A DNA stretch of 64,000 nt from Flaccisagitta enflata. Its lineage: Eukaryota. Location: assembly GCA_965153355.1 (NCBI GenBank), contig OZ231126.1, positions 36,890,001 to 36,954,000 of the forward strand, read 5' to 3'. A program made the position numbers and the translations under genes. The notes below the pieces were generated by a model. The model did no database searches and was not told the origin of the DNA. It saw only the letters and a list, made by a program, of their open reading frames with translations. Below are positions 1 to 64,000 of the stretch, piece by piece. The stretch's first letter is position 1. Each line of letters opens with the position of its first letter.

Positions 1-800
1 AAAAATGTCCTCACTCACTATTTCCTAATAATTTTTTTCCATCCCAAGAGTTTGTCCTCACTCATCACAATCTCATGTTTGAAATAGTTTTTTTTCTCTC
101 AGTCCTCACTCACCAGACCCTTTTTCTTTAATAGCCTTTGTTTTTATGTTCAAAGAATGTCCTCACTCACTATTCCTAAGGATTTTTTTCATCTCAAAAG
201 TGTGTCCTCACTCACCACAATCTTTTGTTTGTTGTAGTCTTTTTTCTCTCCACTTGGATGTCCTCACTCACCCAGACCTTTTTTTTTTGATAGCCTTTTT
301 TTTTTATTTTCAAAGAATGTCCTCTTACCATTTCTAGGATTTTTTTTCATCCCAAAAATGTGTCCTCACTCACCACAATCTTGAATGTGTCCTCACCTTA
401 GTCTTTTGTTTGTGTTATTTTTTTTTCTCTCAAGATGTCTTCACATGTCTCTATATAAATCTTTTGTTTCATTCATATCATTCAGTTATTTTTTTATCCC
501 CTAAATGTGTCCTCACCATAGTCTTTTGTTTGTATTATTTTTTTTTCTTACAAGATGTTTCTACTTGTCTCTATGTAAATCTTTTGTTTCATCCATATCA
601 TTCAGTTATTTTTTTGATCCCCAAAATGTGTCCTCACCTTTGTCTTTTGTTTGTGTTATTTTTTTTTCTCTCAAGATGTCTCCACTTATCTCTAAGTATC
701 AATCTTTAGTTTTTTCCACCTCATCATCAATCATCAATCATCGATCATATTTTTATCCCAAACTTTTTCTATCTCAAAATATCCTCACCTGTCTTTTGTT
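1..800. repeat. Degenerate T-rich minisatellite with recurring (t)gtcctcac(tcac) motif, roughly 50-bp spacing
   Basis: gtcctcac-like motif recurs near 7, 54, 102, 159, 205, 259, 362, 388, 508 and 629, separated by T-rich spacers. Confidence 0.6.
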
Positions 801-868
801 TAAGTTTGTCTTAATTCATCTACCAGATGTTTTAAACTTAATCTCATTTGCCTTTTGTCCCTGCTTGA

Positions 869-1080
869 TTTTTGGTCGCGTGCTACGTGACTCTGCAACC
901 AACTTTGTTCGTCCGTCCGTCTGTCGGTCTGTCGGTCCGTCCGTCCGTCCGTTCGTCACACTTTACTTTTTTGGGTTTTTTGCGGTCTTTGACGCCTGTC
1001 CTACCCCAAAATGATGGAGTAGTGTAATGCTGCCCACCCGCCGCTGGCGACCCATTTAGCCGTGTATCCGACCTTGTTTT
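869..1080 (+). mobile_element. HINE/DINE-1-like non-autonomous element (Helentron-associated)
   Basis: 5' ttttt-ggtcgcgtgctacgtgactct hairpin, (GTCC/GTCG)n microsatellite, 3' gccgtgtatccgaccttgtttt; same end motifs as the copies at 9174, 12631 and 20271. Confidence 0.7.
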
Positions 1081-1091
1081 CATACCATAAG

Positions 1092-1127
1092 GGAAGAGAG
1101 AGAGAGAGAGAGAGGGAGGGAGAGAGT

Positions 1128-1182
<55 letters not shown>

Positions 1183-1252
1183 AGAGAGAGAGAGAGTGAG
1201 GCAGAGAGAGAAAGAGAGAGAGAGAGAGAAGAAGAAGAAAAAGAGAGAGAGA
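1092..1252. repeat. (GA)n microsatellite
   Basis: Direct reading. Confidence 0.95.
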
Positions 1253-1693
1253 CATTTCAGCTATCAGAATACTGCATGGAACTTAAAATGTCATAATTTT
1301 AACTTAATTCACTTATAGTTCAGGGTTTTTTTTATCTAAATTTTATATGAATTTGTATGTATTATGCATAATATAAAATATCTAAAAAAGTAAAAAATAA
1401 AAAGTTACAAGAAAAAAAATTAAAAAAAAAAAAAGTGAAAAAGTGAAAAAATATAAAAATTAAGAAAAATGAAAATTTGAAAATGTGAAAAAAATAAAAG
1501 AAATAGAAGTAAAAAAAGAAAATGCAAAGCAAAAAAAAAAAAAAAAATAAATAAATGAAAATAATAAATGAAAAATGAAAAAAATTCATTATAAAAAAAA
1601 CAAAAAAAAAACAACAAATAAACATCGCGATCCACAGTATTGGCAACAGCCCCTGGTTAGATTTATGGCTCCTTTTTTTTAAGGGTTTACATC

Positions 1694-2098
1694 AATTTCC
1701 CTTGAAAATTTTTGCAAAAATTGTTAAAAAGTGTCAATTTTTATATATATTTACAAATAGATCTCAAGGATATATCAGTTTCAAAATTCTGACTCAAGAT
1801 TCACATTCCTGGTGAAATTTCCAATCATTTGATAGGTCACACTATATACTTTCATGAAAAAATAAGATTTTCATATTTTAGGCCACCGTTGCTTTCTTTG
1901 TAACGGTGGCATAGAAAATGAAAATCTTATTTTTTCATGAAAGTATATAGTGTGACCTATCAAATGATTGGAAATTTCACCAGGAATGTGAATCTTCAGT
2001 CAGAATTTTGAAACTGGTATATCCTTGAGATCTATACGTAAATATATACAAAAATTGATACTTTTCAGCAAGTTTTGCAAAAATTTTCAAGGGAAATT
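1694..2098. mobile_element. ~400-bp imperfect palindrome (foldback/MITE-like)
   Basis: Arms aatttcccttgaaaatttttgcaaaa...gccaccgtt and aacggtggc...ttttgcaaaaattttcaagggaaatt are near-perfect reverse complements around a loop of about 10 nt. Confidence 0.8.
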
Positions 2099-2214
2099 TT
2101 CTTCAAAGGGTTTACATCAATTCTCTGCTATAAATTGTACCTACTCATAAAAGTCACAACTATTGGGAATTTTTTAAAACTCATACCCAGTTAAGGCCCA
2201 CTGTGTAAAGCCAA

Positions 2215-2500
2215 TTTAAGTCATTTGAGTCATTGTCAAAAATAGATTTAGTGATTTTAGGTCAATCTAAGTCAGTTCAGGTCAGTTAAATTCAATTTAT
2301 GTCATTCTAGGGCAATTTAAGTCATTCAAAGTCATTTTAATTCAACTTATGTAAATTTAGGTCATTCTATTCACGTAAGTCATTTAGTCATTTTATGTCA
2401 ATTCAAGTCAAATTCACGTCATTTTAAGTTATTTTAGGTCATTTTAAAACATCTTTAGTAATCTCAAGTCAATCAAATTTGGTGAAAGTCATTTTAGTTA
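2215..2500. repeat. Degenerate 10-bp aagtcatttt tandem repeat
   Basis: Repeated aagtcatt/aggtcatt units, the same motif found inside the HINE-like elements at 3030-3312 and 35255-35639. Confidence 0.7.
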
Positions 2501-2660
2501 TGTGGTTATTGGAAAAAAGTCGAATTACGCAATTCGACTTTTTGAAGCATAAGAGAGAAATAAAGTTTTCCATTTTTGGTTTGAGGCAATTTTATGAAGT
2601 TGGGTAGTTTTAGGGCTGGGAGTTAACATTTTTTGATATTCATAGCTTAGAAAGAGCATA

Positions 2661-2802
2661 TTTTTAGATGAGTCATCGCATCTCTATAAGAGGGTCTGTC
2701 TGTCCATCGGTCCGTTGGTCCGTCGTTCCATCGGTCCGTTGGTCCGTTACGCCTCTTCTAATATCACGCGAATGACAGCATCGAGTTGTGTCGAGGCTTG
2801 TT
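2661..2802 (+). mobile_element. HINE-like element, tttttagatgcgtc..cgcatctct subfamily
   Basis: tttttagatgagtcatcgcatctctataagaggg hairpin head, (GTCC)-like microsatellite, end gaggcttgtt; a reverse-orientation relative ends at 4608. Confidence 0.65.
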
Positions 2803-2857
2803 CTCTTTCAAAATAGCTGTAATTCAAGTGCTACGATCATTGAATTTTGTTATGAAT

Positions 2858-3312
2858 TTTCAATGCATGCACGCGACACTACACCCGCTTGTTGGTCAGG
2901 TCGGTCCATCGACCCCTTTGGGGCCGCTGCCCTGCTCCCCCTTCAACTTCAAGCACAACCTACCCAGCATGGCACGGGTACCGCTGACCATCTAACGCTT
3001 TCGCAACTATTTGTGATATAACGTCAACTCTTAAGTCATTTTAGTTCATTTAAAGTCATTGATAGTTATTCCAAGTCATTCTGAGTCATTCTAAGTCATT
3101 TTAAGTCATTCTAAGTCATTCTAAGTCATTTTAAGTCATTTTTGGTCATTAGGGTCATTAGTCATTAAGAGTCTTTTTTGGTCATTTTAAGTCACTTTAA
3201 GTCATTCTAAGTCATTCTAAGTCATTCTAAGTCATTCTAAGTCATTCTAAGTCTTCCTAAGTCATTCAAAGTCTGCAAGTCTCGCACGCGACTTATAGGT
3301 GTTGGCCTTGTT
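2858..3312 (+). mobile_element. Compound HINE-like element(s) with internal 10-bp aagtcattct array
   Basis: Head gcacgcgacactacacccgct, internal aagtcattct repeats 3030-3270, tail gcacgcgacttataggtgttggccttgtt identical to the tails ending at 35639 and 55133. Confidence 0.7.
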
Positions 3313-3676
3313 GAATCTTATTTTAGTTTTTCGCATTTTTGCAAAGATCAATATTTTGTCATTGATCCCGACACAAAATAAAAAAAAATCGAAAAAAATT
3401 TCATTCGAATTTTTCGTAAATAAATCTTTAAAAAATCATAGCGCGAAAAATATTTGTCGTAGAGAATTCTGCTTGGTGCCAAATGAAAGAGAATAATCAA
3501 ATTTACTTACCCTATAAATTTCATTGGAGGCCTCAATCAGCCGGATGAGATTCACAACTTCCTCATAAGAAAATGAAAACCCTGTTTCTCTCGAATATGT
3601 CAAAAAGTCGAAGACTGACTTCGACTTTTTTCCCGATCATCAACTGATAAGCTTTACGTCCCTCCACCTCGTGTTT

Positions 3677-4142
<466 letters not shown>

Positions 4143-4479
4143 GCGAGAGAGGGGGACTTTGTCTCACTGTCATGTTTTAGATGCGTTTTGTAGAGGGTCC
4201 ATTCGTCCATCCGTCCGACCGTCAGTTACGCTTGTGCAAAAAAGCGGCGATATCGTAGACATGAATAACAAGCCCGAACTGGCAACGATGCGTCCAAACT
4301 GTGTCTCTGCTTATATTGATCATGTGACACATATGGATTGACAGATGGACAAACAGACAGATGGAACGACAAGAGTAGTAATGAATGACATTTTATTCGT
4401 CATGACATGACAGAAGCACACAAACAATCTTTATGGAGGCTCTCATGTTTGTCTCGCAGTAGATTCAGTGTAGGATCTC

Positions 4480-4608
4480 GTCGTGGCCGAAAACAGCTGA
4501 AAACCGCGGTTTTTGCACAGGCGTAACGGACGGACGGACCGACCGACGGACAGACGGACGGCCGGACGGACAAACCCTCTTATAGAGATGCGATGACGCA
4601 TCTAAAAA
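4480..4608 (-). mobile_element. HINE-like element 5' part, tagatgcgtc subfamily
   Basis: Reverse complement reads tttttagatgcgtcatcgcatctctataagagggtttgtccgtccggccgtcc; left boundary approximate. Confidence 0.6.
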
Positions 4609-5544
4609 CTCGTGCCGCTGGGAAAGGCTAAAAAGGGGTCTTACCCTGCATATTCCATGAAGTTTAGAATTTTCTTTGTTTTTTTTTTTTTTTTATAGTT
4701 TTTTTCTACTAAGCTATGAGTGAAAAGGATTTTGGATGAATTCCCTTGAAAGCCAACGACTTCCTTCCTCTATCTGACATCAATCATTGATGTTTAAGAC
4801 AATCGTTTTCTTTTTATTTAATAACAGAGAATGTTTTGAAGGAAAATTAGACCAGAGAAAAGTGGCGAAATCAGAAGTCACGAATGCCCAACTGAAACGA
4901 TCTTTAGGGTGATTTGAGGCGCTTGTTTGATATTCCATTTTATAATCAGTCTGTCCGTCCATCCCTCATTTTGAATAACGTTTGAAGAGCTGGGGTATAA
5001 TTCACATATGCCAGAAATCGACTCTTAAACTGAAGTCGTTCGATGTTAAAATTGTAATTTTTTGTGAACTTTTTTTTTAATAAGCAAAAAAACGGTGAAA
5101 CGCGCTCCTTTGTGAATTTAAAGCTTGGGAGTCGTGAAAGATAGACACAGCGGACCATGAAAAGGAAGATGTCCCTCTCATCAGCAGACCAAATGAAATG
5201 ACAAAAATGACAGAAGGGACAGGATTGACTTGTAATAGTAGCAGAAACGGCGTGAAATGGTTTGCAATGATTTGGCATGAGGGGAAAGTTGGCCCATGGT
5301 CTCGCTCTTGCTCTCTCACTCTCGCTCTCTCGCTCCTGCTCTCACTCTCTCGCTCTCTTGCACTCTCGCACTCTGGCTATCGCTCTCTCGCTATCCCTCT
5401 CTGGCTATTGCTCTCTCACTATTGCTCTCTCCCGCATTCGCTCTCGCTGTCTCGCTCTCTCTCTTGCTCTGTCGCTCTCGCTCTCTCTCTCATTCTTCAC
5501 TAGTGATCATAGTGGAGATGAATTTAAATTAATGTTATGATATA

Positions 5545-5900
5545 TGTCTGAGCATGCAAATATAGGAAACATGTTTTTGATTATATAGCTGCTCAACTGT
5601 GAAAGTGTTTTTGAGTATTCTAGCTCATTTAGCTCAGCCTTTTTTTTACGTGTCTGAGCATGCAAATATAAGAAAGCATGTTTATGAGCAGAGCTGCTAA
5701 ACTATGTAAGTGTTTTTGAGAATTCTAGCTCATTTAGCTCATTTTGCTCAGTCTTTTTTTTATATCTAAGTGGGACAAATGAATAAATGTTTTGATGTGT
5801 GTCTGATCATGCAAATACAAGAAAGCATGTCAGTGAGCATAGGTGGTTGTCTGGGTGAGTGATTTTGAGTATTTTAGCTCTTCTAGCTGATTTGGCCCAA
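5545..5900. repeat. Three diverged copies of an ~85-100-bp repeat
   Basis: tgtctgagcatgcaaata...ttttgag..ttctagctcatttagct near 5545, 5651 and 5800. Confidence 0.7.
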
Positions 5901-6069
5901 TCCTATTTTTTTATGATTTTAAGTTTAATCTATACATCAAATTCTCTTGATTTAATATAACAAATAAAAAAAAATGCAGTGACTGAAAACAAAAGTTAGG
6001 TGAAAAACGACCAATCCTTACGACTTTTTTCCTCACGGCGATAGCCGCCATCACTGGTAATTCTTTCTA

Positions 6070-8183
6070 CAGTACCGGAATCAAAGAACTGGTGATAAGG
6101 AGGGAAGCCATATCTCTCCAATTACAAGGATATGAGATCTGAAATTTTTCTGTGGTGTGCACCTATAGTACCCCCACCCCCCATAAGGGTTTGGAGCTGT
6201 TCCGGGCAATTTTTGTTTTTGGTTGTCAAAAAAATTTTTTTCTAAAAATTGCTATTGTAGGCTAAAAAATTTATTTCAAAAATTGTCTTTTATGTTAAAT
6301 ATAGGTAATACCAAGAGCTACAAATTTCATTTTTTGAAAAATATTTTCCGCCAATTTTTAAGGGAACGACACTAAAAAAACAAAAATTTCAAAAAAATGA
6401 AAAACAGTTATAATTTCCTAAATAATTGGCTTAACATGATAATTTTTGGCATGAAAGTAGTCCTGAGAACTTTCAATGTGTATGCAAAATTTCAACAGTC
6501 ATAGTTGAATTTTAAAGGAGTTATAGCATTTTGAAATTTTAATGATTTTTTGTAAAAAACATTTTTTCCTATGAAATTTTTTTTTGTCAACCATTTTTCT
6601 TAAAATTTCATATACAAACAAAATAACTGTTGAATTTTTGCTTCCAAAAAAAATTTGGCCACTGTGACCCCTTAAAAAAAAATTTTTTTCTCAAAAATTG
6701 CCAAAATGACCCATTTTTCAAAGTTAAATAAAAACTGTTCCTGTCATCTGATCATCTTCATTTTTGGTGGAGTTGTTATTTATTATCTACCCTAACTTCA
6801 CCTAAAATTTGAGCTCACTGCGCCAAACGGTTGCGGAGATATTGACTTTCAAAGTTACTTTGTCAGAGCAAAATCAGCAAAATTTGCATTTTGGCCATTT
6901 TTGAACTTGCATAAAATTTCATTTTTTCTTCCAGAGACCTCCATTTTAGCTGAAGTGACTCAGGTTTAAGCATATATTCATATTCCAAAATTTCACACTT
7001 GTCAGCCAAGCCGTTTTAGGGATATGATGGTCCAATGTTTTTAAAAATAAGCAAAAATTTTTCCCAAAATGGTTTTCAAAGGGGGGTTCAACACAATTGG
7101 GAATTATCTAATTCACCCAGATCCAAAACCCGGAGGACATCCTTTTTTTTTAAATTTTTTTGAAAAATTTTCTTTGTAATTTTTGTTGAAAAATTGGTGT
7201 TTTTTAAAACTTTGGACCATCATATCCCTAAAATGGCTTGGCTGACAAGTGACAAGTGAAATTTTGGAATATGAATATATGCTCAAATCTTAGTAACTTC
7301 AGCTAAAATGGAGGTCTCTAGAAGAAAAAATGAAATTTTATGCAAGCTCAAAAATGGCCAAAATGCCAATTTTGCTGATTTTGCTCTGACAAAGTAACTT
7401 TGAACGTCAATATCTCCGCAACCATTTGGCGCAGTGAGCTCAAATTTTAGGTGAAGTTAGGGTAGATAATAGGTAACAACTCCACCAAAAATGAAGATGA
7501 TCGGATGACAGGAACAGTTTTTATTCAACTTTGAAAAATGGGTCATTTTGGCAATTTTTGAGAAAAAAATTTTTTTTTAAGGGGTCACAGTGGCCAAATT
7601 TTTTTTGGAAGCAAAAATTCATCAGTTACTTTGTTTGTATATGAAATTTTAAGAAAAATGGTTGACAAAAAAAAATTTTATAGGAAAAAATGGTTTTTAC
7701 AAAAAATCATTAAAATTTCAAAATGCTATAACCCCTTAAAAATTCAACTATGACTGTTGAAATTTTGCATACACATTGAAGGTTCTCAGTACTACTTTCA
7801 TGCCAAAAATTATCATGTTAAGCCAATTATTTAGGAAATTATAGCTATTTTTCATTTTTTTGAAATTTTTGTTTTTTTAGTGTCGTTCCCTTAAAAATTG
7901 GCGGAAAATATTTTTCAAAAAATGAAATTTGTAGCTCTTGGCATTACCTATATCTAACATAAAAGACAATTTTTGAAATAAATTTTTTAGCCTACAATAG
8001 CAATTTTTAAAAAAAATTTTTTTTTGACAACCAAAAACAAAAATTGCCCGGAACAGCTCCAAACCCTTATGGGGGGTGGGGGTACTATAGGTGCACACCA
8101 CAGAAAAATTTCAGATCTCATATCCTTGTAATTGGAGAGATATGGCTTCCCTCCTTATCACCAGTTCTTTGATTCCGGTACTG
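6070..8183. mobile_element. Non-autonomous Tc1/mariner-type foldback element with ~980-bp TIRs and TA target-site duplication
   Basis: TA|cagtaccggaatcaaagaactgg ... ccagttctttgattccggtactg|TA; arms about 6070-7048 and 7200-8183 are highly similar reverse complements; ~150-bp spacer; no transposase ORF. Confidence 0.9.
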
Positions 8184-8627
8184 TACAGTGGGACGTTCCA
8201 TGTTAAATTTCATTATTGTACCATGTACCATTTTACGCCCTTTCATTCTTTCTCGTCAGGTAAACGGGTGATAAGAACAACAGATTTTCCTTATGAAAGA
8301 AAACAATCATAAAACAATAAGGCATAAGGGTTAAACAGTGCATGAAGACAATCAGCACTCGCTCGAAATTTGAAATATAATTTTGACGGCTGAGGTATCG
8401 TACAGGACATCTAGTTCAAAGGGTCGTTCTAGGACTATATAATAAATTTATGTCCCTGGTCGGCATTGAATAAGGCCAGAAGCGGGATGCGGGATACGAC
8501 ATGTAGACGGTTGTCACGACATGAGTGGTTTCATGAAAAGATATTGAAAAGAGACTCCGTAAAACTCGGTTGTAGATTTCAGTGCTTATCTTGTTTTGTT
8601 TGTCTCGAGCGTTAACCGCGAATCTTC

Positions 8628-8697
8628 ATGGAAGCAGAACAGAAAGCGGAAGCGATGGCATTTCGAATTTTCATTCCTGCTCATGATGATATTTCAG
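8628..8697 (+). CDS. Putative exon 1 of + strand gene (MEAEQKAEAMAFRIFIPAHDDIS/G)
   Basis: ATG at 8628, GT donor at 8698, phase 1, compatible with the acceptor at 9374-9375. Confidence 0.45.
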
Positions 8698-8740
8698 GTA
8701 GCATTTGCTTGCATATTTAGGTATCCTTTTCTTTTTTTCA

Positions 8741-8930
8741 TTCATTCATTAAAACATTCATTCATTAAAACATTCATTCATTAAAACATTCATTCATTCA
8801 TTCATGCATTCATTCATTCATTCATTCATTCATTCATTCATTCATTCATTCATTCATTCATTCAATCTTTCATGTATTCAAGCATTCATTCATTCATTCA
8901 TTCATTCATTCATTCATTCATTCATTCATT
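8741..8930. repeat. (ATTC)n microsatellite
   Basis: Direct reading. Confidence 0.9.
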
Positions 8931-9173
8931 CTATCATTCTTCCATTTATTTAATCATTCTCCTATGCCTTTACTATATTCATTTATATATTCTTTCGTTT
9001 GTTCCATCCATTCATATATGAATCATTTATTCATTCATTAATTCACTCATTTATCAACTCTTAACTTGATTATCACCTATTGTCTCTTAAATTTATGCGT
9101 GCAACTTCATTCCAGTTCCACGTTCTTATAATTTTTTTCATCACAGACCGTGCTTAACGGTAATTTCCTAACC

Positions 9174-9330
9174 TTTTTAGTCGCGGACACGGGACTCTAC
9201 ACCTTGCCGTGTCGGTAGGTCGGTCCGTCCGTCCGTCCGTCCGAAATATTTCAGAAATTGCGATCAGTTTTCGCATTTCTGCTCCTGCCCAATCGTCCGC
9301 GACTGGATTGCCGTGTATCCGGCCTTGTTT
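9174..9330 (+). mobile_element. HINE-like element
   Basis: tttttagtcgcggacacgggactctac head, (GTCC)n, tail gccgtgtatccggccttgttt. Confidence 0.75.
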
Positions 9331-9375
9331 CGCTTGAATCAGATACCGCGTTTGTATCAACCGCATCATTGTTAG

Positions 9376-9674
9376 GCCTCGTGAGCAACGGAGGCCAAGC
9401 CGCGGCCGTCGATGAACGAGAGGCTGCAGCCGTGGACGACCCGCTGCCTCAACTGACGACGCATCATTGCACCTTCAGCGAGGAATCTGCGCCGCCATTC
9501 AAGAGTTGGGAGCAACTTGCTGCAGAGAGACAAGCCAAGATCCGGCGACTCACTTTGCCCCACTATGCTTTCAAGAAGCGAGTTGCGCAGACCACGAATA
9601 AATATGAGCCGCTGACCATTTTCAACTGCGCCCGCGAGTCGGATTCGAATGGAAACCTCAGAGGACAACAACAA

Positions 9675-9764
<90 letters not shown>

Positions 9765-10102
9765 CCTCAGGATTCTGCTGCCCAGGAGAACCAAATACGG
9801 CTCCTGCTGGTAAACGACGACACCATCGAGTTCGGCTCTGGATTAGCAGCGACAGCATCAGCTGCAGCAGCAAAAACGGTATCAGCTGCAGCAGCTACAA
9901 TCGAGATTTCGAAGCAGTTGACGAATGTCGACAGTTTCGATTCAGAATCATCGGCGTCGTTACAATCTCAAATTGCGGCAGCTGAGAGTGATCCGGAGAG
10001 ACGGTTGGGGACGGATGATTGCTGTTACAATTCGGAATCATCGTCGTCGCTACTCGGAATTCTGCATCAACCGCAACGCACGGCGTACGAAGACGATGAC
10101 GG
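9376..10102 (+). CDS. Putative exon 2: low-complexity, polyQ (CAA-encoded) and Ala/Ser-rich region
   Basis: Within ORF 9258-10109; acceptor cattgttag at 9375, donor GG|gtattg at 10103 (phase 2), which matches the exon at 10526. Confidence 0.6.
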
Positions 10103-10297
10103 GTATTGAATATTGTTTATTTTGTTTTTGATTTTTTTGTTGTTTACTACAGAGGGCATTACATTCGAAGGAGCTAAACACGGGGCAACAGCCAACAGTA
10201 GCGGACAGGTGGGTAGGGGGCTAAGGGCAATACAACAAACTATGCTCACACTCGACATTAAAGCATTACCGACGCAGCAAAGCGTATCGGCGAAATA

Positions 10298-10474
10298 CAG
10301 TTGAACCCCGCTCTAACGGACCCGCCACCAGCGGAATTCCGCTTATTACAGGTGCAATTTCATGGCCCTTTCAAATTGATTTCTTTTATTTCTTTTGTTG
10401 GCAATAACTAAAATCTTCCTTTAATAGAATAAGATTATTGGTCCCCTGAAATCCGTTAGAGCGGGGTTCAACTG
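10298..10474. mobile_element. 177-bp pogo/Tigger-like MITE
   Basis: Perfect 23-bp TIRs cagttgaaccccgctctaacgga / tccgttagagcggggttcaactg flanked by TA on both sides. Confidence 0.9.
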
Positions 10475-10525
10475 TACATTTATTATTGAAATGGTAAGTC
10501 TCATTTAATTAGTTTTCTTTTATAG

Positions 10526-10928
10526 AGACCCGTCTGTGGCTGCCGAATATCTGGATTCAGTAGTTTACGAAGACGACGGCAACAACGACGAAAACGACGA
10601 TAACGATAACGACGACGGAAACTTTTGTTGTTTCTCACTAACGCGTCGATCGAATCTCGTCCACCCGAAATCCAACGTAGTTTTCGCGTTGTCCGCGACG
10701 AGGAAGGACTGGACGAGAAGATACGACTGGATTCATGGCCCGCTTCCGTGCGAGGATCTCGAGATTGTCTTTCGCAAGCGGAAGTGCAGGACGCCGATTT
10801 TGAACAGAATCGCGCGGCAAAGGAAAACCGTCCGCAGAAAACTGGTTGGAAGTCGACGTAAAGACTCGGTTTACGCGAGTACCATCATTCACATGCCTAT
10901 TATGAAAGGGGATCTCGCCAACGAAGAG
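10526..10928 (+). CDS. Exon 3: first copy of duplicated unknown domain (..LTRRSNLVHPKSNVVFALSATRKDW..MKGDLANEE)
   Basis: Acceptor ttttcttttatag, donor GAG|gtaatg; clear protein similarity to the exon at 11218-11751. Confidence 0.8.
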
Positions 10929-10936
10929 GTAATGAA

Positions 10937-11021
<85 letters not shown>

Positions 11022-11217
11022 AAGAATCAAATAAACGGAAAGACGTTTTGAAATTAAGTTTTTGTTGCTATTGTTTTTGTTGTTTAGGTCGCTGTTGCGG
11101 TTGTAGTTGCGGTGGTTGTTGTTGTCGTTATCGTTAACGTCATCGTGTTCGTTGTTTCGTTGTTGATGTTGCAAGTGGAGTAATAATCACCGTTATCTTT
11201 ACATCACTTTTTCGCAG

Positions 11218-11751
11218 GAGTTGCTCCTTTCTGGACGATTTGACGAGAAAGATGTTGTTCCTCCGATCGAAGTGAAAGAAGAGCAAGAGGAGAAGGAGAG
11301 GAAGGAGATCGATAACGAAATTGAAAGTGGGGAAGAAGAGAAGGAAATGAAACTGGAAATAAATAACCAGGACGCGGAAATAAAAACCCAGATTTCAAGC
11401 GCGGACGAGGATATGGGGATGTCAGAAGTGATCGAAACTTTCGACGGATTCAAATTGACGTCGCGATCGAATCTCGTCTCTCCCAAACCCAACGCCATCT
11501 TAGCGTTGTCGGCGACGAGGAAAACTTGGACGGAAAAGCATGATTGGATTTCCGGTTCCATTCCGTGCGGAGATAATCTCGAGATCGTCCTTAACTCGAA
11601 GAAGAAACGGCATACGCCATTAATCCAAAGAATCACCTACGTAAGGACAAAATCCCGCTGCAAGCTGAGTGGACAGCGACGTAGAGACCCGCTTTACATG
11701 AACGCCATCCTGCATGTAGCTGTTATGAAAGGAGACCTCGCCAACGAAGAG
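11218..11751 (+). CDS. Exon 4: acidic linker plus second copy of the domain (..LTSRSNLVSPKPNAILALSATRKTW..MKGDLANEE)
   Basis: Acceptor ctttttcgcag, phase 0-0, donor GAG|gtatag; paralogous to exon 3. Confidence 0.8.
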
Positions 11752-11767
11752 GTATAGAAAGGGTTTT

Positions 11768-11839
<72 letters not shown>

Positions 11840-11842
11840 TGG

Positions 11843-11912
<70 letters not shown>

Positions 11913-12335
11913 GTTGTTGTTATTGTTAGTTAAGGAGACATAAGAAATCTTTACCCGTACGGTCTCGGAACTGGCAGCAAAACATTAGGAAATTGTTTGT
12001 AGACACGTTTTGCTCTTTACCGTGTCCTGGACAAAATTGCGAAACCTAGACGAAATGTTCTACATCCAGGACACGAAAACTAACTAGCTGAATGAAACGT
12101 AAAGTGATACTTAGCAGCTATTAAATACAACAAAATATTTGCTGCTTTGTCATGTACCTCTCTGACTCAACTGGGGTCATACTTGTATACACCAAGAATA
12201 AAAGGAAACACGTTAACAAGGCAACACTTTTTATTTCGAACAATAAATACAGCAATTCCTTATGACGTTATGTTTATGAAGATGTTCATCTTGACCTCTT
12301 CATAGTCAAATAATCTTATTCTATCCAATATTTTA

Positions 12336-12620
<285 letters not shown>

Positions 12621-12630
12621 TTTGAGTAAG

Positions 12631-12760
12631 AACAAGGCCGGATAAACGGCAGTTGCGGATGGTCGGGCAGGAGCAGTTATGCAAAAACCACTTGGAATTC
12701 AGAAATATTACCGACTGACCAACACGGCAAGTTGTAGAGTCGCGTGTTCGCGACTAAAAA
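12631..12760 (-). mobile_element. HINE-like element
   Basis: aacaaggccggataaacggc ... tagagtcgcgtgttcgcgactaaaaa, the reverse complement of the family ends. Confidence 0.75.
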
Positions 12761-14179
12761 CGGACTAAGCCTTCAGACTGTCCAAAATTCTTAACTTATT
12801 TAACTTGACTACACCCGTCAACTGAAAAGTCACGCATCTAGCATAATAAAAACAAAAGCCAGAAATACGGAATCTAAGCGGGCGTCTGTGTCCCCTGGCG
12901 TGGAAAGACTGCTATGAAGAAACCGCAGCTCGCAGGACCTGTGTATGTGTGTGCGTGTACATGTGTGTGTGTTGCATCAGAAAGCTGACATAGCCGGATA
13001 CACGACCAATAAGTAATCGCTAACGGATGACTAGGGCAGTAATGCAAGTGGGCAGGGCAGTATGGGGGTGGGCAGGGGCTGTAATTTGGCTGGGCAGGGG
13101 CTGTAATGCTCAAAAGTTGCAATTTCAGCCAATCTTGTGTCAAAAAGTTTTTGCATTCTTGACTGTTGAATCTTCTTACAGACACTTTCTCTTACAGAGT
13201 CGTTTTGCAAGCTACTGAAACGCATGAACAAGGTCATGACAGAGACGGTGAAGCCATTATGATAAGTCTTCACACCCAAAAAAACCTGATTGAGTTTGAT
13301 CAGCAGGTCTTGGTTTCACTCCTTTGCCTCTTTCACGCTCAATTTGGGCAAGATGATGATGTAAACCTTGACGAAAGCCTGTAGGAATTCCTCGTCCAAA
13401 GGCACCTACATGATGATGCAGAATATGAAAATAACTTTTTTGTCCGTTTGTTATTTTGCATCGATAAAAGCAGCAAAAAATCTGAACAGTATCTGGGTCC
13501 GCGACGGAGGGGGTTAAAGATCACCAATTCCATAAGATCGCTATGACCAAAAGATCGCTAACCCTGTAAGTTCGCTAAAACTTTATATTTAGAGCCTCCA
13601 TACGACAGAAAATTTTTGAAGGAAATCGGAGTGTTTCAGAATACTTTTTGCATTATTATCAGGACAATAATGATGCCAGGATGCTTTTAGTGGACAAATT
13701 GTTTCTAAAGACACTTGGTGCATACATTTTTACCATATTCTGACTTAAAATGTAATTCGAACTATGCAATTCACATGAAAACAAACAAGAAAAGGATGTT
13801 TTTTAGTGAATTTCTGCTTACACTTTTTTTCATTTTCTGAGGTCGAAATTCTAAGAAAGCCAAACACAGGGAAATTTTGCATTTTGAAAAACATAGTTCT
13901 CTCTGTAATCGATTTGGGAAGAGAACTATGTTCTTTGTTTTTTCATTTTTTCATTTCCTATGCAAATTTAGAATTTCGACCAGCCCCCTATCAGTGACCA
14001 AAAATAAAATAAGTACAAATTTTCAAAACAATCTTTTTGGTAACATTGGCTAAACATGGTCCTCTTGCTGAAACAATGCAAATTTTTCTTTTAAATATCA
14101 TGTCTGACCCATCTCAATCACTTTCATTCACTTATTTTTGCATTTTCATTTATACATTTTTTCTATTTTGACCTTCTTT

Positions 14180-15129
14180 GAAACACAAATGTTGCCTTCG
14201 GAGGGAAGCCGTCATACAAAGTTTCATGCAAATCCGTTTAAAAATGGCGAAGTTATGCATGTTTTCCACTTTGAGGCTAGTAGGGTGGTTAGGTGGTAGG
14301 CTGGTTTGGATAAATAGTGTGCATATGTTGAGTTCTTCCATTTAGAGACTCCATACCAAGTTTCAACCAAATTGGTTGAGCAATGTCCAATTTATGCAAG
14401 TTTTTCACTTTTAGACCAGTAAGCTGGTTGGGTGGTAGGTCGGTTTGGCCAGTTAGCATGCTCAAACATAAATAAATCACATACATGTGTTGAGTCCTTC
14501 CATTTGGAGACTCCATACCAAATTTCAACCAAATTAGTTGAAAAACGCCAAAGATATGCACATTTTTCACTTTTAGGCTGGTAGGCTGGTTGGGTGGTAG
14601 GCTGGTTTGACAGGATAAATAGTGTGCATATGTTGAGTTCTTCTATTTAGAGACTCCCTACCAAGTTTCAACCAAATTAGTTGAAAAATGACAAAGTTAT
14701 GCAAGTTTTTCACTTTTTAGTCGGTAGGCTGGTTGGGTGGTAGGTCGGTTTGGCCGGTTAGCATGGTCAAGTGCATATGAATCACATACATATGTTGAGT
14801 CCTTCCATTTAGAGACTCCATACCAAATTTCAACCAAATCGGTTGAAAAACGCCAAAGTTATGCACTTTTTTCACTTTTAGGCCGGTAGGCTGGTTGGGC
14901 CGGTTGGGTTGGTCGGATCACAAAAATCGGATAGGATGTAAAGCGCCTTACCCTAGTACAACTTCCCACCAAATATAAACCAAATTGGTCAAAGCATAAA
15001 AAAGTTACCCATTTTTTAAAATCCGTAACAACGACAACGACAACAACAACAACAACGACAACGACGACGACACCCACCCGCCTTGAATTATAGTCCGTGT
15101 CGGAATGATATTCCGTCGCGGACAAAAAA
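14180..15129 (-). mobile_element. HINE-like element carrying a 162/143-bp alternating tandem array
   Basis: Minus-strand head ttttttgtccgcgacggaat-atc-attccgacacggac hairpin followed by a (GTC/GTT)n microsatellite; anchor gttgagt.cttccatttagagactcc at 14327, 14489, 14632 and 14794; left boundary approximate. Confidence 0.7.
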
Positions 15130-15131
15130 GT

Positions 15132-16377
15132 AAACAGGTCGCTCAAGCGGCATATGGTCAGCGGTTTCCGTTGCCCCATTGATGATATCATTGTAATTGG
15201 GCAGTGGCCCCGGATGATTCCACTTAGGGCAATTTTGTTTCAGCTTTGATTAGTAATGGGTGGTCAAAAAAAAAGTGACTTTTTCATTTTCTCATTTCTT
15301 TTGTAAAATAAGGTTTAAAGTAAAATTTCTTTTTTTGCTAATAAGATATGGTGCAGGACAATTTTTTTCATTATTATGATTTTTGTATATCTTCTATACA
15401 TTTCAAGTTATTTACAATAAACTGATTTTGATTTTGGACCGCCTTGATTTTTCTATAGATTCACTATCTATAGTTAAGAACAACTTAAAAACTGATAAAA
15501 AACCTAAAAATTTTTTTAAGAATACAAACATATAACAAAACAAAAAATACTTCTAAAAACATTGTTTTATTTTCTAGTCAAATCTTTTAAACCAAAGCTT
15601 GAAGGCTTATGAATAATAGTATTTATTTCAAACAAGATTTAATAAACATAATTGTTTCTTAAAAACAACTAATAATCTATATTATAACCGATTTATGCAA
15701 ACATTTCACTTTTTTGTATTTATATAATTTTGTGTTTTACAAAATTGAAAAAAATCAATTTTTCTATACAGTTTACTTCATTTTTAAAATATCAACTCAT
15801 AAAAAAAATTTCAAACTTATTGGAAAAAATTCTTGCTTAGTCACTTTTTTTTTGACCACCCGTTACTGTCTGTTTTGAGGTCTGGGAGAGCTATTTTGTG
15901 GCCTGAGAGAGCTGATTTCAGGCCTGAGAAGGCTGGTTTCAGGTCTAAGAGGGGTGATTTTAGGCCTGGAAAGGCAAATTTGAGGCTTGGAAGGGCTGAA
16001 TTGAGTCCCAGAAGCGCTGTTTTGAGGTCTGGGAGGGCTGACTTGGGGTCTGAGAGAATTGATTCAGGTCTGGGAGGGCTAATTCTAGGCTGGGGAGGGA
16101 TAATCTGAAGCCTGAGAGAGCTGATTTCAGGCCTGAGAACACTGATTTGAGGGCTGAGGGGCTAATTTGAGGCCTGAGAGGGCTGATTTCAGGCCCGAAA
16201 AGGTCAATTTGAGCCCCTGAAAGAGCGGATTTGAGGCCTAGAATGGCTTGGGGAGGGGACGGAGAAACAAAATTGCCCTCCGGAGCCGCTGCCCAAAATG
16301 GGATGAACAGACTGACAAATGGATGGACCAACAGAAGGACAAAGCGGGTGGTAGATTCGCGTAGCACGCGACTAAAA
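15132..16377 (-). mobile_element. HINE-like element with internal 21-bp tandem array and a nested MITE
   Basis: Right end gattcgcgtagcacgcgactaaaa; left end atggtcagcggtttccgttgcc resembles the reverse complement of 2971-2992; gagagctgatttcaggcctga repeats about 15880-16240. Confidence 0.65.
15252..15867. mobile_element. AT-rich MITE with ~29-bp TIRs
   Basis: agtaatgggtggtcaaaaaaaaagtgact ... agtcactttttttttgaccacccgttact; TSD not clean. Confidence 0.75.
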
Positions 16378-16665
16378 TAAAATCATGTGCATAATAAGTT
16401 TTGCAGATGTATGTATTTTACCAGTCTTAGGAAAAAACCTTTTCAGCTGCAGTAGCTCCGTCTTGTTCTTGATTGCTGTCAACCATCCATAACAGCGTAA
16501 GGCAGCGTTGAATCCAGTTTGCTATCGAATTTGCATATTTGGTGAAGTTTGCGATTCTTATGAGCTGCATGAAAAATATGCGCAGCTTTCTCAGTTTCAC
16601 ATTATCGATACTACCGTGTTTGATTTCTGTGACACTGAAAGTTCCTTCCGTTTGTTTGTGCTTGT

Positions 16666-16738
<73 letters not shown>

Positions 16739-17396
16739 CCCTTGCTCTCGCCCTTACGCTCGCTCTTGCCCTCTCGCTCTTTTGTTCTTGCGCTCTCTTG
16801 CACTCGCACTCCCTCCCTAGCTCTCACTTTTGCTCTCTCTAGCTCCCTGTAGTATTCTGTGACCAAAAATAAAAATTGTGCGGACAATAGAATAATACCA
16901 ACGATCTTGACAGATAGACTGATCTGGTCATTTCTTTTAGTACCTATAATAGCTCCACGTCAATGTGTGAAGAATTCCTGTCTGTGAGTACTCCCAAATC
17001 TTCACGACTTTTTTTGTTTATCTTCATGACGAAAAAAAAATAAATGACTCGCAGGACTTGAAAAGTATGAGTGCGAAGGACTTTATGCGGCGATTCAACG
17101 CCTCAGTCGTTTTACATTGGTTTTCTTCATATGAGTACAGATAGCCTTGTTGTCATCTTCGTCAAAACCTTCATTGTAATCATCGCTATCGTCATCATCA
17201 TCGCAATCGCAATCGCCATCATCATCGCCATCATCATTATCATCATCATGATCATGATCATCATAATCATCAGCATTACTGGTATACATTCACTTGTGGC
17301 GTTTTCGGAGGCTATGTGGAATTGATCACTGTCCGCCAGAACACGGAATGAGTTGACTTGAAATGATCGTCTACAACTCTGATAGGTTTTGAGTCC

Positions 17397-17889
17397 TTGT
17401 GGTGTGTATAATACAAATCTGAAAAGAACTAAATCATTTTTGGGGCGCTTTTTGAAATATATACAAAAATAGTACAAATTTAGTATATTTTTCATCATAA
17501 CTCTTTGTGATGATTTCAGTTAGTATTTTTGACCGCGGATTTGGACTCAGTGGGTGGCTTTCGGTTTGTTTGATATGTCACACTATATTCTTTTGAAAAA
17601 GAAGTAAAAACTTTTTTTTCTTATAAAATCATTTAAAATAAATGTATTTTATAGCAATATGATGAAAAAATTAGCTTTTGATTTCTTTTTCAACACTATA
17701 TAGTGTGACATATCAAACGAACCGCAAAGCACTCGCTGAATCCGCATATGCAGTCAAAAATACCAGAAAACATCACCACAAAGAGTTATCATAAAAACTG
17801 CACTAAATTTAAACCATTTTTGCATATATTTCAAAAATCGCCCCAAAAGTGATTTAGTTTCCTTTAGATTTATATTGTACACACTACAA
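17397..17889. mobile_element. ~490-bp diverged palindrome (foldback/MITE-like)
   Basis: ttgtggtgtgtataatacaaatct versus agatttatattgtacacactacaa; inner tttgatatgtcacactata versus tatagtgtgacatatcaaa. Confidence 0.75.
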
Positions 17890-18649
17890 TGATAGTATAG
17901 AGTAGTCAAAAATCAAAAAAATATTTTATACAATTTTTTTGGTTGCTTTGTACTCAAATGCATCTAGCAGGAGGTTATCAACCGATTTTTTCTCAAAGGG
18001 ATGTTAGCAAATATGTATAATTGCACTAAATTAAACGTTAATTAGCCTTTTTATTTTTGTTACCACTTAAATTGTCATTTTCGTCCATTAGAAATGCAAA
18101 TTTTGGGTTGAAATTCAGGCCGTAGCTTGCAAACAACATCTACCACCATCACCTAAAACTTCATTAAATTTGGAAGTGTCTAAGATAGATATGCTTGTGC
18201 AAATAAGTCGCTCAGACTAATTTGCATATGAAAAGACAACCTTTGAAAGGTGTGCCGAAATGGGCCGCAAGGAGAAAATCGATAAGGTAAACGGCATTCA
18301 ATCTCATCTCTGATTTTGTTTCTTAGAAAAAAATTCCAGACACTTACCGGAATATCAAAGTTTTTTTGGTTGAAAAAAAAATTAATGCTGTCTAATCAAT
18401 CCCGCTCCCGGTGGCTAACAATGACCCAAAAACTATCAAAGTGAGAGACGATCATTCTTCCTCAACTCATTCCGTGTTTTGGCTGGTAGTGTGATGTCAA
18501 CTTCAGCATCACCAAGGAATTTTTTTATATGGTCGATGGTGGACCTCCTTGCTTAGATACATGTACAAAGATGATTATGTTATGATTTAATCTAATTAAT
18601 CAATTCCGTGTCATCAAGCCATTTGAATTTTGATTTGCATTATTGCCAG

Positions 18650-18811
18650 GAGTTGCTTCGTTCGGGTAAATTCGACGATTTGAGAGATGTTACGATCAAG
18701 TCGGAAAGACAGACGCCGGCAATTTCCTTCTCGTCATCGGAGGGACAGACGCCGGAAGTCGTCAACGGAAATCTCCTAACGTTCAAACATAAACAATGTG
18801 ACGATTACTAA
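18650..18811 (+). CDS. Terminal exon of + strand gene (ELLRSGKFDDLRDV...KQCDDY*)
   Basis: Acceptor attattgccag, phase 0; start ELLRSGKFD parallels exon 4 start ELLLSGRFD. Confidence 0.75.
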   Translation, partial: ELLRSGKFDDLRDVTIKSERQTPAISFSSSEGQTPEVVNGNLLTFKHKQCDDY

Positions 18812-18889
18812 TTTCTCTAGTGCAAGATTGCAAGAGCAGTAGCAACATGTGGCAACAGCAACAACGATTACAACTTAAACCACTATAGC

Positions 18890-18971
<82 letters not shown>

Positions 18972-19174
18972 GCCGCAGCAGCAGCAGCAGCAGCAGTAGC
19001 AACTCAGGAGCCTTTGCGCCATGAATGACAATTTTGCTCCTACGGATCTGACAATTCTTGCTCCTACGATGAATTGTTTGTTTCATTCTTCTCCTGTCTC
19101 TGCTATGAATGAACTTGATTAACCTGCTTGGCAGAATTTATTTTTTTGGGTTTTTACTGATTAATCTGCCTCGT

Positions 19175-19233
<59 letters not shown>

Positions 19234-19656
19234 CTGCCAGACAGACAGTTAGACTGACAACAGAGACGCCATACAGAGGCACAACATGTTGAGTTATTCT
19301 TTTTTTACATACTACATAGGGCCCAAAATAAGGATCATTGAAAAATACTGATCTTTCGGAAAAATTTGAAAGATGCGGAGAAATCAAAAAAGATACACAA
19401 AAAAAAAAAACAATTCAAAAAACATTGGTCTTACAGACCTCTGGTTGGCGGGAAATGGCTTTACTTCCTAAAATTGCCTCAAAGCAAAATGGGAAAACTT
19501 TATTTCTACCCCACATATCAAAAAGTGATTTTTTTCCAGTAACTATCTATTTTTACAGCAAACGGAAAAAGTGTGTGTAGTTTAAGTGGTTTAAGTGTTG
19601 CCAAACTTTGAACAATGGCGTTTGTGTATGTGTGTGTGTTTTCGTGTGTTTTCGTG

Positions 19657-19820
<164 letters not shown>

Positions 19821-20270
19821 GTATGTGTGCGTAAGAGCAAGTTTGTGCCGCAGCCCTCAAGCTGTGAGCCTGTGTCATTGTTTTGGCCCGATGGCAACGC
19901 CTATCGTACTTAAAATCGACCGATAGAACTCATTCTGACTTAGACAAAACAATTTTGACAAGATAGTTTGAATTAAGTCGAATGACGTTTATCATTTTAG
20001 TTATTTCACATAACAATAGATCAAGTCTGGTAAAAATGAACAATTGTATTTTAATTTGAGTATGATACGACTTTTCAAAGCAAAAGGGCAAAACGGTATA
20101 ATGTAAGATACCATATTATGATATAGTATTTTGATAGTAAGTGAGTCAGATAAATCCTACACATGTTAGGATGTGCCGTGGGCCTAACACACAGAAGCAT
20201 TCTTCGTCATCGTAACTTCTATAGAAGTTCTATCACTATGCAATAGCAACACATACAGTTGACTCCCAAA

Positions 20271-20424
20271 AAAACAAGGCCGTATACACGAGCCGAAGTC
20301 GCGTGCGGGTGGGCAGGAGCGGCGAAAAAGCTAAAAAAGCTAAGTGGGACCGACAGACGGACGAACGGACCGACCGACAGACGGACAGAGTGGGTCATAG
20401 AGTCGCGTGCACGCGACTAAAAAA
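20271..20424 (-). mobile_element. HINE-like element
   Basis: aaaacaaggccgtatacacg..gtcgcgtgc ... (GACG/GACC)n ... agagtcgcgtgcacgcgactaaaaaa. Confidence 0.8.
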
Positions 20425-20791
20425 CGAATCTTCAAGATAAAAAAAAAAAAAAAAAAGAAAACTGAAGGCAATAGCTGTGCGAAAAAAGGGATATTTCTTA
20501 TCAAGCTTTTATCTGAATTTCTTGGAGTCGTTGTTTTGAGAGATAACTGTGCCCACAAAAAAGCTCTAGTATTATAAGAAAATCAAGTAACGCCGGATGC
20601 AAAAACAGCGCGCAAAATTTGGGCAGGGGCAGTAATACGAAAGCCGCTTCGATGATAAACTGGCTGGCTAGCCGACAAGTCTCGCTACCTCACTTTAAAA
20701 TGTTCCACTTAACATTGCGAAATATCAAAAACTGGTGGGAAAACGATCTTGAAACTGGCATTGTTGTTTTGTCTTTTTCCTTCACTTTTTC

Positions 20792-23323
20792 TCAGTCTTT
20801 GTCCTTCCCCGGTGAGGCATCTTTGAGTGCGAACCAGCGAGTGACGCTTTGATTGAGTTTATATTCTCCGAGATCGATGACGCGTATTCCGACGGTCGCC
20901 GGTTCGCGACTCCAAAACGATTTGTCGTTTTTCACGGCGACCGTCAGACGTTGCAGCTCCAACAACTCGCGCTTCAGATCGAAAATGAACGTCTCTTCGA
21001 AGGACGGATTGAGAGAGTCTTCGACGATTTTGGTCTTTTCGCTTCCGGAGATTCGATCCATGCTGAGTTTGACGTAGGCGTCGGTGTTGCCTTCTTCGTC
21101 GGCGGCGATGAGGCCTTTGCATTCGTGCACAACCAAGCGTAGGACGTTGCCCTCTTTCGGCTCTATGGTCAGACGGATCAGTCCAAAGCCTTCGTTTCTT
21201 TCATCGTTCAACCCTTGAATCTGCTCGCCGTAGATCTGCTCGATTTTGACGTGCGGCAAATTCTTCCAATCTTCCGGAGCGGCGGCATCAGCAGCCGCCT
21301 TTTCCGCTGTTGCGGCGTCGAGCGATGCTTCCTGGGTTTGATCTTTCTTTCGAGACGCGAGGAAAGATTGCGTCGGCGTGACGGACTTAGATTCTTTGTT
21401 CTCCGTTTCCTCATTTTCATCTTCTACCTTCTCAACTGCTTCTTTCTCTTCCACCTCCTCCTTCTCTTCCTCTTCCTCCTCATCGCCTACTTCGAAGATG
21501 CTTTCGTCGACGCCGAGAATTCTTAGGCAGATTCGGACAGAAAGTTTCGGCGGCGCCGTCAGTCCGAGTGACTTTGCGGCGCCCTTTTCTCCGTGCCATT
21601 GGCATTCCCAAATCCAATCTTTCATGGCCGTGATTTTGTTGAGATTGAACGACCATCGACCCAAAGGTTCTCCTTCTTTGTCGGCTTCATCCACGATCTT
21701 GACAAACAACTTGAGATCTTCGGGGAAATCTTGGACGAGATATTGGAAGGCCTCTTCCCATTTTGGCTCCGGTGATGCGGGTTGAACCGTCGATTCCTGT
21801 TTGGTCAGCTGCTCGTTACTTCCTTGCAACGTTAAAATTACTCTCAAGTTCTTCGTCCGCGGCTTTGTCTTCAAGCCTTCCACGCCGTACAGATGCACCA
21901 GGACAAACGATCTGGAGCCTTGCGTCAAGATTGGATCTTCATCGACTCTGAAGTTATTTCCGACAGAATTTGGCCTCAACAGACTCTTTTGAGCATAAAC
22001 GTCTTCATAACTGAATCCGGCGGCATCCACAGGTTCCGTCTTGAAGAAAGACCACAGCATCCTCACGTTGAAGATGGCATTATGTTCTTTGAGCGCCGGC
22101 ACGGCGATGCATTGGGGCAAATAACCGAGATCCTTGACCTTTTTGATACCGACGTCGTAGTCGCACAGAGCCTCGTCCTCTGTCACGTCGAAAAAGTCGA
22201 GATCGTCTCCGTCCAGCAACTGAATATTGAGCATTTGCTGCGACGACCAAACGACGAACTCGAAGACCTGATTCCAGACCGGATTCGGTTCGTTGGTGAT
22301 ACGCGCCGTCGACTTGTGCACGTTGCCGATTTGCATTTTCACGTAAGGATCTTTTTGATTGAAGAAATTATCGCTGACGAGATTCTTGGCGTTGACGACG
22401 TGGACTCGCAGGACGCCCTTCGGCAGCGGATGTCGCAGCAAATTCGTGTCGATATTCTCCATCAACGGCACTGGATAACGATTCGGCAGCACCATCATGG
22501 AAGCCAGCGTGCCGTCGATCACGCTCTTGATCTTCCGCTTCAAAGGCGAAAAGTCCATCATGTTGCCGACGTTGGTCAGATCGAAGTCCATGACGGGCTT
22601 GTTGAGGAAGTAGCAACAGAGTGAGCCGCAAATCGGGATTCGACCCGTCAAATTCTGCATCTCGACGCGCATCTTGCCGCTGAAGGAGACGTTTTTCAAG
22701 CCGACCGTCAAAGTCGGCGTCGCCAAATAGGCCAATTTGACTTTAATTTGCGCGTCACCGGCGTAGCAAAGTTCCATGTCAAAGGCGATGTCTGTTACGC
22801 GACCGTCGGGTCCCTCATCCGACTTTCGCATGCAGATATTGACAATGCGCGGCGCGATGTCGCCGACCGTGCATTTCTTGAACTCGAAGTTTTCGACGCC
22901 GTATTGCGCGATCATTTCCTTGTAAGATTGTTGGTTATCCTTGATATATTTGGCCACGTAGTCGTCGATAAAAGGCCACGCTTGTTTAACGATCTTGTTA
23001 AGCCAATCGACGCGTTCACGTTTCGGGAAATAGATCCAAGATGGAGGATCTCGCATGACGTCGACGATGGACTTGACGTCGCAAGTCGCGGCTTTCGATC
23101 GCATTTCGTCTTGACGACGATGTCGAAGTCGATCTCGTTTGCGGACGATGAAGGCGGCGAATCCGATCATGACCCACAGGAAGCTGAAGCCGAAGCGGCC
23201 CGTCAACCAGGCCGGGATGAGAATGAACAACCAACGAGCGTAGTCTGGCAGCATCGGTCCCGCCAGTTTGAAAAGGTCCAGACATTCTTGTTTCATTACT
23301 TCCAGCGTAGAATGGAGACCCAT
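20792..23323 (-). CDS. Esyt2: Extended synaptotagmin (E-Syt2/3-like): hydrophobic hairpin, SMP domain, three C2 domains; single coding exon, 843 aa
   Basis: N-terminal hydrophobic stretch, SMP start PSWIYFPKRERVDWLNKIVKQAWP, MMVLPNR, C2A PKGVLRVHVVNAKNL..DPYV..NPVWNQVFEF, C-terminal C2 LNPSFEETF..LTVAVKN..VTRWFAL. Confidence 0.92.
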   Translation of the reverse strand: MGLHSTLEVMKQECLDLFKLAGPMLPDYARWLFILIPAWLTGRFGFSFLWVMIGFAAFIVRKRDRLRHRRQDEMRSKAATCDVKSIVDVMRDPPSWIYFPKRERVDWLNKIVKQAWPFIDDYVAKYIKDNQQSYKEMIAQYGVENFEFKKCTVGDIAPRIVNICMRKSDEGPDGRVTDIAFDMELCYAGDAQIKVKLAYLATPTLTVGLKNVSFSGKMRVEMQNLTGRIPICGSLCCYFLNKPVMDFDLTNVGNMMDFSPLKRKIKSVIDGTLASMMVLPNRYPVPLMENIDTNLLRHPLPKGVLRVHVVNAKNLVSDNFFNQKDPYVKMQIGNVHKSTARITNEPNPVWNQVFEFVVWSSQQMLNIQLLDGDDLDFFDVTEDEALCDYDVGIKKVKDLGYLPQCIAVPALKEHNAIFNVRMLWSFFKTEPVDAAGFSYEDVYAQKSLLRPNSVGNNFRVDEDPILTQGSRSFVLVHLYGVEGLKTKPRTKNLRVILTLQGSNEQLTKQESTVQPASPEPKWEEAFQYLVQDFPEDLKLFVKIVDEADKEGEPLGRWSFNLNKITAMKDWIWECQWHGEKGAAKSLGLTAPPKLSVRICLRILGVDESIFEVGDEEEEEEKEEVEEKEAVEKVEDENEETENKESKSVTPTQSFLASRKKDQTQEASLDAATAEKAAADAAAPEDWKNLPHVKIEQIYGEQIQGLNDERNEGFGLIRLTIEPKEGNVLRLVVHECKGLIAADEEGNTDAYVKLSMDRISGSEKTKIVEDSLNPSFEETFIFDLKRELLELQRLTVAVKNDKSFWSREPATVGIRVIDLGEYKLNQSVTRWFALKDASPGKDKD

Positions 23324-23895
23324 TTTTGTTTATACTTTATTTAGGCAGTGAGGATTTCACTGATAATCTATCTGCCATCTATTTCTTTGTTCTGCTTTTT
23401 GCTTTTTTCCCCTTTTCGCAAAATTAAAAAAAGACCATGTTCATTCCCATGAAAGGTAGGTACGCATACGAATTAGAAGTTCAATGTTCAATATACAGCT
23501 TCTCCTAGACATAAATCAGGTTTCGACGTTCAAAGAATGGCCTCATTAAAAAAACTAAATGTTGCTCAGTTGATTAGACCGTGCTGAGGCAGATTTTGAT
23601 GAGTTGTCATTCCGGTAAAGCGTGCAGCTTGTAGACGTGTTCATGAGAATTGAGATCAGGTTTTTTTTTTGTCTTTTTTATGTTAGTTTTTTATTTTTGA
23701 CATTTTAAAGAAATGACAGTCGCCAGACCTGTTCTCTGGATGCAGTGGAGTGGGGACATTTTATTCGGAGACATTTTTTTGGTTTTGGCTCTTCGTTGAA
23801 CTCAATAAACACGGATGAAACCGGTTGAAGTCTCGGGTTGAACTTTTTGGATGTCACGCAACCTCTCTTTCCCTTTCATTCTCTCCTTCATTCTC

Positions 23896-24163
<268 letters not shown>

Positions 24164-24419
24164 TTCTATAAATATAATTGAAAAACAGATCGACTAATTC
24201 TTTTCTGCTTCATGCGGTTTAAAGTATTAAGTACCAATTTCACTGGTTGAAATGTTCAAAGGAAAAGAAGATTCAAATCGAGTAGATGTAACCTATCTTT
24301 GCTCTAACATTGATAGTATTGGGTAAATTGAACTGAAAGAGACAATCGACTTAACAAGTAGCTGATAGGACAAAGGGACGAATGTGCGTTAATGCCGTTA
24401 ATGCCTTGCTTTACACCCA

Positions 24420-24456
<37 letters not shown>

Positions 24457-24458
<2 letters not shown>

Positions 24459-24956
24459 TGAATTTACGGCATAGTTTCTTGCCGTCGGTTCACGCTTTTA
24501 ACGATTCACATGTCTATTTAGCTGAGCGTGAACATGTCCTTATTTTGTCTAATTTGCATATTGAGGTATGGATGAAATGTAAAGCCCGTCGTAATTCTAC
24601 ATAGCCGCCGATATGTCTATTTTTGTGGAGTAAAATCTATTAACGGACAGTTTGCCACCACACCTCTCAAAAAAGACACTAAATGGAACAAAAAGAGAGA
24701 AAAAATTAGTGCACAGATCGAGATAAAACGGTAAAACGATAAAACGATAAAACGATAAAAACGATAAAAATGACGCGATGACGATAAAAATGCCAGGCAA
24801 AAAAGATAAAAAAAAATGCACATTCCCAGGACGAAGGAGCGACGGAGAGTAAAATTCAAAGCAACTCCGTACAGCTACAGAAGCGACACAAAAGGGAAAG
24901 GGAAAGGTGACAAAAAAACGGCATCGCTAAAGTCAACAAAAGACACATTTTCCACA
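24457..24956 (-). repeat. 3' LTR
   Basis: tgtgaatttacggc...cacattttccaca; no differences seen by eye from 29564-30063. Confidence 0.92.
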
Positions 24957-27257
24957 CTCCCCCTGGGGTTTTCCAAAAAAGTTTCGAGAGGGGGGGCAAA
25001 ACCAAGGGCAACATATATATAAAAAAAAGAAAAAAAAAGGGGGGGGGGATCGGATAAGGATGGGGACACACAAACGAACCAGCACACACCACTCGCACAT
25101 TCCCCCCATGGGGACGAAGGGTGCTACTGCTCCGCAGCTTGCTCAAAATACAAACACCCCCTTCCCGTCCCCTTACCCGACCATGCTACCCAAATGATAA
25201 AATCGGCGACAAAACTACAGCTAATTCAAATGGCAAATTCAAATAACAATTCAGATAATATATCAATGAGACGCACCCCTACCCCCATCAAGACCCACCA
25301 CCCACTGTCTACAGGGCCGGCACCCAATCACCGACCAAGGTGGCGCCGCTGCCTTAGGCACAGTTCCAGCTTATGTCATTATCAACGTTACCATCGACGA
25401 TGAACCAACAGCTTCACGGCGGCCTTGGGGCCTTGCTGCGCAACTACCAGGACAGTGAAAGAAAAAAGACAGGAACCAACCCTCACCCTTAGTGGACAGA
25501 CCCAAGGGATATAACCAACGACTAACGACCAAAGAAGGCCTGAAACATAACCACTAAAGGGACCATCCACGCCCGGGGTAAATATGGAAACCTGCCCTTG
25601 GGGCCCGCCCAACAAGACAGGAAGGGGAGGGACTCAATAAAGGGCAATTCAACGCACACCTCCCTCTATCTCTCCCTTGAAAATCTCCCCCCCCCCTCAA
25701 CAATGTGTAACTACCCCAACCACACCGCTGTCCGGGAGTATAATCACTCGCGAATGGATGAGGCTTCTTTTGTTGAGACATGGGGATCATCGAGCAGACA
25801 AGGGCCGCCGCCAAATTGTCAATTAACTTGAACGCCCGCACGAAAAAGTTAATGTCACCATGGCTGCCAAGACGAGACACGAGAGAGTCGGCGTTGAGGC
25901 GCATTCACCTAGGTAAAAATGGGTGTGGGATGGGGAAGGGGGGTTTGGGGCCTTGTGGTATTTCCAGCCATGGGAACGTGACCAGAAACACATAAGGGAT
26001 TAAAAAGGAGCAATGATAGAAAAACACTATACCTAAAATAAATAATTAAAACCAAATTAAACGTGTAAATGACACGTTAACAACGGTTACGAGGATAAAA
26101 CGCAAAACGCAAAACGATAACACAATTACACAATAAAAACGCGACACGCAAAACGACAACGAGAACCAACAACGACACCCAATGAATAATAACCCAAACA
26201 CGAGACGAGCCCCCCAAAAACGCAAGGCGTAAAACAGGAAAAAAGGAAAAGAAAGGAAACGGAGAGGGACAGGGGGGAAAAAAATCAGCGCCAACATGAG
26301 AAAAGCAAGGCACAGAAAGAGAGAGAAAAAGAACAAAGCGCGCCCGGCGGGCAAGAGAGGGAAACGACACACCCGAACGCAAGAAGAAACGGGAGAAAAC
26401 AAAAACAAAACGAACGAAAGAAGAGACAGAAGAAGAAATAGAACGAGAGAGAACAAGAAACAGAAGAAGAAAGAGAACAAGAAAGAGAACGAGAACAAGA
26501 AAGAGAACGAGAAAGAGAACGAGAGAAAACAAGGCCAGACACATGGCCAAAACCAGCCACGGGTACAAAACAAAACAGAACGAGAAACAGAACGAGAGAG
26601 AACAAAAACACTACGCAAAACAGAACAAGGCCCATCACCTAAAATGACGATGACATAGAGCGCGGAAATCGATTTTCAACGAATCCTCTCCTTCTTTACC
26701 CCCATCGAACGTCGAGAGACGTAGCCAGTGGAGGAGGAGGAGGAGGAGAAGACGGAGGAAGGGAGATAGATCGGCGCCATCTTGGAAACGAATCGAGACG
26801 ACGAGCGCCGCCATCTTTCTTCCTGCGTGGGCCGGAAGTGATCACGCCCGCGCTCAAGCAATTGATAAAAACGTCCGGAAGCTACTGTAGGGTGAATATA
26901 AAGAAAACACACAAACAGAGGACGAAAAAACGTTATCAAAACACAAAACAGATAAGGGGCGGGAAAAGAAAGGGATATGCATTGAAGCGAATTGACACAG
27001 TATAATCATAATCAAGCAATCATCAATGCCAATCACTCTTTCAATTAAACTTATCCGTTTTAGAAGTGTTGATATGGAACGCATTTGAATGCATTCCATC
27101 GCCAAATCCAGCTGTCTAGGGCTACTCCACCGGACAAATGAAGGACCACCCAGCGGCTGGGGACGCGTCTGTTTGCAATCACGTGACTTGTAGGACATGG
27201 AGGGCGCATGAGCGGAAATGAGGCAAAGAAGAGGACAGAATGGATGGTAGGAGTGAA

Positions 27258-28436
27258 TCATTGATTAAAATTACGGCCGTGGAGGATTGTTGCATGGACT
27301 CGGCCGCACATTTGACACGTAGGTTTGTTGTTGCAGTTTTTGGCAGTGTGTCCCTTCTCTAGGCAATGGTAACAAAGTTCGCGCTTTGATAAAATGTCCA
27401 CCCTTGAATCGACAGAGACGTCCATTAAAATGGGGCATTGAAACGTCGCATGGGGATGGCTACAAATCTCGCAGAGTCCATTTGGCTGATGTTGGTCGTG
27501 TATGGTGGAATCTTCTTCGGGCGGCGCCTGATATCTTTTGATAATTGCCCATCGTGACACCAACTCTACCAAATTATGGTAGTTATAACCTCCCCGGCCA
27601 TCTTGTTTTGATTCAAAGTCCTCCGTCCAAAATTTGTCAGCGAGATGAGGGATCCGGTTGTTGAGAATGTCACGAATTCTGTTTTCTCTATGACACATCT
27701 CTTCCTCTCCACACACCCTCGCAATCTTCTCAGCCTTCAACAATTCCGCATATAGGAGAAAATGGGCCCTGTAATCATGTGTTGCGATTGGAGGAGCGGA
27801 TGCGATTCCATCAAGCAGGGCGCCCACCATGCTTAACTCCCCCTGGAATATCATATCCATCCGTTCAAAACACTTCTCCAACTCAACGGCGGCAGTCTCT
27901 GCTGTCACACCGATTGTCGCCGTCATGATGACATCAGCTACAGGGCCACTAAACCAATGTGGTAACTCCAAGAGCATGTCCATTTCCGTAATTCCCTTAT
28001 TATTTGCCGCCTCCAAAAATCTCCGTTTCAGAATAATGTAATCTGTGGGCGTCAAGGATGTATGCGGTGTTCTAGGCCGTGCCTTTTCCAAATTCTTGTA
28101 GCCAATTTCTCTCCATCGAATGAAATTATCCGCATGGGAAGCTGCAAGGAATTTCTCAAAAGCGCCATCTGACAAGGATTGATGGGCTAAGCCCTGTCGA
28201 GCTGCTTGAGCACCCGTTTGACGCCGCGTTAAAGAAGATGGAGGAGGAGGAGGAGGAGAAGGATTGAGATGATGGCGATGGATTTGTGTCATCTGAGGTT
28301 CGCGGTAATCTGTGTCTGTCGGGCGTTCCTGGGGTGGTTGCTGATGTCGATGACCACCGCCGACTCCTTCCGACTGCTCATGATCTCCATTCACCTGCCT
28401 GACAATCTCACCATCACCATTCGCAGCTCTAGCCAT
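27258..28436 (-). CDS. gag: BEL/Pao-type Gag, C-terminal part
   Basis: CEICSHPHATFQC (CX2CX3HX4C), CYHCLEKGHTAKNC (CX2CX4HX4C), CQMCGRVHATILH (CX2CX3HX4H); the frame stays open upstream to about 28574. Confidence 0.85.
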   Translation of the reverse strand: MARAANGDGEIVRQVNGDHEQSEGVGGGHRHQQPPQERPTDTDYREPQMTQIHRHHLNPSPPPPPPSSLTRRQTGAQAARQGLAHQSLSDGAFEKFLAASHADNFIRWREIGYKNLEKARPRTPHTSLTPTDYIILKRRFLEAANNKGITEMDMLLELPHWFSGPVADVIMTATIGVTAETAAVELEKCFERMDMIFQGELSMVGALLDGIASAPPIATHDYRAHFLLYAELLKAEKIARVCGEEEMCHRENRIRDILNNRIPHLADKFWTEDFESKQDGRGGYNYHNLVELVSRWAIIKRYQAPPEEDSTIHDQHQPNGLCEICSHPHATFQCPILMDVSVDSRVDILSKRELCYHCLEKGHTAKNCNNKPTCQMCGRVHATILHGRNFNQ

Positions 28437-29137
28437 CCAATCACCTTTGACCTGACATCGCTGTTGATGATGTTGTTGACGAGCCTGTTGAGACGCTGGT
28501 GGTTGCTGATGGCGCTGCTGGAGCTGCTCGTGTACCGGCTCCTGCGTCCATCCGTGGAGGAATGATGCGTTGGCCTAACATCCCGCTGCTCTAACGCGCC
28601 ACCTAATCCACCTCGATTCAGGGCATCCAAATTCATGCGCTGCGATGTCTTGTCAATCGCTTCCGCACCCACCCCCAGCTTATGAGGGGCACGTTGGCGA
28701 TATTTAAGGATCTCCTCCGTTGTCGGGAAATTGTCGGAATACAAGTCTGTTGCGAAAAATTTCATCTTAGCCCATTTGTTGCGCACAGTTTTCAGGCTAT
28801 TTGCAGAGTAAGTCCACAAGTCATATGCACCATCAAGCTCGCCCGATTTCGAAATGTCGTTGGTTTTAGCGAGGTAGCGATATACAATTGCTTGAAGACT
28901 ATCACGCGCAAAGTCTGAATCTGCGGCCGCCATTTCGTCGTCTGGGTTGGTTACCACGTCGTTAAAGGCCATTTGAGCCTCGTTGAGGGCAACCACCACA
29001 TTTGCACGCATCTCACGCAGCTCGACGATGAGTTCATGCTGGCAACCCGCAAAATATGATGCCAAGGATGAAATTGAGGTGTCATGCACACCTCCGCCAT
29101 CCATCGTTGCCGATGGAACAGACATTTTAGCGTCCAA
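28391..29137 (-). CDS. Upstream ORF of the LTR element, probably the helical N-terminus of Gag offset by a -1 frameshift
   Basis: 248-aa ORF starting about 430 nt after the 5' LTR and overlapping the Gag frame. Confidence 0.6.
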   Translation of the reverse strand: MDAKMSVPSATMDGGGVHDTSISSLASYFAGCQHELIVELREMRANVVVALNEAQMAFNDVVTNPDDEMAAADSDFARDSLQAIVYRYLAKTNDISKSGELDGAYDLWTYSANSLKTVRNKWAKMKFFATDLYSDNFPTTEEILKYRQRAPHKLGVGAEAIDKTSQRMNLDALNRGGLGGALEQRDVRPTHHSSTDGRRSRYTSSSSSAISNHQRLNRLVNNIINSDVRSKVIGWLELRMVMVRLSGR

Positions 29138-29549
29138 TGGAAACTGGCGCGATAACGTTTTTAGAGTCCATTTTGCTTGGACGTAATCACTTGCTTAATT
29201 CACGTCGAAATTCAGAGTCAGTTAAGCATCACCCGACGGTTTTTAGCACGCAGAAAATGGACCAGGTTCGCTACCACCGACCATGTCAAAGTTCAGCGTC
29301 AGTTAAGCATCACCCGTCGGTATTTCGCGTGCAAGATCAGGTTTGCTACTACCGACGCCAATGCACGTGGGGAAAGGCGCACATACATTTCGACGATAAA
29401 AGGACGATTCATCAGCGATTTATCAACGCGTGTTTCTCTCATTGACATCACGTCCCGGCGCCCCGGCGCCTGGGGCCGTCACTTAGCATGACAGCAGCCT
29501 TGGGTCAGGGCAGGAGACACGAATAGACGAGTGAAGACGGCGTCGATTT

Positions 29550-29563
29550 TTAATAGATTTTAC
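29550..29563 (-). promoter_or_regulatory. Candidate self-priming primer-binding site, complementary to LTR positions 29737-29750
   Basis: ttaatagattttac (29550-29563) is the exact reverse complement of gtaaaatctattaa (29737-29750) and abuts the LTR edge; no TGG tRNA-type PBS at this junction. Confidence 0.7.
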
Positions 29564-30058
29564 TGTGAATTTACGGCATAGTTTCTTGCCGTCGGTTCAC
29601 GCTTTTAACGATTCACATGTCTATTTAGCTGAGCGTGAACATGTCCTTATTTTGTCTAATTTGCATATTGAGGTATGGATGAAATGTAAAGCCCGTCGTA
29701 ATTCTACATAGCCGCCGATATGTCTATTTTTGTGGAGTAAAATCTATTAACGGACAGTTTGCCACCACACCTCTCAAAAAAGACACTAAATGGAACAAAA
29801 AGAGAGAAAAAATTAGTGCACAGATCGAGATAAAACGGTAAAACGATAAAACGATAAAACGATAAAAACGATAAAAATGACGCGATGACGATAAAAATGC
29901 CAGGCAAAAAAGATAAAAAAAAATGCACATTCCCAGGACGAAGGAGCGACGGAGAGTAAAATTCAAAGCAACTCCGTACAGCTACAGAAGCGACACAAAA
30001 GGGAAAGGGAAAGGTGACAAAAAAACGGCATCGCTAAAGTCAACAAAAGACACATTTT

Positions 30059-30063
<5 letters not shown>
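29564..30063 (-). repeat. 5' LTR
   Basis: Direct repeat of 24457-24956, upstream of gag on the minus strand. Confidence 0.92.
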
Positions 30064-30139
<76 letters not shown>

Positions 30140-33100
30140 CACACGCACACACACACACCCACAGAGTTACCTCACTAACTTTAACTTCCTTACTATCAAT
30201 TGCAATTGCCTCCAGCATAAATTCAGATTGAACAATTATTAAGAAATTGAACAATTCAAGTAGAATACACTACTTACTGTCAAAGAAATACAACGAAGCA
30301 TTATAACGCGTTGGAAATTATATTTATTTCTATGCTTACATTACCAATTAAACATGAACTGAATAAAAATTGATACTGAGTTGGTAGCTCTTGTGTTGGT
30401 TACGCATATTCAAAGAAATATTTTTTTCTGCAAATATATCATGGCATATCCACACCCCGTCATTATACCGCCAACGGCCAACGTCGTAGGTCATCAACAA
30501 AGATAACTTTTATTACAATTAAGTTTCAAGTATTTCAAGTTAGCGTTTGAATATTATAACAGGAAAGACAGAGTGGAGAGGATATGAATTCTCAAAATCA
30601 CGAAAAGATCTATGTAAAAAAGAGTCTAAAAAAAGACTAGCAACTCATACATTAAGGCTCTATGACGTAAGTAGTTAACGTTGAAAGACTAGGTTCAAGC
30701 CCATCTACTGATGAAGACGTTTTATTTTTTGTTTTTGTTTTTTAGTTTTATTCACAACGACGTAGTCTCATCATGAAAGCCAATGGTAAACTAAAAAAAT
30801 ATCTACAAGTTTCTTTTTCGCATGAGAAAAAAACATGCAGATCGTTGTACAAGTTTTCGTTTTTGTTTTATACAATCCGTAACAGTTGTGATGGCTCATC
30901 TAAGGCTAACATAACATCGATAGTCAAATGAATAAAAAAATACTAATTTGAGCTAAACGAATTACATAAAAAAAGGATTTAGCTATGAATCTTTGTATGA
31001 AATTTTTTTCCTCTTGAAAATGACAAAACAAACGAACGAGTCCACTTGAATTAAATCCATAATTTGAGTTAAAGATGATGGAAAATCGAGGGGTTTTTTT
31101 AGGTGATGCTAGTTTCAGACCAAAAAGCACCAAGTAATTGTATCCTTGCCTTCCCAGCTTCTCTACACTTGAAATTGTTTATTTTTACCTTTAGCACGTA
31201 GTAACAGAAATTTCAATTGATCACAAAACTAGTATACAAAATTAGTATAATTGATGAATCGTCATGAAAGACGCATCTTAGGAGCATGCACTTAGAGACA
31301 AATCATGGCACTAATCCTCAAAAACACAAAGAAATAATTGACAGAGAACAAATTCAGAAATATCATCCGACAACTTTTGAAACAATCGGAATCTGTACAA
31401 AAAAAATACAAGTTAACAGAATTAGATCGTAGCAACAAGCAACAACAATAAATAACTTGAAAATTCTTCATTTCTTTTATAGAAATAGCATTTTGCAACT
31501 CCCACGCAAATCATGGTGGTTAATAATTTGCTTTTCTTATGATTCTTTTTTGTTCTTCTTCTGGCCCCACACAGGAGAATTTCTGATTTTCAATGGCGAC
31601 TGAAATATACAACCAGAAGCACCATCGAGGATATCGTATTGTTTGCATGATCAAAAAACGAATCAAAATGAAACTTTTTTATCGTAGTAATAATTTGTAT
31701 CGCGGTACATCGAGTTAGATAGTGAATTTAAGTCCGAATCGACATCCTCAAAGGTTAAAATCTACCGCAGACGTCAAAAGCCTCATAGAGTGAATTACGT
31801 TCCACGTAATTCAACATTGTACAAGTGGGGACAGTAAGCCCACGAAAAGTGAATCTAAAATTTGAAAAAAAGATCTTAGAGCGATAGGAAAAGAATGTCA
31901 TATAAACCTGATGATTGATCAATGCGTAATAGGAAGAGAATTCAATAAGGTGACTTTGTGTTAGGAAATTGATTGTCAAATTTTGAATTATTTTCTTATA
32001 GTATAATTGTAAATATATGGTAGTAGATCTATTTTCAATTTAGATAGGAATCATATTCGAATTTCGATTGAATAATATGGCCGTAACAACGGCATGATTA
32101 AATTTCATGATATTTTCGTGTTTAATTGCATCTTGATTGGAAACAGTGATAATAGTTTATTTGTAGAAAAAAAAATTATGTACACAGTGCCGAGCTACGC
32201 TTAAAGTCTTTGCGAGCATCAGTGCTTCTTTCTTCAACTGAAATATTAAATTTGCTCTATGATATGTTGAAATACTATTTCAAAACTCAAAAATACAATT
32301 TTGTGTTTAGTTGTCAAATAGAAATTGATAGAATTGTTAGAAAAGGAATATTCTTTTTGTCTCACTTAGCCTTTGTTATCATTTCATCCAAAGATTGTCG
32401 CTCGAAAAAAAAAAAATGAGATGGAGACAATGTCATCGGATCAAACATGACACGACATGACATATACATGTCGGGCCCCTAAAAATCAACTATCATACAG
32501 GGTCAAAATGGAGGAATGAAAAAAGGTTCTCAATCGGTGATTGTATAAAATCTAACTATGTTTGGAAATATAGAATAAGTATCAAAATAAGCACAGGAGG
32601 TTAAACCGATGACACCAAATTACTGACAGTTTTTCGTTCAAGCTCTCAGAGCCGAATCAAATTGACGCATTCGAAAAAAAAACGTTGCAAACGGCTGGCG
32701 ACACGTTTGTCCCATATTTTTCTTTTTCCGCACCCAACCTAGGCTTACAAGGATCGGGCTGCTTTTTTTTCGATAATAAAACAAAAATCTTTTCGGCATC
32801 ATTGAAAATCTACATATTTCGAAGATTATACTTGAGTTGATCGATTCAGCTCGCGAAGGAAAGTTCTTTTTCTTTCAATTACGTCATGAAGATTGAATTT
32901 TGTGTTGTACGGATGTTCGTAGAGAAGCATGCGCATGCGCGCGTGGGGTCGGGGCCTCGGATCACAATTGTAATTACGCATACTCGGGTGTCAAGGGAAT
33001 GTACAAAAAAACGTTGTTTTTTTTCATTGTTAGATTCGTTTTTGTTCTTCCGATAAGTTTAGAGAGAAGAACCACGAGCAAAACTGAGTGGAATTTGCAT

Positions 33101-33158
33101 TATTCCGTTGCCAGGCATTTTCAATTATTTTTCATGTACATTTATCTTCCGTGTCTGT

Positions 33159-33261
33159 TCAAGCGTCTTCGTGCAGATCTTCAGAGATGCTCTCCTCGGT
33201 CTCGTCTCCCGCTTCAATTCCTTCGTCACTCCCTTCCTCAAGATGATTCCGTAGCAGGTAG
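33159..33261 (-). CDS. Terminal exon of unidentified minus-strand gene (YLLRNHLEEGSDEGIEAGDETEESISEDLHEDA*)
   Basis: Acceptor ctctcgttgcag, phase 2 matching the upstream exon, TGA stop. Confidence 0.7.
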
Positions 33262-33328
33262 CTGCAACGAGAGAAAAAATAGGGACAATAAAAGCTATAA
33301 GGGGTGATGGTGGAAATACTGCTGTTTC

Positions 33329-33425
<97 letters not shown>

Positions 33426-33534
33426 ATTGTTGTTGTCATTGTCATTTTGATTGTCTTTATTGTTGTCGGCGTCGTTTTCGGCGTCGTTGTCGGCGTAATC
33501 ATCGTCATCGTCGTCATTGTGTTGCAACACTTAC

Positions 33535-33727
33535 CCGTAGTGCCCATGGTTATTCCTGCCAATGACGCCATTGGGGACGCCTTCTTCTCCTCCGCTTGAG
33601 GACGCCGCAGTGGCGAGCGCGTGTCCACCGGCGTTGAGAGACGCCGGAAGACCGGCGCCGTAATCCAGCGGGGCCGCCGAAGATTGCGATCGAGTCCGGT
33701 TACGCCGAACGGAACCCAAACGTTGAC
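33535..33727 (-). CDS. Internal exon (GQRLGSVRRNRTRSQSSAAPLDYG...HGHYG)
   Basis: Acceptor ccttttag, donor GG|gtaagt, phase 1-2, GC-rich open frame. Confidence 0.72.
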
Positions 33728-33784
33728 CTAAAAGGAGCAGTCAATTTTAAAAAGCTTGACATTTACAAAAAGAAAAAAAAAAAC

Positions 33785-33940
33785 CAACAAGACCGGATAC
33801 ACGACCAATAAGTAATCGCTGGCGGGTGGGCAGGGGCAGCAACGCGAGTGGGCAGTATGAGGGTGGGCGGGGGCTATTTTGTGGCCGGGCAGGAGCCGTG
33901 ATGCTTAGAAATTAGTATTTCAGCCGATTTCGCATCATCC
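33785..33940 (-). mobile_element. HINE-like 3' fragment
   Basis: aacaagaccggatacacgaccaataagtaatcgct..gggcagggg; a similar fragment lies at about 12992-13150. Confidence 0.6.
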
Positions 33941-33999
33941 ATGCACACAAAGACCTACACACACGCGCACACACACACACGCGCATACACACAGACACA

Positions 34000-34241
<242 letters not shown>

Positions 34242-34289
34242 CTAAAAAACATGGATAAATCATTTATGATAAATAAATTGCTCGGTGGC

Positions 34290-34382
<93 letters not shown>

Positions 34383-34408
34383 GAATAAATGGCTCGGTTG
34401 TTGTTGTT

Positions 34409-34478
<70 letters not shown>

Positions 34479-34548
34479 CTGTAACAGTTTTTTCTTTTGT
34501 TATCATTATTATCATTGTTGTTGTTGTTGTTGTTGTTGTTGTCTTTGC

Positions 34549-34635
<87 letters not shown>

Positions 34636-34726
34636 CTTTGCTGTTGTTGTTGTTTTTGTTTTTTAACTACCATTTCTGTTTTCGTTATTACTGTTGCTGT
34701 TATTGTTGTTGTTGTTGTTTTTGTTT

Positions 34727-34768
<42 letters not shown>

Positions 34769-34800
34769 TCTTGTTGCTGTCATTGTCTTTGCTGTTGTCA
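34290..34800. repeat. (GTT)n/(GTC)n microsatellite block
   Basis: Direct reading. Confidence 0.9.
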
Positions 34801-34856
34801 TTGTTTGTTTTTTTGTCGCATCACACATGAGCATCAGAGTATGCCTCCGAAGTTAC

Positions 34857-35121
34857 CTGGTGGGTAGATGTTGGTAGCATCGCCGTTAACGATTTTAGTC
34901 GGTCCGTTGGTGACCAGCGAGTTGGTCGGTCCGTTGTGCATCGGGCTCTTGGAATCGTCGTGATGCGATTCTGGCGGGGCTCCGACGAACGGATTGAGCG
35001 TTTGCGTGGGGCTTCCGCCCGAAGACCCGCTGCTGCAATACTCTTCCTGAAATTTCTCCAGTTGATGCTGTAACAGTCCCACCGTTTCAGCGAGAGTGGC
35101 CAGATCCACTGGGGGAACATC
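34857..35121 (-). CDS. Internal exon (DVPPVDLATLAETVGLLQHQLEKFQEEY...TNIYPP)
   Basis: Acceptor attttgtag, donor CAG|gtaact, phase 0-1, open frame. Confidence 0.72.
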
Positions 35122-35254
35122 CTACAAAATCAAGGAAAACAATTGGATGATGATTGATGAATATTTTGTGTTTTGGCCAACCATAATTTTGTAGTTTTAT
35201 CGATGTATTTCAATTTATCTTAAATTAAGCGAGGGAAAGTTCTACATAAAACGC

Positions 35255-35639
35255 TTTTTTTAGTCACGTGCACGCGACTCTACAACCCGCTTTGTAGGTA
35301 CGTCGGTCCAACGGTCCGTCGGTCAAACTTTATTTTTTTATTACTGAAAGTCATTTTAGTCATTTTAAGTTATTTTAGGTCGTTTTTAGTCATTTTTTTG
35401 TAATCTTAAGTCATTTTAAGTCATTCTAAGTCATTCTTAGTCATGCTATTTCATTATAAGTTGTTTAAAGTCATCTTAAGTTATATTAAGTCACTTATGT
35501 CAATTTGGTCAATCTATTCATTTAAGATCGCTTTATGTCTTTTTAAGTCATTTTCAGTTATTTTAAGTCATTTAAAGTCAATTTCAGCCATCCTAAGTTA
35601 TTCATGTCCCGCACGCGACTTATAGGTGTTGGCCTTGTT
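35255..35639 (+). mobile_element. HINE-like element with degenerate 10-bp aagtcatttt array
   Basis: Head tttttagtcacgtgcacgcgactctacaacccgct and tail gcacgcgacttataggtgttggccttgtt, as in 53544-55131. Confidence 0.85.
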
Positions 35640-36048
35640 ATCTTAGCAAACAGTGGTCATTCACTCCAAAAGGTTGAAAAGTAATGATGTCTAGGATTCA
35701 TTTCAGTGATTGAGTCGAATACGACAAAGCTTTCCTGGTCTTTGAAGATGTTTGATATTTTCTAAGTACTACTTGGTTTTAACTCAGTTTTCAAAAATAT
35801 TAGAACTATACTGCTATGAAGCATTGGCCACACAAAATGTGAAAAGGAATTTAATAACATTTCTACTAAGTCGAAGAAGGAAATGTTATGTAAAATCGGC
35901 GTTATTCAAGCGTATTTCGCTGCTCATTTGATGTTTTATACCTCGCGATCAAATAACGAAAACGAAGGCCTGGCGAACAAAGATTTTAGGGTTCAGTCAC
36001 AGACTTGCATAAATGCAGACAATCAATTAATTAGTCCCTGAACTGTTG

Positions 36049-36049
<1 letters not shown>

Positions 36050-36095
<46 letters not shown>

Positions 36096-36112
36096 TAATC
36101 AATCAATCGATA

Positions 36113-36156
<44 letters not shown>
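36050..36156. repeat. (AATC)n microsatellite
   Basis: Direct reading. Confidence 0.9.
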
Positions 36157-36157
<1 letters not shown>

Positions 36158-36353
36158 CAATTATTAGATCTTACTACACGTATCTTTCAGTAAATAAATA
36201 GATAAATAATTAGATAAATAAATCAATGAATAAAAAGATAAATCAATAAAGAATACATCAATCAATAAATCAAACAATCATTACAGCTTTTATTTTTACT
36301 CTAAGAAAAAAAAGATCAAATTCCTCTGGGGTCGGCGCTGGTAGCATCCGCTG

Positions 36354-39300
36354 AAGGCGGGAGACAACACCCCTTGCGACCTCTTCTCGTCACAGGGTAG
36401 GAACTACTAAACAAAAGGTGTTATTGTGAACTCAGAGGTATAGTAGGGTGGTTAGGTTTTAGTAGGCCCCTAAGATGAAATGCTTAGGGATAGATCAAAA
36501 TGATTTTTGGACTGAGATGGATGGATAAGGGTGTAAAGACCTCAAATTTGGGTAGGATGAATTAAAAAAGCAAATTAGTCAAAAATAGGTGGAGTTTGCT
36601 TGTGGACAATATTGTGAGAAAACAAATTCATGGATTTTGATTTTTTTAGCCTAAATCCCTTCAGAGACATCCAATGAGCACTACCCAAGTACAGGACACC
36701 CCAGGAAAATTCATTTTTTCAACATATTGAAGTTAGATTTTTGGTTGTTGAGCCCTAAAAACGGTCATAAACGAGGATGTGGTGGTAGGTGTGGGTGGTA
36801 AACTGGTTCCTTTGGAGGCATTTCAGCCCCTAATTTTTTTCTTATCAAAGTACAATAGTCAAGGAGGGTATATACCAAAAATCAGCCAGGTGCTTGCATT
36901 TTTACAGTCGTGATGCGACTTTGAAAATCCTAAAAAATCCCTTTATATTTTAGACTCGGGTTATTGTCTCCCCCCTTATAAGAGTATCTTGCTAGTATCA
37001 GATTTGTAATTTTCAGCTTGTTTGTTAATTTTTTTGTTAGACTAGCATATAAACATGTAAACAAAATGAAAATACCCTAAAATCCTCCAAAAATACCTGA
37101 AATTTGAGAAAAATTCACTATAAAAACTCTCATTTTTGCTTAAAATGGACTATCGCCAAATAAGGTCAAAATGAGTGTTTTTCAAGCTATTTCTGACTTG
37201 TGTAGGCTATGATATACCTACTAAATGGCCCTGATTTGGTTTTTCACTATTCCAAAGTCTCATTTTTTCAGTTTTTTATTGTTCCAGAATAGTTTTTGAA
37301 AAAATGTGAGGTGCCCCCCTCTAATAAGGCGGGAGACAACACCCCTTGCGACCTCTTCTCGTCACAGGGTAGGAACTACTAAACAAAAGATGTTATTGTG
37401 AACTCAGAGGTATAGTAGGGTGGTTAGGTTTTAGTAGGCCCCTAAGATGAAATGCTTAGGGATAGATCAAAATGATTTTTGGACTGAGATGGATGGATAA
37501 GGGTGTAAAGACCTCAAATTTGGGTAGGATGAATTAAAAAAGCAAATTAGTCAAAAATAGGTGGAGTTTGCTTGTGGACAATATTGTGAGAAAACAAATT
37601 CATGGATTTTGATTTTTTAGCCTAAATCCCTTCAGAGACATCCAATGAGCACTACCCAAGTACAGGACACCCCAGGAAAATTCATTTTTTCAACATATTG
37701 AAGTTAGATTTTTGGTTGTTGAGCCCTAAACGGTCATAAACGAGGATGTGGTGGTAGGTGTGGGTGGTAAACTGGTTCCTTTGGAGGCATTTCAGCCCCT
37801 AATCTTTTTTTCTTATCAAAGTACAATAGTCAAGGAGGGTATATACCAAAAATCAGCCAGGTGCTTGCATTTTTACAGTCGTGATGCGACTTTGAAAATC
37901 CTAAAAAATCCCTTTATATTTTAGACTCGGGTTATTGTCTCCCCCCTTATAAGAGTATCTTGCTAGTATCAGATTTGTAATTTTCAGCTTGTTTGTTAAT
38001 TTTTTTTGTTAGACTAGCATATAAACATGTAAACAAAATGAAAATACCCTAAAATCCTCCAAAAATACCTGAAATTTGAGAAAAATTCACTATAAAAACT
38101 CTCATTTTTGCTTAAAATGGACTATCGCCAAATAAGGTCAAAATGAGTGTTTTTCAAGCTATTTCTGACTTGTGTAGGCTATGATATACCTACTAAATGG
38201 CCCTGATTTGGTTTTTCACTATTCCAAAGTCTCATTTTTTCAGTTTTTTATTGTTCCAGAATAGTTTTTGAAAAAATGTGAGGTGCCCCCCTCTAATAAG
38301 GCGGGAGACAACACCCCTTGCGACCTCTTCTCGTCACAGGGTAGGAACTACTAAACAAAAGATGTTATTGTGAACTCAGAGGTATAGTAGGGTGGTTAGG
38401 TTTTAGTAGGCCCCTAAGATGAAATGCTTAGGGATAGATCAAAATGATTTTTGGACTGAGATGGATGGATAAGGGTGTAAAGACCTCAAATTTGGGTAGG
38501 ATGAATTAAAAAAGCAAATTAGTCAAAAATAGGTGGAGTTTGCTTGTGGACAATATTGTGAGAAAACAAATTCATGGATTTTGATTTTTTTAGCCTAAAT
38601 CCCTTCAGAGACATCCAATGAGCACTACCCAAGTACAGGACACCCCAGGAAAATTCATTTTTTCAACATATTGAAGTTAGATTTTTGGTTGTTGAGCCCT
38701 AAAAACGGTCATAAACGAGGATGTGGTGGTAGGTGTGGGTGGTAAACTGGTTCCTTTGGAGGCATTTCAGCCCCTAATTTTTTTCTTATCAAAGTACAAT
38801 AGTCAAGGAGGGTATATACCAAAAATCAGCCAGGTGCTTGCATTTTTACAGTCGTGATGCGACTTTGAAAATCTAAAAAATCCCTTTATATTTTAGACTC
38901 GGGTTATTGTCTCCCCCCCTTATAAGAGTATCTTGCTAGTATCAGATTTGTAATTTTCAGCTTGTTTGTTAATTTTTTTGTTAGACTAGCATATAAACAT
39001 GTAAACAAAATGAAAATACCCTAAAATCCTCCAAAAATACCTGAAATTTGAGAAAAATTCACTATAAAAACTCTCATTTTTGCTTAAAATGGACTATCGC
39101 CAAATAAGGTCAAAATGAGTGTTTTTCAAGCTATTTCTGACTTGTGTAGGCTATGATATACCTACTAAATGGCCCTGATTTGGTTTTCACTATTCCAAAG
39201 TCTCATTTTTTCAGTTTTTTATTGTTCCAGAATAGTTTTTGAAAAAATGTGAGGTGCCCCCTCTAATAAGGCGGGAGACAACACCCCTTATGACCTCTTC

Positions 39301-42300
39301 TCGTCACAGGGTAGGAACTACTAAACAAAAGATGTTATTGTGAACTCAGAGGTATAGTAGGGTGGTTAGGTTTTAGTAGGCCCCTAAGATGAAATGCTTA
39401 GGGATAGATCAAAATGATTTTTGGACTGAGATGGATGGATAAGGGTGTAAAGACCTCAAATTTGGGTAGGATGAATTAAAAAAGCAAATTAGTCAAAAAT
39501 AGGTGGAGTTTGCTTGTGGACAATATTGTGAGAAAACAAATTCATGGATTTTGATTTTTTAGCCTAAATCCCTTCAGAGACATCCAATGAGCACTACCCA
39601 AGTACAGGACACCCCAGGAAAATTCATTTTTTCAACATATTGAAGTTAGATTTTTGGTTGTTGAGCCCTAAAAACGGTCATAACGAGGATGTGGTGGTAG
39701 GTGTGGGTGGTAAACTGGTTCCTTTGGAGGCATTTCAGCCCCTAATTTTTTTTCTTATCAAAGTACAATAGTCAAGGAGGGTATATACCAAAAATCAGCC
39801 AGGTGCTTGCATTTTTACAGTCGTGATGCGACTTTGAAAATCCTAAAAATCCCTTTATATTTTAGACTCGGGTTATTGTCTCCCCCTTATAAGAGTATCT
39901 TGCTAGTATCAGATTTGTAATTTTCAGCTTGTTTGTTAATTTTTTTTGTTAGACTAGCATATAAACATGTAAACAAAATGAAAATACCCTAAAATCCTCC
40001 AAAAATACCTGAAATTTGAGAAAAATTCACTATAAAAACTCTCATTTTTGCTTAAAATGGACTATCGCCAAATAAGGTCAAAATGAGTGTTTTCAAGCTA
40101 TTTCTGACTTGTGTAGGCTATGATATACCTACTAAATGGCCCTGATTTGGTTTTTCACTATTCCAAAGTCTCATTTTTTCAGTTTTTTATTGTTCCAGAA
40201 TAGTTTTTGAAAAAATGTGAGGTGCCCCCCTCTAATAAGGCGGGAGACAACACCCCTTGCGACCTCTTCTCGTCACAGGGTAGGAACTACTAAACAAAAG
40301 ATGTTATTGTGAACTCAGAGGTATAGTAGGGTGGTTAGGTTTTAGTAGGCCCCTAAGATGAAATGCTTAGGGATAGATCAAAATGATTTTTGGACTGAGA
40401 TGGATGGATAAGGGTGTAAAGACCTCAAATTTGGGTAGGATGAATTAAAAAAGCAAATTAGTCAAAAATAGGTGGAGTTTGCTTGTGGACAATATTGTGA
40501 GAAAACAAATTCATGGATTTTGATTTTTTAGCCTAAATCCCTTCAGAGACATCCAATGAGCACTACCCAAGTACAGGACACCCCAGGAAAATTCATTTTT
40601 TCAACATATTGAAGTTAGATTTTGGTTGTTGAGCCCTAAAAACGGTCATAAACGAGGATGTGGTGGTAGGTGTGGGTGGTAAACTGGTTCCTTTGGAGGC
40701 ATTTCAGCCCCTAATTTTTTTTTCTTATCAAAGTACAATAGTCAAGGAGGGTATATACCAAAAATCAGCCAGGTGCTTGCATTTTTACAGTCGTGATGCG
40801 ACTTTGAAAATCCTAAAAAATCCCTTTATATTTTAGACTCGGGTTATTGTCTCCCCCCTTATAAGAGTATCTTGCTAGTATCAGATTTGTAATTTTCAGC
40901 TTGTTTGTTAATTTTTTTTGTTAGACTAGCATATAAACATGTAAACAAAATGAAAATACCCTAAAATCCTCCAAAAATACCTGAAATTTGAGAAAAATTC
41001 ACTATAAAAACTCTCATTTTTGCTTAAAATGGACTATCGCCAAATAAGGTCAAAATGAGTGTTTTTCAAGCTATTTCTGACTTGTGTAGGCTATGATATA
41101 CCTACTAAATGGCCCTGATTTGGTTTTTCACTATTCCAAAGTCTCATTTTTTCAGTTTTTTATTGTTCCAGAATAGTTTTTGAAAAAATGTGAGGTGCCC
41201 CCCTCTAATAAGGCGGGAGACAACACCCCTTGCGACCTCTTCTCGTCACAGGGTAGGAACTACTAAACAAAAGATGTTATTGTGAACTCAGAGGTATAGT
41301 AGGGTGGTTAGGTTTTAGTAGGCCCCTAAGATGAAATGCTTAGGGATAGATCAAAATGATTTTTGGACTGAGATGGATGGATAAGGGTGTAAAGACCTCA
41401 AATTTGGGTAGGATGAATTAAAAAAGCAAATTAGTCAAAAATAGGTAGAGTTTGCTTGTGGACAATATTGTGAGAAAACAAATTCATGGATTTTGATTTT
41501 TTTAGCCTAAATCCCTTCAGAGACATCCAATGAGCACTACCCAAGTACAGGACACCCCAGGAAAATTCATTTTTTCAACATATTGAAGTTAGATTTTTGG
41601 TTGTTGAGCCCTAAAAAGGTCATAATCGAGGATGTGGTGGTAGGTGTGGGTGGTAAACTGGTTCCTTTGGAGGCATTTCAGCCCCTAATTTTTTTTTCTT
41701 ATCAAAGTACAATAGTCAAGGAGGGTATATACCAAAAATCAGCCAGGTGCTTGCATTTTTACAGTCGTGATGCGACTTTGAAAATCCTAAAAATCCCTTT
41801 ATATTTTAGACTCGGGTTATTGTCTCCCCCTTATAAGAGTATCTTGCTAGTATCAGATTTGTAATTTTCAGCTTGTTTGTTAATTTTTTTTGTTAGACTA
41901 GCATATAAACATGTAAACAAAATGAAAATACCCTAAAATCCTCCAAAAATACCTGAAATTTGAGAAAAATTCACTATAAAAACTCTCATTTTTGCTTAAA
42001 ATGGACTATCGCCAAATAAGGTCAAAATGAGTGTTTTTCAAGCTATTTCTGACTTGTGTAGGCTATGATATACCTACTAAATGGCCCTGATTTGGTTTTT
42101 CACTATTCCAAAGTCTCATTTTTTCAGTTTTTTATTGTTCCAGAATAGTTTTTGAAAAAATGTGAGGTGCCCCCCTCTAATAAGGCGGGAGACAACACCC
42201 CTTGCGACCTCTTCTCGTCACAGGGTAGGAACTACTAAACAAAAGATGTTATTGTGAACTCAGAGGTATAGTAGGGTGGTTAGGTTTTAGTAGGCCCCTA

Positions 42301-45300
42301 AGATGAAATGCTTAGGGATAGATCAAAATGATTTTGGACTGAGATGGATGGATAAGGGTGTAAAGACCTCAAATTTGGGTAGGATGAATTAAAAAAGCAA
42401 ATTAGTCAAAAATAGGTGGAGTTTGCTTGTGGACAATATTGTGAGAAAACAAATTCATGGATTTTGATTTTTTAGCCTAAATCCCTTCAGAGACATCCAA
42501 TGAGCACTACCCAAGTACAGGACACCCCAGGAAAATTCATTTTTTCAACATATTGAAGTTAGATTTTTGGTTGTTGAGCCCTAAAAACGGTCATAATCGA
42601 GGATGTGGTGGTAGGTGTGGGTGGTAAACTGGTTCCTTTGGAGGCATTTCAGCCCCTAATTTTTTTTTCTTATCAAAGTACAATAGTCAAGGAGGGTATA
42701 TACCAAAAATCAGCCAGGTGCTTGCATTTTTACAGTCGTGATGCGACTTTGAAAATCCTAAAAATCCCTTTATATTTTAGACTCGGGTTATTGTCTCCCC
42801 CCTTATAAGAGTATCTTGCTAGTATCAGATTTGTAATTTTCAGCTTGTTTGTTAATTTTTTTTGTTAGACTAGCATATAAACATGTAAACAAAATGAAAA
42901 TACCCTAAAATCCTCCAAAAATACCTGAAATTTGAGAAAAATTCACTATAAAAACTCTCATTTTTGCTTAAAATGGACTATCGCCAAATAAGGTCAAAAT
43001 GAGTGTTTTTCAAGCTATTTCTGACTTGTGTAGGCTATGATATACCTACTAAATGGCCCTGATTTGGTTTTTCACTATTCCAAAGTCTCATTTTTTCAGT
43101 TTTTTATTGTTCCAGAATAGTTTTTGAAAAAATGTGAGGTGCCCCCCTCTAATAAGGCGGGAGACAACACCCCTTGCGACCTCTTCTCGTCACAGGGTAG
43201 GAACTACTAAACAAAAGATGTTATTGTGAACTCAGAGGTATAGTAGGGTGGTTAGGTTTTAGTAGGCCCCTAAGATGAAATGCTTAGGGATAGATCAAAA
43301 TGATTTTTGGACTGAGATGGATGGATAAGGGTGTAAAGACCTCAAATTTGGGTAGGATGAATTAAAAAAGCAAATTAGTCAAAAATAGGTGGAGTTTGCT
43401 TGTGGACAATATTGTGAGAAAACAAATTCATGGATTTTGATTTTTTTAGCCTAAATCCCTTCAGAGACATCCAATGAGCACTACCCAAGTACAGGACACC
43501 CCAGGAAAATTCATTTTTTCAACATATTGAAGTTAGATTTTTGGTTGTTGAGCCCTAAAAACGGTCATAAACGAGGATGTGGTGGTAGGTGTGGGTGGTA
43601 AACTGGTTCCTTTGGAGGCATTTCAGCCCCTAATTTTTTTTTCTTATCAAAGTACAATAGTCAAGGAGGGTATATACCAAAAATCAGCCAGGTGCTTGCA
43701 TTTTTACAGTCGTGATGCGACTTTGAAAATCCTAAAAAATCCCTTTATATTTTAGACTCGGGTTATTGTCTCCCCCCTTATAAGAGTATCTTGCTAGTAT
43801 CAGATTTGTAATTTTCAGCTTGTTTGTTAATTTTTTTTGTTAGACTAGCATATAAACATGTAAACAAAATGAAAATACCCTAAAATCCTCCAAAAATACC
43901 TGAAATTTGAGAAAAATTCACTATAAAAACTCTCATTTTTGCTTAAAATGGACTATCGCCAAATAAGGTCAAAATGAGTGTTTTTCAAGCTATTTCTGAC
44001 TTGTGTAGGCTATGATATACCTACTAAATGGCCCTGATTTGGTTTTTCACTATTCCAAAGTCTCATTTTTTCAGTTTTTTATTGTTCCAGAATAGTTTTT
44101 GAAAAATGTGAGGTGCCCCCCTCTAATAAGGCGGGAGACAACACCCCTTGCGACCTCTTCTCGTCACAGGGTAGGAACTACTAAACAAAAGATGTTATTG
44201 TGAACTCAGAGGTATAGTAGGGTGGTTAGGTTTTAGTAGGCCCCTAAGATGAAATGCTTAGGGATAGATCAAAATGATTTTGGACTGAGATGGATGGATA
44301 AGGGTGTAAAGACCTCAAATTTGGGTAGGATGAATTAAAAAAGCAAATTAGTCAAAAATAGGTGGAGTTTGCTTGTGGACAATATTGTGAGAAAACAAAT
44401 TCATGGATTTTGATTTTTTAGCCTAAATCCCTTCAGAGACATCCAATGAGCACTACCCAAGTACAGGACACCCCAGGAAAATTCATTTTTTCAACGTATT
44501 GAAGTTAGATTTTTGGTTGTTGAGCCCTAAAAAGGTCATAATCGAGGATGTGGTGGTAGGTGTGGGTGGTAAACTGGTTCCTTTGGAGGCATTTCAGCCC
44601 CTAATCTTTTTTTCTTATCAAAGTACAATAGTCAAGGAGGGTATATACCAAAAATCAGCCAGGTGCTTGCATTTTTACAGTCGTGATGCGACTTTGAAAA
44701 TCCTAGAAAATCCCTTTATATTTTAGACTCGGGTTATTGTCTCCCCCCTTATAAGAGTATCTTGCTAGTATCAGATTTGTAATTTTCAGCTTGTTTGTTA
44801 ATTTTTTTTGTTAGACTAGCATATAAACATGTAAACAAAATGAAAATACCCTAAAATCCTCCAAAAATACCTGAAATTTGAGAAAAATTCACTATAAAAA
44901 CTCTCATTTTTGCTTAAAATGGACTATCGCCAAATAAGGTCAAAATGAGTGTTTTTCAAGCTATTTCTGACTTGTGTAGGCTATGATATACCTACTAAAT
45001 GGCCCTGATTTGGTTTTTCACTATTCCAAAGTCTCATTTTTTCAGTTTTTTATTGTTCCAGAATAGTTTTTGAAAAAATGTGAGGTGCCCCCCTCTAATA
45101 AGGCGGGAGACAACACCCCTTGCGACCTCTTCTCGTCACAGGGTAGGAACTACTAAACAAAAGATGTTATTGTGAGCTCAGAGGTATAGTAGGGTGGTTA
45201 GGTTTTAGTAGGCCCCTAAGATGAAATGCTTAGGGATAGATCAAAATGATTTTGGACTGAGATGGATGGATAAGGGTGTAAAGACCTCAAATTTGGGTAG

Positions 45301-48300
45301 GATGAATTAAAAAAGCAAATTAGTCAAAAATAGGTGGAGTTTGCTTGTGGACAATATTGTGAGAAAACAAATTCATGGATTTTGATTTTTTAGCCTAAAT
45401 CCCTTCAGAGACATCCAATGAGCACTACCCAAGTACAGGACACCCCAGGAAAATTCATTTTTTCAACATATTGAAGTTAGATTTTTGGTTGTTGAGCCCT
45501 AAAACGGTCATAAACGAGGATGTGGTGGTAGGTGTGGGTGGTAAACTGGTTCCTTTGGAGGCATTTCAGCCCCTAATTTTTTTCTTATCAAAGTACAATA
45601 GTCAAGGAGGGTATATACCAAAAATCAGCCAGGTGCTTGCATTTTTACAGTCGTGATGCGACTTTGAAAATCCTAAAAAATCCCTTTATATTTTAGACTC
45701 GGGTTATTGTCTCCCCCTTATAAGAGTATCTTGCTAGTATCAGATTTGTAATTTTCAGCTTGTTTGTTAATTTTTTTTGTTAGACTAGCATATAAACATG
45801 TAAACAAAATGAAAATACCCTAAAATCCTCCAAAAATACCTGAAATTTGAGAAAAATTCACTATAAAAACTCTCATTTTTGCTTAAAATGGACTATCGCC
45901 AAATAAGGTCAAAATGAGTGTTTTCAAGCTATTTCTGACTTGTGTAGGCTATGATATACCTACTAAATGGCCCTGATTTGGTTTTTCACTATTCAAAGTC
46001 TCATTTTTTCAGTTTTTTATTGTTCCAGAATAGTTTTTGAAAAAATGTGAGGTGCCCCCCTCTAATAAGGCGGGAGACAACACCCCTTGCGACCTCTTCT
46101 CGTCACAGGGTAGGAACTACTAAACAAAAGATGTTATTGTGAACTCAGAGGTATAGTAGGGTGGTTAGGTTTTAGTAGGCCCCTAAGATGAAATGCTTAG
46201 GGATAGATCAAAATGATTTTGGACTGAGATGGATGGATAAGGGTGTAAAGACCTCAAATTTGGGTAGGATGAATTAAAAAAGCAAATTAGTCAAAAATAG
46301 GTGGAGTTTGCTTGTGGACAATATTGTGAGAAAACAAATTCATGGATTTTGATTTTTTAGCCTAAATCCCTTCAGAGACATCCAATGAGCACTACCCAAG
46401 TACAGGACACCCCAGGAAAATTCATTTTTTCAACATATTGAAGTTAGATTTTTGGTTGTTGAGCCCTAAAAAGGTCATAATCGAGGATGTGGTGGTAGGT
46501 GTGGGTGGTAAACTGGTTCCTTTGGAGGCATTTCAGCCCCTAATTTTTTTTTCTTATCAAAGTACAATAGTCAAGGAGGGTATATACCAAAAATCAGCCA
46601 GGTGCTTGCATTTTTACAGTCGTGATGCGACTTTGAAAATCCTAAAAATCCCTTTATATTTTAGACTCGGGTTATTGTCTCCCCCTTATAAGAGTATCTT
46701 GCTAGTATCAGATTTGTAATTTTCAGCTTGTTTGTTAATTTTTTTTGTTAGACTAGCATATAAACATGTAAACAAAATGAAAATACCCTAAAATCCTCCA
46801 AAAATACCTGAAATTTGAGAAAAATTCACTATAAAAACTCTCATTTTTGCTTAAAATGGACTATCGCCAAATAAGGTCAAAATGAGTGTTTTTCAAGCTA
46901 TTTCTGACTTGTGTAGGCTATGATATACCTACTAAATGGCCCTGATTTGGTTTTTCACTATTCCAAAGTCTCATTTTTTCAGTTTTTTATTGTTCCAGAA
47001 TAGTTTTTGAAAAAATGTGAGGTGCCCCCCTCTAATAAGGCGGGAGACAACACCCCTTGCGACCTCTTCTCGTCACAGGGTAGGAACTACTAAACAAAAG
47101 ATGTTATTGTGAGCCCAGAGGTATAGTAGGGTGGTTAGGTTTTAGTAGGCCCCTAAGATGAAATGCTTAGGGATAGATCAAAATGATTTTTGGACTGAGA
47201 TGGATGGATAAGGGTGTAAAGACCTCAAATTTGGGTAGGATGAATTAAAAAAGCAAATTAGTCAAAAATAGGTGGAGTTTGCTTGTGGACAATATTGTGA
47301 GAAAACAAATTCATGGATTTTGATTTTTTAGCCTAAATCCCTTCAGGGACATCCAATGAGCACTACCCAAGTACAGGACACCCCAGGAAAATTCATTTTT
47401 TCAACGTATTGAAGTTAGATTTTTGGTTGTTGAGCCCTAAAAAGGTCATAATCGAGGATGTGGTGGTAGGTGTGGGTGGTAAACTGGTTCCTTTGGAGGC
47501 ATTTCAGCCCCTAATTTTTTTTCTTATCAAAGTACAATAGTCAAGGAGGGTATATACCAAAAATCAGCCAGGTGCTTGCATTTTTACAGTCGTGATGCGA
47601 CTTTGAAAATCCTAAAAAATCCCTTTATATTTTAGACTCGGGTTATTGTCTCCCCCCTTATAAGAGTATCTTGCTAGTATCAGATTTGTAATTTTCAGCT
47701 TGTTTGTTAATTTTTTTTGTTAGACTAGCATATAAACATGTAAACAAAATGAAAATACCCTAAAATCCTCCAAAAATACCTGAAATTTGAGAAAAATTCA
47801 CTATAAAAACTCTCATTTTTGCTTAAAATGGACTATCGCCAAATAAGGTCAAAATGAGTGTTTTTCAAGCTATTTCTGACTTGTGTAGGCTATGATATAC
47901 CTACTAAATGGCCCTGATTTGGTTTTCACTATTCCAAAGTCTCATTTTTTCAGTTTTTTATTGTTCCAGAATAGTTTTTGAAAAAATGTGAGGTGCCCCC
48001 CTCTAATAAGGCGGGAGACAACACCCCTTGCGACCTCTTCTCGTCACAGGGTAGGAACTACTAAACAAAAGATGTTATTGTGAACTCAGAGGTATAGTAG
48101 GGTGGTTAGGTTTTAGTAGGCCCCTAAGATGAAATGCTTAGGGATAGATCAAAATGATTTTGGACTGAGATGGATGGATAAGGGTGTAAAGACCTCAAAT
48201 TTGGGTAGGATGAATTAAAAAAGCAAATTAGTCAAAAATAGGTGGAGTTTGCTTGTGGACAATATTGTGAGAAAACAAATTCATGGATTTTGATTTTTTT

Positions 48301-51300
48301 AGCCTAAATCCCTTCAGAGACATCCAATGAGCACTACCCAAGTACAGGACACCCCAGGAAAATTCATTTTTTCAACATATTGAATTAGATTTTTGGTTGT
48401 TGAGCCCTAAAAAGGTCATAATCGAGGATGTGGTGGTAGGTGTGGGTGGTAAACTGGTTCCTTTGGAGGCATTTCAGCCCCTAATTTTTTTTTCTTATCA
48501 AAGTACAATAGTCAAGGAGGGTATATACCAAAAATCAGCCAGGTGCTTGCATTTTTACAGTCGTGATGCGACTTTGAAAATCCTAAAAATCCCTTTATAT
48601 TTTAGACTCGGGTTATTGTCTCCCCCCTTATAAGAGTATCTTGCTAGTATCAGATTTGTAATTTTCAGCTTGTTTGTTAATTTTTTTTGTTAGACTAGCA
48701 TATAAACATGTAAACAAAATGAAAATACCCTAAAATCCTCCAAAAATACCTGAAATTTGAGAAAAATTCACTATAAAAACTCTCATTTTTGCTTAAAATG
48801 GACTATCGCCAAATAAGGTCAAAATGAGTGTTTTTCAAGCTATTTCTGACTTGTGTAGGCTATGATATACCTACTAAATGGCCCTGATTTGGTTTTTCAC
48901 TATTCCAAAGTCTCATTTTTTCAGTTTTTTATTGTTCCAGAATAGTTTTTGAAAAAATGTGAGGTGCCCCCCTCTAATAAGGCGGGAGACAACACCCTTG
49001 CGACCTCTTCTCGTCACAGGGTAGGAACTACTAAACAAAAGATGTTATTGTGAACTCAGAGGTATAGTAGGGTGGTTAGGTTTAGTAGGCCCCTAAGATG
49101 AAATGCTTAGGGATAGATCAAAATGATTTTTGGACTGAGATGGATGGATAAGGGTGTAAAGACCTCAAATTTGGGTAGGATGAATTAAAAAAGCAAATTA
49201 GTCAAAAATAGGTGGAGTTTGCTTGTGGACAATATTGTGAGAAAACAAATTCATGGATTTTGATTTTTTTAGCCTAAATCCCTTCAGAGACATCCAATGA
49301 GCACTACCCAAGTACAGGACACCCCAGGAAAATTCATTTTTTCAACATATTGAAGTTAGATTTTTGGTTGTTGAGCCCTAAAAACGGTCATAAACGAGGA
49401 TGTGGTGGTAGGTGTGGGTGGTAAACTGGTTCCTTTGGAGGCATTTCAGCCCCTAATTTTTTTTTCTTATCAAAGTACAATAGTCAAGGAGGGTATATAC
49501 CAAAAATCAGCCAGGTGCTTGCATTTTTACAGTCGTGATGCGACTTTGAAAATCCTAAAAAATCCCTTTATATTTTAGACTCGGGTTATTGTCTCCCCCT
49601 TATAAGAGTATCTTGCTAGTATCAGATTTGTAATTTTCAGCTTGTTTGTTAATTTTTTTGTTAGACTAGCATATAAACATGTAAACAAAATGAAAATACC
49701 CTAAAATCCTCCAAAAATACCTGAAATTTGAGAAAAATTCACTATAAAAACTCTCATTTTTGCTTAAAATGGACTATCGCCAAATAAGGTCAAAATGAGT
49801 GTTTTTCAAGCTATTTCTGACTTGTGTAGGCTATGATATACCTACTAAATGGCCCTGATTTGGTTTTTCACTATTCCAAAGTCTCATTTTTTCAGTTTTT
49901 TATTGTTCCAGAATAGTTTTTGAAAAAATGTGAGGTGCCCCCCTCTAATAAGGCGGGAGACAACACCCCTTGCGACCTCTTCTCGTCACAGGGTAGGAAC
50001 TACTAAACAAAAGATGTTATTGTGAACCCAGAGGTATAGTAGGGTGGTTAGGTTTTAGTAGGCCCCTAAGATGAAATGCTTAGGGATAGATCAAAATGAT
50101 TTTGGACTGAGATGGATGGATAAGGGTGTAAAGACCTCAAATTTGGGTAGGATGAATTAAAAAAGCAAATTAGTCAAAAATAGGTGGAGTTTGCTTGTGG
50201 ACAATATTGTGAGAAAACAAATTCATGGATTTTGATTTTTTAGCCTAAATCCCTTCAGAGACATCCAATGAGCACTACCCAAGTACAGGACACCCCAGGA
50301 AAATTCATTTTTTCAACATATTGAAGTTAGATTTTTGGTTGTTGAGCCCTAAAAAGGTCATAAACGAGGATGTGGTGGTAGGTGTGGGTGGTAAACTGGT
50401 TCCTTTGGAGGCATTTCAGCCCCTAATTTTTTTTTCTTATCAAAGTACAATAGTCAAGGAGGGTATATACCAAAAATCAGCCAGGTGCTTGCATTTTTAC
50501 AGTCGTGATGCGACTTTGAAAATCCTAAAAAATCCCTTTATATTTTAGACTCGGGTTATTGTCTCCCCCTTATAAGAGTATCTTGCTAGTATCAGATTTG
50601 TAATTTTCAGCTTGTTTGTTAATTTTTTTGTTAGACTAGCATATAAACATGTAAACAAAATGAAAATACCCTAAAATCCTCCAAAAATACCTGAAATTTG
50701 AGAAAAATTCACTATAAAAACTCTCATTTTTGCTTAAAATGGACTATCGCCAAATAAGGTCAAAATGAGTGTTTTTCAAGCTATTTCTGACTTGTGTAGG
50801 CTATGATATACCTACTAAATGGCCCTGATTTGGTTTTTCACTATTCCAAAGTCTCATTTTTTCAGTTTTTTATTGTTCCAGAATAGTTTTTGAAAAAATG
50901 TGAGGTGCCCCCCTCTAATAAGGCGGGAGACAACACCCCTTGCGACCTCTTCTCGTCACAGGGTAGGAACTACTAAACAAAAGATGTTATTGTGAACTCA
51001 GAGGTATAGTAGGGTGGTTAGGTTTTAGTAGGCCCCTAAGATGAAATGCTTAGGGATAGATCAAAATGATTTTTGGACTGAGATGGATGGATAAGGGTGT
51101 AAAGACCTCAAATTTGGGTAGGATGAATTAAAAAAGCAAATTAGTCAAAAATAGGTGGAGTTTGCTTGTGGACAATATTGTGAGAAAACAAATTCATGGA
51201 TTTTGATTTTTTTAGCCTAAATCCCTTCAGAGACATCCAATGAGCACTACCCAAGTACAGGACACCCCAGGAAAATTCATTTTTTCAACATATTGAAGTT

Positions 51301-54300
51301 AGATTTTTGGTTGTTGAGCCCTAAAAACGGTCATAATCGAGGATGTGGTGGTAGGTGTGGGTGGTAAACTGGTTCCTTTGGAGGCATTTCAGCCCCTAAT
51401 TTTTTTTCTTATCAAAGTACAATAGTCAAGGAGGGTATATACCAAAAATCAGCCAGGTGCTTGCATTTTTACAGTCGTGATGCGACTTTGAAAATCCTAG
51501 AAAATCCCTTTATATTTTAGACTCGGGTTATTGTCTCCCCCCTTATAAGAGTATCTTGCTAGTATCAGATTTGTAATTTTCAGCTTGTTTGTTAATTTTT
51601 TTTGTTAGACTAGCATATAAACATGTAAACAAAATGAAAATACCCTAAAATCCTCCAAAAATACCTGAAATTTGAGAAAAATTCACTATAAAAACTCTCA
51701 TTTTTGCTTAAAATGGACTATCGCCAAATAAGGTCAAAATGAGTGTTTTTCAAGCTATTTCTGACTTGTGTAGGCTATGATATACCTACTAAATGGCCCT
51801 GATTTGGTTTTTCACTATTCCAAAGTCTCATTTTTTCAGTTTTTTATTGTTCCAGAATAGTTTTTGAAAAAATGTGAGGTGCCCCCTCTAATAAGGCGGG
51901 AGACAACACCCCTTGCGACCTCTTCTCGTCACAGGGTAGGAACTACTAAACAAAAGATGTTATTGTGAACTCAGAGGTATAGTAGGGTGGTTAGGTTTTA
52001 GTAGGCCCCTAAGATGAAATGCTTAGGGATAGATCAAAATGATTTTTGGACTGAGATGGATGGATAAGGGTGTAAAGACCTCAAATTTGGGTAGGATGAA
52101 TTAAAAAAGCAAATTAGTCAAAAATAGGTGGAGTTTGCTTGTGGACAATATTGTGAGAAAACAAATTCATGGATTTTGATTTTTTAGCCTAAATCCCTTC
52201 AGAGACATCCAATGAGCACTACCCAAGTACAGGACACCCCAGGAAAATTCATTTTTTCAACATATTGAAGTTAGATTTTTGGTTGTTGAGCCCTAAAAAC
52301 GGTCATAAACGAGGATGTGGTGGTAGGTGTGGGTGGTAAACTGGTTCCTTTGGAGGCATTTCAGCCCCTAATTTTTTTCTTATCAAAGTACAATAGTCAA
52401 GGAGGGTATATACCAAAAATCAGCCAGGTGCTTGCATTTTTACAGTCGTGATGCGACTTTGAAAATCCTAAAAAATCCCTTTATATTTTAGACTCGGGTT
52501 ATTGTCTCCCCCTTATAAGAGTATCTTGCTAGTATCAGATTTGTAATTTTCAGCTTGTTTGTTAATTTTTTTTGTTAGACTAGCATATAAACATGTAAAC
52601 AAAATGAAAATACCCTAAAATCCTCCAAAAATACCTGAAATTTGAGAAAAATTCACTATAAAAACTCTCATTTTTGCTTAAAATGGACTATCGCCAAATA
52701 AGGTCAAAATGAGTGTTTTTCAAGCTATTTCTGACTTGTGTAGGCTATGATATACCTACTAAATGGCCCTGATTTGGTTTTTCACTATTCCAAAGTCTCA
52801 TTTTTTCAGTTTTTTATTGTTCCAGAATAGTTTTTGAAAAAATGTGAGGTGCCCCCCTCTAATAAGGCGGGAGACAACACCCTTGCGACCTCTTCTCGTC
52901 ACAGGGTAGGAACTACTAAACAAAAGATGTTATTGTGAACTCAGAGGTATAGTAGGGTGGTTAGGTTTTAGTAGGCCCCTAAGATGAAATGCTTAGGGAT
53001 AGATCAAAATGATTTTTGGACTGAGATGGATGGATAAGGGTGTAAAGACCTCAAATTTGGGTAGGATGAATTAAAAAAGCAAATTAGTCAAAAATAGGTG
53101 GAGTTTGCTTGTGGACAATATTGTGAGAAAACAAATTCATGGATTTTGATTTTTTTAGCCTAAATCCCTTCAGAGACATCCAATGAGCACTACCCAAGTA
53201 CAGGACACCCCAGGAAAATTCATTTTTCAACATATTGAAGTTAGATTTTTGGTTGTTGAGCCCTAAAAACGGTCATAAACGAGGATGTGGTGGTAGGTGT
53301 GGGTGGTAAACTGGTTCCTTTGGAGGCATTTCAGCCCCTAATTTTTTTTTCTTATCAAAGTACAATAGTCAAGGAGGGTATATACCAAAAATCAGCCAGG
53401 TGCTTGCATTTTTACAGTCGTGATGCGACTTTGAAAATCCTAAAAAATCCCTTTATATTTTAGACTCGGGTTATTGTCTCCCCCCTTATAAGAGTATCTT
53501 GCTAGTATCAGATTTGTAATTTTCAGCTTGTTTGTTAATTTTTAGTCGCGTGCACGCGACTCTACAACCCGCTCCGTCGGTCCGTCCGTCGGTCGGTCCG
53601 TCCGTCGGTCCGTCCGTAACACTTTGCTTTTTAACGTCTTTTTGGGTCGTCTGGAGTTATTTTGAGTCATTTTTTTGTTGTTTTTGGGAATTATTGGTTG
53701 CTTTTAGTCATTTTTGGTCATTTTTGGTCATTTTTGGTCATTTTGGTCATTTTGGTCATTTTGGTCATTTTGGTCATTTTGGTCAATTTTGGTCATTTTT
53801 GGTCATATTTCATCATTTTTGATCGTTTTTGATCATTTTTTGATCATTTTTGATCATTTTTGGTCATTTTTGGTCATTTTTGGTCATTTTTGGTCATTTT
53901 TGGTCATTTTTGGTCATTTTGATCATTTTGGTCATTTTGAATTTTTGGTCATTTTTGGTCATTTTGGTCAAATTGGTCCTTTTGATCATTTTGGTCATTT
54001 TGGTCATTTTGGTCATTTTTGGTCATTTTGGTCATTTTGGTCATTTTGGTCATTTGATCATTTTGATCAGTTTAGGTCATTTTGATCATTTTGGTCATTT
54101 TGGTCCTTTTGATTATTTTTGGTCATTTTGGTCATTTTGGTCATTTTGGTCATTTTTGGTCATTTTGGTAATTTTTGGTCCTTTGATCATTTTGGTCATT
54201 TTGGTCATTTTTGGTCATTTTTGTCATTTTTTGGTCATTTTGGTCATTTTGGTCATTTTGGTCAATTTGGTCCTTTTGATCATTTTTGGTCATTTTTGGT

Positions 54301-57300
54301 CATTTTTGGTCATTTTTTGTCATTTTCGGTCATTTTGGTCATTTTGGTCATTTTTGGTCATTTTGGTCATTTTTGGTCATTTTTTGTCATTTTGGTCATT
54401 TTTGGTTAAAGTCTGCTGGTTAAAGTCTGCTGGTTGAAGTCTGCTGGTTAAAGTCTGCTGGTTAAAGTCTGCTGGTTAAAGTCTGCTGGTTAAAGTCTGC
54501 TGGTTAAAGTCTGCTGGTTAAAGTCTGCTGGTTAAAGTCTGCTGGTTAAAGTCTGCTGGGTAAAGTCTGATGGTTAAAGTCTGCTGGTTTAAATCTGCTG
54601 GTTTAAATCTGCTGGTTTAAGTCTGCTGGTTTAAATCTAATGGTTTAAGTCTGCTGGTCTAATATTTTAAGTCTGCTGGTTTATGTCTGCTGGTTAAAAT
54701 GATATTAAAGATAAGTATGGTTTAAGTCTGGTTTAAGTCTGGTTTAAGTCTGGTTTAAGTCTGGTTTAAGTCTGGATTAAGTCTGGTTTAAGTCTGGTTT
54801 GAGTCTGGTTTGAGTCTGGTTTGAGTCTGGTTTGAGTCTGGTTTGAGTCTGGTTTGAGTCTGGCTTAAATCTGGTTTATGTCTGGTTTATGTCTGGTTTA
54901 TGTCTGGTTTATGTCTGATTTAGGTCTGGTTTGAGTCTGGTTTGAGTCTGGTTTGAGTCTGGTTTGAGTCTGGTTTGAGTCTGGTTTGAGTCTGGTTTGA
55001 GTCTGGTTTGAGTCTGGTTTGGGTCTGTTTTGGGTTGCGTTTAAGTCTGATTTTCGATAAAAAGATACAATAAGGAGTCAGGTCAGTTCAGTTATTTTTG
55101 TCCTGCACGCGACTTATAGGTGTTGGCCTTGTTTTTGTTAGACTAGCATATAAACATGTAAACAAAATGAAAATACCCTAAAATCCTCCAAAAATACCTG
55201 AAATTTGAGAAAAATTCACTATAAAAACTCTCATTTTTGCTTAAAATGGACTATCGCCAAATAAGGTCAAAATGAGTGTTTTTCAAGCTATTTCTGACTT
55301 GTGTAGGCTATGATATACCTACTAAATGGCCCTGATTTGGTTTTTCACTATTCCAAAGTCTCATTTTTTCAGTTTTTTATTGTTCCAGAATAGTTTTTGA
55401 AAAAATGTGAGGTGCCCCCCTCTAATAAGGCGGGAGACAACACCCCTTGCGACCTCTTCTCGTCACAGGGTAGGAACTACTAAACAAAAGATGTTATTGT
55501 GAACTCAGAGGTATAGTAGGGTGGTTAGGTTTTAGTAGGCCCCTAAGATGAAATGCTTAGGGATAGATCAAAATGATTTTGGACTGAGATGGATGGATAA
55601 GGGTGTAAAGACCTCAAATTTGGGTAGGATGAATTAAAAAAGCAAATTAGTCAAAAATAGGTGGAGTTTGCTTGTGGACAATATTGTGAGAAAACAAATT
55701 CATGGATTTTGATTTTTTAGCCTAAATCCCTTCAGAGACATCCAATGAGCACTACCCAAGTACAGGACACCCCAGGAAAATTCATTTTTTCAACATATTG
55801 AAGTTAGATTTTTGGTTGTTGAGCCCTAAAAACGGTCATAAACGAGGATGTGGTGGTAGGTGTGGGTGGTAAACTGGTTCCTTTGGAGGCATTTCAGCCC
55901 CTAATTTTTTTCTTATCAAAGTACAATAGTCAAGGAGGGTATATACCAAAAATCAGCCAGGTGCTTGCATTTTTACAGTCGTGATGCGACTTTGAAAATC
56001 CTAAAAAATCCCTTTATATTTTAGACTCGGGTTATTGTCTCCCCCTTATAAGAGTATCTTGCTAGTATCAGATTTGTAATTTTCAGCTTGTTTGTTAATT
56101 TTTTTTGTTAGACTAGCATATAAACATGTAAACAAAATGAAAATACCCTAAAATCCTCCAAAAATACCTGAAATTTGAGAAAAATTCACTATAAAAACTC
56201 TCATTTTTGCTTAAAATGGACTATCGCCAAATAAGGTCAAAATGAGTGTTTTTCAAGCTATTTCTGACTTGTGTAGGCTATGATATACCTACTAAATGGC
56301 CCTGATTTGGTTTTTCACTATTCCAAAGTCTCATTTTTTCAGTTTTTTATTGTTCCAGAATAGTTTTTGAAAAAATGTGAGGTGCCCCCCTCTAATAAGG
56401 CGGGAGACAACACCCCTTGCGACCTCTTCTCGTCACAGGGTAGGAACTACTAAACAAAAGATGTTATTGTGAACTCAGAGGTATAGTAGGGTGGTTAGGT
56501 TTTAGTAGGCCCCTAAGATGAAATGCTTAGGGATAGATCAAAATGATTTTTGGACTGAGATGGATGGATAAGGGTGTCAAAACCTCAAATTTGGGTAGGA
56601 TGAATTATAAAAGCAAATTAGTCAAAAATAGGTGGAGTTTGCTTGTGGACAATATTGTGAGAAAACAAATTCATGGATTTTGATTTTTTTAGCCTAAATC
56701 CCTTCAGAGACATCCAATGAGCACTACCCAAGTACAGGACACCCCAGGAAAATTCATTTTTTCAACATATTGAAGTTAGATTTTTGGTTGTTGAGCCCTA
56801 AAAACGGTCATAAACGAGGATGTGGTGGTAGGTGTGGGTGGTAAACTGGTTCCTTTGAGGCATTTCAGCCCCTAATTTTTTTTCTTATCAAAGTACAATA
56901 GTCAAGGAGGGTATATACCAAAAATCAGCCAGGTGCTTGCATTTTTACAGTCGTGATGCGACTTTGAAAATCCTAAAAAATCCCTTTATATTTTAGACTC
57001 GGGTTATTGTCTCCCCCCTTATAAGAGTATCTTGCTAGTATCAGATTTGTAATTTTCAGCTTGTTTGTTAATTTTTTTGTTAGACTAGCATATAAACATG
57101 TAAACAAAATGAAAATACCCTAAAATCCTCCAAAAATACCTGAAATTTGAGAAAAATTCACTATAAAAACTCTCATTTTTGCTTAAAATGGACTATCGCC
57201 AAATAAGGTCAAAATGAGTGTTTTTCAAGCTATTTCTGACTTGTGTAGGCTATGATATACCTACTAAATGGCCCTGATTTGGTTTTTCACTATTCCAAAG

Positions 57301-60300
57301 TCTCATTTTTTCAGTTTTTTATTGTTCCAGAATAGTTTTTGAAAAAATGTGAGGTGCCCCCCTCTAATAAGGCGGGAGACAACACCCCTTGCGACCTCTT
57401 CTCGTCACAGGGTAGGAACTACTAAACAAAAGATGTTATTGTGAACTCAGAGGTATAGTAGGGTGGTTAGGTTTTAGTAGGCCCCTAAGATGAAATGCTT
57501 AGGGATAGATCAAAATGATTTTTGGACTGAGATGGATGGATAAGGGTGTAAAGACCTCAAATTTGGGTAGGATGAATTAAAAAAGCAAATTAGTCAAAAA
57601 TAGGTGGAGTTTGCTTGTGGACAATATTGTGAGAAAACAAATTCATGGATTTTGATTTTTTTAGCCTAAATCCCTTCAGAGACATCCAATGAGCACTACC
57701 CAAGTACAGGACACCCCAGGAAAATTCATTTTTTCAACATATTGAAGTTAGATTTTTGGTTGTTGAGCCCTAAAACGGTCATAATCGAGGATGTGGTGGT
57801 AGGTGTGGGTGGTAAACTGGTTCCTTTGGAGGCATTTCAGCCCCTAATTTTTTTTCTTATCAAAGTACAATAGTCAAGGAGGGTATATACCAAAAATCAG
57901 CCAGGTGCTTGCATTTTTACAGTCGTGATGCGACTTTGAAAATCCTAAAAAATCCCTTTATATTTTAGACTCGGGTTATTGTCTCCCCCTTATAAGAGTA
58001 TCTTGCTAGTATCAGATTTGTAATTTTCAGCTTGTTTGTCAATTTTTTTGTTAGATTAGCATATAAACATGTAAACAAAATGAAAATACCCTAAAATCCT
58101 CCAAAAATACCTGAAATTTGAGAAAAATCCACTATAAAAACTCTCATTTTTGCTTAAAATGGACTATCGCCAAATAAGGTCAAAATGAGTGTTTTTCAAG
58201 CTATTTCTGACTTGTGTAGGCTATGATATACCTACTAAATGGCCCTGATTTGGTTTTTCACTATTCCAAAGTCTCATTTTTTCAGTTTTTTATTGTTCCA
58301 GAATAGTTTTTGAAAAAATGTGAGGTGCCCCCCTCTAATAAGGCGGGAGACAACACCCCTTGCGACCTCTTCTCGTCACAGGGTAGGAACTACTAAACAA
58401 AAGATGTTATTGTGAACTCAGAGGTATAGTAGGGTGGTTAGGTTTTAGTAGGCCCCTAAGATGAAATGCTTAGGGATAGATCAAAATGATTTTTGGACTG
58501 AGATGGATGGATAAGGGTGTAAAGACCTCAAATTTGGGTAGGATGAATTAAAAAAGCAAATTAGTCAAAAATAGGTGGAGTTTGCTTGTGGACAATATTG
58601 TGAGAAAACAAATTCTTAGATTTTGATTTTTTTAGCCTAAATCCCTTCAGAGACATCCAATGAGCACTACCCAAGTACAGGACACCCCAGGAAAATTCAT
58701 TTTTTCAACATATTGAAGTTAGATTTTTGGTTGTTGAGCCCTAAAAAGGTCATAATCGAGGATGTGGTGGTAGGTGTGGGTGGTAAACTGGTTCCTTTGG
58801 AGGCATTTCAGCCCCTTATTTTTTTTCTTATCAAAGTACAATAGTCAAGGAGGGTATATACCAAAAATCAGCCAGGTGCTTGCATTTTTACAGTCGTGAT
58901 GCGACTTTGAAAATCCTAAAAATCCCTTTATATTTTAGACTCGGGTTATTGTCTCCCCCCTTATAAGAGTATCTTGCTAGTATCAGATTTGTAATTTTCA
59001 GCTTGTTTGTTAATTTTTTTTGTTAGACTAGCATATAAACATGTAAACAAAATGAAAATACCCTAAAATCCTCCAAAAATACCTGAAATTTGAGAAAAAT
59101 TCACTATAAAAACTCTCATTTTTGCTTAAAATGGACTATCGCCAAATAAGGTCAAAATGAGTGTTTTTCAAGCTATTTCTGACTTGTGTAGGCTATGATA
59201 TACCTACTAAATGGCCCTGATTTGGTTTTTCACTATTCCAAAGTCTCATTTTTTCAGTTTTTTATTGTTCCAGAATAGTTTTTGAAAAAATGTGAGGTGC
59301 CCCCTCTAATAAGGCGGGAGACAACACCCCTTGCGACCTCTTCTCGTCACAGGGTAGGAACTACTAAACAAAAGATGTTATTGTGAACTCAGAGGTATAG
59401 TAGGGTGGTTAGGTTTTAGTAGGCCCCTAAGATGAAATGCTTAGGGATAGATCAAAATGATTTTTGGACTGAGATGGATGGATAAGGGTGTAAAGACCTC
59501 AAATTTGGGTAGGATGAATTAAAAAAGCAAATTAGTCAAAAATAGGTGGAGTTTGCTTGTGGACAATATTGTGAGAAAACAAATTCATGGATTTTGATTT
59601 TTTTAGCCTAAATCCCTTCAGAGACATCCAATGAGCACTACCCAAGTACAGGACACCCCAGGAAAATTCATTTTTTCAACATATTGAAGTTAGATTTTTG
59701 GTTGTTGAGCCCTAAAAACGGTCATAATCAAGGATGTGGTGGTAGGTGTGGGTGGTAAACTGGTTCCTTTGGAGGCATTTCAGCCCCTAATCTTTTTTTC
59801 TTATCAAAGTACAATAGTCAAGGGGGGTATATACCAAAAATCAGCCAGGTGCTTGCATTTTTACAGTCGTGATGCGACTTTGAAAATCCTAAAAAATCCC
59901 TTTATATTTTAGACTCGGGTTATTGTCTCCCCCCTTATAAGAGTATCTTGCTAGTATCAGATTTGTAATTTTCAGCTTGTTTGTTAATTTTTTTTGTTAG
60001 ACTAGCATATAAACATGTAAACAAAATGAAAATACCCTAAAATCCTCCAAAAATACCTGAAATTTGAGAAAAATTCACTATAAAAACTCTCATTTTTGCT
60101 TAAAATGGACTATCGCCAAATAAGGTCAAAATGAGTGTTTTTCAAGCTATTTCTGACTTGTGTAGGCTATGATATACCTACTAAATGGCCCTGATTTGGT
60201 TTTCACTATTCCAAAGTCTCATTTTTTCAGTTTTTTATTGTTCCAGAATAGTTTTTGAAAAAATGTGAGGTGCCCCCCTCTAATAAGGCGGGAGACAACA

Positions 60301-63300
60301 CCCCTTGCGACCTCTTCTCGTCACAGGGTAGGAACTACTAAACAAAAGATGTTATTGTGAACTCAGAGGTATAGTAGGGTGGTTAGGTTTTAGTAGGCCC
60401 CTAAGATGAAATGCTTAGGGATAGATCAAAATGATTTTTGGACTGAGATGGATGGATAAGGGTGTAAAGACCTCAAATTTGGGTAGGATGAATTAAAAAA
60501 GCAAATTAGTCAAAAATAGGTGGAGTTTGCTTGTGGACAATATTGTGAGAAAACAAATTCATGGATTTTGATTTTTTTAGCCTAAATCCCTTCAGAGACA
60601 TCCAATGAGCACTACCCAAGTACAGGACACCCAAGGAAAATTCATTTTTTCAACATATTGAAGTTAGATTTTTGGTTGTTGAGCCCTAAAAACGGTCATA
60701 ATCGAGGATGTGGTGGTAGGTGTGGGTGGTAAACTGGTTCCTTTGGAGGCATTTCAGCCCCTAATCTTTTTTTCTTATCAAAGTACAATAGTCAAGGAGG
60801 GTATATACCAAAAATCAGCCAGGTGCTTGCATTTTTACAGTCGTGATGCGACTTTGAAAATCCTAAAAAATCCCTTTATATTTTAGACTCGGGTTATTGT
60901 CTCCCCCCTTATAAGAGTATCTTGCTAGTATCAGATTTGTAATTTTCAGCTTGTTTGTTAATTTTTTTGTTAGACTAGCATATAAACATGTAAACAAAAT
61001 GAAAATACCCTAAAATCCTCCAAAAATACCTGAAATTTGAGAAAAATTCACTATAAAAACTCTCATTTTTGCTTAAAATGGACTATCGCCAAATAAGGTC
61101 AAAATGAGTGTTTTTCAAGCTATTTCTGACTTGTGTAGGCTATGATATACCTACCAAATGGCCCTGATTTGGTTTTTCACTATTCCAAAGTCTCATTTTT
61201 TCAGTTTTTTATTGTTCCAGAATAGTTTTTGAAAAAATGTGAGGTGCCCCCCTCTAATAAGGCGGGAGACAACACCCCTTGCGACCTCTTCTCGTCACAG
61301 GGTAGGAACTACTAAACAAAAGATGTTATTGTGAGCCCAGAGGTATAGTAGGGTGGTTAGGTTTTAGTAGGCCCCTAAGATGAAATGCTTAGGGATAGAT
61401 CAAAATGATTTTTGGACTGAGATGGATGGATAAGGGTGTAAAGACCTCAAATTTGGGTAGGATGAATTAAAAAAGCAAATTAGTCAAAAATAGGTGGAGT
61501 TTGCTTGTGGACAATATTGTGAGAAAACAAATTCATGGATTTTGATTTTTTTAGCCTAAATCCCTTCAGAGACATCCAATGAGCACTACCCAAGTACAGG
61601 ACACCCCAGGAAAATTCATTTTTTCAACATATTGAAGTTAGATTTTTGGTTGTTGAGCCCTAAAAAGGTCATAATCGAGGATGTGGTGGTAGGTGTGGGT
61701 GGTAAACTGGTTCCTTTGGAGGCATTTCAGCCCCTAATTTTTTCTTATCAAAGTACAATAGTCAAGGAGGGTATATACCAAAAATCAGCCAGGTGCTTGC
61801 ATTTTTACAGTCGTGATGCGACTTTGAAAATCCTAAAAAATCCCTTTATATTTTAGACTCGGGTTATTGTCTCCCCCCTTATAAGAGTATCTTGCTAGTA
61901 TCAGATTTGTAATTTTCAGCTTGTTTGTTAATTTTTTTGTTAGACTAGCATATAAACATGTAAACAAAATGAAAATACCCTAAAATCCTCCAAAAATACC
62001 TGAAATTTGAGAAAAATTCACTATAAAAACTCTCATTTTTGCTTAAAATGGACTATCGCCAAATAAGGTCAAAATGAGTGTTTTTCAAGCTATTTCTGAC
62101 TTGTGTAGGCTATGATATACCTACTAAATGGCCCTGATTTGGTTTTTCACTATTCCAAAGTCTCATTTTTTCAGTTTTTTATTGTTCCAGAATAGTTTTT
62201 GAAAAAATGTGAGGTGCCCCCCTCTAATAAGGCGGGAGACAACACCCCTTGCGACCTCTTCTCGTCACAGGGTAGGAACTACTAAACAAAAGATGTTATT
62301 GTGAGCCCAGAGGTATAGTAGGGTGGTTAGGTTTTAGTAGGCCCCTAAGATGAAATGCTTAGGGATAGATCAAAATGATTTTTGGACTGAGATGGATGGA
62401 TAAGGGTGTAAAGACCTCAAATTTGGGTAGGATGAATTAAAAAAGCAAATTAGTCAAAAATAGGTGGAGTTTGCTTGTGGACAATATTGTGAGAAAACAA
62501 ATTCATGGATTTTGATTTTTTAGCCTAAATCCCTTCAGAGACATCCAATGAGCACTACCCAAGTACAGGACACCCCAGGAAAATTCATTTTTTCAACATA
62601 TTGAAGTTAGATTTTTGGTTGTTGAGCCCTAAAAAGGTCAAACGAGGATGTGGTGGTAGGTGTGGGTGGTAAACTGGTTCCTTTGGAGGCATTTCAGCCC
62701 CTAATTTTTTTCTTATCAAAGTACAATAGTCAAGGAGGGTATATACCAAAAATCAGCCAGGTGCTTGCATTTTTACAGTCGTGATGCGACTTTGAAAATC
62801 CTAAAAAATCCCTTTATATTTTAGACTCGGGTTATTGTCTCCCCCCTTATAAGAGTATCTTGCTAGTATCAGATTTGTAATTTTCAGCTTGTTTGTCAAT
62901 TTTTTTTGTTAGACTAGCATATAAACATGTAAACAAAATGAAAATACCCTAAAATCCTCCAAAAATACCTGAAATTTGAGAAAAATCCACTATAAAAACT
63001 CTCATTTTTGCTTAAAATGGACTATCGCCAAATGAGGTCAAAATGAGTGTTTTTCAAGCTATTTCTGACTTGTGTAGGCTATGATATACCTACTAAATGG
63101 CCCTGATTTGGTTTTTCACTATTCCAAAGTCTCATTTTTTCAGTTTTTTATTGTTCCAGAATAGTTTTTGAAAAAATGTGAGGTGCCCCCCTCTAATAAG
63201 GCGGGAGACAACACCCCTTGCGACCTCTTCTCGTCACAGGGTAGGAACTACTAAACAAAAGATGTTATTGTGAGCCCAGAGGTATAGTAGGGTGGTTAGG

Positions 63301-64000
63301 TTTTATTAGGCCCCTAAGATAAAATGCTTAGGGATAGATCAAAATGATTTTTGGACTGAGATGGATGGATAAGGGTGTAAAGACCTCAAATTTGGGTAGG
63401 ATGAATTAAAAAAGCAAATTAGTCAAAAATAGGTGGAGTTTGCTTGTGGACAATATTGTGAGAAAACAAATTCATGGATTTTGATTTTTTTAGCCTAAAT
63501 CCCTTCAGAGACATCCAATGAGCACTACCCAAGTACAGGACACCCCAGGAAAATTCATTTTTTCAACATATTGAAGTTAGATTTTTGGTTGTTGAGCCCT
63601 AAAAAAGGTCATAATCGAGGATGTGGTGGTAGGTGTGGGTGGTAAACTGGTTCCTTTGGAGGCATTTCAGCCCCTAATCTTTTTTTCTTATCAAAGTACA
63701 ATAGTCAAGGAGGGTATATACCAAAAATCAGCCAGGTGCTTGCATTTTTACAGTCGTGATGCGACTTTGAAAATCCTAAAAATCCCTTTATATTTTAGAC
63801 TCGGGTTATTGTCTCCCCCTTATAAGAGTATCTTGCTAGTATCAGATTTGTAATTTTCAGCTTGTTTGTCAATTTTTTTGTTAGACTAGCATATAAACAT
63901 GTAAACAAAATGAAAATACCCTAAAATCCTCCAAAAATACCTGAAATTTGAGAAAAATCCACTATAAAAACTCTCATTTTTGCTTAAAATGGACTATCGC
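36354..64000. repeat. Tandem satellite, ~972-bp monomer, about 27 highly similar head-to-tail units, running off the window end
   Basis: aaggcgggagacaacacccc recurs near 36354, 37326, 38297, 39267 ... 62229 and 63197; one interruption at 53544-55131. Confidence 0.98.
53544..55131 (+). mobile_element. 1.6-kb HINE-like element inserted into a poly-T run of one satellite monomer
   Basis: Empty site gttaa-T7/8-gttagac in the other monomers; filled site gttaa-ttttt[agtcgcgtgcacgcgact...gcacgcgacttataggtgttggccttg]ttttt-gttagac. Confidence 0.92.

Follow-up and report, generated by a model that had tools for sequence, protein, structure and literature searches.

In the mode of reverse transcription described for Tf1, a segment from the 5' end of the element's own mRNA anneals to the primer site and, once RNase H has cut it free, is extended; the accessible parts of the Tf1 literature further depict this primer duplex as flanked by two additional duplexes, giving a three-duplex ‘pretzel’. 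The Tf1/sushi group consists, in the same portions of the literature, of Ty3/gypsy chromoviruses, among them Tf1 of Schizosaccharomyces pombe, Tf2, Tj1, sushi-ichi, Maggy, Skippy, Cft-1 and others. Experimental proof of self-priming is, in the published text available, restricted to Tf1 and its relatives, and prediction from sequence has extended the mode to the plant Tcn1 chromoviruses and to the TAR lineage of Ty1/copia elements (Houba, Osr-1). Self-priming is thus not confined to the Tf1/sushi group, a point on which an earlier note on this DNA has to be amended; judging from TAR and Tcn1, it probably arose on more than one occasion, and a BEL/Pao case is on that account plausible and not unprecedented in principle. 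The BEL/Pao elements are normally described as tRNA-primed, as that note also held: the ICTV profile of the Belpaoviridae (genus Semotivirus), in its accessible sections, says so and gives a site of 18 nt with complementarity to the 3' end of tRNA-Arg or tRNA-Gly. A search of the literature in which subscription journals were partially covered returned no report of self-priming in a BEL/Pao element, in agreement with what the note had supposed, and an earlier report may exist.

The element described here matches the Tf1/sushi group in the mechanism that its layout suggests and, judged by its BEL/Pao-like Gag, lies phylogenetically outside that group. It is an LTR retrotransposon on the minus strand of the window (the whole 64-kb stretch of Flaccisagitta enflata DNA that was analysed), where it occupies 30063..24457, or 5607 nt. 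In the LTR comparison, plus-strand positions 24455-24957 and 29562-30064 align with 0 mismatches over 503 nt; read against the microsatellite flanks and the purine tract, the true LTRs are 500 nt long with TGTGG...TTCACA ends, the 5' LTR at 29564..30063 being 100% identical to the 3' LTR at 24457..24956. The edges are blurred by one and two extra chance matches because the insertion sits inside a (GT)n microsatellite, and for the same reason a target-site duplication is unreadable. This microsatellite is long (window positions 24400-24456 and 30064-30160), and CT, GT, TTTC and CAA/GTT microsatellites also lie around the insertion site. Independent backing for the edge at 29564 comes from contigs of the sequencing run X17, at least three of which match up to this position and then continue into unlike flanks; another X17 contig, among the matches listed, ends two bases from it.

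Reading inwards along the minus strand, the primer-binding site GTAAAATCTATTAA (29550..29563) lies directly after the 5' LTR and is followed by an untranslated leader (29126..29549), the gag start being placed by alignment to a database protein, P0001. Gag itself comes in two parts, an N-terminal region (28391..29125) whose open frame ends at 28391 and, in another frame, a second part (27258..28574, with its stop at 27258-27260) that encodes a DUF1759-like capsid region and three zinc knuckles. The next 2.3 kb (24965..27257), which include a low-complexity stretch at ~26046-26675, have no recognisable coding capacity and no pol by tblastn and Pfam, and the polypurine tract AGGGGGAG (24957..24964) stands directly before the 3' LTR. 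The LTR length, which falls within the 0.2-1.2 kb range given in the accessible part of the ICTV profile, the TG...CA ends and the short purine tract are all as in BEL/Pao elements. Within the 5' LTR, the self-primer model sets the boundary of an inferred U3 of 313 nt (29751..30063); beyond it lie the proposed self-primer, TTAATAGATTTTAC plus T (29736..29750), which matches the primer site exactly in reverse complement and would form the 5' end of the predicted transcript, and the rest of the inferred R-U5 (29564..29735), folded in the predicted RNA structures into hairpins enclosed by the primer duplex. By eye, neither a TATA box nor an initiator motif was seen at 29750, nor an AATAAA or other poly(A) signal in the expected places of the LTR, where the poly(A) site and the R/U5 boundary were likewise not found. 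The leader contains a 44-nt imperfect direct repeat (29201-29244 and 29282-29325, 86% identity), and U3 a short tandem of TTTTATCG-like units (29855-29905) whose copy number varies among family copies, with loose contig ends at 29858 and 29866.

The surroundings of the insertion have features of their own. An 845-codon open frame (20792-23329, minus strand) is separated from the 3' LTR of the element by 1.1 kb. It encodes an SMP lipid-binding domain together with three C2 domains and looks like a single-exon, extended-synaptotagmin-like host gene. Five tandem copies of a ~150-nt unit with 70-81% identity (families D6 and D8) occupy 14213-14914. On the other side of the element, units of ~971 nt that share 98.4-99.6% identity form a satellite array from 36354 to 64000, at least 27 kb to the window end, which arrays of short period (9, 14 and 11 nt) interrupt at ~53543-55130.

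The central observation concerns the junction at which the 5' LTR meets the interior. The minus strand reads GTAAAATCTATTAA at 29563..29550 and TTAATAGATTTTAC at 29750..29737, and these two stretches are exact reverse complements over 14/14 nt, which becomes a duplex of 15 bp once the last base of the LTR is counted (in folding, A 29564 pairs with T 29736). The LTR arm begins 187 nt and finishes 173 nt before the LTR end, and the pairing is anchored precisely on the base that follows the LTR. In any LTR element, the primer for minus-strand synthesis has to anneal immediately downstream of U5. When the first 30 nt after the LTR are compared with the whole element, the sole match of at least 9 nt is the LTR arm, together with its copy in the 3' LTR. 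The first TGG occurs 203 nt downstream of the LTR, so there is no site here for the CCA end of any tRNA; ARAGORN found no tRNA gene in the 64-kb window, and no Rfam family was found in 24300-30200 at E up to 1. Both arms hold 12/14 AT letters and the LTR is 40% T, yet with this T-rich composition allowed for, the analytic chance expectation of such a 14-mer anywhere in the LTR is 1.4e-5, or 1.9e-4 if the site is allowed to start 0-5 nt after the LTR, and an anchored match of at least 14 nt arose in 1 of 20,000 shuffled LTRs. As in the Tf1/sushi elements, in the accounts of them available, a primer site after U5 pairs with the element's own 5' LTR, a tRNA site is lacking and the 3' end of the presumptive primer abuts U5. 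The case resembles TAR and Tcn1 in that self-priming is suggested by sequence alone and outside Tf1/sushi proper, and differs from them in superfamily and in host kingdom.

RNA folding predictions show how this pairing could operate in a transcript. If the RNA begins at 29750, the minimum-energy and centroid structures alike contain the 15-bp duplex, which closes off R-U5 as a loop made up of hairpins. Averaged over the 14 pairs, the pairing probability is 0.97 with the 5' end at 29750, 0.91 at 29765 and 0.85 at 29770, and does not exceed 0.003 for any 5' end tried at 29780 or further upstream, where the duplex is lost because U3 sequence then competes. Transcription is accordingly placed by the model, as a prediction, within ~20 nt upstream of the arm (29750-29770). 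The ~100 nt at the end of U3 (to ~29848), which are conserved among the LTR subfamilies, may be the core promoter. The predicted fold differs in detail from that of Tf1: the central duplex of 14-15 bp closes a loop of hairpins, whereas the primer pairing of Tf1 spans 11 nt, and the two extra duplexes that flank it in the ‘pretzel’, in which sequences beside the primer site pair with those just behind the primer, are not predicted here.

The affiliation of the element was read from its Gag. The internal 4.6 kb encode gag only, with the two parts in different frames of the open-reading-frame list, and the second part carries zinc knuckles of the forms CX2CX3HX4C, CX2CX4HX4C and CX2CX3HX4H, the cysteine and histidine columns of which are invariant in an alignment of the Gag family. 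P0001, the closest database protein (610 aa), is 78% identical over the C-terminal 319 residues and runs in a single frame throughout. Its residues 1-176 align to 29137..28607 with 75% identity and its residues 136-610 to 28538..27261; therefore, the gag frame in this copy is broken between ~28607 and 28538. A tblastn search with five BEL/Pao polyproteins gave gag matches only and no pol, either in the element or in the 64-kb window, and two internal-region ORFs tested against Pfam matched 0 families. The copy is non-autonomous because it lacks pol, its gag being split over two frames as well, and the combination of identical LTRs with the loss of pol implies recent mobilisation in trans.

Searched directly against Pfam, the Gag gave no DUF1759, Retrotrans_gag or Ty3 capsid match and a weak zf-CCHC match at E 0.051, and a DUF1759 match appears in 1/24 members of the Gag family. 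By contrast with these direct searches, hhalign comparison of a 23-sequence profile of the Gag family with the Gag regions of seven BEL/Pao polyproteins returned a probability of 99.8% (E 2.3e-29) over 253 columns, which span DUF1759 and all three knuckles. A phmmer search with the Gag yielded 3114 matches at E up to 1e-3, the near ones being proteins of 370-900 aa that consist of Gag only. The best 150 of these 3114 matches include 13 proteins longer than 1000 aa, 11 of which were scanned for domains: BEL/Pao marker families (Peptidase_A17, DUF1759, DUF5641) occur in nine, one has a single zinc knuckle only and one nothing, and gypsy- or copia-only domains occur in none (0/11). In P0130, which is one of the long homologues, BEL/Pao domains occur together with Tf2-like ones; this model may be nested or mis-joined. 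The nearest Atlas clusters are DUF1759 clusters, mostly from arthropods, which we treat as a lead only.

Judged by its Gag alone, the element is filed here as a non-autonomous BEL/Pao derivative. It shares with BEL/Pao elements the DUF1759-like capsid part and the three zinc knuckles, but unlike them it has a primer site of 14 nt that lacks TGG and matches its own LTR, in a copy without pol. The Gag being of the BEL/Pao and not the Ty3 kind sets it apart from the Tf1/sushi chromoviruses, as do the lack of pol and of a chromodomain in this copy and a host that appears to be a marine animal. In keeping its LTRs, primer site and purine tract while pol is lost, it resembles non-autonomous LTR elements (LARD/TRIM-type elements and gag-only parasites); unlike the LARD/TRIM type, it has retained a long gag, out of frame in this copy. 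Bivalve TRIMs have been described that have no clear tRNA site, and the accessible part of that description reports no self-complementarity for them.

Members of the same family are widespread in environmental data. Sequences matching part of 27300-30063 are present in 20 run rows from 11 studies, mostly marine metagenomes, with five recorded as RNA. Four runs (X1, X3, X15 and X17) were compared with 27000-30063 at 85% likeness, all of them, like each of the 24 runs available, as assembled contigs, in which neither the start nor the end of the RNA nor its poly(A) site could be read; in X17, an oligo-dT run, low cover of U3 carries no evidential weight. X1 holds 1448 contigs that match at 85% likeness or more. 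LTRs that are 100% identical, together with many contigs at 85-100% likeness in DNA runs and the presence of the sequence in RNA libraries, therefore indicate that the cis signals of the family have been working recently.

Variants of the LTR were recovered from metagenome gene calls as spurious ORFs, in a 109-aa frame that crosses U3 and the arm. Across 11 such proteins, with 54-84% residue identity to the window, which is also the range for their U3, the arm is unchanged in 11/11: it reads ...KLSVNRFY in nine variants (frame 0), PLIDFT in another frame (frame 1) in P0160, and VKSING on the opposite strand in P0164. The codon directly after the 15-nt arm differs in six sequences and the next codon in four, variation beginning one base past the duplex. 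This invariance is not specific to the arm, because the arm lies in a ~130-nt block that is conserved as a whole, the ~100 nt upstream of it being equally conserved. An ORF drawn across the primer site had three matches, none of which includes the site (each has a GTG start just inside the LTR, or comes from a 3' or solo LTR), and a leader ORF had two, neither of which reaches it.

The primer site itself varies between subfamilies. Among the matches listed, several runs have contigs that break off at 29551, a point of difference between subfamilies, and in one X15 contig the primer site differs in two of its middle letters and is followed by an additional T, the end of the LTR being different as well. 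Such a change is expected if primer sites track their own LTR and would not be predicted by a shared host primer; conversely, if the LTR of this subfamily kept the unchanged arm, the duplex would split into 7 + 5 bp, which would speak against self-priming. A separate X3 contig, again among the matches listed, connects 29551 with 29736, at which the two arms have their inner ends, and skips 184 nt. An artefact of alignment could account for it, as could a subfamily whose U5 has diverged.

More distant relatives were sought in three sets of contigs. The Gag scan recovered nine distant loci in metagenome contigs and three in genome contigs, and no Gag relative in viral contigs. Two DNA patterns were also run against the viral contigs: 33 matches to one of them had no similarity to the element and were rejected as chance, and the second had 0 matches. 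An autonomous partner was found neither in the window nor in the viral, metagenome and genome contigs, which gave distant relatives only. Both LTRs together are present in none of these relatives, so their LTR edges cannot be fixed. No clear second case of self-priming emerged from the distant BEL/Pao relatives L004, L005, L007, L009 and L043; L004, L007 and L009 do contain inverted pairs of 10-12 nt, which were rejected as a second case, being within chance expectation. The distant relatives neither supply a second case nor show tRNA priming.

Some of the contigs have further features. Because 1-108 equals 9096-9203 in L004 (metagenome contig, 1-9203), this contig is read as an autonomous BEL/Pao element whose assembly has collapsed into a circle, with one 2351-codon frame that holds DUF1759, RT, Peptidase_A17 and DUF5641; in it, 11 nt that follow a CA ~110 nt upstream of gag are by eye complementary to a site ~50 nt inside the presumed LTR start. 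The contigs L043, L044, L045 and L048 carry copies, 99% identical, of a BEL/Pao-like element whose frame runs to 2699 codons. That these contigs are assigned to bacterial MAGs from pond samples suggests that the bins contain eukaryotic contaminants. In L043 and L048, the sequence leading from the purine tract into the start of a gag has an end that resembles a splice acceptor.

Weighing these observations, we consider a recently inserted, non-autonomous BEL/Pao-derived element that would prime its own reverse transcription as Tf1 does to be the best explanation of the locus, with a probability of about 0.6. No RNA is known to contain the matching 14 nt other than the transcript of the element itself. 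We propose that transcription would start at, or within ~20 nt upstream of, 29750, and that the first 14-15 nt of the RNA would fold back onto 29563..29550, so that R-U5 would be enclosed as a 170-nt loop made up of hairpins. By analogy with Tf1, the RNase H of a partner element's reverse transcriptase would cut after the paired stretch, and the freed 3' end, lying exactly at the LTR edge, would be extended to copy the ...CA of U5. Plus-strand synthesis would then, as in retroviruses, re-copy the primer site from the primer, so that new copies would always carry perfectly matched arms. That this would be the first BEL/Pao (Belpaoviridae) lineage primed by the cleaved 5' end of its own RNA rather than by a host tRNA is a claim to which we give slightly better than even odds.

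The earlier note's reading of a self-priming BEL/Pao-like lineage is supported in part, and the transcript start near 29750 that it proposed stands here as a prediction. Its observations that held up were the 14-nt complementarity between primer site and LTR, an arm about 175-190 nt from the 3' end of the LTR (187 to 173 nt as measured), a pairing placed exactly at the LTR edge (an edge now established through the flanks, the purine tract and the X17 contigs), the lack of a TGG-starting tRNA site at the junction and a BEL/Pao-type Gag, the last being recovered by the profile comparison and the domains of 9/11 long homologues where direct Pfam searches miss it. What did not survive is the premise that self-priming is confined to Tf1/sushi.

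Among the other explanations, the inverted repeat could be a long-range structure of the 5' leader with a role in packaging, dimerisation or translation control, while priming takes another route. Retroviral 5' UTRs hold many long-range pairings, and the position of the arm within a wider conserved block would suit such a role; however, the pairing starts at the first base after the LTR, precisely where a minus-strand primer must sit, and no other candidate primer site is present, given how far downstream the first TGG lies. We therefore regard a purely structural role as unlikely.

Alternatively, the primer may be a host RNA, such as a tRNA fragment, a mitochondrial tRNA or a small RNA, that ends in ...TTAATAGATTTTAC, with the copy in the LTR incidental or otherwise used. 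Half-tRNA primers are known in Ty1/copia lineages, in the literature as far as accessible. Against this, the 14-mer is very AT-rich and has no tRNA-like end, the element has no tRNA or Rfam match, a coincidence of 1e-5 would be needed for the element to carry the same 14 nt, and the related subfamily in X15 has a different primer site, all of which leaves a host primer quite improbable.

Similarly improbable is a chimeric parasite of a known kind of self-primer, in which the cis signals derive from a Tf1/sushi-like (Ty3/gypsy) partner and gag alone is BEL/Pao-like. The copy has no pol by which its partner could be identified, and P0130 joins BEL/Pao with Tf2-like domains as such a history might. 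Yet the closest homologues of the Gag are Gag-only proteins of the same family, nine of the 11 long ones carry BEL/Pao domains and none has gypsy or copia domains only, and a Gag would presumably have to package RNA for, and assemble with, the Pol of its partner. Chance complementarity in AT-rich sequence, for all the AT content of the arms and the T content of the LTR, is very unlikely in view of the composition-corrected expectation, the single hit among the shuffles and an arm that is invariant in every LTR variant.

A self-priming BEL/Pao element, as favoured here, would contradict the description of the Belpaoviridae as host-tRNA-primed in the available text of the ICTV profile. If the reading is right, it adds another independent origin of self-priming, such that independence from tRNA primers would have evolved repeatedly across the superfamilies of LTR elements, and it bears on the idea, as put forward in the accessible literature, that hairpin priming is ancestral. 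There would also be a practical consequence, in that annotation pipelines based on tRNA sites may miss such elements in animal genomes or set their bounds wrongly. For the organism, it would mean that an abundant, recently active family of retrotransposons in a marine planktonic animal renews its primer site from its own LTR in each cycle.
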